Below are positions 1-64,000 of a stretch of DNA of 64,000 bases, one piece after another. The translations under genes and the position numbers were made by a program. The notes beneath the pieces are model-generated. The model saw only the letters and a list, made by a program, of their open reading frames with translations. It had not been told where the DNA came from and did not search any database. Position 1 is the first letter of the stretch. Each line of letters begins with the position of its first letter. The stretch is taken from NCBI GenBank assembly GCA_027923505.1, contig BROI01000041.1, forward strand, positions 1 to 64,000, read 5' to 3'. This DNA is from Mayamaea pseudoterrestris. Lineage: Eukaryota.

Positions 1-3000
1 TTTGGCTCGGTCCAGGTGTCCACGGCGCGGGGCCAGCGGAATCGGCCAAGTGTCATAACGGCACAATGAATGTCAAGTCGACATAGGGTCACTGCCCACT
101 GGAGGGCACCGATAAGAGACTGGTACTGTTGAATGCCACGGGCATCCAGCTCTTGGTAAGGTCAAGTTCGGGTGGTCCCCGTCGGCAGCGGTGACTTGCG
201 CTTGGGTTCTCGCCAAACATGGTTTCGTAAGTTCTTGAGCATGCGACCGACGTAGGTCTTTGCGCTCATGCAGAGGGTTCCATCGGGATCACGATAGAAG
301 TCGGCTCCAAGGTGATACTTGATGTCGCCGACGCCCTTCAACTTGTACTTGTACTTCTCTTTGAGGAGGTCCGTGAAGGCTTGTGGATCTTTCATGGCCA
401 TAGCCAGATCGTCGACGAACACGCCGACGTACTCGTAGTGAGTGCCACAGTCTTTCATCCAGACGTCAGGATCCGCTAGCTTGCAGAATCCAATGTCGCG
501 GAGTGTGTCGGCAAAGTGCTCATGCCAACGCGCGCCAGAAGTGCGCAACCGTATAGTGCCTTGAGATGACCAAGGTATGGCCTTCCAATGGTCCAAACTC
601 GGGACCGGCAACAATGTAGACCTTTTCCTTGGTCTTGGCCTCGAGGTAAGCGTTACCGACATCGGCAGCCCAAAACTTGAGGTCGTTCAGTTCAGCTAAC
701 AGTGCTATGGTTCGAATGCTTCGCATAGAGACAACGCCGGAGTAGGCGGAGTCCTTGGGCGGAGCGGTCAAATGTCCCCCGGCGACGAGTCGGGCCTTAC
801 GTCGTCGATCGTATTTGCAGCCAAAAACAAGATGCGCCTTCATGCGCTTCCACTCACTTTCCATGAAGGCACCGATGCCATTGACGATGAAAGTGTCGTA
901 CTCGTGTAGCTGCTCCATCTCAGTCTCGACGGCGTCAGCCTACAGGGTGTTTCCATTAGCAGCGTGAGGCGGTTCGCTTCCTTCCAGGTATTAGGAACTT
1001 GAACGCCAAACTTGAAACGCGCTTCTTGGACACGGTTCTTCTTTGCAGCCTTGCACATGCGGTTAAACAGTTTAGTGCGTCCTGCCATGCGCCTCAAGCG
1101 CTTCCATCCATCCTTGTCCAGCATACCCTTGCGCTTGCCATATTCGGCAACGGTCACAGGGTCGGACTTGATAATCAATGCGAGTGGCTCCCAGGTCTTC
1201 TCGCCATTTGCCCATTAGATGAGCTAGTTGTAGGATGAGCCGCGATACATAGTGTTGGCTTGAGGCAATGGACCTTCATGTCTGTCAATGTAATCGAACT
1301 TACAGTACTGGTCGTCATCGTCATCGTCCCCCAGTCTTATAGCATCTTGCCGCCCGCAAAGGTTGGCTAGTTCATTGTAGGTAATAAGCTCATCAACGTC
1401 GCCATCACCAAGACTCAATCGAAACTTGATAATCTTGTGGTTGGCATCGTTGCAATCATTTAATTATTTGACAACCTTGTAACGTTGCGTTGAGCCATCT
1501 TCCTCATCAAGAAGGACAGTGCGTCCCATCAGTTCAGCCAGAGTAAAGGACGGCATGGGTCCGTCAGGATCCAGACCGGCTAACTTGGCAGCGCCTTCCA
1601 ACGTGAATGCGTCTTATCCACGGTTCCCCAGAATCAGGCGCTGCGGTGTGTAAGTGTGTTCAAACACCGGACCGACTAGGTCATACTCATCGTCAAACTC
1701 GTCGACAGTTTCGACTTGGACTCGTTCACGCGCGGGGCGCGTCGAAGACAGGTTCCGCGGAACAGTGGTCGTTCGGACTCGGGTTCAGGAGCGCCGGCTT
1801 CAGCCGCGAAGGTTACGTCCTTCGGAGAAGGGACGAACGCGGATCGGACGACAACCATTCCGTTCGATCGGATCGAACTTGGTAACGTGAGGATGTCACC
1901 CTTGTTCTCTGCAATGCCGACCCAGCTCCTGCTGCTTCCTTTGGTGTGAGGAAATGTCGGCGCTTCGTCGGCTCCAGCTTGTACAGGACTCGTTCCCAGA
2001 ACTTGAACTGCAGGAACGGGCGAAAATGTCGGGTACTCGGTTGAAGGCGGCTTCAGTAGGGGTCTTCCAGTTGAGGGACTCGGTCGCCAGATTGTTGAAT
2101 AAGGGCGATTAGCATAGCGCGCATAGGAGCCAGGCTCCAGCGGGTGCGCCCCGCACGGTTCATGATGTTCTGGACTGATGACTTGACTTCTTGGATGCGA
2201 CGCCGCAGGGTTCTGGTTCTGGTATCGGGCTCGCTCTGTTGGTCACGAATCGCGTAGAATCGCAACAAGGTTTCAACTTGCTTCCCGAGCTGCACTCGCG
2301 AAGTTATCGCTAATGAGCAAGTTGGGAGCGCCAATGTCTCGAATGAAGTCTTCAAGCGCCATGGGCATGTCACTCTTGGTTCTCAGTGGTATCCCTTCGT
2401 CAGCAAACTCTTCTTGCCGACAAACAATTGCATCATCTTGCATCCGCCATGGCCGCGGATTCCGTCAAGGCAGCTTCCTTGAAAACCAGGTATCTGTCGC
2501 GTATCGTCATGGAAACGAACCACATTGGCGGCACGGGGAATCGCGACTTAAAGTGTTGGCGAAATGGGGTGTGTCGATGCCGGAAAAGCTGTGTCGTATT
2601 CTTAATGGTGCGCTTGACTCGTTCAGTTGGCGGTAGCCAAGGTAGGGTCTAGGCGCTTGGTAGTCAGGTTCTTGTGGCATTATCGCGTCGTGCATTGGCT
2701 TGGCGCGTCGTATCAGCCTGATTGCGATCGACATACTGCACCACACGCTTCCACTGAATTCATGTTGTTCCGGTAGGTGGCGTCGCCGAGTCATCCATGC
2801 GGGCGTCGACGAAACCGTGGGTTTCTTCCAATTGTCGAGGCGATTAAACTCAAGTTCTTCTTCGTTCCATTCATTATCCAAACTCCACGGATCCCAAAGG
2901 GTGTCCGCAGAGAAAATGACCGTCGGATACATTTCAACTCTGCGTCCGTCGGGTGGATGCATATCCATACGAGGCAAGCCGTCACGGATCGCCAAGGGAA

Positions 3001-5000
3001 TGGTCTTGCCACAACTGGTGACAATGGCTTGTGCTCCATTCTGGGAGCGAGCGACGTCGTCGATCAGATGGCCGAACGAACGAAGCTGCGATGGAGCATG
3101 AATGGATTCAGCGCCGTCGTACAAAGCATACTGGTTGAACTGACCGATAATGGGTCCAGTCCGAGTCTCAATCAATGCGACGCCAGTTCCGACTTGGAGG
3201 TCGCGAACCGTGTGGTCGCTCAAACCTGTCACGTTACACGTGTGGTTGGTAGTACTCAAGATTCTCATATCGCTTCCAGCGAGTCCACCGTTCGCACCGC
3301 CGTCAATCAGCGATCCTTGGCGGGTCTCGTTGCTCCGAGCTCGATTCACAGTGTAGCGCACCGATACCATTGCGCGGTACTGACGGCCGTCGCTCCCCAT
3401 AAACTCTTGCTGAGTGTTATTCGCAGCTTGAGTGCGAGACGACGCGGCGTTCGCAAGGAAAGATCTAATCATGTCATCCGGTGCACCTTGAGTGGCTGTC
3501 GTCGGAGCGATCGAGACAGCGTCATTCTGATACAAGATGGTACCAGGCACCGAGGTAGCCGCTTGTGACTGCTGGTTATTCGCGCGGTTGCCATTGTTCG
3601 CACGTCTTGTAGTGGCGGGTTTTGGGACGGCTTCGCGTCGAGCCATGAGCTGTGCGTATTCGTCCTCGTTAAGTCGGCCGAGTCGTTCATACGACATGTA
3701 CGACCAGGGGTTCTGCAACAACTGTTCAAAATTCAGATAATTGCCAGGGAATTGTTCCCGATGCGCTTGCGTACCGGCTGCTGGTAGTGGCGCGGAAGAG
3801 CTCGTCCTCCGGAACCGCGGCCCGATTGGGTGCCATGTCCACCGTCTCGTCCACCGCCGCGTCCGCCTTGGCCGCCGCGTCCTCCGCCGCGACCGGAACC
3901 GCGTCCATTACCACGTCCTTGCCCGGAAGTGTTCGCGTTGTTTGCTTGGCGGTCGGCGTTCTTCTTGCCCTTGTTCAGCTTGGCGTTCTTGTTGTCGACG
4001 CGCAGAGCCTGCTGCGACAACATGTCAAAAAGATAGTCGTAATCTTCCGTTAAGACGGCATCTGGGTCACCGTTTGCGTTGATGATGCGTCGTCATTCAA
4101 ATGTCAAGTGCTGGTCGAATGTCGTGCACGTGGGGCCCGAATGCTTCGTCGCCCTCCACTGCAGCTCGGAGCCAGTAGTACTTCTTCTTGTCATCCGACC
4201 TCCGGCGGCATTCGAATTCTTCATGAGCTGGTCGAGAAGTTGTCCCTCGCTCGTCCGTTCGCAGCTAGGCCGAATCGTCGCAGCCTGAATGTTGGCACCA
4301 TTCTGTGTATGGGCACCACACTTGTTGCGGCTTTGAACCATCGCGGGCGGACTGGTGACAGACCAGCCACTTGCGCGCACCATGGTGACCACTGGGATTT
4401 TGCACCAGAGGCTTGCTGTCGTTTAATTCCTTCTTCCGTGACTGGTACGTACTTGCTGTCGAGCACGTTAGAACAGCCACCTGCGCGATTGCCTTGGTAG
4501 ACGCGCTCAACTCAACCACGTGGGGATGTTGGAACGTTTTGTAGTCCTTGTAGTCTCGTTTCGTCAGATTCGAGAAACGACCCTTGGCATCTTCTTCTTC
4601 GGCCTTCTCAGCCTTGATGGTCTCATTTTCGAGTTGCTTGCAAGTAAGCTCGGCTTGCTTCTTCTTGGACTCGAGTACGAGTATCCTTCTTCACGCTCGC
4701 GCGATTTCTTGTTCCGCGAGAACCGCTTGGTATCGTCTCGAGCTTGCCTAAATCAGCAACGCCCACTTCTTGGTGTTCGGGGTCCGTCGTGCATGGTAAA
4801 CCATTCGCATGCATCGAGGACAAGGTTCACGAGACTGGTGCTAGTGTCGTTTCGTATCGTTCTGGCGGCGGCTGCTTGTTCTCGGCCGGTTCCTCGGCGC
4901 TCGTCGCCAGCGACGATCGTTGGGGCCTTCAGGTTGTCCAACGCCAGCTTGGATGGCGGCTCTGTCGACCCAGTAGGGGGCTTTCACCGGTCAATCTCAA
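1..5000 (-). pseudogene. gag-pol polyprotein of copia family 1, broken by many frameshifts (5' boundary approximate)
   Basis: Fragments in several frames are homologous by eye to the intact 56152-62013 polyprotein (e.g. FKFGVQVP, KYKYKLKGVG, RDPDGTL). Some of the frameshifts may be sequencing errors. Confidence 0.8.
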
Positions 5001-5082
5001 CATCTGGGTAGTGGGGTGGACTCTCAAAACAAGAAGCTGCTGTCGTTCAAACGTTCGGGTGCAGAGAGAAGCTGCAAAGCTT

Positions 5083-5096
5083 CCGTAGTGCAACCA
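5083..5096 (-). promoter_or_regulatory. candidate primer-binding site of copia family 1
   Basis: The minus strand reads ...TATCA|TGGTTGCACTACGG, i.e. TGG directly after a CA end as expected for a tRNA-primed PBS. The cognate tRNA was not identified. Confidence 0.35.
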
Positions 5097-5704
5097 TGAT
5101 AGTGATACTCCGCCTGCAAGATGTCCTTCTGTCGCCTACAGGGCTCCTGAGTTTGAATGTCGCGGCATCTGGGCTGAGACGGTGACAAGTTGTAAAATAC
5201 AGACCATCCCCTGGACGCCAGCCAAACCTCCATCTTGTAGCGCAGCTGAATAATGTTGGCACCATTCTGGTATTTTGGGCACCTACAGGGCTTGCTGAGG
5301 CGTTTGAAGTCACGGCATCTGCGGGCTGAGACTGGTGACAAGTGTACCAAATACATTGCCATCCCCTGATACACCAGCCAAGCCAACCATCTTGTAGCGC
5401 AGCCTGAATAAGATGTTGGCACCATTCTGGTGTAGTTTGGGCACCTACAGGCTTGCTGTAGGGGCGTTTGAATGTCACGCAACTCGGCTGAGACTGGTGA
5501 CGTTGTCACAAATACATTGCCATCCCTTGAGACACTCCTCACTGGCACAGTCACGCCTCGATCGTCAGCGATTTCACTCATGTATGTGAGGATTCGGTCA
5601 CAAGTGTGACTCAACCCTGCACAGGATTAAATGCATACAAAACACAGGTAGCTAACCGTCTTGTCATGAGACGCAGGTCAACTCAACTCAATAATATTGT
5701 GTCA
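5097..5704 (-). repeat. candidate 5' LTR of copia family 1 (interior ~5110-5530 overwritten by SatA-like sequence)
   Basis: Minus-strand ends are TGACA...TATCA (imperfect terminal inverted repeat) followed by TGG. The partner LTR lies outside the window, so this cannot be confirmed. Confidence 0.45.
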
Positions 5705-8700
5705 TTAGGCACCTACATGGCTTGCTGTAGGGGCGTTTGAATGTCACGGCATCTGCGGGTTGAGACTGGTGACAAGTTGTCACCAAATACATTGCCATCC
5801 CCTGAGACACCAGCCAAGCCTACCATCTTGTAGCGCAGCTTGAATAATGATGTTGGCACCATTCTGGTGTATTTTGGGCACCTACAGGGCTTGCTGTAGG
5901 GGCGTTTGAATGTCACGGCATCTGCGGGCTGAGACTGGTGACAAGTTGTCACCAAATACATTGCCATCCCCTGAGACACCAGCCAAGCCTACCATCTTGT
6001 AGCACAGCCTGAATAATGATGTTGGCACCATTCTGGTGTATTTTGGGCACCTACAGGGCTTGCTGTAGGGGCGTTTGAATGTCACGGCATCTGCGGGCTG
6101 AGACTGGTGACAAGTTGTCACCAAATACATTGCCATCCCCTGAGACACCAGCCAAGCCTACCATCTTGTAGCGCAGCTTGAATATTGAAGTTGGCACCAT
6201 TCTGGTGTATTTTGGGCACCTACAGGGCTTGCTGTAGGGGCGTTTGAATGTCACGGCATCTGTGGGCTGAGACTGGTGACAAGTTGTCACCAAATACATT
6301 GCCATCCCCTGAGACACCAGCCAAGCCTACCATCTTGTAGCGCAGCCTGAATAATGATGTTGGCACCATTCTGGTGTATTTTGGGCACCTACAGGGCTTG
6401 CTGTAGGGGCATTTGAATGTCATGGCATCTGTGCGGCTGAGACTGGTGACAAGTTGTCACCAAATACATTGCCATCCCCTGAGACACCAGCCAAGCCTAC
6501 CATCTTGTAGCGCAGCCTGAATAATGATGTTGGCACCATTCTGGTGTATTTTGGGCACCTACAGGGCTTGCTGTAGGGGCGTTTGAATGTCACGGCATCT
6601 GTGCAGCTGAGACTGGTGACAAGTTGTCACCAAATACATTGCCATCCCCTGAGACACCAGCCAAGCCTACCATCTTGTAGCGCAGCCTGAATAATGATGT
6701 TGGCACCATTCTGGTGTATTTTGGGCACCTACAGGGCTTGCTGTAGGGGCGTTTGAATGTCACAGCATCTGCGGGCTGAGACTGGTGACAAGTTGTCACC
6801 AAATACATTGCCATCCCCTGAGACACCAGCCAAGCCTACCATCTTGTAGCGCAGCCTGAATAATGATGTTGGCACCACCATTCTGAAACATTTTGGGCAC
6901 CTACAGGGCTTGCTGTAGGGGCGTTTGAATGTCACGGCATCTGCGGGCTGAGACTGGTGACAAGTTGTCACCAAATACATTGCCATCCCCTGAGACACCA
7001 GCCAAGCCTACCATCTTGTAGCGCAGCCTGAATAATGATGTTGGCACCATTCTGGTGTATTTTGGGCACCTACAGGGCTTGCTGTAGGGGCGTTTGAATG
7101 TCACAGCATCTGCGGGCTGAGACTGGTGACAAGTTGTCACCAAATACATTGCCATCCCCTGAGACACCAGCCAAGCCTACCATCTTGTAGCGCAGCCTGA
7201 ATAATGATGTTGGCACCATTCTGGTGTATTTTGGGCACCTACAGGGCTTGCTGTAGGGGCATTTGAATTTCACGGCATCTGCGGGCTGAGACTGGTGACA
7301 AGTTGTCACCAAATACATTGCCATCCCCTGAGACACCAGCCAAGCCTACCATCTTGTAGCGCAGCTTGAATAATGATGTTGGCACCATTCTGGTGTATTT
7401 TGGGCACCTACAGGGCTTGCTGTAGGGGCGTTTGAATGTCACAGCATCTGCGGGCTGAGACTGGTGACAAGTTGTCACCAAATACATTGCCATCCCCTGA
7501 GACACCAGCCAAGCCTACCATCTTGTAGCACAGCCTGAATAATGATGTTGGCACCATTCTGGTGTATTTTGGGCACCTACAGGGCTTGCTGTAGGGGCGT
7601 TTGAATGTCACGGCATCTGCGGGCTGAGACTGGTGACAAGTTGTCACCAAATACATTGCCATCCCCTGAGACACCAGCCAAGCCTACCATCTTGTAGCGC
7701 AGCCTGAATAATGATGTTGGCACCATTCTGGTGTATTTTGGGCACCTACAGGGCTTGCTGTAGGGGCGTTTGAATGTCACGGCATCTGCGGGCTGAGACT
7801 GGTGACAAGTTGTCACCAAATACATTGCCATCCCCTGAGACACCAGCCAAGCCTACCATCTTGTAGCGCAGCCTGAATAATGATGTTGGCACCATTCTGG
7901 TGTATTTTGGGCACCTACAGGGCTTGCTGTAGGGGCATTTGAATGTCATGGCATCTGTGCAGCTGAGACTGGTGACAAGTTGTCACCAAATACATTGCCA
8001 TCCCCTGAGACACCAGCCAAGCCTACCATCTTGTAGCGCAGCTTGAATAATGATGTTGGCACCATTCTGGTGTATTTTGGGCACCTACAGGGCTTGCTGT
8101 AGGGGCGTTTGAATGTCACGGCATCTGCGGGCTGAGACTGGTGACAAGTTGTCACCAAATACATTGCCATCCCCTGAGACACCAGCCAAGCCTACCATCT
8201 TGTAGCGCAGCCTGAATAATGATGTTGGCACCATTCTGGTGTATTTTGGGCACCTACAGGGCTTGCTGTAGGGGCGTTTGAATGTCACGGCATCTGTGGG
8301 CTGAGACTGGTGACAAGTTGTCACCAAATACATTGCCATCCCCTGAGACACCAGCCAAGCCTACCATCTTGTAGCGCAGCCTGAATAATGATGTTGGCAC
8401 CATTCTGGTGTATTTTGGGCACCTACAGGGCTTGCTGTAGGGGCGTTTGAATGTCACGGCATCTGCGGGCTGAGACTGGTGACAAGTTGTCACCAAATAC
8501 ATTGCCATCCCCTGAGACACCAGCCAAGCCTACCATCTTGTAGCGCAGCTTGAATAATGATGTTGGCACCATTCTGGTGTATTTTGGGCACCTACAGGGC
8601 TTGCTGTAGGGGCGTTTGAATGTCACGGCATCTGCGGGCTGAGACTGGTGACAAGTTGTCACCAAATACATTGCCATCCCCTGAGACACCAGCCAAGCCT

Positions 8701-11700
8701 ACCATCTTGTAGCGCAGCCTGAATAATGATGTTGGCACCATTCTGGTGTATTTTGGGCACCTACAGGGCTTGCTGTAGGGGCGTTTGAATGTCACGGCAT
8801 CTGCGGGCTGAGACTGGTGACAAGTTGTCACCAAATACATTGCCATCCCCTGAGACACCAGCCAAGCCTACCATCTTGTAGCGCAGCCTGAATAATGATG
8901 TTGGCACCATTCTGGTGTATTTTGGGCACCTACAGGGCTTGCTGTAGGGGCGTTTGAATGTCACAGCATCTGCGGGCTGAGACTGGTGACAAGTTGTCAC
9001 CAAATACATTGCCATCCCCTGAGACACCAGCCAAGCCTACCATCATGTAGCGCAGGCTGAATAATGATGTTGGCACCATTCTGGTGTATTTTGGGCACCT
9101 ACAGGGCTTGCTGTAGGGGCGTTTGAATGTCACGGCATCTGCGGGCTGAGACTGGTGACAAGTTGTCACCAAATACATTGCCATCCCCTGAGACACCAGC
9201 CAAGCCAACCATCTTGTAGCGCAGCCTGAATAATGATGTTGGCACCATTCTGGTGTATTTTGGGCACCTACAGGGCTTGCTGTAGGGGCGTTTGAATGTC
9301 ACGGCATCTGCGGGCTGAGACTGGTGACAAGTTGTCACCAAATACATTGCCATCCCCTGAGACACCAGCCAAGCCTACCATCTTGTAGCGCAGCCTGAAT
9401 AATGATGTTGGCACCATTCTGGTGTATTTTGGGCACCTACAGGGCTTGCTGTAGGGGCGTTTGAATGTCACGGCATCTGAGGGCTGAGACTGGTGACAAG
9501 TTGTCACCAAATACATTGCCATCCCCTGAGACACCAGCCAAGCCTACCATCTTGTAGCGCAGCCTGAATAATGATGTTGGCACCATTCTGGTGTATTTTG
9601 GGCACCTACAGGGCTTGCTGTAGGGGCGTTTGAATGTCACAGCATCTGCGGGCTGAGACTGGTGACAAGTTGTCACCAAATACATTGCCATCCCCTGAGA
9701 CACCAGCCAAGCCTACCATCTTGTAGCGCAGCCTGAATAATGATGTTGGCACCATTCTGGTGTATTTTGGGCACCTACAGGGCTTGCTGTAGGGGCGTTT
9801 GAATGTCACGGCATCTGCTGGCTGAGACTGGTGACAAGTTGTCACCAAATACATTGCCATCCCCTGAGACACCAGCCAAGCCTACCATCTTGTAGCGCAG
9901 CCTGAATAATGATGTTGGCACCATTCTGGTGTATTTGGGCACCTACAGGGCTTGCTGTAGGGGCGTTTGAATGTCACGGCATCTGCGGGCTGAGACTGGT
10001 GACAAGTTGTCACCAAATACATTGCCATCCCCTGAGACACCAGCCAAGCCTACCATCTTGTAGCGCAGCCTGAATAATGATGTTGGCACCATTCTGGTGT
10101 ATTTTGGGCACCTACAGGGCTTGCTGTAGGGGCGTTTGAATGTCACGGCATCTGCGGGCTGAGACTGGTGACAAGTTGTCACCAAATACATTGCCATCCC
10201 CTGAGACACCAGCCAAGCCTACCATCTTGTAGCGCAGCCTGAATAATGATGTTGGCACCATTCTGGTGTATTTTGGGCACCTACAGGGCTTGCTGTAGGG
10301 GCGTTTGAATGTCACAGCATCTGCGGGCTGAGACTGGTGACAAGTTGTCACCAAATACATTGCCATCCCCTGAGACACCAGCCAAGCCTACCATCATGTA
10401 GCGCAGGCTGAATAATGATGTTGGCACCATTCTGGTGTAATTTGGGCACCTACAGGGCTTGCTGTAGGGGCGTTTGAATGTCATGGCATCTGCAGGCTGG
10501 GACTGGTGACAAGTTGTCACCAAATACATTGCCATCCCCTGAGACACCAGCCAAGCCTACCATCTTGTAGCGCAGCCTGAATAATGATGTTGGCACCATT
10601 CTGGTGTAATTTGGGCACCTACAGGGCTTGCTGTAGGGGCGTTTGAATGTCACGGCATCTGCGGGCTGAGACTGGTGACATGTTGTCACCAAATACATTG
10701 CCATCCCCTGAGACACCAGCCAAGCCTACCATCTTGTAGCGCAGCCGGAATAATGATGTTGGCACCATTCTGGTGTAATTTGGGCACCTACAGGGCTTGC
10801 TGTAGGGGCGTTTGAATGTCACGGCATCTGTGGGCTGAGACTGGTGACAAGTTGTCACCAAATACATTGCCATCCCCTGAGACACCAGCCAAGCCTACCA
10901 TCTTGTAGCGCAGCCTGAATAATGATGTTGGCACCATTCTGGTGTATTTTGGGCACCTACAGGGCTTGCTGTAGGGGCGTTTGCATGTCACTGCATCTGC
11001 GGCTGAGACTGGTGACAAGTTGTCACCAAAATGCCCTGAGTCTCCAGCCAAGCCTACCATCTTGTAGCACAGCATGAATATTGATGTTGGCACCATTCTG
11101 GTGTAATTTGGGCACCTACAGGACTTGCTGTAGGGGCGTTTGAATGTCACGGCATCTGCGGGCTGAGACTGGTGACAAGTTGTCACCAAATACATTGCCA
11201 TCCCCTGAGACACCAGCCAAGCCTACCAACTTGTAGCGCAGCCTGAATAATGATGTTGGCACCATTCTGGTGTAATTTGGGCACCTACAGGGCTTGCTGT
11301 AGGGGCGTTTGAATGTCACGGCATCTGCGGGCTGAGACTGGTGACAAGTTGTCACCAAATACATTGCCATCCCCTGAGACACCAGCCAAGCCTACCATCT
11401 TGTAGCGCAGCCTGAATAATGATGTTGGCACCATTCTGGTGTAATTTGGGCACCTACAGGGCTTGCTGTAGGGGCGTTTGAATGTCACGGCATCTGCGGG
11501 CTGAGACTGGTGACAAGTTGTCACCAAATACATTGCCATCCCCTGAGACACCAGCCAAGCCTACCATCTTGTAGCGCAGCCTGAATAATGATGTTGGCAC
11601 CATTCTGGTGTATTTTGGGCACCTACAGGGCTTGCTGTAGGGGCGTTTGAATGTCACGGCATCTGCGGGCTGAGACTGGTGACAAGTTGTCACCAAATAC

Positions 11701-14700
11701 ATTGCCATCCCCTGAGACACCAGCCAAGCCTACCATCTTGTAGCGCAGCCTGAATAATGATGTTGGCACCATTCTGGTGTAATTTGGGCACCTACAGGGC
11801 TTGCTGTAGGGGCGTTTGAATGTCACGGCATCTGCGGGCTGAGACTGGTGACAAGTTGTCACCAAATACATTGCCATCCCCTGAGACACCAGCCAAGCCT
11901 ACCATCTTGTAGCGCAGCCTGAATAATGATGTTGGCACCATTCTGGTGTAATTTGGGCACCTACAGGGCTTGCTGTAGGGGCGTTTGAATGTCACGGCAT
12001 CAGAGGGCTGAGACTGGTGACAAGTTGTCACCAAATACATTGCCATCCCCTGAGACACCAGCCAAGCCTACCATCTTGTAGCGCATCCTGAATAATGATG
12101 TTGGCACCATTCTGGTGTAATTTGGGCACCTACAGGGCTTGCTGTAGGGGCGTTTGAATGTCACGGCATCTGCGGGCTGAGACTGGTGACAAGTTGTCAC
12201 CAAATACATTGCCATCCCCTGAGACACCAGCCAAGCCTACCATCTTGTAGCGCAGCCTGAATAATGATGTTGGCACCATTCTGGTGTAATTTGGGCACCT
12301 ACAGGGCTTGCTGTAGGGGCGTTTGAATGTCACGGCATCTGCGGGCTGAGACTGGTGACAAGTTGTCACCAAATACATTGCCATCCCCTGAGACACCAGC
12401 CAAGCCTACCATCTTGTAGCGCAGCCTGAATAATGATGTTGGCACCATTCTGGTGTATTTTGGGCACCTACAGGGCTTGCTGTAGGGGCGTTTGAATGTC
12501 ACAGCATCTGTGGGCTGAGACTGGTGACAAGTTGTCACCAAATACATTGCCATCCCCTGAGACACCAGCCAAGCCTACCATCTTGTAGCGCAGCCTGAAT
12601 AATGATGTTGGCACCATTCTGGTGTAATTTGGGCACCTACAGGGCTTGCTGTAGGGGCGTTTGAATGTCACGGCATCTGCGGGCTGAGACTGGTGACAAG
12701 TTGTCAACAAATACATTGCCATCCCCTGAGACACCAGCCAAGCCTACCATCTTGTAGCGCAGCCTGAATAATGATGTTGGCACCATTCTGGTGTAATTTG
12801 GGTATCTACAGGGCTTGCTGTAGGGGCGTTTGAATGTCACGGCATCTGCGGGCTGAGACTGGTGACAAGTTGTCACCAAATACATTGCCATCCCCTGAGA
12901 CACCAGCCAAGCCTACCATCATGTAGCGCAGCCGGAATAATGATGTTGGCACCATTCTGGTGTATTTTGGGCACCTACAGGGCTTGCTGTAGGGGCGTTT
13001 GAATGTCATGGCATCTGCGGGCTGAGACTGGTGACAAGTTGTCACCAAATACATTGCCATCCCCTGAGACACCAGCCAAGCCTACCATCTTGTAGCGCAG
13101 CCTGAATAATGATGTTGGCACCATTCTGGTGAATTTTGGGCACCTACAGGGCTTGCTGTAGGGGCGTTTGAATGTCACGGCATCTGCGGGCTGAGACTGG
13201 TGACAAGTTGTCACCAAATACATTGCCATCCCCTGAGACACCAGCCAAGCCTACCATCTTGTAGCGCAGCCTGAATAATGATGTTGGCACCATTCTGGTG
13301 TAATTTGGGCACCTACAGGGCTTGCTGTAGGGGCGTTTGAATGTCACGGCATCTGGGGGCTGAGACTGGTGACAAGTTGTCACCAAATACATTGCCATCC
13401 CCTGAGACACCAGCCAAGCCTACCATCATGTAGCGCAGCCTGAATAATGATGTTGGCACCATTCTGGTGTATTTTTGGGCACCTACAGGGCTTGCTGTAG
13501 GGCGTTTGAATGTCACGGCATCTGCGGGCTGAGACTGGTGACAAGTTGTCACCAAATACATTGCCATCCCCTGAGACACCAGCCAAGCCTACCATCTTGT
13601 AGCGCAGCCTGAATAATGATGTTGGCACCATTCTGGTGTAATTTGGGCACCTACAGGGCTTGCTGTAGGGGCGTTTGAATGTCACGGCATCTGCGGGCTG
13701 AGACTGGTGACAAGCTGTCACCAAATACATTGCCATCCCCTGAGACACCAGCCAAGCCTACCATCTTGTAGCACAGCCTGAATAATGATGTTGGCACCAT
13801 TCTGGTGTAATTTGGGCACCTACAGGGCTTGCTGTAGGGGCGTTTGAATGTCATGGTATCTGCAGGCTACGACTGGTGACAAGTTGTCACCAAATATATT
13901 GCCATCCCCTGAGATACCAGCCAAGCCTACCATTTTGTAGCGCAGCCTGACAGTGAATAAATGATGTTGGCACCATTCTGGTGTAATTTGGGCACCTACA
14001 GGGCTTGCTGTAGGTGTGTTTGAATGTCATGGCATCTGCGGGCTGAGACTGGTGACAAGTTGTCACCAAATACATTGCCATCCCCTGAGACACCAGCCAA
14101 GCCTACCATCTTGTAGCGCAGCTTGCATTATGATGTTGGCACCATTCTGGTGTATTTTGGGCTCCTGCAGGGCTCGCTGTAGGGGGTTTGAATGTCACGG
14201 CATCTGCGGGTTGAGACTGGTGACAAGTTGTCACCAAATACATTGCCATCCCCTGAGACACCAGCCAAGCCTACCATATTGTAGCGCAGCCTGAATAATG
14301 ATGTTGGCACCATTCTGGTGTATTTTGGGCACCTACAGGGCTTGCTGTAGGGGCGTTTGAATGTCACGGCATCTGTGGGATGAGACTGGTGACAAGTTGT
14401 CACCAAATACATTGCCATCCCCTGAGACACCCCAAGCCTACATGTGTAGCGCAGGCTGAACAATGATGTTGGCACCATTCTGGTGTAATTTGGGCATCAC
14501 TTACAGGGCTTGCTGTAGGGCATTTGAATGTCACGGCATCTGCGGGCTGAGACTGGTGACAAGTTGTCACCAAATACATTGCCATCCCCTGAGACACCAG
14601 CCAAGCCTACCATCTTGTAGCGCAGCCTGAATAATGATGTTGGCACCATTCTGGTGTAATTTGGGCACCTACAGGACTTGCTGTAGGGGCGTTGGAAGGT

Positions 14701-15090
14701 CATGGCATCTGCGGGCTGAGACTGGTGACAAGTTGTCACCAAATACATTGCCAATCCCTGAGACACCAGCCAAGCCTACCATCTTGTAGCATAGCCTGAA
14801 TAATGACGTTGGCACGATTCTGGAGTATTTTGGGCACCCACAGGGCTTGCTGTAGGGGCGTTTGAATGTCATGGCATCTGCGGGCTGAGACTGGTGACAA
14901 GTTGTCACCAAATACATTGCCATTCCCTGAGATACCAACCAAGCCTACCATCTTGTAGCGCAGCCTGAATAATGAGGTTGGCACCATTCTGGTTGTAATT
15001 TGGGCACCTACAGGGCTTGCTGTATGGGCATTTGAATGTCAATGGCATCTGGTGCGAGCTGAGACTGGTGACAAGTTGTCACCAAATACA
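5705..15090 (+). repeat. SatA tandem satellite, 169-bp monomer, ~55 highly homogeneous copies
   Basis: Monomer GGCACCTACAGGGCTTGCTGTAGGGGCGTTTGAATGTCACGGCATCTGCGGGCTGAGACTGGTGACAAGTTGTCACCAAATAC... recurs. ORF-track offsets 5713/5882/6051/6220 give 169 bp. Confidence 0.98.
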
Positions 15091-18000
15091 CATAGCCTTA
15101 GCCATGAGCCAGCCTGCTTCAATTTCTCTGTTTGGTAGGCATGCTTGAAGAATGGATGTTGGCAATCCATTCCAGTGTGCCCTTTGCACACCCTACAGGG
15201 TAAAATGCCAGGGCGTTTGAATTCAATGGGTTGATCAACAAGCTGCCACCCAATACATTGCACTGAGACACTCAGCATAGCCTCATCTGAGCACACTGCT
15301 TGAATAATGATGTTGGCACTCTGCGTTTTGGGCACTATAGGGTTCTGCTGTAGGGCGTATGATTGCACGGCATTCTTCAAAATGGTATACCTTTACAAAC
15401 CCCTCCAGAAAATGACGTGGGGTTGGTTTTGGCTTGGTTCAGCTTCCAATACAAACACGCTCAACAGCCATAGCCATGAGCTAGCCTGCTTCAATATGAG
15501 TCTCCCTGCGGTTGCTAGGCATGCATAAAAGATCCAGGTTGAGGAGAACCATTCAATGGTATACCTTCAAACCCTCCAGTGAAATGACCTTGGGGTTGGG
15601 TTCAGCAATGGTTTCAGCTATCAAATAAACACACTCAATAGCCCTAGCCATGGGCCAGCCTGTTAATATGAGTCTCTGCGGTTGCTAGGCATGGCATAAA
15701 ATGCAGGATGTGCAATCCATTTCAATGGTTTACCTTCAAACCCTCCAGGAAAATGACGCTGGGTTACAGCAATGAGGTTTCAGCTATTCAAATACAAAAC
15801 ACACTCAATAGCCCCCTAGCTCATGGGCCAGCCTGCTTCAATATTATGGTCTCTGCGGTTTGCCTAGGCAGGCATAAAGGATGCCGGATGTGCAATCCCA
15901 TTCAATGGTATACCTTCCACACCCTAGTATAATGACTGGGGTTGGGTTCAGCAATGGTTTCAGCTTGTTCAAATAAAACACACTCAATAGTCCTAGCCAC
16001 GGGCCAGCCAGATTCAATATGTGTCTCTGCAGTTGCTAGGCACGCATTAAGGATACAAAATGTGCAATCCATTCAATGGTATACCTACAACTCCTCCAGG
16101 AAGATGACCGGGGTTGGGTTTGGCATGGGTCCAGCTCCTCAAATTTAAACACACTCAATAGCCATAGCCATGAGCCAGCCTGCTTCAATATGAGTCTCTG
16201 CAGTTGCTAGGCATGAATTAAAGGATGCAGGAAGTACAATCCACATTCACCAATGGTATACCTTCACCCTTCAGTAAAAATGACCGGGGTTGGTTTCAAG
16301 CAATGGTTTTCCTTTTCCAATACGAAACACACTCAAAGCCATAGCCATAGAGCCTGCTTCCAATATGGTCTGCGGTTGCTAACTAGGCATGCACTATAGT
16401 CTGGGATGGGGTGTCATTCCAATGCCTTCCCCTCCAGTAAAATGCCGGGGTTGGGTGCAATGGGTTCAGCGTTCCAATACAAACTGCCACCTAGCCATGG
16501 CCATGAGCCAGCCTGCTTCAATATGAGTCTCTGCGTTTGCTAGGCATGCATAAAGGATGCAAGGATGGCGATCCATTCAATGGTATACCTACACCCTCCA
16601 GTAAAATGGCCCGGGTTGGGTTCAGCAATGTTTTCAGCTATTCAAAAATAAAACACTCAATAGCCCTAGCCATGAGGCAGTCTGCTTCGATATGGTCGCT
16701 GCGGTTTGCCCCTAGGCATGCGCGGGGGATGCAGGATGTGCAATCCCATTCAATGGTATACCTTCCAAACCCTAGTAAAATGCGGGCTGGGTTCAGCTAG
16801 CAAGTTTCAGCTATTCAAATACAAAACACATAGCCATAGTCATGAGCCGGCCTCTTCAAAGGTCTCTGCGGTTGCTAGGCATGGCATAAGGATGCAGGAT
16901 GTGCAATCATACAAATTCCCTTCAAACCCTCCAAGGTAAAATGACTGGGTTGGGTTCCAATGGTTTCAGTTATTTAGATACAAGCACACCAAAGCCATCA
17001 TGAGCCAGCCTGCTTCAATATAGAGTCTCTGTGGTTGCTTTCGGCATGCATAAAGGATGCAAGGATGTGCAATCCATTCAATGGTATTATCCTTCCCAAG
17101 TTGGGTTCAGCAGTGGTTTGAGCCTGATTCAAATAAACACTCAATAGCCTAGCCATGGAGCCGGCCTGCTTCAATATGAGTCTCTGCAGTTTGCTAGGCG
17201 TGCATAAAGGATGCAGGATGTAGCAATCCATTCCAATGGTATACCTTACACCCTCGAGTATAATGACCGGGGTTGGGTTCAGCAATGGTTTTCCAGTTGT
17301 TTAATACAAACACACACTCAATAGCCATGGCCATGAGGCCAAGCCTGCTTCAATATGAGGTCTCTGCAAGGATGCAGGATGTTGCAATCCATTCAATGGT
17401 ATACCTTCCAAACTCTCCAGCAAAATGACCGGGGTTGGGTTCAGCAATGGTTTCAGCTATTCCAATACAATCACACTCAAGCCATAGATGTAGGCCAGCC
17501 TGCTTCAATATATGCGTCTCTGCGGTTTCAGGCATGTGCATAAAGGATGCAGGGTGTGAGAACTCCATTATGGTGTACCTTCACACCCTCCAGTAAAAAT
17601 GACCGGGGTTGGGGCTTCAGCAAGTGGTTTGTCAGCTGTTCCAATGACACACACTTAATAGCCATAGCCATGAGCCAGCCTGCTTCAATATGAGTCTCCC
17701 GCGGTTTGTACAGCGATTAAAGTGCAGGGATATTGCAATCCCATTCCAATGGTATACCTTCCCCAGTAAAATGACCCGGGGTTGGGTTCGGCATGGGTTC
17801 AGCTATTCAATTAAACACACTCAAGTAGCCATAGCCATGGGCCAGCCTGCTTCAATATGAGTCTTCTGCGGTTGCTGGGCCATTAAGGATGCAGGATGTG
17901 CAATCCATTCAATGGCATACCTTCAAACCCTCCAGTATAATGACCGGGGTTGGGTTCCTTTCAGCATTCGGTTATTCAGTAGAAACACACTCAATAGCCA

Positions 18001-21000
18001 TAGCCATGATGCCTGTTTTAAATGGTGTCTGCGGTTCTAGGCGGCATAAAGTAGGATGGTGCAATCCATTCAATGTTATGCCTCACCTCTCGGCAAGCGG
18101 GGTTGGGTTTGTTGAAAACTTTCATAAGCCATTAGTAAGTGTTCGTGTTTCCGGCGCTCATGCCCGCCAGCCACCATGAGCCAGCCTGCTTCAATGTGGG
18201 TCTCTGTGTTTTCTAGGCATGCATAAAGATGCAGGATTGCAATCCATTCAATGGTATACCTTCAAACCCTCCAGTAATAATGACCGGGGTTGGGTTCTAA
18301 TAATGGTTTTCAGTTATTCAAATACAAACACACTCAGCCCATGGCCATGAGCCAGCCTGCTTCAATATGAGTCTCTGCGTTTGCTAGGCATGCGATAAAA
18401 GGATGCCAGGATGTAGCAATCCATTCAATGGTATACCTTCCACCCTCCAGTATAAGGACCGGGGTTGGAGTTCAGCAATGGTTTCCAATACAAACACACT
18501 CAATAGCCATAGCCATGAGCCGTCTCATAGCTTAATCTGAGTCTCATGCTGCTCAAGCACATTATAGATGTAGGATGTGTGCAATCTCATTCAATGCTGC
18601 CTTCCCCCTCCAGTAAAATGACCGGGGTTGGGTTCGGCCATGGTCAGGTCTCCCAATCCAATCACACTCAAGCCATGGCCTGGGCGCTTCAATATGAGTC
18701 TCTGCGAGTTTGCTGAGCGTACATAAAGGATGCAAAATTTACCAATCCATTCATAAGTATATCTTCAAACCCTCCAGTAAAAATGACTGGGGTTGGGTTC
18801 AATGGTTTCAGTTATTCAAATACAAACACACTCAATAGCCAAAAACCATGTGCCAGCCAGCTTCAATATGAGTCTCTGCGGTTGCTGAGCATGCATAAAG
18901 GATGCAGGATGTGAGAACCATTCAGAATTATGCCTACCTGGACCCTCCAGTAAAATGACTGGGGTTGGGTTCAGCATAATAGTTGAGCTGTTCAAATACA
19001 AACACACTCCAAAAGCCCCTGCCATGAGTCAGCCTGCTTCATATGAGGTTCCTTTTCCGCGGTTGCTGGGCATGCTATAAAGGATGCAGGATGTGCAGTC
19101 CCATTCCCAAAATTTATACCTACAAGACCCTCCAGTAAAAACTGACCCGGCTGGGTTCAGATGTTCAGCCTAACACTCAAAAGCCATAGTCATGATGCCA
19201 GCCTGCTTCAATATGAGTCTCTGCGGTTGCTATGCATGCATAAAGGATGCAGGATTTGCAATCCATTCAATGATATACCTTCAAACCCTCCAGAGTAAAC
19301 ATGACCGGGGTTTGGGTTCAGCAATGGTTTCAGCTACTCAAATACAAACACACTCAACAGCCCCAGCCATGAGGCAGCCAGCTTTAATATGAGTCTACTG
19401 CGGTTGGGCTAAGGCATGCATAAAAGATGGGATGTGCAATCCCATTCCATGATATGGCCTTCTTACCCACTCAGTAAAATGACCGGGGTTGGGTTCAGCA
19501 ATGGTTTCAGCTATTCAAATACAAACACACCTAGTAGCAGTGCTTATTGAGTCTCTGTGGTTGCTTTAGAAGCATCTAAAGGGATGCCAGGCTGTGCAAT
19601 CCCATTCAATGTTATACCTTCAAACCCTCAGTAAAAATGACTGGGGTTGCGGTTCAGCAATGGTTTTCCAGCTATTCAAATACAAACACACATCAATAGC
19701 CCATAAGCCATGAGCCAGCCTGCTTCAATATAGAGTCTCTGCGGTTGCTAGGCATGCACTAAAGGATACAGGATTTGCAATCCATTCAATGGTATACCCA
19801 AACCCTTCAGTAAAATGACCAGTTAGCTCAGTGGTGAACACATAGCCATAGAGCCAGCCTGCTAATATGAGTTCTCTGCGGGTTGCTAGGGCATTACAAA
19901 CAGGATGTGGGTGATGTTAATCCATTCAAAAATTATACCTACAAACAAATGACCGGGGTTGGGTTTTACATGGGTTTCAGCTGCTCAAATACAAACACAC
20001 ACTCAAACAGCCATAGCCATGAGCCAGCCTGCTTCAATATGAGTCTCTGCGGTTGCTAGGCATGCGTAAAGGATGTAGGATGTGCAATCCATTCCATTGG
20101 TATACCTTCAAACCCTCCAGTAAAATAACCGTGGGTTGGGTTCAGCAATGGTTTCAGCTACATTCAAATCCAAACACACTCAATAGCCATAGCCATGAGC
20201 AGCCTGCTTCGATATGAGTCTCTGCGGTTGCTAGGCATGCAATAAAGGTGCAGGATGTGCAATCCATTCAATGGTATACCTTCAAACCCTCCAGTAAAAT
20301 GACCGGGTTGGGTTCAATGGTTTCAGCATCAAATACAAAACACACTCCATAGCCATAGCCATGAGGCAGCCTGCTTCAATATGAGTCTCTGCGGTTGCTA
20401 GGCATGGCATAAAGGATGCAGGATGTGCAGTCCATTCAATGGTATACCTTCAAACCCTCCAGTAAAATGACCAGGGTTGGGTTCAGCAATGGTTTCAGCG
20501 ACTCAAATACAAACACACTCAATGGCCATGTGCCAGCCAGCTTCAATCTGAGTCTTTGCAGTTGCTAGGCATGCATGAAGGATGCAGGATATGCAGTCCA
20601 TTTAATGGTATACCTTCAAACCCTCCAGTAAAATGACTGGGGCTGGGTTCAGCAATGGTTTCAGCTTATTCAAATACAAACACACTCAATAGCCATAGCC
20701 ATGAGCCAGCCTGCTTCAATATGAGTCTCTGCGGTTGCTAGGGACATGCATAAAAGATGCAGGATGTGCAATCCAATCAATGGTATACCTTCACACCCTC
20801 CAGTAATATGACCGGGTTGGGTTCAGCAATGGTTTCAGCTATTCAAATACAAACACACTCAATAGCCATAGCCATGAGCCAGCCTGCTTCAATATGAGTC
20901 TCTGCGGTTGCTAGGCATGCATAAAGGATGCAGGATGTGCAAACCATTCCATGGTATACCTTCAAACCCTCCAGTAAAATGACCGGGGTTGGGTTCAGCA

Positions 21001-23892
21001 TGGTTTCAGTTATTCAAATACAAACACACTCAAAAGCCATAGCCATGAGCCAGCCTGCTTCAATATGAGTCTCTGCGGTTGCTAGGCATGCATAAAGGAT
21101 GCAGGATGTGCAATCCATTCAGAATTGGTATACTTCAAACCCTCCAGTAAAATGACCGGGGTTGGGTTCAGCAATGGTTTCAGCTTTCAAATACAAACAC
21201 ACTCAATAGCCCTAGCCATGAGCCAGCCGCTTCAATATGAGTCTCTGCGGTTGCTAGGCAGCAAAAGATGCAGGATGTGCAATCCATTCAATGGTATACC
21301 TTCAACCCTCCAGTAAAATGACCGGGGTTGAGTTCAGCAATGGTTGACCTGTTCAAATACAAACACACTCAATAACCCTAGCCATAAGCCAGCCTGCTTC
21401 AATATGAGTCTCTGCGGTTGCTAGGCATGAATAAAAGATCCAGGATGTGCAATCCATTCAATGGTTTACCTTCAAACCCTCCAGTAAAATGACCGGGGTG
21501 GGGTTCAGCAATGGTTTCAGCTATTTAAATACAAACACACTCAACAGCCCTAGCCATGAGCCAGCCTGCTTCAATATGAGTCTCTGCGGTTGCTAGGCAT
21601 GGTTTAAAGATGCAGGTTGTGCAATCCATTCAATGGTATTCCTTCAAACCCTCCAGTAAAAAGACTGGGTTGGGTTCAGTCATGGATTCAGCTATTCAAA
21701 TACAAACACCCTCATTAGCCAAAGCCATGAGCCAGCCTGTTTCAATATGAGTCTCTGCGGTAGCTAGGCATGCATAAAGGATTGGGATGTGCAATCCCAT
21801 TCAATGTTATACCTTAAACCCTCCAGTAAAATGACTGGGTTGGGTTCAGCATGGTTTCAGCTATTCAAATACAAACACACTCAATAGCCATAGCCATGAG
21901 CCAGCCTGCTTCAATATGAGTCTCTTGTGGTTGCTAAGCATGCATAAAGGATGCAGGATGTGCAATCCAGTCAATGGTATACCTTCACACCCTCCAGTAA
22001 AATGACCTGGGGTTGGGTTCAGCATGGTTTCAGCTATTCAAATACAAACACACTCAATAGCCATAGCCAGTGAGCCAGCCTGCTTCAATATGAGTCTCTG
22101 CGGTTGCTAGGCATGCATAAGGATGCAGGATGTGCAATCCATTCAATGGTATCACCTTCAAACCCTCTAGTAAAATGACCGGGGTTGGGTTCAGCAATGG
22201 TTTAAGCTATTCAAATACAAACACACTCAATAGCCATAGCCATGAGCCAGCCTGCTTCAATATGAGTCTCTGCGGTTGCTAGGCATGCATAAAGGATGCA
22301 GGATGTGCAATCCATTCAATGGTATACCTTCACACCCTCCAGTAAAATGACCAGGGTTGGGTTCAGCAATGGTTGAGCTGTTCAAATACAAACACACTCA
22401 ATAGCCATAGCCATGAGCAAGCCTGCTTTAATATGAGTCTCTGCGGTTGCTAGGCATGCATAAAGGATGCAGGATGTGCAATCCATTCAATGGTATACCT
22501 ACAAACCCTCCAGTAAAATGACCGGGGTTGGTTCAGCAATGAGTTACAGCTATTCAAATACAAACACACTCAATAGCCATAGCCATGAGCCAGCCTGTTT
22601 CAATATGAGTCTCTGCGGTTTCTAGGCATGGATTGATGATGCAGGATGTGCAATCCATTCAATGGTATACCTTCAAAGTCTCCAGTAAAATGACTGGGGT
22701 TGGGTTCAGCAATGGTTTCAGCTATTCAAATACAAACACACTCAATAGCCATAGCCATGAGCCAGCCTGCTTCAATATGAGTCTCTGCGGTTGCTAGGCA
22801 TGCATAAAGGATGCAGGATGTGCAATCCATTCAAAGGTATACCTTCAAACCCTCCAGTAAAATGACCGGGGTTGGGTTCAGCAATGGTTACAGTTATTCA
22901 AATACAAACACACTCAATAGCCATAGCCATGAGCCAGCCTGCTTCAATATGAGTCTCTGCGGTTGCTAGGCATGCATAAAGGATGCAGGATGTGCAATCC
23001 ATTCCATGGTAAACCTTTAAACCCTCCAGTAAAATGACCGGGGTTGGGTCCAGTGATGGTTTCAGCTATTCAAATACAATCACACTCAATAGCCATAGCC
23101 ATGAGCCAGCCTGCTTCAATATGAGTCTCTGCGGTTGCTAGGCATGCATAAAGGATGCAGGATGTGCAATCTATTCAATGGTATACCTTCACACCCTCCA
23201 GTAAAATGACCGGGGTTGGGTTCAGCAATGGTTTTCAGCTGTTCAAATACAAAACACACTCAATAGCCATAGCCATGAGCCAGCCTGCTTCAATATGAGT
23301 CTCTGCGGATGCTAGGGCATGCATAAAGGATGCAGGATGTGCAATCCATTCCATGGTATACCTTCAACCCTCCAGTAAATGACCGGGTTGGGTTTAGGAA
23401 TGGTTTCAGCTACTTATTAACAAACACACTCAATAGCCATAGCCATGAGCCAGCCTGTTTCAAAATGAGTCTCTGCGGTTGCTAGGCATGCAAAAAAGAA
23501 TGCAGGATGTGCAATCCGTTCAATGGTATACCTTCACACCCTCCAGTAAAATGACTGGGGTTGGGTTCAGCAATGGTTGAGCTGTTCAAATACAAACACA
23601 CTCAATAGCCCTAGCCATGAGGCAGCCTGCTTCAATATGAGTCTCTGCGGTTGCTAGGCATGCATAAGGGATGTAGGAAGTGCAATCCATTCAATGGTAT
23701 ACCTTCCACACCCTCCAGTAAATGACCGGGTTGGGTTCGCAATGGTTTCAGCTTATCCAAAATCCAAAACACACTCAATAGCCATAGCCATGAGCCGAGC
23801 CTGCTTCAATATGAGTCTTCGTAGAAGTGCATAAAGGATGCAGGATGTGCAATCCATTCATGGTATACCTTCGCAAACCCCTCCAGTATGAC
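15091..23892 (+). repeat. SatB tandem satellite, 172-bp monomer, ~50 copies (left part indel-rich; 15091-15400 is an A/B hybrid)
   Basis: Monomer GCCATAGCCATGAGCCAGCCTGCTTCAATATGAGTCTCTGCGGTTGCTAGGCATGC... starts at 22748, 22920 and 23092 (period 172). Confidence 0.96.
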
Positions 23893-23906
23893 GTGTCTAG
23901 CACAAA

Positions 23907-26900
23907 AGACACCAGCCAGGCATACCATTTTGTGCGCAGCCTGAATTATGTGTTGCATTCTGGTGTCATTGGGTGTGGGCATCCGCCGTGGGGGGGTTTT
24001 TTGTGTCCGGCAGTGCCGGCTGAGACTGGTGACAAGTTGTCACCAACATTTATGCCCATCCCAGCCAGGCCTACCATCTTGTTTCGCCAGCCTGAACAAA
24101 TGATGTTGGCGCCATTCTGGTGTTTTGGGTCTCGGGCTAGCGTCTTTTTGGTTGCATGTAAGAGCTGGTGACAGTTGTCACAAATTACGTATTGCCGTCC
24201 CCTGAGACACCAGCCACGCATACCATCACGAAGCACCGCCTGAATAATGATGTTGGCACCATTCGTGTGTCTTGGGGTGCACCTACAGGGCCTGCTGTGG
24301 GCGTTTGAATGTCAAGGCATCAGCGAGGCTGAGACTGGTGACAAGTTGTCACCAAATACTTGCCGTCCCCTGAGACACCAGCCAGGCCTACCATCTGGTT
24401 TCACGGCCTGTATAATGTGTTGGCACCATTCGGTGTATTTGGGTGCTGCTTGCTGGCAGGGGCGTTTGAATGTACGGCTTCTGCGGGCTGAGACTGGTGA
24501 CAAGTTGTCACCAAATACATGCCGTCCCTGAGACACCAGCCAGGCCTACCGTATCTTGTAGCGCAGCCTGAAAAATGATGTTGGCGGCATTCTGGTGTCT
24601 GGGTGCTCCTACAGGGCCTGCTGCGGGGGCGTTTGAATGTCACGATCTGCGGGCTGAGACTGACAAGTTGTCACCAAATACATTTAGTGAGACACCAAAG
24701 CCAGGCCTACCATCTTGTTGCGCAGCCTGATGCTAATGATTTTGGCACCATTCTGGTGTCATTTTGGGGCACCTCCATGGCTTGCTGTAGTGGCGTTTGA
24801 ATGTCACGGGCATCTGCAGGCTGAGACGCCTGGTGACAGGTTGTCACCAAATTCATTGCCATCCCCTGAGACACCGTAGCCAAGCCTACCATCTTGTCGC
24901 GCAGCCTGAATAATGATGTTGGCACATTCTGGTTTTTGGGCACCTACAGGCCTTGCTGTAGGGGTGCTTTGAATGTCACGGCATCTGCGCGGGCTGAGAC
25001 TGGTGACAAGTTGTCACCAAATACATTGCCATCCCCTGAGACACCATCCAAGCCTACCATCTTGTAGCGCAGCCTGAAAAATGATGGTTGGAGCAGCATT
25101 CTGTGTAATTTGGTGTATACATGGCATGTTATAGGGGGCAATTATACGTCAGCATCTGCAGGCTGAGACTGGTGACAAGTTGTCACCAAATACATTGCCA
25201 TCGCCAGTGACACCAGCCAAGTCTACCATCTTGTGGCGCGCCTGAAAAATGATGTTGGCACCATTCTGGTGTAATTTTGGACACCTACATGGCCTGCTGT
25301 AGGGGTGTTTGAATGTCATGGCTCGGCAGACTGAAGACTGGTGACAAGTTGTCACCAAATACATTGCCATCCCCTGAGACACCACGCCAGGCCTACCATC
25401 TTGTCGCGCAGCCTGAATAATGATGTTGGCAGCATTCTGGTGTTTTTGGGGCACCTCCAGGGCTTGCTGTAAGGGCGTTTGAATGTCAAGGCATCTGCAG
25501 GCTGAGACTGGTGACAAGTTGTCACCAAACACATTGCCATCTCCTGAGACACCATCCAAGCAAACCATCTTGTAGCGCAGCCTGAATAATGATGTTGGCA
25601 TCATCTGGTGATTTGGGTGTATGCATGGCTTGCTGTAAGGGCGCTTGAATGTCAAGGCATCCGCGGGCTGAGAATGGTGACAAGTTGTCACCAATCACAT
25701 TCCAGTCTACGGAGACACCAAGCGAGCATACCATCTTGTAGCGCAGCCTCAATAATTTTGTTGGCACCATTCTGGTGTACTTTGGGTGTATACATGGCTT
25801 GCTGTAGGGGCGCTTGAATGTCAAGGCATCCATGGGCTGAGACTGGTGACAAGTTGTCACCAATATGATTGCAGTCCACTGAGACACCATCCAAGCATAC
25901 CATCTTGTAGCGCAGCCTGATTAATGATGTTGGCACCACTATACATGGCTTGCTGCTATAGGGGCGTTTGATTGTCACGGCATGTGTGGGCGGAGACTGG
26001 TGACAAGTTGTCACCAAACACATTGCAGTCTACTGAGACACTAGCCAGTCAACTTATCTTGTAGCGCACCTGAAAAAGGGATGTTGGCACCATTCTGGTG
26101 TATTTTGGTGCACACATGGCTTGCTGTAGGGGCGTTTGAATGTCAAGGCATCTGCGGGCTGAGACTGGTGACAAGTTGTCACCAATATGATTGCAGTCTA
26201 CTGAGACACCATCCGAGCATACCATCTTGTAGCGCAGCCTGAATAATGATGTTGGCACCATTCTGGTGTGATTTGGGTGTATACATGGCTTGCTGTAGGG
26301 GCGTTTGAATGTCACGGCATCTGGGGGCTAAGACTGGTGACAAGTTGTCACCAAATACATTGCCATCCCCTGAGACACCAGTCAAGCATTTCATCGTGTA
26401 GCGCATACTGAATAATGATGTTGCCACATTTCTGGTGTATTTTGGGCACCTACAGGGCTTGCTGTAGGGGCGTTTGAATGTCACGGCATCTCGGGCTGAG
26501 ACTGGTTACAAGTTGTCACCAAATACATTACCGTCACCTGAGACACCAGCCAAGCCTACCATCTTGTAGCGCAGCCTGAATAATGATGTTGGCACCATTC
26601 TGGTGTGATTTGGGTACCTACAGGGCTTGCTGTAGGGGCGTTTGAATGTCACGGCATCTGCGGGCTGAGACTGGTGACAAGTTGTCACCAATACCATTGC
26701 CATCCGCTGAGACACCAGCCAAGCCTACCATCTTGTATCGCAGCCTGAATGATGATGTTGGCACCATTCTGGTGTGATTTGGGTGTATATGTGGCATGTT
26801 ATATGGGCATTTGATTGTCCCGGCATCTGCAGGCTGAAACTGGTGACAAGTTGTCACCAATCACATTGCAGTCTATTTTGACACCAGCCAAGCCTACCAT

Positions 26901-27967
26901 CTTGTAGCGCAGCTTGAATAATAATGCTGGCACCATTCTTGTGTGATTTTGGGCACTACAGGGCTTGCTGTAGGGGCGTTTGAATGTCAAGGCATCTGCG
27001 GGCTGAGACTGGTGATAAGTTGTCACCAATCACATTGCAGTCTACTGAGACCCCAGCCAAGCATACCATCTTGTTGCGTAGCCTGAATAATGATGTTGGC
27101 ATCATTCTGGTGTGATTTTGGGACACATGGCTTGCTGTAGGGGTGTTTGAATGTCATGGCATCCGATGGCTAGACTGGTGACAAGTTGTCACCTTGCCGT
27201 CTACTGTGACACCATCCAAGCATACCATCTTGGCCGCAGCCTGAAAAATGATGTTGGCAACATTCTGGTGTAATTTGGGTGTATACATGGCTTGCTGTAG
27301 GGGCGTTTATATGTCACGGCATCTGTGGGCTGAGACTGGTGACAAGTTGTCACCAAATACATTGCCTTCCCCTGAGACACCAGCCAAGCATACCAGCTTG
27401 TAGAGCAGCCTGATTAATGATGTTGGCATTATTCTGGTGTGATTTGGGTGTATGCATGGCTTGCTGTAGGGGCGTTTGAATGTCAAGGCATCTGCGGGCT
27501 GAGACTGGTGACAAGTTGTCACCAAATACATTGCCATCCCCTGAGACACCAGCCAAGCATACCATCTTGTTGCGCAGCCTGAATAATGATGTTGGCATCA
27601 TTCTGGTGTGATTTGGGTGTATACATGGCTTGCTGTAGGGGCGTTTGAATGTCAAGGCATCTGCGGGCTGAGACTGGTGATAAGTTGTCACCAATCACAT
27701 TGCAGTCTTCTGAGAGCCCAGCCAAGCATACCATCTTGTTGCGCAGCCTGGATAATGATGTTGGCATCATTCTAATGTGATTTGAGTGTATACATGGCTT
27801 GCTGTAGGGGCGTTTGAATGTCAAGGCATCTGCGGGCTGAGACTGGTGACAAGTTGTCACCAATATGATCGCCGGCGTCAAGCCAAGCATACCATCTTGT
27901 TGCGCAGCCTGAATAATGATGTTGGCATCATTCGGGTGTGATTTGGGTGTATGCATGGCTTGCTGTA
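23907..27967 (+). repeat. SatA array, diverged subfamily, ~24 copies
   Basis: Same 169-bp unit with recurring variants (GTGATTTGGGTGTATACATGGC, AATCACATTGCAGTCTACTGAG). It ends at the copia LTR. Confidence 0.95.
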
Positions 27968-28362
27968 TAACACCGTTGACGATTTCGCAGTCAACGTCTT
28001 ACCTCCAAAAAGCTCCGATACAGGGTCCTTGGCCACGGTCTGTACAGCTCTTGATGGAGATGGCTCGTCGAATAGTCTTGCGCTCGCCACTACACGAATA
28101 CGACTGCACTCTCGTCGCAAACTAGTAGTTCTATATTGTGAGCTTATCGCTACATCGCTACATCGACCACTCGGAAGATCATCCGATCAATCCGTTTCTT
28201 TCAATCACATTACATCAGTCGTAACTGGTCGTTCCATTCATACAACGCATCCACACGACGGTTGCGCACTTTCTTCATTCACATGTCACATACGACAGCT
28301 GCGGACTCGACACAAGCTAATTAGGGTTCGGGCTCTTGACTTCGCCGCTCTGCGACTTGTCA
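27968..28362 (-). repeat. 3' LTR, copia family 2 copy 1 (395 bp)
   Basis: Direct repeat of 34292-34686. The minus strand reads TGACAAG...CGGTGTTA. Confidence 0.95.
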
Positions 28363-31300
28363 CTCCCCTCGGGTACGCTGCTCGTCGTAGCCGCATTCTT
28401 GTCCTTCACAATCGCATATGATGTATCGCCGCGCCAAAACAATACTGGCTTGAGCAATGGCATCGCATCACAGTACGGCAGGTACTTCGTCAATACGTCC
28501 GCAATGTTCTCCTTTCCGTCAATCTTTACAAACTTGATAATCCCCGCAGCAACTGCCCAACGAACACGATGGTAGGCCAACGCATTGTGTCGCTTGGACA
28601 ATGTCGAACTCGGGATTGTAGATTGCGTAATCACTGCTTGGTTGTCTCCGTACATCCAGGCAGACTTCTCCAATGGTACGCCCATAGCCATGAGCGACGC
28701 GCGTAGAGAAATGCTGATATCCGTTCCACTCTTTGCTACGCCCGAATTCCACCGAAGGTCGCAGTCTCGACTGTAGCCTGGAGTTTGCAATGCCAGTCGA
28801 CAGGCGTCTGGTTGACAAATGACAAAACTCCTTCCAATGACTTGCCTGTCACCATGCAATGCATGAGACACGCATCCTCGAAAGTTGATGTTCGTACAGT
28901 CACACCCTTTGGCGGTGGGTAGACGTCCAACATCTCATCAACTCCGTCCTTCCCCGAAACGCTGCGCTCCCAATCTTGTTCCTCCATGGTGCCGAAGTGC
29001 TCCTCGTTGGCTGGCCACTTCGTACGGAAACGGATTGCTGCGTCCGGTAACTCTCGCAAATATCCACAGACTTGCTTCACCCGCTGCAGATGTCCCTTGC
29101 GCGGCTCCACACGGAATCGCGACAGGCTCACAACTGCAACGGCAATGTCAAATCGTCCCAAAGTAATCGCCCACTGAAGTGCTCCGACTAGAGACTGGTA
29201 AATCTTCTTCTCTTGGTCGTTCAGTAGCTCGCTTTGGTCAAGTTCGGGATGATCGTCTTTGTCGATTGGTGATGAATACTTCTTCGGAGGACCTTCAAAC
29301 AACCGCTCGTACTGCGCCAAGAGTTTCGCAACGTAGGTCTTGGCCGACCAGTAAAGAGTTCCGTCAGGGTCTCGTCCAAAGTCACCGCCGAGATGATACT
29401 CGGGATGTCCAACACCTTTGAGCTTAAACTTGTACTTCTCCTCTAGCATCTTGAAGAACGCTGCTGGATCGTCTGAAATATTCAACAGATCGTCGACCCA
29501 TACACAGAGGTAGTCGTAGCTGTCGCCGGCGTCCTTGATCCACAGATCGGAATTGCAATAGGACGGCTTCCACCCTTCCGCAAGTAGGGCGTCGGCTAAG
29601 CGTTCGTGAAATCGTCTCCGCTCGTTCGCAATCCGTACAAAGCCTTGACGATGACCAGGATGTGTCCTTCGCGCTCCCCGAACTCGGGGCCTCCAACGAA
29701 GTATACCTTCTCCTTGGTGAACGCTTCGAGATAAGCGTTCCCAATGTCACCGACCATGCACTTCTTGCCGTTCGCTTCTCCAATGACGAGAGCTAGACGC
29801 ATTGCCTTCAATGAGATAACACTGGAGTAGGCATCGTCGTTGTCTTTCGTCATGTGGCCGCCTGCAACGAGACGTGCCTTGTATCGCAAATCGTGCTTGA
29901 CATCGTACACAAAATGGACTCGGATCTTTTGGTAACCAGTTGGTGGTGCTGTGGTGGAACTCGGACCAAGATCTTGAAACGTCTCGTACTCGTCCAGGTT
30001 CGCAAGCTCCACGCCTTCCGCATCCGTCCACTTCGTGTGCCCTGCAGCTTCCTGCAAACGTCGCGCTTCCTTCCAATCTCGGGGTACTTGGACTCCAAAC
30101 TTGTAGCGCGGTCCGTTCTTCTGCTGCTCCATTCGGGCGGTCGCCACCTTGCGCGCAACCTTCTTGGCGTTCCGGGCCCATCGATTCAACGATGTCCATC
30201 CGTCCTTGTCGAGAAGATTATGCTTTTGCGCGTAGGCTGCCACTGATACTTTGTCGCTTTCGATCATCGCGTTCAGAGGCTCCCAAGTCTTGGATCCATC
30301 GTCCCATTGTACAAGGACGTTCCACTTGGAGTGCTTCCAGTTCTTCGACTTGCTCGTCAGCGGACCCTGATGGTCTAGGATCTCCTTGAAGAACCATTTA
30401 CGCTCAGGATTCGCCATGTCTTGGTTCACTTCGGCCTCGTAGAGATCGGAAACCTCGACATAGGACATGACTTCGTCCGCTTCGCCGTTACCAAGTTTCA
30501 GCATCATTTTAATGTTTTGATGGTTCTGGGCGTCGCGATTGTTCAGCTTGCTCATGACAGTCGCTTGAACTTCTTGCCCGTCGTCCGTCTTCATGAGAAA
30601 CGACTTGCCGATAAGTTCATCGGGTGCATACTTCGGGAGTTTGCGCCACGGATTGATGTTCTTCTTCTTCGGCTTGTCGTCGTCGTCATCGGCAGGGTCG
30701 TCATCGGCAGGATTAGGATCTAGCTCCCCGTCGGTCATATCGTCATCTTCCGGGTATTCCACCGTCTCGACCAAAGGGGTATCGTCTTCGTCAGGAATGA
30801 AAGAATCTTCGTCTCTGCTGTCGGCGTCGGTAATCTTCTTGATCATTTCCGGCATAAGGATCTCGCCACCTAGACCAGGTACGGTATAGAGACGCGGCTC
30901 CCCTTCTTTCATGACTGGGGAAGCAGGTGCCGGTACGCGAAGGTTCAAAAATTTTGGGTCATTTCGGGGTAAGCAAACCGATCGCGTCATGATCTCGTGG
31001 GTCTCGCAATCGCAGATGAAGTACGTCAGGTCGTCTCCGCACGTCGTGTTGGGACCAAGCCAGTACGCCGCGCGCTGGCGGGTACCCGGGGCCTCGACAT
31101 CCTTGACAAAGTAGTTGACAATTTCAAACCAACGAAAATGCAAATACTTCGACACGTCGGGGACTTGCCCAGTGATAAACTCGATGGGAGACTTGCCGTC
31201 CAAGGCAGGATGCGACAAATGACGGTACATCTCGGTCTGAAAGAGTAAAGCGCGTAGCCAGAAGCATGCCGGAGTGCCCGTTCGGTCCATAAGTCTTTCA

Positions 31301-34194
31301 TGACTTTCCTTTACGTGCCCGATGATGCGCTCGGCTGGGTTTTGATTCTGGTAGTACGGCTCCGATGTATGACGACGGCGGATCATGAACTCGCGCATTA
31401 CTTCGTCAAACTCGGCACTCATCGCTTCTTTCGCATTATCCAAGAAGACTTCCAACGGAGCTCCAAACTCGCGGATGAAATCACGGAATCGTTTCGGTAC
31501 GTCACCTTTCGTCCGCATGGGATACACGACAATGATCTGACTGCGACAACCATAGAATAGCTGCACGCATGTGCACCCTGCATGTCCGTCGATATGGTCA
31601 TCCATGGCAGGTTCGTCGAAGAACATGGTGTCATGGGCCACTCGATCATCTAGACGGTAGACGTTCAGGAATCGGCTCTTTCGATGCATTCGTGGGGGGT
31701 ATCGGCGCTCGTGCATGTTGAACTGCGTGCTATGGCGCAAAGTATCCTTGATCGTCTGCGCCGGGTACCATGCAAAGTTCGGCAGCAATGCGTCGATATC
31801 AGGTTTCTTTGGCAGGATAGACTTGTAGGGCTGATAGACGAGATCCGCATTGTACTTCTGTACGACGGCACAAACATTCAGCTCCTTCTCGGTGTAAACA
31901 GGTTGATTGTCGTGTCCGAGATTCGTATACGTCACGTTGCTCTGACGATGGGTGCGATTCCGCGTACGCGAACGTGTCACGCGCGTGAAGCCCTCTTCGT
32001 CGTCACTGTCTTCGTCGTCTTCGTCACGCGACAACAAGTCCGGTACGTCGTCCTCGTCGTCATCGTCATCCGAAGAGTCATAGTCGTCGTCCTCGGTCGG
32101 CTCGACGTCAAACTCATTCGGATCCCAAGGCCCATCGAAAGTCATCATGACCCGAGGTAAGGTGTGAAGCTCATGCGCCGACACTGGAAACATTGGCAAG
32201 GTCGCCATGCCACTTTCCATTCCGAGCATAAACTTGTATCCATCTGGCGTTTCGATTCGTAACTTGCCACCAAAGTTGTAATGCTTATCGTTGACATGAA
32301 GTCCGAAGGCTTCCATCTGCATACTCGAATGAATCGTCTTGCCGGTTCCAGAATATGCGTAATTATGGAACTCGCCGACGACCCAACCCTTGGTGCTCTT
32401 AAGCTTGGCGACTGCTGTGACGGTAGACAGGTCCGGAAGCTTGAGACCACCGACTCCAGTGACTTCAATCTTGTGGAACTTGTCCTCGGTAAGGATGCGG
32501 CCGTCCGCTCCCCATACTCCGCCACTTGCGCCGCGATCGACAGTCGACGCTGAATGCTTATCCAAGTCAATGCTCGCGACTTTGTACTTGCGACTCTGAG
32601 CGATATTCGCTCCCCGAGTCGTAGTCGTGGGCTGGTCTGGACCTAAGAAACTTCGCATCGCTGAGCCACGGCTGGTGTTGTTCACACGTTCGGTCGCCGC
32701 ACTCGCCGTCGTTGCCGCTGATGAAGTGGCTGCGACGTTCGCGTTGCGTGTTGTACTCGTCGTTTGCGTGGTGCCTGCCTGTGTTGCTGATGTCGAACCA
32801 CCTGCAGCACTGGCCGCTCGACTCGTACCACGGCGTTCAAACACTTCGTGTTGCTGATCGCGGGTAAGGAGTCGCCACGTGTTTGGTGGAATCGTCGCAT
32901 TCACGTCGCTGGGAATTTCGATCGTCTTCGTGTCGGCATAGCTGCGAACATACGTACGAGTATCTCCCCGACCGCGGCCGCTGCCGCCGCCTCGTCCCGT
33001 GCTCAAGTCGCCGCGACCACCGCCCCCTTGATTGGATTGCTGATTGTTGCTGCTACTTGGCGTAGACTGGGAATTGTTCGCGCTTGCCTTCTTCGTCTTC
33101 TCCTTCTCTTTCTTGGTTTGCTCAGATTGGTTCGCCTGACGCTTCTCGGTCTCCTTGATGCCACGACGATTGTCAGATTGACGTGCGACGTCGTTCAGGA
33201 GGTTCCAAAACTGGGTGTACGTCATCGGGTTGCCGGTCTTGGACTCTTCGATCAGCGCCATGTTCACCGCCGATGCCATATCCGCATGGCGGAAAACCGC
33301 GCGCTCCAAAATCTGACGCTTCGTGCTTGCTGTAAGTAGCTCGGTTTCCTCGGCGTAGTCATTGTAGTTCTCTTCCTTGCTGGACCACTGGATAAGCCAA
33401 TTGACGAGAGACTTGGCGTAACTCGCGTCGAGAGTGAAATTGCGCCATTCGTCTTCAGCCGAACATAGATCCAACTTGCGCGCCATCCCGTCGAGGAATG
33501 TCGCCTCCAACTCTGCAATGCACGCTGAGGCATTCGCGCTGTCGATGTGCTTGCGGACAATGAGCTTGCTCTGCGGTGTCTTGCAGGTATACTCGAGCGC
33601 CGCTAAAAGCTTTGAACACTGATACTGATACTCGGCAAATTCGGGCTCGAGTGCAGCCGGTGCCTTGAACTCGTCGTCCCAAAAGTAGCCAAGTCGCTCG
33701 CTTCGCATGCGGTTCTTGAAGGCCCGCCAGTAGGAGCAGAACTTGCGATCGTTCTTGAGCTCCAGCATGGTCTTCAGATCCAGCTTGATGTCGTGTCGTT
33801 TCGTCGTGGTGTCGTTGCCTCCGATAACGCTGAAGTCTCCGAAACTGCGGTTGCCTGCGGTCGGTGACCCCGGTGCTGCTGGGAGGTCTCGGCTCGTAAT
33901 GTGGTCTTTCTCCAGGTCTTGCCATTGCGCAGTCGTCCGACGTTGCTCGTGAATCCAACTCATGAGCTTGCGCAATCGGCTTGTTCGTATCGTCGACCAC
34001 TGGTACTGGGTCTTAATGTTCGTCACGTCTTGTTCCGACAGCTCGGCCATCGCCTCCGCAGTCGTGAGTTCCTCTTGCTCGAAACACACTGCGGTAGGGT
34101 CGTTTGGATCCCAAGCTGCGGACGCTGCGAGCCACGGAATATCGAAGACTTTACCGACGGCACGCTTGTAGGTCGTTACATCAATCGTCGCCAT
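28317..34194 (-). pseudogene. gag-pol polyprotein of family 2 copy 1, split by frameshifts near 29620 and 28745
   Basis: ORFs 29596-34194, 28736-29485 and 28317-28871 together reproduce the 1953-aa protein. The breaks are small indels relative to copy 2 and could be real or sequencing errors. Confidence 0.9.
28363..28370 (-). promoter_or_regulatory. polypurine tract GAGGGGAG
   Basis: Purine run immediately 5' of the 3' LTR on the element strand. The same run occurs at 61960-61967. Confidence 0.8.
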
Positions 34195-34291
34195 GTTGGA
34201 GGTTGATCAGAGGAATCGGACTCGCTGCAGACGAATGTGTCACGATAGCTCCCTCGCTCGTTCTCGCTCTCAAAGCACTGAAATGTTAATC

Positions 34292-34686
34292 TAACACCGT
34301 TGACGATTTCGCAGTCAACGTCTTACCTCCAAAAAGCTCCGATACAGGGTCCTTGGCCACGGTCTGTACAGCTCTTGATGGAGATGGCTCGTCGAATAGT
34401 CTTGCGCTCGCCACTACACGAATACGACTGCACTCTCGTCGCAAACTAGTAGTTCTATATTGTGAGCTTATCGCTACATCGCTACATCGACCACTCGGAA
34501 GATCATCCGATCAATCCGTTTCTTTCAATCACATTACATCAGTCGTAACTGGTCGTTCCATTCATACAACGCATCCACACGACGGTTGCGCACTTTCTTC
34601 ATTCACATGTCACATACGACAGCTGCGGACTCGACACAAGCTAATTAGGGTTCGGGCTCTTGACTTCGCCGCTCTGCGACTTGTCA
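34292..34686 (-). repeat. 5' LTR, copia family 2 copy 1 (395 bp)
   Basis: Direct repeat of 27968-28362 and reverse complement of 55660-56054. Confidence 0.95.
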
Positions 34687-37224
34687 ATCTGTGGGCTGAG
34701 ACTGGTGACAAGTTGTCACCAAATACATTGCCATCTCCTGAGACACCAGCCAAGCCTACCATCTGGTAGCACAGCCTAAATAACGATGTTGGCACCATTC
34801 TGGTGTAATTTGGGCACCTACAGGGCTTGCTGTAGGGGGAGTTTGAATGTCACAGCATTTGAGGGCTGAGACTGGTGACAAGTTGTCACCAAATACATTG
34901 CCATCCCCGGAGACACCCACCAAGCCTACCATCTTGTCGCGCAGCCTGAATAATGATGTTGGCAGCATTCTGGTGTTTTTTGGGCACCTACAGGGCTTGC
35001 TGTAGGGGCGTTTGAATGTCACGGCATCTGCGGGCTGAGACTGGTGACAAGTTGTCACCAAATACATTGCCATCCCCGGAGACACCATCCAAGCCTACCA
35101 TCTTGTAGCGCAGCCTGAATAATGATGTTGGCAGCATTCTGGTGTATTTTGGGCACCTACAGGGCTTGCTGTAGGGGCGTTTGAATGTCACAGCATCTGC
35201 GGGCTGAGACTGGTGACAAGTTGTCACCTAATACATTGCCATCCCCTGAGACACCAGCCAAGCCTACCATCATGTAGCGCATCCTGAATAATGATGTTGG
35301 CACCATTCTGGTGTAATTTGGACATCTACATGATTTGCTGTAGGGACGTATGAATGTCACGGCATCTGCGGGCTGAGACTGGTGACAAGTTGTCACCAAA
35401 TACATTGCCATCCCCTGAGACACCAGCCAAGCCTACCATCTTGTAGAGCAGCCTAATTAATGATGTTGGCACCATGCTGGTGTAATTTGGGCACCTACAG
35501 GGCTTGCTGTAGGTGTGTTTGAATGTCACGGCATCAGCAGGCTGAGACTGGTGACAAGTTGTCACCAAATACATTGCCATCCCCGGAGACACCAGCCAAG
35601 CCTACCATCTTGTTGCGCAGCCTGACAAATGATGTTGGCACCATTCTGGTGTATTTGGGGCACCTACAGGGCCTGATGTAGGGGCGTTTGAATGTCATGG
35701 CATCAGTGGGCTGCGACTGGTGACAAGTTGTCACCAAATACATTGCCATCCCCGGAGACACCAGCCAAGCTTACCATCTTGTAGCGCAGCCTGAAAAATG
35801 ATGTTGGCACCATTCTGGTGTATTTTGGGCACCTACAGGGCTTGCTGTAGGGGCGTTTGAATGTCCCGGCATCTGCGGGCTGAGACTGGTGAGAAGCTGT
35901 CACCAAATACATTGCCATCCCCTGAGACACCTGCCAAGCCTACCATCTTGTAGCGCAGCCTGAATAATGATGTTTACACCATTCTGGTGTATTTTGGGCA
36001 CCTACAGGGCTTGCTGTAGGGGCGTTTGAATGTCATGGCGTCTGCGGGCTGAGACTGGTGACAGGTTGTCACCAAAAACATTGCCATCCCCTGAGACCCA
36101 CCAAGCCTACCATCTTGTAGCGCAGCCTGAATAATGATGTTGGCAGCATTCTGGTGTATTTTGGGCACCTACAGGGCTTGCAGTAGGGGCGTTTGAATGT
36201 CACGGCATCCGCGGGCTGAGACTGGTGAGAAGTTGTCACCAAATACATTGCCAACCCATGAGACACCAGCCAAGCCTACCATCTTGTTGCGCAGCCTGAA
36301 TAATGATGTTGTCACCATTCTGGTGTAATTTGGACACCTACAGGGCTTGCTGTAGGGGCGTTTGAATGTCACGGCATCCGCGGGCTGAGACTGGTGACAA
36401 GTTGTCACCAAATACATTGCCATCCCCTGAGACACCAGCCAAGCCTACCATCTTGTAGAGCAGCCTAATTGATGATGTTGGCACCAATCTGCTGTATTTT
36501 GGGCACCTACAGGACTTGCTGTAGGGGCGTTTGAATGTCACGGCATCTGCAGGCTGAGACTGGTGAAAAGTTGTCACCAAATACATTGCCACCCCCTGAG
36601 ACACCAGCCAAGCCTACCATCTTGTAGTGCAGCCTGAGTAATGATGCTGGCACCATTCTGGTGTATTTTGGGCACCTACAGGGCTTGCTGTAAGGGCGTT
36701 TGAATGTCATGGCATCTGCAGGCTGAGACTGGTGACAAGTTGTCACCAAATACATTGCCATCCCCTGAGACACCGGCCATGCCTACCATCTTGTAGTGCA
36801 GCCTAAATAATGATGTTGGCACCATTCTGGTGTATTCTGGGCACCTACAGGGCTTGCTGTAGGGGCGTTTGAATGTCCCGGCATCTGCGGCCTGAGACTG
36901 GTGACAAGTTGTCACCAAATACATTGCCATCCCCTGAGACACCAGCCAAGCCTACCATCAAGTAGTGCAGCCTGAGTATTGATGCTGGCACCATTCTGGT
37001 GTATTTTGGGCACCTACAGGGCTTGCTGTAAGGGCGTTTGAATGTCATGGCATCTGCGGGCTGAGACTGGTGACAAGTTGTCACCAAATACATTGCCATC
37101 CCCTGAGACACCAGCCATGCCTACCATCTTGTAGTGCAGCCTGAATAATGATGTTGGCACCATTCTGGTGTATTCTGGGCACCTACAGGGCTTGCTGTAG
37201 GGGCGTTTGAATTTCACGGCATCC
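34687..37224 (+). repeat. SatA array, ~15 copies
   Basis: The 169-bp unit resumes at ATCTGTGGGCTGAG directly after the LTR. Confidence 0.96.
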
Positions 37225-37744
37225 ATCCAAGGAGTTCATGTTAACTTGTGGTTATGGTCAATGCACCCCGCATCCCATGGGTCCATGTTGATTTGCATCC
37301 CATGTGTCTACATTTTTGGCAGTTGTGATTGATTATGATCGATCCGAGCCATGGATTCAACTTATTCTGTGGTTAAGGTCAATCCAAGCCATGAGTCCAC
37401 CCTATTTTGTATTTAGGGACAATCCAATCCAAGAATCATCGCTAACTTGTGGTAGAGATTGATCCATCCAAAGAGTTCATGTTAACTTGCGGTTATGGTC
37501 AATGCATCCCGCATCCCGCATCCCATGGGTCCATGTTGATGACTTGCATCCCATGTTTCTACATTTTTTGGCAGTTATGATTGATCCAAGCCATGGGTTT
37601 GACTTAATTTGTGGTTAAGGTCAATCCAAGCCATGAGTCCACCCTAATTTGTATTTAGGGACAATCCAATCCAAGGATCATCGCTAACTTGCGGTAGAGA
37701 TTGATCCATCCAAGTAGTTCTTGTTAACTTGCGGTAATGATCAA
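37221..37744. repeat. tandem repeat of ~242 bp (about 2.2 copies) built from ~40-bp subrepeats
   Basis: ATCCATCCAA.GAGTTC..GTTAACTTG.GGT recurs at 37221, 37462 and 37704, with internal ATCCAAGCCATG / TGTGGTTA.GGTCAAT subunits. Confidence 0.85.
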
Positions 37745-37786
37745 GTCTGAAAGGTGCAAAACCGACTGCCGGGAGGCCTACACCAT
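37745..37786 (+). repeat. SatC fragment (left half of the YR-element target site)
   Basis: GTCTGAAAGGTGCAAAACCGACTGCCGGGAGGCCTACACCAT matches the SatC monomer up to CACCAT. The monomer continues (GGAATGG) at 43824. Confidence 0.85.
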
Positions 37787-37917
37787 CGGCCAGTCCTTTG
37801 TCCTAGCCGACATACCGGCTTGCTGTCATCCAGCCCATCTAGGCAGCTAGCTAGTTGGAGAGACGAGTTGGTGTTAACAGGCAGTTTACTTGCCAGCCCC
37901 CCCACGCCCAGTGTCGC
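37787..37917 (-). repeat. split direct repeat B2
   Basis: Repeats 38145-38260 (shared TTGGAGAGACGAGTTGGTGTTAACAGGCAGTTTACTTGCCAGCCCCC...CCAGTGTCGC). Confidence 0.85.
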
Positions 37918-37935
37918 GAGGGTGGGTGAGGAGGG

Positions 37936-38144
37936 TGAAGCTTATGAGACTATCTAATGAAGTACTGGAACTGCTTGACTCGGATGTCTGCAGTTGACTT
38001 CGTGCAACAGAATGAGGAGACGAGAATCGACGTCGCGAGGCTTTCGCCGCGCGGAGCGTAGTAAGGCGGTATCAGGTAAAGTCTCGAGTAGGTGCATGTG
38101 CTTCTTGGTGTTCAATTGTGCCCTTTCTCCCCTGCACGGAATGA
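37936..38144 (-). repeat. split direct repeat A2
   Basis: Repeats 43606-43823 (TGAAGCTTATGAGAC...GGAATGA). Confidence 0.9.
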
Positions 38145-38260
38145 CGGCCAGCCTTTGTCCCGCCCGCTGTCATCAGCCCCAGCCCATCTAGGCAGCTGCT
38201 TGGAGAGACGAGTTGGTGTTAACAGGCAGTTTACTTGCCAGCCCCCAGGCCCAGTGTCGC
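38145..38260 (-). repeat. split direct repeat B1
   Basis: Abuts A2 at GGAATGA|CGGCCAG and repeats 37787-37917. Confidence 0.85.
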
Positions 38261-38396
38261 TCCAACAGCCTCCCATTTCGGAGGAAGTCTGAGAAATCAG
38301 GCCACCGACAAGTCTGGGGGGGCGAGCCGGGAAGAAGCGGCGCCGAGAAGCGCCAGGCCAAGGCATGAGAAATACATGGTTGGGAATAACATTAAA

Positions 38397-39327
38397 TTAC
38401 GGCCGCCGCGACCATAGTGAGTTGGGCGTAGTGGTGCATGGCGAGTGGGCGATGGAGGTGGCAGGCATCGGCAGCGCGAGTCGGTGCGGGGACAATACTC
38501 TCGAGCCAGCGGAGCAGGTGCGCAGCCAGAAGCCGGTGTCGCGAGGTGAGGAATGTCCCAGCGCGGCGTGGGTTGAAGGCCAGCCGGTGCGCGACTGTGG
38601 TGATGTCATGCGGCGGAGTGACGGGAGGGGCGGATGAGCGGAAAAGGAGTTCGCCACGCCGTGGGCGACGACCTCCCCGCGCGTACCATTCTTTTGGGTA
38701 GTGAAAGTCAGGCTGCAACCAGTGGAGCGTGCCATGTCGGCCGAGGTTGCAGTGGCGAGATCCCATCGACCGCCAGCGTGGAACAGCTGGACATCGCAGA
38801 ACCGAAACGGTTCGGAGTCGACTGTGACGCCAGTGTATTCACGGGAGGAGGAGAAGAAGTAGGCGATGGTGCATACGGCGCTGGAGTAGAGCTTGGCGGT
38901 GGAGACACGAGCGCACTACTTGGATCGGGAGGGGCTTGACGCGATTCGGCGGCGGATCGGCGCGGCCAAAGTACTTTGAGCAGGCGTTGGAGGCGAATGT
39001 CGATTTTGCCCGTGGCGTCGTACCGGATGTCGCTGGTCCCCATGAGGGCGAACGCCCGGCCGGACGGCACGTAGGGCGCCTCCGGGGTCGACCGCAGGTG
39101 CGATGTCGCCCGATTGATACAGCTGCGCGAATACCAGTAGGGGTTGGATGTGGGTCGAACAATGGGGCAGTGTGGGCGCCAATCCGCAGGTGCAGAAGGC
39201 GTTCCAGCACTGCCAGCGGTGTCGGCGGACCGGGCGGTAAAAGAAACGCCCCGTTCGGACGCCCGTACGCAACAAAGCGGAGCTGATCGCAGAGCTCATG
39301 GCGGGTCGCAGATGGCAGAGTGTCCAT
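38397..39327 (-). pseudogene. tyrosine recombinase, frameshifted (boundaries approximate)
   Basis: Fragments DPPPNRVKPLPIQV, (C)TIAYFF...EYTG and LTFTTQKNGTRGEVVAHG resemble DIRS-order YR proteins. The C-terminal catalytic H-x-x-R/Y region is too garbled to read. Confidence 0.7.
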
Positions 39328-41616
39328 GGGAATCCTGTAGGTAAGTGGTGTTAAAGTGCATGAGAAACTCATCGTCGGACAATTCCCAAAGGCGCGACGT
39401 GTCGGCCATGACGTTACAGGGGCCCGGAATGTAGTCGTGTCGCGGGACATAGCGGTAGTGACGCTGGTGCCAACTTTGGAGGCGCAAGAGATACGCGGCT
39501 GGGCCGACGGTGGTCGTGGAGCCGCGTTGTTGCCAGCTGACGGCGGCGACGTTGTCGTGGAGGCTGTGGATCGTGCGCTCGGCCACGTCCGCGAGCTGGG
39601 CGATGACGTCGTGGTGCGCCACGCTGCCGGCCAGTTCCAAGTCGCTGTTGGTGATGGTACCGTGGGGGTTGTCGCTGGACACCAGCTTGGACTGGATGCG
39701 TGGCGTAAAAGGGTGGCGCCACACGACGGGGCGCACCCGACGGTGCGAGTCGGTGAAGAACGCTGCGCCGCCCATGCCACGGCCGGCTGCATCTGTGGTG
39801 CCGGGAAGGCCCGTGGGCTGAGGGACCACTTCGAGAATGCGAGCAGGGCGCGCGGCGAGGCGACGTGCCACGACGCGAAAGTCGGCGAGAAAGGTGTGCA
39901 CGGCGGGCTTCAGGTGAAGTCTCCCTGAGTGCTCGAGGGGGTGGCGAAAAGCCTCTTGTAGCAGACTGAAGAGTCCGCGTACGCCAGGCAAGGCGAGCGA
40001 CATGGAGCGCAGCTCCCCCAATACCTTATGCCACGTTTTGCGGCCCGCGGTGCGTGGGAGGGGATTGACTCGAGTATCGCGTGGAGGCGCGAGAGGCGAT
40101 GCGGCGGTAGCGTGATGGTGCCTGCGACCGTGTCGATGTCCCACCCCAGTATGGTCTTCCGAGTGGACCACGCGCCGTCGCCTTTGCGTAACTTCTTTAC
40201 CGAGATGGGTTCCTGTCGATGTGGATTGTCAGTTGGGAGCAGTGGGCGGAACACCGTGTCGAGCGCGTGGAAGAGATCACGGCGTAGCTGGCGCTGGCGT
40301 GGCCGGCCGCCTTGGCACAGTCCAATGAAGTCATCAACGTACACGTCATGGTGGCCGACAGGTCGTTGGAAGTATGTTGCTGTCGATGTGACCGGGAGCA
40401 GCATCGTGTCCGGAGTCGTGTCGTCGCACGGTGCGTCGGGCCCCGGCGCTGGGAGCGTGTCGGCTTCGCTTTCCAGCCGGTGCGGCGTGGTGTTGTGGCG
40501 TGGCGTGGCGTTGGCGATGTCGGCGATCGTCTCGGTGGCCGACGTGAAGAATGGCGGCGAATGTACCCACCCCATGGGTAGCGTGAGTGGAAAGGCGATC
40601 AGTTGTTCTTCGCCCGGACTCGTGGGAAAGAGGACGCCCAACTTTGGTATGTCGGCCAGCCATAGCCCAATGCGGTAGAAACCGTCGGCGATGTCAATTT
40701 TTGCGAGGCGTACGTTTCCGTAACGTGGATTGGCGCGTGCGATGTTGTACATGATTCGGTGCAAGGCCCGGCCGAATTGCATTGACTCGAATGGTGCGAT
40801 CGGCACGGACTCGTCGTTTACGCCGAAGAAGCTGTAGTCCACGATCGTGCGCGGTCGTCGCTCATGTTGTTCCACGGCGCCCACGGGGCTGAGTCGCAAG
40901 TCGGGCAAGTGGGCGACGGAACTCGCTGGTACCACGATCCAATGTCCCTTGTGTATCATGTCGGCGAACTCTTTGCGCAGAAAAGCTTGATGGTCCTTGG
41001 CGGACTGATGTGGGCCACGGTCGATCGCGGCTTGTCGTCGTTCAGCCGTCCACGGCGCAGTTTGCAGTTGGACGGGCGCGCCCCGGTCCCGAAGATGGCG
41101 TAGGAGGTGGCGCGCTGGATGGTCAATGTCGCAAACCGTGTCGGCGAGGTCCGGTGGGTCGCGTACTCGATTGATAAAGTCCTCCCACGACGTGGAGGCC
41201 TGCAGCGTGTGGTGTGCTTCGCGTACTAGGTCGCCGAGTGGGTCGTCGAGGAGTTGCGCCGGCCGAGGCACCGTGGGTGTCAATGGCCGTGGGGGTGCGT
41301 CGCGTGGACCCCCGCGCGTGTGCGGTGGCGTGCGTGATGCGTCGAAAGATGTCGGTGGGGCGCGAGTCGCTACTTCGCTTGTCGGTGTCGAGGGGTCAAG
41401 CGTCTCCTCGCTGGACTCGGAGATGGACGCTAATGTCAGTCGGAATGTCGGGGTCGGTGCAGCGCGGCGTCTGCGTAACGTGGTGGTGGAGCGCTGGGTC
41501 AGTTTTCCAACGGCTCCGTCGAATGGTGGCTTACCTAGATTAGCGTTTGGGACAAACATGTGACTAGTTAGGTTTTCAGTTAGACTACTCCTACCTTCTT
41601 CGATCCGCCGCCTCAC
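39296..41616 (-). pseudogene. DIRS-type reverse transcriptase-RNase H, with a frameshift near 40050
   Basis: RT motifs LSPVGAV..RPRTIVDYS, KIDIADGFYRI, LPMGWVHSPPFF, VYVDDFI, ILGWDIDT (39910-41616). RNase H motifs TDAAGRGMGG, NSDLELAG, HDNVAAV, YIPGPCNVMAD (39296-40171). Confidence 0.92.
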
Positions 41617-41682
41617 TTGACGACCCTCCCAAAGACTTGCAGGCTGTGACCGTTGCGCGCCAGGCGACGGCCTGCCGACCCC

Positions 41683-43598
41683 CTACGGGGACGGCACGGA
41701 CTGGCACCAGGCCACCAAGCGCGCCGTCTCAGTCGGCGTGTGGGGGCCATGGTCGGCGCAGCGTGCGCACGCTGTCGTGCAACTGCCTCGCACATGGTAG
41801 GTTAGACACATCGGCGTGCCGTCGTCGCGTACCGGGAAAGCGCCGCGTCCGGCCGTGATGTTCCCAATGCGGAAATTCGGCTCCTGGGCGTTGCGAAAGG
41901 CAAGGAGTTCCGGAGGTGTGTCGGCCGCCGGGAGGGCCTCGCGCGTGCCGCCTCCACCGCCGCCGCCGCCTGCGCCGCCGCCACTTTGCGTGCCGCTTGA
42001 GCCTGGAGCGGCACCGCCGTTGCGTGGTGCGCCGCCACCTTGCGACGCTCCCGTCCGGGTGCCCGTTCCCCTTGTCGAAAGTGTCAAGTCATCCGAGGGT
42101 CCGCCGTCGACGATGCCTCCCCACGCCCCAGGTGTGCGCGGTCCGAGGCCCGGCAGCTCGAGGTCGTACCAGCTGCGGTCTTGGTAGTTCCACATGCGGA
42201 GGAGACTGAGAAGCGCGCTGGCTGTCGTGTCCCGATCATCCGCCAAGTCGCGAAGGAAGTGGCCGACACGGATCTGGATCCAACGCATCGCCTTGCTTGG
42301 ACCTTTTTCAATGCGGCCGAGGTAGCCTTCGTAGTCGTGCTCCTTCTCTCGGTACATTACCATGAACGTGTCGACTGTTACCGTGAGCGTGTGCGTCGCC
42401 CCTAGTACCTGCTTGAGTACCTTGAGGTAGGCTTCCATCTGCGAGCGGAACTGAGTTGGGGTGTTCGGGGCGAAGATCTTGCGATTCGCCTTGCGGAACG
42501 AGCGGGCGTCGCGCAAGTCCACGGACCCCCCCTTCAAAGACCAGTTGGTGGTCTTCCACGTTGGCTTGGATCTCAGCCGTTCGAGTCGATGCTGAGTTAG
42601 TGCTGGTGTCGAGCGTGGCGACGATAAACGGCTGGAGGCCTTGCGTCAGGTCGTTGATGTTGTCGGGCGCCGACGCGTTGAGGAGGCTCAAGTGCGCTGG
42701 CGTGGCGATGGGGCGGCAGCCTGGCCCGCCCGACTGGCGGTAGGCGTCGGCCAAGTTGTTCAATGCGTTGGCGCTGGTGCTACCCGCGAGGACCGCCCAG
42801 ATAGGCGGCCACGCGTCGCTGTCGTCCGTTCCCAGTAGGCGCCCCAGCAAGTTCATGCCGCCTACGCCGAACGTCTTGGTGAGTTGTGTCGCGGGGTCCG
42901 TGTCGTCTTTGCGTGATGCGCTGCGTTCTTGAGCGAGGAGCGTCATCAGTCGGATGCTGTCGATTGGGGCTTGAGGCGGCGCCGGCAGCGGAAGGTACAT
43001 GCGATGCACGGCGACACGCTGCTCGGCGAGGGATTGCGTCATCAGCACTGGCACTGGCGGCGGCGCCAAGGCGAGCGACGGTGGTCATTGTTCCGCTCGG
43101 CTGGCGCAGACAAGGAGAAAGTCGAGTAGTTCGCGATAATTGTCGACCCGATCGACCGCTCGCGGCGAACCACGGTGCGGTAGGCCTTGGGGGGGTCGTA
43201 GTGGTGATCCATCAGAAGCTCCACCAGCTCGTGCTGCAAGTAGCACGTGCGTCGCACTCGCGCCACGCATCCCGGAAGCGGGTCGCCGACCAAATCATCC
43301 ATGAGTTGAGTTGCCTAATGCCGGTCAGACGGCGGAGCACTGTCGGTTGTTGTGTCTGCCCGTGTAGGGTTGACGTCACATGCCCTTCGCCCGACGCCAT
43401 CGAGTGAACTCGCTGACGACGGAGGCGGAACCTCGCCGTGAACGTCCAGTGAGAAGCTCGAGAAAGTAAGCGCACGAGTGGAGTGCGGAACATGCACCAT
43501 TCTAGCAATGAGGTCGTCTGCTGTCACGCGACGGAGGCGTTGGTCGAGATGCCGGCGGGGCCCCCAATGGCGTGAGGGACAGGAGGAGCGTCAGCCAT
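41683..43598 (-). pseudogene. gag-like ORF1 of the YR element, frameshifted
   Basis: Overlapping ORFs 43042-43302, 42308-43069 and 41683-42537 end in a Gly-rich tract and a Cys/His cluster CLTYHVRGSCTTACARCADH. A candidate ATG lies at 43598, just after A1. Confidence 0.7.
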
Positions 43599-43605
43599 GG
43601 TAGCC

Positions 43606-43823
43606 TGAAGCTTATGAGACTATCTAATGAAGTACTGGAACTGCTTGACTCGGATGTCTGCAGTTGACTTCGTGCAACAGAATGAGGAGACGAGAATCGA
43701 CGTCGCGAGGCTTTCGCCGCGCGGAGCGTAGTAAGGCGGTATCAGGTAAAGTCTCGAGTAGGTGCATGTGCTTCTTGGTGTTCAATTGTCCGGTGCGGCT
43801 TTCTTCCCCCTGCACCGGAATGA
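43606..43823 (-). repeat. split direct repeat A1 (5' end of the YR element)
   Basis: Repeats 37936-38144. Confidence 0.9.
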
Positions 43824-44946
43824 GGAATGGCCTGCAGGCTGGGTGTGGCCAACACCCCAAATTATGGAATCGTACCACTACAATGCCCCGTGCCCTGGCC
43901 ACCCAACAACCCAATGAGTCAGGCAAAACATGTCCAGGGTGTGCCATGGACATGAGGATGGTCTGATATGGTGCAAAACGGACTGCCTGGAGGCCTACAC
44001 CATGGAATGGTCTGCATGCAGGGGGTTGCCAACACCCCAAATTATGAAATCATACCACTACAATGCCCCGTGCCCTGGCCACCCAACAACCCAATGAGTC
44101 AGGCAAAACATGTCCAGGGTGTGCCATTGAAACGAGGATGGTCTGACATGGTGCAAAACAGACTGCCGGGAGGCCTACACCATGGAATGGCCTGCAGGCT
44201 GGGTGTGGCCAACACCCCAAATTATGGAATCATACCACTACAATGCCCCGTGCCCTAGCCACCCAACAACCCAATGAGTCAGGCAAAACATGTCCAGGGT
44301 GTGCCATGGACATGAGGATGGTCTGATATGGTGCAAAACGGACTGCCTGGAGGCCTACACCATGGAATGGTCTGCATGCAGGGGGTTGCCAACACCCCAA
44401 ATTATGAAATCATACCACTACAATGCCCCGTGCCCTGGCCACCCAACAACCCAATGAGTCAGGCAAAACATGTCCAGGGTGTGCCATTGAAACGAGGATG
44501 GTCTGACATGGTGCAAAACAGACTGCCGGGAGGCCTACACCATGGAATGGTCTGCAGGCTGGGGGTGGCCAACACCCCAAATTATGGAATCATACCACTA
44601 CAATGCCCCGTGCCCTGGCCACCCAACAACCCAATGAGTCAGGCAAAACATGTCCAGGGTGTGCCATTGACATGAGGATGGTCTGAAATGATGCAAAACG
44701 GACTGTCTGGATGCCTACACCATGGAATGGTCGGCAGGCTGGGTTTGGCCAACACCCCAAATTCTGCAATCATACCACTACAATGCCCCGTGCCCTGGCC
44801 ACCCAACAACCCAATGAGTCAGGCAAAACAAGTCCAGGGTGTGCCATTGACATGAGGATGGTCTGACATGGTGCAAAACGGACTGCCTGGAGGCCTACAC
44901 CATGGAATGGTCTGCAGGATGGGGGTGGCCAACACCCTAAATTATG
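43824..44946 (+). repeat. SatC tandem satellite, 180-bp monomer, ~6 copies arranged as a 360-bp dimer
   Basis: ATTATG(G/A)AATC.TACCACTACAATGCCCCG recurs at 43861, 44041, 44221, 44401, 44581 and 44761, with alternating variants. Confidence 0.96.
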
Positions 44947-45206
44947 AGACTGGTGACAAGTTGTCACCAAATACATTGCCATCCCCTGAGACACCAGCCA
45001 AGCCTACCATCTTGTAGCGCAGCCTGAATAATGATGTTGGCACCATTCTGGTGTATTTTGGGCACCTACAGGGCTTGCTGTAGGGGCGTTTGAATGTCAC
45101 GGCATCTGCGGGCTGAGACTGGTGACAAGTTGTCACCAAATACATTGCCATACCCTGAGACACCAGCCAAGCCTAACATCTTGTAGCGCAGCCTGAATAA
45201 TGATGT
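44945..45206 (+). repeat. SatA, ~1.5 copies
   Basis: TGAGACTGGTGACAAGTTGTCACC... in the same orientation as 5705-15090. Confidence 0.93.
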
Positions 45207-45211
45207 GTCTT

Positions 45212-45254
45212 GGTATACCATTGCATGGATTGCACATCCTGCATCCTTTAAGCA
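45212..45254 (-). repeat. inverted SatB fragment at the SatA inversion point
   Basis: GGTATACCATTGCATGGATTGCACATCCTGCATCCTTTA is the reverse complement (one mismatch) of SatB TAAAGGATGCAGGATGTGCAATCCATTCAATGGTATACC. Confidence 0.85.
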
Positions 45255-46325
45255 CTACGAGATGGTAGTCTTGGCTGGTGTCTCCGGGGATGGCAATGTA
45301 TTTGGTGACAACTTGTCACCAGTCTCAGCCCACTGATGCCGTGACATTCAAACGCCCCTATTTAGCAGGCCCTATAGGTGCCCAAAATACACCAGAATGG
45401 TGCCAACATCATTATCCAATCTGCGCAACAAGATGGTAGGCTTGGGTGGTGTCTCTGGGGATGGCAATGTATTTGGTGACAACTTGTCACCAGTCTCAGC
45501 CGTCGATGCCATGACATTCAAACGCCCCTATAGCAAGCAATAAAGGTGTCCAAATTACACCAGAATGGTGCCAACATCATTATGCAGGCTGCGCAACCAG
45601 ATGGTAGGCTTGGCTGGTGTCTCAGGGGATGGCAATGCATTTGGTGACAACTTGTCACCAGTCTCAGCCCGCAGATGCTGTGACATTCAAACGCCCTTAC
45701 AGCAAGCCCTGTAGGTGCCCAAAATACACCAGAATGGTGCCAACATCATTATTCAGGCTGCGCTACAAGATGGTAGGCTTGGCTGGTGTCTCAGGGGATG
45801 GCAATGTATTTGGTGACAACATGTCACCAGTCTCAGCCGTCGATGCCATGACATTCAAACGCCCCTATAGCAAGCCCTGTAGGTGTCCAAATTACACCAG
45901 AATGGTGCCAACATCATTATTCAGGCTGCGCAAGAAGATGGTAGGCTTGGGTGGTGTCTCAGGGGTTGGCAATGTATTTGGTGACAACATGTCACCAGTC
46001 TCAGCACACAGATGCCATGATATTCAAACGCCCCTACAGCAAGCCCTGTAGATGCCCAAAATACACCAGAATGGTGCCAACATCATTATTCAGGCTGCGC
46101 TACAAGATGGTAGACTTGGCTGGTGTCACTGGGGATGGCAATGTATTTGGTGACAACTTGTCACCAGTCTCAGCCTGCAGATGCTGTGACATATAATTGC
46201 CCCTATAACATGCCCTGTATACACCCAAATTACACCAAAATGGTGCCAACATCATTATTCAGCCTGTGCTACAAGAAAAACTGCCTGGCTGGTCCCTTAG
46301 TAGACTGCAAATGTGATTGGTGACA
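45255..46325 (-). repeat. SatA, inverted orientation, ~6 copies
   Basis: Reverse-complement monomer ...GATGGTAGGCTTGGCTGGTGTCTCAGGGGATGGCAATGTATTTGGTGACAACTTGTCACC... Confidence 0.95.
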
Positions 46326-46481
46326 GCTCACCAATATGTGGATTAAAGATGGCAATGCTTCAAATGATGGGGTTAGCCAAAGTTCTCTGCCTTTTGGGCA
46401 TAGAAGGAATTTTTTAAGAATCTCTTTTACTAGCCTGGCAGGTACCAATCTTACACAACATACATGATCAAAGCCTACATT

Positions 46482-49400
46482 CTAGGCATGCATAAAGGAT
46501 GCAGGATGTGCAATCCATTCAAATTTATACCTACAGACCCTCCAGGAAAATGATCGGGGTTGGGTTTGGCATGGGTCCAGCTACTCCAATACAAACACAC
46601 TCAAAAGCCATAGCCATGAGCCAGCCTGCTTCAATATGAGTCTCTGCGGTGGCTAGGCATGCATAAAGGATGCAGGATGTGCAATCCATTCAAATTTATA
46701 CCTACAGACCCTCCAGGAAAATGACCGGGGTTGGGTTTGGCATGGGTCCAGCTACTCCAATACAAACACACTTAAAAGCCATAGCCATGAGCCAGCCTGC
46801 TTCAATATGAGTCTCTGCGGTTGCTAGGCATGCATATAGGATGCAGGATGTGCAAACCATTCAATAATATACCTTCACACCCTCCAGTAAAATGACCGGG
46901 GTTGGGTTCAGCAATGGTTGAGCTGTTCAAATACAAACACACTCAATAGCCATAGCCATGAGCCAGCCTGCTTCAATATGCGTCTCTGCGGTGGCTAGGC
47001 ATGCATAAAGGATGCAGTATGTGCAATCTATTCAATGGTATACCTTTACACCCTCCAGTTAAATGACTGGGGTTGGGTTCAGCAATGGTTTCAGCTATTC
47101 AAATACAAACACACTCAATAGCCATAGCCATGAGCCAGCCTGCTTCTATATGAGTCTCTGCGGTTGCTGGGCATGAACTTTAGATGTAAAATGTGCAATC
47201 CATTCAATGGTATACCTTCACACCCTCCAGGAAAATGACTGGGGCTGGGTTTGGCATGGGTCCAGCTACTCCAATCTAAACACACTCAAAAGCCATAGCC
47301 ATGAGCCAGCCTGCTTCAATATGAGTCTCTGCGGTTGCTAGGCATGCATAAAGGATGCATGATGTGCAAACCATTCAATGGTATACCTTCACACCCTCAA
47401 GTAAAATGACCGGGGTTGGGTTCAGCAATGGTTGAGCTGTTCAAATACAAACACACTCAATAGCCATAGCCATGAGGCAGCCTGCTTCAATATGCGTCTC
47501 TGCGGTTGCTAGGCATGCATAAAGGATGCAGGATGTGCATTCCATTCAATGGTATACCTTCAAACCCTCCAGTAAAATGACCGGGGTTGGGTACAGCGAT
47601 GGTTTCAGCTATTCAAATACAAACACACTCAATAGCCATAGCCATGAGCCAGCCTGCTTCAATATGCGTCTCTGCGGTGGCTAGGCATGCATAAAGGATA
47701 CAGGATGTGCAATCCATTCAAATTTATACCTACAGACCCTCCAGGAAAATGACCCGGGTTGGGTTTGGCGTGGGTCCAGCTACTCCAATACAAACACACT
47801 CAATAGCCATAGCCATGAGCCAGCCTGCTTCAATATGAGTCTCTGCGGTTGCTAGGCATGCATAAAGGATGCAGGATGTGCAATCCATTCAATGGTATAC
47901 CTTCACACCCTCCAGTAAAATGACCGGGGTTGGGTTCAGCAATGGTTTCAGCTATTCAAATACAAACACACTCAATAGCCCTAGCCATGAGGCAGCCTGC
48001 TTCAATATGAGTCTCTGCGGTTGCTAGGCATGCATAAAGGATGCAGGATGTGCAATCCATTCAAATTTATACCTACAGACCCTCCAGGAAAATGACCGGG
48101 GTTGGGTTTGGCATGGGTCCAGCTACTCCAATACAAACACACTCAAAAGCCATAGCCATGAGCCAGCCTGCTTCAATATGAGTCTCTGCGGTTGCTAGGC
48201 ATGCATAAAGGATGCAGGATGTGCAATCCATTCAATGGTATACCTTCAAACCCTCTGGTTAAATGACTGGGGTTGGGTTCATCAATGGTTTCAGCTATTC
48301 AAAACAAACACACTCAATAGCCATAGGCATGTGCCAGCCAGCTTCAATCTGAGTCTCTGCGGTTGCTAGGCATGCATAAAGGATGCAGGATGTGCAATCC
48401 ATTCAATGGTATACCTTCAAACCCTCCAGTAAAATGACCGGGGTTGGGTTCAGCCATGGTTTCAGCTATTCAAATACAAACACACTCAATAGCCATAGCC
48501 ATGAGGCAGCCTGCTTCAATATGAGTCTCTGCGGTTGCTAGGCATGCATAACGGCATGAGCCAGCCAAGGATGTGCAATCCATTCAATGGTATACCTTCA
48601 AACCCTCCAGTAAAATGACCGGGGTTGGGTTCGGCCAATGGTCACAAGTTCAAATACAAACACACTCAACAGCCTTGGCCATGGGCCAGCCTGTTTCATT
48701 ATGAGTCTCTGCGGTGGCCAGGCATGCATAAAGGATGCAGGATGTGTCAATCCATTCAATGGTATACCTTCAACACCCTCAGTAAAATGACTCAGGGTTG
48801 GGTTCGGCATGGGTTCAGTTATTCAAATACAAACACGCTCAATAGCCATAGCCATGAGTCAGCCTGATTCAATATGAGTCTCTGCGGTTGCTAGGCATGG
48901 ATTAAAGATCCAGGTTGAGCAATCCATTCAATGGTATACCTTCAAACCTTCCAGGAAAATGACTGGGGTTGGGATCAGCCATGGTTTCAGCTATATAAAT
49001 ACAAACACACTCAATAGCCATAGCCATGGGCCAGCCTGCTTCAATATGAGTCTCTGCGGTTGCTAGGCATGGAATAAAGATGCAGGATGTGCAATCCATT
49101 CAATGGTATACCTTCAAACCCTCCAGTAAAATGACCGGGTTGGGTTCAGCAATGGTTTCAGCTATTCAGATACAAACAGATTCAATAGCCATAGCCATGA
49201 GCCAGCCTGCTTCAATATGAGTCTCTGCGGCTGCTAGGCATGGTTAAAGGATGCAGGATGTGCAATCCATTCCATGATATACCTTCACACCCTCCAGTAA
49301 AATGACCGGGGTTGGGTTTAGCAATGGTTTTAGCTGTTTAAATACAAACACACTCAATAGCCATAGCCATGAGCCAGCCTGCTTCAATATGAGTCTCTGC

Positions 49401-52400
49401 GGGTGCTAGGCATGCATAAAGGATGCAGGATGTGCAATCCTGTCAGTGGTATACCTTCAAACCCTCCAGTAAAATGACCGAGGTTAAGTTCAGCTACTCA
49501 AATACAAACACAATCAATAGCCATAGCCATGGACCAGCCTGCATCAATATGAGTCTCTGCGGTTGCTAGGCATGCATAAAGGATGCAGGATGTGCAATCC
49601 ATTCAATGGTATACCTTCAAACCCTCCAGTAAAATGACCGGGGTTGGGTTCAGCAATGGTTTCAGCTATTCAAATACAAACACACTCAATAGCCATAGCC
49701 ATGAGCCAGCCTGCTTCAATATGAGTCTCTGCGGTTGCTAGGCATGAACTATAGATGTAGGATGTGCAATCCATTCAATGGTTTACCTTCAAACCCTCCA
49801 GTAAAATGACTGGGGTTGGGTTCAGCAATGGTTTCAGCTATTCAAATACAAACACACTCAATAGCCATAGCCATGAGCCAGCCTGCTTCAATATGAGTCT
49901 CTGCGGTTGCTAGGCATGCATAAAGGATGCAGGATTTGCAATCCATTCAATGATATACCTTCACACCCTCCAGTAAAATGACCGGGGTTGGGTTCAGCAA
50001 TGGTTGACTCTCCAAATACAAACACACTCAATAGCCATAGCCATGAGCCAGCCTGCTTCAATATGAGTCTCTGCGGTTGCTAGGCATGCATAAAGAATGC
50101 AGGATGTGCAATCCATTCCATGGTATACCTTCAAACCCTCCAGTAAAATGACCGGGCTGGGTTCAGCAATGGTTTCAGCTATTCAAATACAAACACACTT
50201 AATAGCCATAGTCATGAGCCAGCCTGCTTCAATATGAGTCTCTGCGGTTGCTAGGCATGCATAAAGGATGCAGGATTTGCAATCCATTCAATGGTATACC
50301 TTCAAACCCCAGTACTGGGGTTGGGTTCAGCAATGGTTTCGGCTATTCAAAATAAACACACTCAATAGCCATAGCCATGAGCCAGCCTGCTTCAATGTGC
50401 GTCTCTGCGGTCGCTAGGCGCATGCATAAGGATGCAGGATTTGCAATTCATTCAATGGTATACCTTCAAACCCTCCAGTAAAATGACCGGGGTTGGGTTC
50501 AGCAATGGTTTCAGCTTATTCAAAAAACACACTCAATAGCCATAGCCATGAGCCAGCCTGCTTTCAATCTGGTCTCTGCGGTTGCTAGGCATGCATCAAC
50601 GATGCAGGATTTGCAGTCCATTCAATGGTTCCTTCCCCCTTCAGTAAAATGCGGGTTGGGTTCTAGCCATGGTTTCAGCTGTCCCGAAATACACTCAATG
50701 CCATGGCCCCTGCTTCTTGGTCTCTGCGGTTGCTGGGCATGGGTTAAAAGATGCAGGATGTGCAATCCATTCAATGTTCACCTTCAAACCCTAGTAAAGC
50801 GGTGGGTTCGGCATATGCTCCTCCAAAACAATCATGCTCTAGCCATGAGCCAGCCGCTCTTCAACTGGTCTCTGCGGTTGCTAGGCATGGATAAAGGATG
50901 CAGGTTGTGCAATCCGTTCAATGGTTCCTTCACACCCCGTAAAACGGGGTTTCGCTTCGGGTTTCAGCTATTCCCAAACACACTAGCTGCCCCGAGCCAG
51001 CCTGCTTCAATATGAGTCTCTGCGGTTGCTAGGCATGCATAAGGATAGCAGTATAAATATAAACATTTCTTAACCATTGGTATACCTTCAAACCCTCCAG
51101 AAAAATGACCTGGGTTGGGTTCAGCCAAGGTTTCAGCTATTCAAATTTAAACACACTCAATAGCCATAGCCATGAGCCAGCCTGCTTCGATGAGTCTCTG
51201 CGGTTGCTAGGCATGGATTAAAGATGCAGGATGTGCAATCAATTCAATTGTATACATTCACACCCTCCAGTAAAATGACTGGGGTTGGGTGGGGTTTGGT
51301 GGTGTCTGGCAGGCACATGGGTTTCAGCTATTCAAACACACTCAATAATCATATCCATGGGCCATCCAGCTTCAATATGAGGCTCTGCGAATGCTAGGAA
51401 TGCTGAAAGGATGCAGGATGTGCAATTCATTCAATGGTATACCTACAACCCCTCCAGGAAAATGACTGGGGCTGGGTTCGGCATGGGTCCGACTACTGAA
51501 ATATAAACACACTCAATAGCCATAGGCATGTGCCAGACAGCTTCAATCTGAGTCTCTGCGGTTGCTAGGCATGCATAAAAGATGCAGGATGTGCAATCCA
51601 TTCAATGGTATACCTTCAAACCCTCCAGTAAAATGACCGGGGTTGGGTTCAGCCATGGTTTCAGCTATTCAAATACAAACACACTCAATAGCCATAGCCA
51701 TGAGCCAGCCTGCTTCAATATAAGTCTCTGCGGTTGCTAGGCATGGATTAAAGATGTAGGATGTGCAATCTGTTCAATGGTTTACCTACAAACCCTCCAG
51801 GAAAATGACCATGGTTAGTTTCAGCATGGGTTTCAGCTACTCAAATACAAACACACTCAATAGCCAAAGCCATGGGCCTTCCAGCTTCAATATGAGTCTC
51901 TGCGATTGCTAGGAATGCTTTAAAAATGCAGGATGTGCAATCCCTTCAATGGTATACCTTCTAACCCTCCAGTAAAATGACCAGGGTTAAGTTCAGCCAT
52001 GGGTCCAGCTACTCAAATACAAACACACTCAATAGCCATAGCCATTAGCCAGCCTGCATCAATATGAGTCTCTGCGGTTGCTAGGCATGGATTATGGATG
52101 TAGGATGTGCACTCCGTTCAATGGTTTACCTACAAACCCTCAGTAAAATGACCGGGGTTGGGTGGGGTTTGGTGGTGTCTGACAGGCACATGGGTTTCAG
52201 CTATTCAAACACACTCAATAGCCATACCCATGGGCCATTCAGCTTCAATATGAGGCTCTGGGGTTGCTAGGCATGGATTAAAGATGCAGGATGTGCAATC
52301 CATTCAATGGTATACCTTCAAACCCTCCAGTAAAATGAACGGGGTTGGGTTCAGCCATGGTTTCAGCTATTCAAATGCAAACACACTCGATAGCCATAGC

Positions 52401-52541
52401 CATGAGCCAGCCAGCTTCAATAAGAGTCTCTGTTGTTGCAAGGCATGGATTATGGATGTAGGATGTGCAATCCATTTAATGGTATACCTTCCAACCTTCC
52501 AGAAATTTGACCGGGGTTGGGTTCAGCAATGGTTTCAGCTA
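46482..52541 (+). repeat. SatB array, ~35 copies
   Basis: The 172-bp unit (starts at 49692, 49864) is in the same orientation as 15091-23892. Confidence 0.97.
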
Positions 52542-54039
52542 CACCCCTATAGCAAGCCCTGTAGGTGTCCAAAATACACCAGAATGGTGCCAACATCATT
52601 ATCCAGGCTGCGCAACAATATGGTAGGCTTGGCTGGTGTCTCAGGGGATGGCAATGTATTTGGTGACAACTTGTCACCAGTCTCAGCCCGCTGATGCCAT
52701 ACACTCAGACACACCTACATCAGGCCCGGTAGGTGCCCAAATTACACCAGAATAATGCCAACCTCCTTTTTTTCGGCTGCGCTACAAAATGGTAGGCTGT
52801 CCAAAATACACCAGAATGGTGCCAACATCATTATTCAGGCTGCGCTACAAGATGGTAGGCTTGGCTGGTGTCTCCGGGGATGGCAATGTATTTGGTGACA
52901 ACTTGTCACCAGTCTCAGCCCACTGATGCCATGACATTCAAACGCCCCTACATCAGGCCCTGTAGGTGCTTAAATTACACCAAAATGGTGCAAACATCAT
53001 TATTCCGGCTGCACTACAAGTTGGTAGGCTTGGCTGGTGTTTCTGGGGATGGCAATGTATTTGGTGACAACTTGTCACCAGTCTCAGCCCACTGATGCCG
53101 TGACATTCAAACGCCCCTACATCAGGCCCTGTAGGTTTCCAAATTACACCAGAATGGTGCCAACATCATTATTCAGGCTGCGCGACAAGATGGTAGGCTT
53201 GGCTGGTGTTTCCGGGGATGGCAATGTATTTGGTGACCTTTTGTCACCAGTCTCAGCCCGCTGTTGCCGTGACATTCAAACGCCCCTACATCAGGCCCTG
53301 TAGGTGCCCAAATTACACCAGATTGATGCCAACATTTTTTCAGGCTGCGCTACATGATGGTTGGCTTGGCTGGTGTCTCAGGGGATGGCAATGTGTATTT
53401 GGTGACAACTTGTCACCAGTTTTAGCCCGCTGATGCTGTGACATTAAAACGCCCCTATAGCAAGCCCTGTAGGTGTCCAAATTACACCAGAATGGTGCCA
53501 ACATCATTATTCAGGCTGCGCTACAAGATGGTAGGCTTGGCTGGTGTCTCTGGGGATGGCAATGTATTTTGTGACCTTTTGTCACCAGTCTCAGCCCGCT
53601 GTTGCCGTGACATTCAAACGCCCCTACATCAGGCCCTGTAGGTACCCAAATTACACCAGAATGATGCCAACATTTTTCAGACTGCGCTACAAGTTGGTTG
53701 GCTTGGCTGGTGTCTCAGGGGATGGCAATGTGTATTTGGTGACAACTTGTCACCAGTTTTAGCCCGCTGATGCCGTGACATTCAAACGCCCCTATAGCAA
53801 GCCCTGTAGGTGTCCAAATTACACCAGAATGGTGCCAACATCATTATTCAGGCTGCGCTACAAGATGGTAGGCTTGGCTGGTGTCTCCGGTGATGGCAAT
53901 GTATTTGGTGACAACTTGTCACCAGTCTCAGCCCACTGATGCTGTGACATTCAAACGCCCCTTCATCAGGCCCTGTAGGCGGTTAAATTAACACCAGCGA
54001 GCCCTGTAGGTGCCCAAATTAAACCAGCATGGTGCCAAT
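52542..54039 (-). repeat. SatA, inverted orientation, ~9 copies
   Basis: Reverse-complement SatA monomers. ORF-track offsets 52868/53037/53206 give 169 bp. Confidence 0.95.
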
Positions 54040-54332
54040 ATTCCGGCTCAGGGCGGATGCTTCGAGGAGACTGCCTTGGGGACACTCATAAGATACCTTA
54101 TGAGTACACTCTGAGTGATACACATCATCGATGGTTCGGGACACGTCACATGCGACATCAATGGAGGACCGACAACCACAGACCAAGTTGCCGATCCCCA
54201 TCCGATGCCTCTCATTCCTCTTGCTTGCTTGCTTGCCAACCCTGTTGTCTAGCCAGCTTGTTTGTTTGTTTGTTCTTGCCTTTGTTGCTCGAACCGCGTT
54301 TCTCAGCTTTCATTCCCTCATTTCTCTCGATC

Positions 54333-55659
54333 ATGACGCTTGTCCGTTTTCCAGGAGCTCTCAAAGAGTTTGGAGGCGCCTCGCCTGCTTTCCGTTTGCC
54401 GATCCAAACCTCAGCCTCGACTACTTGGTTGGGAGAGGAGATGCCCAAGCAGGAGGAGCGCGCGGAAGCCATGGCGTTTCAGATTGATGGTTGGAAGGAA
54501 GGACAGGCGGTCCTGACGAAGGAGGAAGTTTTCGCGTTGAACAAGAGGATGATCCTAGCTCGCGACCAACCCAACGACAAGCAGCTCTGGCTCGGCACAC
54601 CCGATCGCCTCCACCAGCTGAACGTCGAGGATATTGGCGGCATCTTGACGCTGTCGGTGTTCCAGAGCCAGTATCTCGGGACCCAGCCTGAGCAAGAAGA
54701 CCAGTTGGCGGCGCCAGAGCAGACGGTCATCATCTGCTCGGCTCGACCTTCAGGCACCAAGGATGGAAGCAAGTTCCTCCTCCATGACAACAGCAACCAG
54801 CCCAATATCGGGGATACGCAGCAGCAGTCGGATAATCGCTACATGCCAAGTGGTTTCGCCATTCCGAAAGCAGTCAATCCAATCTTGGCCATAGCCTCGT
54901 GTCAGACGAGGGCCACAAGCGACGCCAAAATGGAGGACTGGTACAATGCCATTCGAGCGGACCACATCCTTTTCCCAAGAGGCGATGAGTTACTGCAGCC
55001 AGTCGTGTTGGTTTTTCATTCCGAGGCTGCGCGACACGCCAGATGCAGCAGGCTTGGCGGGTCCAGGGACTTTGACAGCAATGTAGGGAAACTTGTCACC
55101 AGCTCAGCCCGCAGACGCCGTGACATTCAAACCCCCTACAGCAAGCCCTGTATGCCCCAAATACACCAGAATGAGGCCAACATCCTTATGCAGACTGCGC
55201 TACAAGATGGTAGGCTTGGCTGGTGTCTCAGGGGATGGCAATGTATTTGGACAACTTGCACCAGTCTCAGCACGCGATGCCTTGACATTCACACGCCTAC
55301 AGCAAGCCACTAGGCCGCCCAGAAATACACCAAATGGTGCCAACATCATTATGTCAGGCTGCGCGACAAGATGGAAGCTTGGACTGGGACTCTCGACATT
55401 TGACAACTTGTCAATCAGCCCAGCCTGGACACCAGTCGGTAACCCCCACACATGGCAAGGCCAGTATGGACAAATGCGCACCAATGCGACATTTCGACAG
55501 GTCGCCAGAAATCGCACGTTTCCACACTTCAAAAGTTGCCGACATGTGGTATCTCCCAGCCCTGATTAATATTAAAACCAACACCTGGGTCAAGCACTTC
55601 GAAATCCAATTTCAGAGAACAGATTTACCAACTTGGTTGGACGAATACGCTCGCGTGGA
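54333..55659 (+). other. unidentified ORF-bearing island (non-satellite from ~54040), interrupted by SatA-like sequence (~55020-55430) and truncated by the copia insertion
   Basis: ATG at 54333 opens ~230 codons of protein-like sequence (MTLVRFPGALKEFG...EDWYNAIRADHILFP). A further open frame at 55430-55659 runs into the LTR. No family recognised. Confidence 0.4.
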
Positions 55660-56054
55660 TGACAAGTCGCAGAGCGGCGAAGTCAAGAGCCCGAACCCTA
55701 ATTAGCTTGTGTCGAGTCCGCAGCTGTCGTATGTGACATGTGAATGAAGAAAGTGCGCAACCGTCGTGTGGATGCGTTGTATGAATGGAACGACCAGTTA
55801 CGACTGATGTAATGTGATTGAAAGAAACGGATTGATCGGATGATCTTCCGAGTGGTCGATGTAGCGATGTAGCGATAAGCTCACAATATAGAACTACTAG
55901 TTTGCGACGAGAGTGCAGTCGTATTCGTGTAGTGGCGAGCGCAAGACTATTCGACGAGCCATCTCCATCAAGAGCTGTACAGACCGTGGCCAAGGACCCT
56001 GTATCGGAGCTTTTTGGAGGTAAGACGTTGACTGCGAAATCGTCAACGGTGTTA
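55660..56054 (+). repeat. 5' LTR, family 2 copy 2 (395 bp)
   Basis: TGACAAGTCGC...CGGTGTTA; matches the other four LTR copies. Confidence 0.95.
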
Positions 56055-56151
56055 GATTAACATTTCAGTGCTTTGAGAGCGAGAACGAGCGAGGGAGCTA
56101 TCGTGACACATTCGTCTGCAGCGAGTCCGATTCCTCTGATCAACCTCCACC

Positions 56152-59100
56152 ATGACGACGATTGATGTAACGACCTACAAGCGTGCCGTCGGTAAAGTCT
56201 TCGATATTCCGTGGCTCGCAGCGTCCGCAGCTTGGGATCCAAACGACCCTACCGCAGTGTGTTTCGAGCAAGAGGAACTCACGACTGCGGAGGCGATGGC
56301 CGAACTGTCGGAACAAGACGTGACGAACATTAAGACCCAGTACCAGTGGTCGACGATACGAACAAGCCGATTGCGCAAGCTCATGAGTTGGATTCACGAG
56401 CAACGTCGGACGACTGCGCAATGGCAAGACTTGGAGAAAGACCAGATTACGAGCCGAGACCTCCCAGTAGCGCCGGGGTCACCGACAGCAGGCAACCGCA
56501 GTTTCGGAGACTTCAGCGTTATCGGAGGCAACGACACCACGACGAAACGACACGACATCAAGCTGGATCTGAAGACCATGCTGGAGCTCAAGAACGATCG
56601 CAAGTTCTGCTCCTACTGGCGGGCCTTCAAGAACCGCATGCGAAGCGAGCGACTTGGCTACTTTTGGGACGACGAGTTCAAGGCACCAGCCGCACTCGAC
56701 CCCGAATTCGCCGAGTATAAGTATCAGTGTTCGAAGCTTTTAGCGGCGCTCGAGTATACCTGCAAGACACCGCAGAGCAAGCTCATTGTCCGCAAGCACA
56801 TCGACAGCGCGAATGCCTCAGCGTGCATTGCAGAGTTGGAGGCGACATTCCTCGACGGGATGGCGCGCAAGTTGGATCTACGTTCGGCCGAAGACGAATG
56901 GCGCAATTTCACTCTCGACGCGAGTTACGCCAAGTCTCTCGTCAATTGGCTTATCCAGTGGTCCAGCAAGGAAGAGAACTACAATGACTACGCCGAGGAA
57001 ACCGAGCTACTTACAGCAAGCACGAAGCGTCAGATTTTGGAGCGCGCGGTTTTCCGCCATGCGGATATGGCATCGGCGGTGAACATGGCGCTGATCGAAG
57101 AGTCCAAGACCGGCAACCCGATGACGTACACCCAGTTTTGGAACCTCCTGAACGACGTCGCACGTCAATCTGACAATCGTCGTGGCATCAAGGAGACCGA
57201 GAAGCGTCAGGCGAACCAATCTGAGCAGACCAAGAAAGAGAAGGAGAAGACGAAGAAGGCAAGCGCGAACAATTCCCAGTCTACGCCAAGTAGCAGCAAC
57301 AATCAGCAATCCAATCAGGGGGGCGGTGGTCGCGGCGACTTGAGCACGGGACGAGGCGGCGGCGGCCGCGGTCGGGGAGATACTCGTTCGTATGTTCGCA
57401 GCTATGCCGACACGAAGACGATCGAAATTCCCAGCGACGTGAATGCGACGATTCCACCAAACACGTGGCGACTCCTTACCCGCGATCAGCAACACGAAGT
57501 GTTTGAACGCCGTGGTACGAGTCGAGCGGCCAGTGCTGCAGGTGGTTCGACATCAGCAACACAGGCAGGCACCACGCAGACGACGAGTACAACACGCAAC
57601 GCAAACGTCGCAGCCACTTCATCAGCGGCAACGACGGCGAGTGCGGCGACCGAACGTGTGAACAACACCAGCCGTGGCTCAGCGATGCGAAGTTTCTTAG
57701 GTCCAGACCAGCCCACGACTACGACTCGGGGAGCGAATATCGCTCAGAGTCGCAAGTACAAAGTCGCGAGCATTGACTTGGATAAGCATTCAGCGTCGAC
57801 TGTCGATCGCGGCGCGAGTGGCGGAGTATGGGGAGCGGACGGCCGCATCCTTACCGAGGACAAGTTCCACAAGATTGAAGTCACTGGAGTCGGTGGTCTC
57901 AAACTTCCGGACCTGTCTACCGTCACAGCAGTCGCCAAGCTTAAGAGCACCAAGGGTTGGGTCGTCGGCGAGTTCCATAATTACGCATATTCTGGAACCG
58001 GCAAGACGATTCATTCGAGTATGCAGATGGAAGCCTTCGGACTTCATGTCAACGATAAGCATTACAACTTTGGTGGCAAGTTACGAATCGAAACGCCAGA
58101 TGGATACAAGTTTATGCTCGGAATGGAAAGTGGCATGGCGACCTTGCCAATGTTTCCAGTGTCGGCGCATGAGCTTCACACCTTACCTCGGGTCATGATG
58201 ACCTTCGATGGGCCTTGGGATCCGAACGAGTTTGACGTCGAGCCGACCGAGGACGACGACTATGACTCTTCGGATGACGATGACGACGAGGACGACGTAC
58301 CGGACTTGTTGTCGCGCGACGAAGACGACGAAGACAGTGACGACGAAGAGGGCTTCACGCGCGTGACACGCTCGCGTACGCGGAATCGCACCCATCGTCA
58401 AAGCAACGTGACGTATACGAATCTCGGACACGACAATCAACCTGTTTACACCGAGAAGGAGCTGAATGTTTGTGCCGTCGTACAGAAGTACAATGCGGAT
58501 CTCGTCTATCAGCCCTACAAGTCTATCCTGCCAAAGAAACCCGATATCGACGCATTGCTGCCGAACTTTGCATGGTACCCGGCGCAGACGATCAAGGATA
58601 CTTTGCGCCACAGCACGCAGTTCAACATGCACGAGCGCCGATACCCCCCACGAATGCATCGAAAGAGCCGATTCCTGAACGTCTACCGTCTAGATGATCG
58701 AGTGGCCCATGACACCATGTTCTTCGACGAACCTGCCATGGATGACCATATCGACGGACATGCAGGGTGCACATGCGTGCAGCTATTCTATGGTTGTCGC
58801 AGTCAGATCATTGTCGTGTATCCCATGCGGACGAAAGGTGACGTACCGAAACGATTCCGTGATTTCATCCGCGAGTTTGGAGCTCCGTTGGAAGTCTTCT
58901 CGGATAATGCGAAAGAAGCGATGAGTGCCGAGTTTGACGAAGTAATGCGCGAGTTCATGATTCGCCGTCGTCATACATCGGAGCCGTACTATCAGAATCA
59001 AAATCCAGCCGAGCGCATCATCGGGCACGTAAAGGAAAGTCATGAACGACTTATGGACCGAACGGGCACTCCGGCATGCTTCTGGCTACGCGCTTTACTC

Positions 59101-62013
59101 TTTCAGACCGAGATGTACCGTCATTTGTCGCATCCTGCCTTGGACGGCAAGTCTCCCATCGAGTTTATCACTGGGCAAGTCCCCGACGTGTCGAAGTATT
59201 TGCATTTTCGTTGGTTTGAAATTGTCAACTACTTTGTCAAGGATGTCGAGGCCCCGAAGACCCGCCAGCGCGCGGCGTACTGGCTTGGTCCCAACACGAC
59301 GTGCGGAGACGACCTGACGTACTTCATCTGCGATTGCGAGACACACGAGATCATGACGCGATCGGTTTGCTTACCCCGAAACGACCCAAAATTTTTGAAC
59401 CTTCGCGTACCGGCACCTGCTTCCCCAGTCATGAAAGAAGGGGAGCCGCGTCTCTATACCGTACCTGGTCTAGGTGGCGAGATCCTTATGCCGGAAATGA
59501 TCAAGAAGATTACCGACGCCGACAGCAGAGACGATGATTCTTTCATTCCTGACGAAGACGATACCCCTTTGGTCGAGACGGTGGAATACCCGGAAGATGA
59601 CGATATGACCGACGGGGAGCTAGATCCTAATCCTGCCGATGACGACGACGACAAGCCGAAGAAGAAGAACATCAATCCGTGGCGCAAACTCCCGAAGTAT
59701 GCACCCGATGAACTTATCGGCAAGTCGTTTCTCATGAAGACGGACGACGGGCAAGAAGTTCGAGCGACCGTCATGAGCAAGCTGAACAACCGCGACGCCC
59801 AGAACCATCAAAACATTAAAATGATGCTGAAACTTGGTAACGGCGAAGCGGATGAAGTCATGTCCTATGTCGAGGTTTCCGATCTCTACGAGGCCGAAGT
59901 GAACCAAGACATGGCGAATCCTGAGCGTAAATGGTTCTTCAAGGAGATTCTAGACCATCAGGGTCCGCTGACGAGCAAGTCGAAGAACTGGAAGCACTCC
60001 AAGTGGAACGTCCTTGTACAATGGGACGATGGATCCAAGACTTGGGAGCCTCTCAACGCGATGATCGAAAGCGACAAAGTATCAGTGGCAGCCTACGCGC
60101 AAAAGCATAATCTTCTCGACAAGGACGGATGGGCATCGTTGAATCGATGGGCCCGGAACGCCAAGAAGGTTGCGCGCAAGGTGGCGACCGCCCGAATGGA
60201 GCAGCAGAAGAACGGACCGCGCTACAAGTTTGGAGTCCAAGTACCCCGAGATTGGAAGGAAGCGCGGCGTTTGCAGGAAGCTGCAGGGCACACGAAGTGG
60301 ACGGATGCGGAAGGCGTGGAGCTTGCGAACCTGGACGAGTACGAGACGTTTCAAGATCTTGGTCCGAGTTCCACCACAACACCACCAACTGGTTACCAGA
60401 AGATCCGAGTCCATTTTGTGTACGATGTCAAGCACGATTTGCGATACAAGGCACGTCTCGTTGCAGGCGGCCACATGACGAAAGACAACGACGATGCCTA
60501 CTCCAGTGTTATCTCATTGAAGGCAATGCGTCTAGCTCTCGTCATTGGAGAAGCGAACGGCAAGAAGTGCATGGTCGGTGACATTGGGAATGCTTATCTC
60601 GAAGCGTTCACCAAGGAGAAGGTATACTTCGTTGGAGGCCCCGAGTTCGGGGAGCGCGAAGGACACATCCTGGTCATCGTCAAGGCTTTGTACGGATTGC
60701 GAACGAGCGGAGCACGATTTCACGAACGCTTAGCCGACGCCCTACTTGCGGAAGGGTGGAAGCCGTCCTATTGCGATTCCGATCTGTGGATCAAGGACGC
60801 CGGCGACAGCTACGACTACCTCTGTGTATGGGTCGACGATCTGTTGAATATTTCAGACGATCCAGCAGCGTTCTTCAAGATGCTAGAGGAGAAGTACAAG
60901 TTTAAGCTCAAAGGTGTTGGACATCCCGAGTATCATCTCGGCGGTGACTTTGGACGAGACCCTGACGGAACTCTTTACTGGTCGGCCAAGACCTACGTTG
61001 CGAAACTCTTGGCGCAGTACGAGCGTTTGTTTGAAGGTCCTCCGAAGAAGTATTCATCACCAATCGACAAAGACGATCATCCAGAACTTGACCAAAGCGA
61101 GCTACTGAACGACCAAGAGAAGAAGATTTACCAGTCTCTAGTCGGAGCACTTCAGTGGGCGATTACTTTGGGACGATTTGACATTGCCGTTGCAGTTGTG
61201 AGTCTGTCGCGATTCCGTGTGGAGCCGCGCAAGGGACACCTGCAGCGGGTGAAGCGAGTCTGTGGATATTTGCGAGAGTTACCGGACGCAGCAATCCGTT
61301 TCCGTACGAAGTGGCCAGCCAACGAGGAGCACTTCGGCACCATGGAGGAACAAGATTGGGAGCGCAGCGTTTACGAGAAGGACGGAGTTGATGAGATGTT
61401 GGACGTCTACCCACCGCCAAAGGGTGTGACTGTACGAACATCAACTTTCGAGGATGCGTGTCTCATGCATTGCATGGTGACAGGCAAGTCATTGGAAGGA
61501 GTTTTGTCATTTGTCAACCAGACGCCTGTCGACTGGCATTGCAAACTCCAGGCTACAGTCGAGACTGCGACCTTCGGATCGGAATTCGGCGTAGCAAAGA
61601 GTGGAACGGATATCAGCATTTCTCTACGCGCGTCGCTCATGGCTATGGGCGTACCATTGGAGAAGTCTGCCTGGATGTACGGAGACAACCAAGCAGTGAT
61701 TACGCAATCTACAATCCCGAGTTCGACATTGTCCAAGCGACACAATGCGTTGGCCTACCATCGTGTTCGTTGGGCAGTTGCTGCGGGAATTATCAAGTTT
61801 GTGAAGATTGACGGAAAGGAGAACATTGCGGACGTACTGACGAAGTACCTGCCGTACTGTGATGCGATGCCATTGCTCAAGCCAGTATTGTTTTGGCGCG
61901 GCGATACATCGTATGCGATTGTGAAGGACAAGAATGCGGCTACGACGAGCAGCGTACCCGAGGGGAGTGACAAGTCGCAGAGCGGCGAAGTCAAGAGCCC
62001 GAACCCTAATTAG
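56152..62013 (+). CDS. Gag-Pol polyprotein (gag, protease, integrase, chromodomain-like module, RT, RNase H), 1953 aa
   Basis: Uninterrupted ORF. PR: VDRGASGG. IN: D(AHDTMFF)-D(SDNAKE)-E(NPAERII). RT: YKARLVAGGH, DIGNAYLEA, KALYGLRTSG, WVDDLL. RH: TATFGSEF, GDNQAV, ENIADVLTK. IN precedes RT, the copia order. The stop codon lies 46 nt inside the 3' LTR. Confidence 0.97.
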   Translation: MTTIDVTTYKRAVGKVFDIPWLAASAAWDPNDPTAVCFEQEELTTAEAMAELSEQDVTNIKTQYQWSTIRTSRLRKLMSWIHEQRRTTAQWQDLEKDQITSRDLPVAPGSPTAGNRSFGDFSVIGGNDTTTKRHDIKLDLKTMLELKNDRKFCSYWRAFKNRMRSERLGYFWDDEFKAPAALDPEFAEYKYQCSKLLAALEYTCKTPQSKLIVRKHIDSANASACIAELEATFLDGMARKLDLRSAEDEWRNFTLDASYAKSLVNWLIQWSSKEENYNDYAEETELLTASTKRQILERAVFRHADMASAVNMALIEESKTGNPMTYTQFWNLLNDVARQSDNRRGIKETEKRQANQSEQTKKEKEKTKKASANNSQSTPSSSNNQQSNQGGGGRGDLSTGRGGGGRGRGDTRSYVRSYADTKTIEIPSDVNATIPPNTWRLLTRDQQHEVFERRGTSRAASAAGGSTSATQAGTTQTTSTTRNANVAATSSAATTASAATERVNNTSRGSAMRSFLGPDQPTTTTRGANIAQSRKYKVASIDLDKHSASTVDRGASGGVWGADGRILTEDKFHKIEVTGVGGLKLPDLSTVTAVAKLKSTKGWVVGEFHNYAYSGTGKTIHSSMQMEAFGLHVNDKHYNFGGKLRIETPDGYKFMLGMESGMATLPMFPVSAHELHTLPRVMMTFDGPWDPNEFDVEPTEDDDYDSSDDDDDEDDVPDLLSRDEDDEDSDDEEGFTRVTRSRTRNRTHRQSNVTYTNLGHDNQPVYTEKELNVCAVVQKYNADLVYQPYKSILPKKPDIDALLPNFAWYPAQTIKDTLRHSTQFNMHERRYPPRMHRKSRFLNVYRLDDRVAHDTMFFDEPAMDDHIDGHAGCTCVQLFYGCRSQIIVVYPMRTKGDVPKRFRDFIREFGAPLEVFSDNAKEAMSAEFDEVMREFMIRRRHTSEPYYQNQNPAERIIGHVKESHERLMDRTGTPACFWLRALLFQTEMYRHLSHPALDGKSPIEFITGQVPDVSKYLHFRWFEIVNYFVKDVEAPKTRQRAAYWLGPNTTCGDDLTYFICDCETHEIMTRSVCLPRNDPKFLNLRVPAPASPVMKEGEPRLYTVPGLGGEILMPEMIKKITDADSRDDDSFIPDEDDTPLVETVEYPEDDDMTDGELDPNPADDDDDKPKKKNINPWRKLPKYAPDELIGKSFLMKTDDGQEVRATVMSKLNNRDAQNHQNIKMMLKLGNGEADEVMSYVEVSDLYEAEVNQDMANPERKWFFKEILDHQGPLTSKSKNWKHSKWNVLVQWDDGSKTWEPLNAMIESDKVSVAAYAQKHNLLDKDGWASLNRWARNAKKVARKVATARMEQQKNGPRYKFGVQVPRDWKEARRLQEAAGHTKWTDAEGVELANLDEYETFQDLGPSSTTTPPTGYQKIRVHFVYDVKHDLRYKARLVAGGHMTKDNDDAYSSVISLKAMRLALVIGEANGKKCMVGDIGNAYLEAFTKEKVYFVGGPEFGEREGHILVIVKALYGLRTSGARFHERLADALLAEGWKPSYCDSDLWIKDAGDSYDYLCVWVDDLLNISDDPAAFFKMLEEKYKFKLKGVGHPEYHLGGDFGRDPDGTLYWSAKTYVAKLLAQYERLFEGPPKKYSSPIDKDDHPELDQSELLNDQEKKIYQSLVGALQWAITLGRFDIAVAVVSLSRFRVEPRKGHLQRVKRVCGYLRELPDAAIRFRTKWPANEEHFGTMEEQDWERSVYEKDGVDEMLDVYPPPKGVTVRTSTFEDACLMHCMVTGKSLEGVLSFVNQTPVDWHCKLQATVETATFGSEFGVAKSGTDISISLRASLMAMGVPLEKSAWMYGDNQAVITQSTIPSSTLSKRHNALAYHRVRWAVAAGIIKFVKIDGKENIADVLTKYLPYCDAMPLLKPVLFWRGDTSYAIVKDKNAATTSSVPEGSDKSQSGEVKSPNPN
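61960..61967 (+). promoter_or_regulatory. polypurine tract GAGGGGAG
   Basis: Immediately precedes the TG of the 3' LTR. Confidence 0.8.
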
Positions 62014-62343
62014 CTTGTGTCGAGTCCGCAGCTGTCGTATGTGACATGTGAATGAAGAAAGTGCGCAACCGTCGTGTGGATGCGTTGTATGAATGGAACG
62101 ACCAGTTACGACTGATGTAATGTGATTGAAAGAAACGGATTGATCGGATGATCTTCCGAGTGGTCGATGTAGCGATGTAGCGATAAGCTCACAATATAGA
62201 ACTACTAGTTTGCGACGAGAGTGCAGTCGTATTCGTGTAGTGGCGAGCGCAAGACTATTCGACGAGCCATCTCCATCAAGAGCTGTACAGACCGTGGCCA
62301 AGGACCCTGTATCGGAGCTTTTTGGAGGTAAGACGTTGACTGC
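61968..62343 (+). repeat. 3' LTR of copy 2, lacking its last 19 bp
   Basis: Matches the LTR up to ...GTTGACTGC, after which a new TGACAAG begins. Confidence 0.93.
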
Positions 62344-62738
62344 TGACAAGTCGCAGAGCGGCGAAGTCAAGAGCCCGAACCCTAATTAGCTTGTGTCGAG
62401 TCCGCAGCTGTCGTATGTGACATGTGAATGAAGAAAGTGCGCAACCGTCGTGTGGATGCGTTGTATGAATGGAACGACCAGTTACGACTGATGTAATGTG
62501 ATTGAAAGAAACGGATTGATCGGATGATCTTCCGAGTGGTCGATGTAGCGATGTAGCGATAAGCTCACAATATAGAACTACTAGTTTGCGACGAGAGTGC
62601 AGTCGTATTCGTGTAGTGGCGAGCGCAAGACTATTCGACGAGCCATCTCCATCAAGAGCTGTACAGACCGTGGCCAAGGACCCTGTATCGGAGCTTTTTG
62701 GAGGTAAGACGTTGACTGCGAAATCGTCAACGGTGTTA
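62344..62738 (+). repeat. 5' LTR, family 2 copy 3 (395 bp)
   Basis: TGACAAG...CGGTGTTA. Confidence 0.95.
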
Positions 62739-62835
62739 GATTAACATTTCAGTGCTTTGAGAGCGAGAACGAGCGAGGGAGCTATCGTGACACATTCGTC
62801 TGCAGCGAGTCCGATTCCTCTGATCAACCTCCACC

Positions 62836-64000
62836 ATGACGACGATTGATGTAACGACCTACAAGCGTGCCGTCGGTAAAGTCTTCGATATTCCGTGGCT
62901 CGCAGCGTCCGCAGCTTGGGATCCAAACGACCCTACCGCAGTGTGTTTCGAGCAAGAGGAACTCACGACTGCGGAGGCGATGGCCGAACTGTCGGAACAA
63001 GACGTGACGAACATTAAGACCCAGTACCAGTGGTCGACGATACGAACAAGCCGATTGCGCAAGCTCATGAGTTGGATTCACGAGCAACGTCGGACGACTG
63101 CGCAATGGCAAGACTTGGAGAAAGACCAGATTACGAGCCGAGACCTCCCAGTAGCGCCGGGGTCACCGACAGCAGGCAACCGCAGTTTCGGAGACTTCAG
63201 CGTTATCGGAGGCAACGACACCACGACGAAACGACACGACATCAAGCTGGATCTGAAGACCATGCTGGAGCTCAAGAACGATCGCAAGTTCTGCTCCTAC
63301 TGGCGGGCCTTCAAGAACCGCATGCGAAGCGAGCGACTTGGCTACTTTTGGGACGACGAGTTCAAGGCACCAGCCGCACTCGACCCCGAATTCGCCGAGT
63401 ATAAGTATCAGTGTTCGAAGCTTTTAGCGGCGCTCGAGTATACCTGCAAGACACCGCAGAGCAAGCTCATTGTCCGCAAGCACATCGACAGCGCGAATGC
63501 CTCAGCGTGCATTGCAGAGTTGGAGGCGACATTCCTCGACGGGATGGCGCGCAAGTTGGATCTACGTTCGGCCGAAGACGAATGGCGCAATTTCACTCTC
63601 GACGCGAGTTACGCCAAGTCTCTCGTCAATTGGCTTATCCAGTGGTCCAGCAAGGAAGAGAACTACAATGACTACGCCGAGGAAACCGAGCTACTTACAG
63701 CAAGCACGAAGCGTCAGATTTTGGAGCGCGCGGTTTTCCGCCATGCGGATATGGCATCGGCGGTGAACATGGCGCTGATCGAAGAGTCCAAGACCGGCAA
63801 CCCGATGACGTACACCCAGTTTTGGAACCTCCTGAACGACGTCGCACGTCAATCTGACAATCGTCGTGGCATCAAGGAGACCGAGAAGCGTCAGGCGAAC
63901 CAATCTGAGCAGACCAAGAAAGAGAAGGAGAAGACGAAGAAGGCAAGCGCGAACAATTCCCAGTCTACGCCAAGTAGCAGCAACAATCAGCAATCCAATC
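62836..64000 (+). CDS. Gag-Pol N-terminus of copy 3 (partial, open to the window end)
   Basis: The ATG sits 492 nt from the LTR start, the same offset as 56152 in copy 2, and the sequence repeats the region from 56152 onward. Confidence 0.9.
   Translation, partial: MTTIDVTTYKRAVGKVFDIPWLAASAAWDPNDPTAVCFEQEELTTAEAMAELSEQDVTNIKTQYQWSTIRTSRLRKLMSWIHEQRRTTAQWQDLEKDQITSRDLPVAPGSPTAGNRSFGDFSVIGGNDTTTKRHDIKLDLKTMLELKNDRKFCSYWRAFKNRMRSERLGYFWDDEFKAPAALDPEFAEYKYQCSKLLAALEYTCKTPQSKLIVRKHIDSANASACIAELEATFLDGMARKLDLRSAEDEWRNFTLDASYAKSLVNWLIQWSSKEENYNDYAEETELLTASTKRQILERAVFRHADMASAVNMALIEESKTGNPMTYTQFWNLLNDVARQSDNRRGIKETEKRQANQSEQTKKEKEKTKKASANNSQSTPSSSNNQQSN

Follow-up and report, generated by a model that had tools for sequence, protein, structure and literature searches.

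A divergent chromo-fold domain between integrase and reverse transcriptase of a CoDi-like Ty1/copia retrotransposon in a satellite-rich region of Mayamaea pseudoterrestris

A 62-residue segment of a copia-type polyprotein from Mayamaea pseudoterrestris is a divergent chromo-fold domain that lies between integrase and reverse transcriptase and is flanked by a small barrel and a basic helix. It is encoded in a 64,000-nucleotide stretch of contig BROI01000041.1 (assembly GCA_027923505.1), which is the window analysed throughout. Judged on its sequence, the element that carries it is a CoDi-like Ty1/copia LTR retrotransposon, with the gene order PR-INT-RT-RH, a copia-type reverse transcriptase (RVT_2) and LTRs of 395 bp. 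Integrase chromodomains are the classic example of how a mobile element can read chromatin to find safe landing sites, and to our knowledge they occur almost only in Ty3/gypsy elements. Here the chromo-fold domain, barrel and basic helix together form an extension between integrase and reverse transcriptase that may tether integration to silent chromatin, a proposal for which we consider the chances evenly balanced. The relevant features of the element, of which the window holds three copies (family 2), are as follows.

55660 to 56054, plus strand: 5' LTR of copy 2, 395 bp
56152 to 62013, plus strand: intact gag-pol open reading frame of copy 2, 1953 aa, uninterrupted
58711 to 59013, plus strand: integrase catalytic core, with D854, D918 and E954 as the D,D35E motif, read by eye
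59719 to 59916, plus strand: predicted small beta-barrel, Tudor/SH3-like, residues 1190-1255, directly preceding the chromo-fold module
59932 to 60117, plus strand: predicted chromo-fold module of copy 2, polyprotein residues 1261-1322, three strands followed by a short and a longer helix
60133 to 60183, plus strand: conserved basic helix after the module, residues 1328-1344 (helix H139-155 in the two-domain model)
60385 to 61020, plus strand: reverse transcriptase, Pfam RVT_2, residues 1412-1623, E 8.7e-21
61968 to 62343, plus strand: 3' LTR of copy 2, without its last 19 bp, abutting the next LTR
62344 to 64000, plus strand: copy 3, with its 5' LTR at 62344-62738 and its open reading frame from 62836, running off the window
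27968 to 34686, minus strand: copy 1, with two identical 395-bp LTRs and the module at 30211-30396

In copy 2 the module reads WFFKEILDHQGPLTSKSKNWKHSKWNVLVQWDDGSKTWEPLNAMIESDKVSVAAYAQKHNLL (59932-60117, plus strand), exactly as quoted by a first-pass annotation made from the DNA alone, and it falls within the uninterrupted 1953-aa frame. The same annotation placed the module in copy 1 and, diverged, in a second copia family (family 1). Both assignments are borne out: the 62 residues of copy 1 (30211-30396, minus strand) are identical, with two nucleotide differences from copy 2 that are both silent, while family 1 carries the module at about 1140-1298 on the minus strand, where tblastn with the family-2 polyprotein gives 36.5% identity over 208 aa of module and preceding barrel, a stretch interrupted by three in-frame stops. 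A long acidic linker lies N-terminal of the barrel in the polyprotein. Downstream of the module, after about 90 residues, comes RVT_2, the sole Pfam match of the polyprotein; no rve match to the integrase core was found in it, and the best PDB sequence match of that core, the HTLV-2 integrase core, is not significant (E 0.6).

Predicted structures indicate that the module very probably has a chromo fold. The single-domain AlphaFold2 model (pLDDT 93.4) has strands at 7-14, 30-35 and 40-44 and helices at 45-51 and 53-62, and this pattern recurs in a two-domain model of barrel and module (pLDDT 88.3). The predicted three-stranded antiparallel sheet packed on a C-terminal helix is the topology of chromo and chromoshadow domains. 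Consistent with this, the top Foldseek rows are chromo or chromoshadow domains nearly throughout, with TM up to 0.77 and with E-values that are all above 0.001 for the single-domain and two-domain models alike. In the VIA structure comparison the solved structures matched are almost exclusively chromatin readers, at Z below 8 throughout, the zone where a match may be merely a common arrangement; the chromodomains score 7.3 (Chd1), 6.9 (Oxpecker) and 6.7 (Chp1 and dHP1). Among named ESM-Atlas clusters, those closest to the module all belong to PF00385 Chromo, at scores of 0.80-0.83, which is a lead only. Sequence models gave a different answer. At E<=1, Pfam Chromo and Chromo_shadow matched neither the whole polyprotein nor the 62-aa module, the 25 families listed out of 32 for 50 aligned homologues included no Chromo family (the remaining seven being single-member), a profile of 50 sequences retrieved no chromodomain from PDB sequences at E<=10, and a single-sequence match to the CDYL2 chromodomain was not significant (E 0.23). 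The chromodomain call of the first-pass annotation, checked by HMM and structure prediction, therefore holds for the fold and fails for the sequence models. Because standard domain models miss the module, it will be absent from the output of annotation pipelines.

The module is conserved in copia-type polyproteins that make up a very large lineage. A search with a 156-aa segment that includes it brought up 1276 cluster representatives (E<=1e-3), of which 469 remain at E<=1e-10 and 18 at E<=1e-30, far more than chance, and the pair of barrel and module is conserved in the 1276 protein clusters. When 18 long homologues were scanned, RVT_2 followed the module in 14, rve preceded it in one and nothing was found in three. 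Just before the basic helix, G1326 is kept in 73 and W1327 in 76 of 78 aligned sequences.

Over the same 78 sequences, two of the three aromatic-cage positions (1261, W/F/Y, and W1291) are conserved, in a register taken from aligned ranges and the usual cage numbering. In the structural alignment, residues 22-74 of the dHP1 chain lie on 70-130 of the model and Polycomb 24-73 on 70-127. The first cage tyrosine of dHP1 and Polycomb presumably falls on W1261, a position that is aromatic in 68 sequences (W40/F19/Y9). Position 1291 is W in 77, and the adjacent 1292-1293 are mostly E/D. The third cage position, 1294, is Gly rather than aromatic in 67 of the 78, in agreement with the missing third aromatic that had been noted by eye. 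Strands 1 and 2 are separated by a conserved loop that is 9 residues longer (H-x-G-P-L ... Y-K-G-S), which may give the module a mode of binding unlike that of HP1-type domains. Within this loop, position 1280 is Y/W/H in 76 of 78 sequences, and this residue may substitute for the third cage aromatic.

The first-pass annotation mentioned chromodomains in some diatom copia elements, and this matches Llorens et al. 2009, who, in the portion of the paper available, report that the integrase of CoDi-A elements carries a putative chromodomain at its C-terminus (PMC2774666; cited in PMC11541908). On that portion, the domain as such was published for diatom copia in 2009 and is not new. CoDi-A and CoDi-like elements share with the element described here a copia gene order in which a chromodomain-like module follows integrase and precedes reverse transcriptase. 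The same portion of the CoDi-A account makes no mention of a preceding barrel, a missing third aromatic or a satellite setting (PMC2774666). For the Ty3/gypsy chromoviruses, the integrase chromodomain is described as steering new copies into heterochromatin (Gao et al. 2008, via the available part of PMC11541908). Those elements likewise have a chromo-fold domain appended to the integrase of an LTR element, from which a common tethering principle may be inferred. Chromoviruses are, however, ordered RT-RH-INT with the domain at the polyprotein C-terminus, whereas here the order is PR-INT-RT-RH, the reverse transcriptase is RVT_2 and not RVT_1, and the domain is internal; moreover, family 2 apparently has only two cage aromatics and has the extra barrel beyond its acidic linker. 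By analogy the family-2 element would work like a chromovirus, yet it is no member of that group.

Compared with HP1-type chromo and chromoshadow domains (9cea, 6mha, 3g7l, 7vrf, 5xyw), the module shows 11-20% identity with no HMM match, and differs in its longer conserved loop between strands 1 and 2 and in the Gly at the third cage position. The double chromodomains of Chd1/CHD4, cpSRP43 CD2-CD3, SHH1 SAWADEE and the SETDB1 tandem Tudor are tandem small units, as here; cpSRP43 CD2-3 is among the top Foldseek rows of the two-domain model (E 0.015, probability 0.99), and other tandem readers follow at E 0.13-0.5. Copia elements that cluster in centromere-type regions offer a further comparison. 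According to the available parts of the two sources, Tal1 of Arabidopsis is a centromere-seeking copia (PMC11735389), single copia families occupy centromere-type regions in Dictyota and Schizocladia, Tal1 and Evade have no chromodomain and their targeting maps to integrase, and brown-algal centromeres are largely without satellites (10.64898/2025.12.07.692804). In contrast, the elements described here lie among satellite arrays. The setting comprises the following.

1 to 5150, minus strand: degraded copia element of family 1, truncated by the start of the window, with module and barrel at about 1140-1586 and in-frame stops
5151 to 15373, plus strand: main block of a 169-bp satellite (SatA)
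23907-27967, 34687-37223 and 44945-45206, plus strand: further SatA blocks
45252-46328, 52541-53997 and 55024-55387, minus strand: further SatA blocks
15381 to 23888, plus strand: 172-bp satellite (SatB), with a second block at 46482-52541
about 37936 to 43823: unrelated retroelement, the fifth element, amid the satellite region

The two satellites, with consensus and phase taken from alignment to real monomers, occupy most of the 64-kb window, which confirms the satellite setting described at first pass. That description also counted four insertions from two families. Two families are present, and the insertions come down to two or three independent events, since copies 2 and 3 form a single tandem block with an LTR-LTR junction; copy 3 has 0 mismatches to copy 2 in 1657 bases. 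Copy 2 stands in a non-satellite island and its 5' flank is not satellite. In copy 1 the reverse transcriptase frame is broken by a 1-bp deletion. This copy has no target-site duplication and its flanks differ (the far ends of the other copies lie outside the window), and at its insertion site the satellite phase has lost 21 bases, a pattern suggestive of recombination and not of clean insertion by integrase. Within each LTR pair the two sequences agree at every position, over 395 bases in one pair and 376 in the other, suggesting very recent arrival and not long survival. The unrelated retroelement yielded no module in a tblastn search with the family-2 polyprotein. As an element without the module thus also sits in the satellites, passive accumulation explains the setting equally well. 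The nearest atlas clusters of this neighbour come from Oomycota and Bacillariophyta, which points, weakly, to a stramenopile host.

An origin of the satellites from the LTR, or a sharing of LTR ends, was considered and rejected: an 8-base match (TGACAAGT) falls in a palindrome, 17 bases long, within the 169-bp unit, and the local alignments of LTR and satellite score 9.0 and 8.5, values reached by 147/200 and 179/200 shuffles and so due to chance. Likewise, rRNA or another known RNA was discarded as the identity of a GC-rich block, with no Rfam match across the whole window. In public sequencing data, eight runs from two studies contain 70-80% of the words sampled from the element, and a further run contains 10%; no RNA run is among those listed, so these matches are uninformative on expression. 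Element and satellite co-occur in public-run contigs over 52500-64000, for which positions are not given, and none of these contigs reads across the LTR-LTR junction or from an LTR end into its flank. One run holds many variants, and the contig depths are not copy numbers. Metagenome contigs of 2.7-7.4 kb add six loci, which are whole or partial elements without flanks and are uninformative on satellites.

Under the tethering proposal, the module would remain joined to integrase after processing and would anchor the integration complex to silent chromatin rich in repeats, where its contact would be a methylated histone tail or a resident protein. Insertion would thereby be biased toward repeat-rich silent regions, as with the chromodomains of Ty3/gypsy chromoviruses. 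That the module has any role in insertion-site choice is a possibility that we place just short of an even chance; that these particular satellites are centromeric and specifically targeted is improbable. The basic helix after the module and the closeness of RVT_2, only about 90 residues on, could instead point to a role in the element's own replication, such as nucleic-acid binding, particle assembly or reverse transcription, with the satellites holding tolerated insertions spread by local recombination. Copy 1 without its target-site duplication, the tandem copies 2 and 3 with their LTR-LTR junction and the presence of a different retroelement in the same arrays would all suit such a role, as would the recombinant CoDi copies lacking target-site duplications in Phaeodactylum (PMC2806351, in the part available). 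However, the absence of differences within the LTR pairs speaks for very recent arrival, the solved structures matched by fold are almost exclusively chromatin readers, and the available part of PMC11541908 links the integrase chromodomains found in other LTR elements with targeting. A purely replicative role is accordingly rather unlikely, if still a serious contender.

The module might also act like a chromoshadow domain, self-pairing or binding a host HP1-like protein or PxVxL-type peptide, so that targeting would be indirect or the module would merely serve integrase multimerisation. Chromodomains come within 1 VIA Z unit (Chd1, Oxpecker, Chp1 and dHP1, at the values given above), which is a tie, and the aromatics at 1261 (68/78) and 1291 (77/78) are kept although a pure chromoshadow role does not need them. 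We regard this reading as unlikely. Predicted self-pairing of a 68-aa module scored 0.01 against a mark of 0.32, a result obtained without alignment or controls that counts neither way. It is very improbable that the resemblance arose by chance, the module being a strand-strand-strand-helix unit and lineage-specific spacer unrelated to Royal-family domains.

With tethering to silent chromatin retained as the working proposal, a large copia lineage carries, at the level of fold, a sequence-divergent equivalent of the chromoviral domain, and the extra barrel and apparently incomplete cage make it a natural test case for which chromo-fold features are needed in targeting. A stronger version, in which barrel and two-aromatic module are a dedicated two-part tether, acquired once by a very large lineage of marine-protist copia elements that spans at least 1276 protein clusters, and driving repeated, very recent insertion in this genome into nucleosome-sized (169/172-bp) arrays of centromeric or pericentromeric chromatin, is quite improbable. 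If true, it would place the element beside plant CRM and brown-algal ECR elements as their copia counterpart, and would make the pair a tandem reader borne by a transposable element, of a kind not found described in the literature examined. Should the satellite association hold genome-wide, these elements would provide a second, independent system for studying the co-evolution of retrotransposons with satellites and centromeres in algae.

A putative chromodomain in copia elements of the diatom type is already known. Passages of Llorens et al. 2009 (PMC2774666) describe integrases of clade-A CoDi-like diatom copia elements with a putative C-terminal chromodomain, call it the first outside Ty3/gypsy and propose an independent capture; a passage of an Ectocarpus Hi-C paper (PMC11541908) repeats the citation. 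The first-pass annotation, which had seen a chromodomain-like module in a copia integrase, was therefore right to associate the domain with diatom copia, where it has been in print since 2009. In Maumus et al. 2009 (PMC2806351) the chromodomain is nowhere mentioned, with zero occurrences of the term, and no link between CoDi-like elements and satellites was found in the one collection of papers searched. Our additions are modest: fold-level support, a two-aromatic cage and conserved extra loop that hold across the family, and an accompanying small barrel.

The module (window 59932-60117, plus strand) translates without a stop into 62 residues, identical to those first quoted, which are residues 1261-1322 of the polyprotein of family-2 copy 2. 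The sole Pfam match in this 1953-aa polyprotein is RVT_2, the copia-type reverse transcriptase (RT), at residues 1412-1623 (E 8.7e-21). Upstream of it lies an integrase catalytic triad, D854, D918 and E954, with 35 residues separating the last two (motif read by eye); Pfam rve has no match in the family-2 polyprotein, and the best solved structure for the integrase, the HTLV-2 core, is not significant (E 0.6). Since the triad precedes RVT_2 and LTRs flank the frame, the gene order is that of Ty1/copia, and the module sits between integrase and RT as originally placed. The frame ends 46 bases into the 3' LTR (61968-62013), and the LTR thus supplies its stop codon and the 15 codons before it.

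Homologues were sought with a 156-aa segment (residues 1190-1345) containing the module and the small barrel directly before it (residues 1190-1255; together, the pair). Nearly the whole segment was covered in 77 of 152 homologous proteins, and 49 of these 77 (those of at most 340 aa) were joined with the window's segment as alignment A1. Sequence models did not recover a chromodomain. Neither the module nor the whole polyprotein matches Pfam Chromo or Chromo_shadow at E<=1, and Chromo is absent from the 25 listed of the 32 Pfam families for 50 A1 members, the other 7 having at most one member each. Against PDB sequences, the phmmer match to the CDYL2 chromodomain was not significant (E 0.23) and ranked below spurious NKG2-D rows; the A1 profile found no chromodomain at E<=10 among 177,635 distinct PDB sequences.

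Structural comparison, in contrast, points to the chromo fold. The AlphaFold2 model of the module alone (68 aa, alignment A2) has a pLDDT of 93.4 and shows three strands, then a short and a longer helix; the two-domain model of barrel and module, made on A1, is also confident (pLDDT 88.3, pTM 0.66). In Foldseek, nearly all top rows for the module model are chromodomains or chromoshadow domains, with TM of at most 0.77, identity of at most 23% and E-values that are weak (at least 0.35) for a small domain. A wide search with VIA, a method independent of Foldseek, aligned 48,161 representative chains with the model and placed chains with a chromo or chromoshadow domain at every one of ranks 1-36 for the single-domain model. 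The feature-based look-up in the ESM Atlas returned Chromo clusters only, at scores of 0.80-0.83 that by the tool's own measure are a lead only. The fold claim is thus borne out by structure prediction but not by sequence models. Judged from these predicted models, the module very probably has a chromo fold; a chance resemblance is highly improbable.

Residues 22-74 of the dHP1 chain align to model positions 70-130 and Polycomb 24-73 to 70-127; on these ranges their first cage tyrosine falls on W1261, which is W in 40, F in 19 and Y in 9 of 78 aligned sequences. The second cage tryptophan, position 1291, is W in 77 of the 78. In canonical chromodomains the third aromatic lies three residues further on, here position 1294, where 67 of the 78 have glycine; the absence of this residue, first noted by eye, is therefore a family-wide trait. 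Positions 1292-1293, beside the conserved tryptophan, are mostly E or D. Strands 1 and 2 are joined by a loop that exceeds its HP1 counterpart by about nine residues (motifs read by eye) and is itself highly conserved: H1269 in 74 of 78, G1271 in 69, P1272 in 70, Y/W/H1280 in 76, G1282 in 73 and S1283 in 71. This loop may provide a stand-in for the third aromatic. The derived chromodomains of plant CRM elements lack the three aromatics, according to a passage in PMC11541908.

The barrel is additional to the usual copia integrase C-terminal region, which by eye occupies about residues 1010-1075; an acidic linker of roughly 120 residues lies between the two. With the two-domain model, Foldseek put tandem readers on top, cpSRP43 CD2-CD3 first (E 0.015, probability 0.99), followed by the SETDB1 tandem Tudor, SAWADEE and the CHD1/CHD4 double chromodomains. 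Because the whole-pair rmsd to these readers is 10-15 A, they do not share its placement of one unit relative to the other.

The 156-aa segment retrieved 1276 representatives of 50%-identity clusters at E<=1e-3, of which 469 pass E<=1e-10 and 18 pass E<=1e-30; the sources are ENA and JGI assemblies. When a word-based search was confined to proteins 1074-3418 aa in length, two close relatives emerged, with 77-78% identity. Among 18 long homologues scanned, RVT_2 follows the module in 14, rve precedes it in one, and three have no match. On this sequence comparison, the 1276 representatives and the recurrent RVT_2 indicate that the pair is long established and under selection in a large copia lineage and is not peculiar to this genome.

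The window is mostly two satellites, with 169-bp (SatA) and 172-bp (SatB) units, among which the elements lie as follows.

Satellites and elements of the window (coordinates, strand, feature)
1 to about 5150, minus: family 1, a degraded copia element truncated by the window start
5151-15373, 23907-27967, 34687-37223 and 44945-45206, plus: SatA, 169-bp satellite
15381-23888 and 46482-52541: SatB, 172-bp satellite
27968-34686, minus: family-2 copy 1, two identical 395-bp LTRs
37221-37744 and 43824-44947: 242-bp tandem repeat (2.2 copies) and 180-bp tandem repeat (6.2 copies), flanking the GC-rich element
about 37936-43823, minus: GC-rich element, 5.9 kb, GC about 63%, within the same arrays
45252-46328, 52541-53997 and 55024-55387, minus: SatA
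53997-55024 and 55413-55660: non-satellite island inside the arrays
56152-62013, plus: gag-pol frame of family-2 copy 2, uninterrupted, 1953 aa, flanked by 395-bp LTRs
from 62344: family-2 copy 3, directly abutting the copy-2 3' LTR

SatA is on the plus strand until 45206 and on the minus strand from 45252, and blocks of the two satellites alternate (44945-46328, 52541-55387); inversions and rearrangements of blocks have therefore taken place here. Each SatA unit (e.g. window 34700-34730) contains a 17-base palindrome, GGTGACAAGTTGTCACC, 8 bases of which equal the first 8 of the LTR; when alignments were compared with those of shuffled sequences, the likeness of SatA to the LTR was no more than chance. 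From the 180-bp unit, a stretch of 42 bases recurs at 37745-37786. The 418-aa ORF of the island (54057-55313) has no Pfam match. In public-run contigs, depth over part of the island (54420-54803) is very low or falls to zero, against thousands for the satellites. Element and satellites co-occur in 8 public runs from 2 studies, in contigs that give no positions and whose depths do not stand for copy numbers; many sequence variants of the element occur within one run. Across the two studies, five coded organism labels are attached to the runs in which the satellites and the element (55400-62400; 70-80% of its sampled words) are found.

The family-2 copies in these arrays are young. Relative to copy 2, copy 1 carries 66 substitutions and a few indels, one of which, the loss of 1 bp opposite copy-2 position 60713 of the window, breaks its RT frame; its module (30211-30396) encodes an identical protein with two silent nucleotide differences. 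The 169-bp array surrounds copy 1 cleanly, yet its flanks lack a target-site duplication and SatA phase passes from 93 on the left to 114 on the right, with 21 bases absent, a pattern more in keeping with recombination between two insertions of different phase, or with an event not mediated by integrase, than with one clean integration. Copies 2 and 3 do not differ across all 1657 bases of copy 3 inside the window. The copy-2 3' LTR (61968-62343) lacks its final 19 bases and is joined at 62343/62344 to a complete copy-3 5' LTR (to 62738); this looks like a two-LTR circle recombined into a resident copy, or an assembly artefact, and no public-run contig bridges the junction. The copy-2 5' LTR adjoins 247 bases without a match elsewhere in the window, beside degenerate satellite. 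All five LTR copies (27968-28362, 34292-34686, 55660-56054, 61968-62343 and 62344-62738) are identical, whereas copies 1 and 2 show 66 differing sites across about 5.9 kb of internal sequence, a rate at which about 4 differences would be expected per 395 bases; this is a hint that the LTRs have been homogenised or that copies have recombined. A passage of PMC2806351 describes intact CoDi copies of Phaeodactylum that lack a target-site duplication and whose two LTRs are >99% identical, and takes them as products of recombination between copies. In family 1, the barrel and module are 36.5% identical to the family-2 polyprotein over 208 residues (tblastn), in a frame with three stops. The coordinates first assigned to these features were correct, but the "four insertions from two families" reduce to two or three independent events, copies 2 and 3 being joined LTR to LTR.

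Chromoviral chromodomains are held to enable targeted insertion, a view summarised in part of PMC11541908. Sections of a 2025 preprint (10.64898/2025.12.07.692804) report copia families clustered at centromeres in Dictyota and Schizocladia, by unknown means of targeting, and map targeting by the Arabidopsis copia elements Tal1/Evade to an integrase without a chromodomain. In favour of targeting here are the very recent arrival of the copies, which follows from LTR pairs with 0 differences in 395 and in 376 bases, and the presence of two module-bearing families; the small number of independent events and the lack of a marker for centromeric identity of the satellites are against it or neutral. 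The case within the window for satellite/centromere targeting is accordingly weaker than first stated, and such a targeting system is a conjecture.

The arrays also contain the GC-rich element, which may be gypsy-, DIRS- or other-like. Its terminal direct repeats, each of 218 bp, are 95% alike, and its 590-aa frame has a reverse-transcriptase YVDD motif, although Pfam RVT_1 reaches only E 0.25; in the atlas, the clusters closest to it carry RVT_1 and come from Oomycota and Bacillariophyta. No module was found in it by tblastn with the family-2 polyprotein. The region thus gathers unrelated elements, as passive accumulation in satellites would have it; that account, with a replication or nucleic-acid role, is rather unlikely. 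A chromoshadow-like, protein-binding role is an unlikely reading too; in VIA, chromoshadow structures score within one Z unit of chromodomains, a tie, and fold search does not separate the two. The best-supported reading is tethering by the barrel and chromo-fold unit. As a C-terminal extension of integrase, the unit would stay on the enzyme after protease cleavage and may bind a histone mark or heterochromatin protein; the integration complex would then be tethered to some feature of the chromatin on silent, repeat-rich DNA, and insertion biased thereby. We consider some role of the unit in insertion-site choice, of whatever kind, to be nearly an even prospect. For the barrel the Tudor assignment is weak, but a Tudor-like barrel in a copia element would, if true, be of some note, because a 2025 paper on Ectocarpus (PMC12477816) reports a gypsy element that carries a Tudor domain at its C-terminus as the first transposable element with such a domain to its authors' knowledge.
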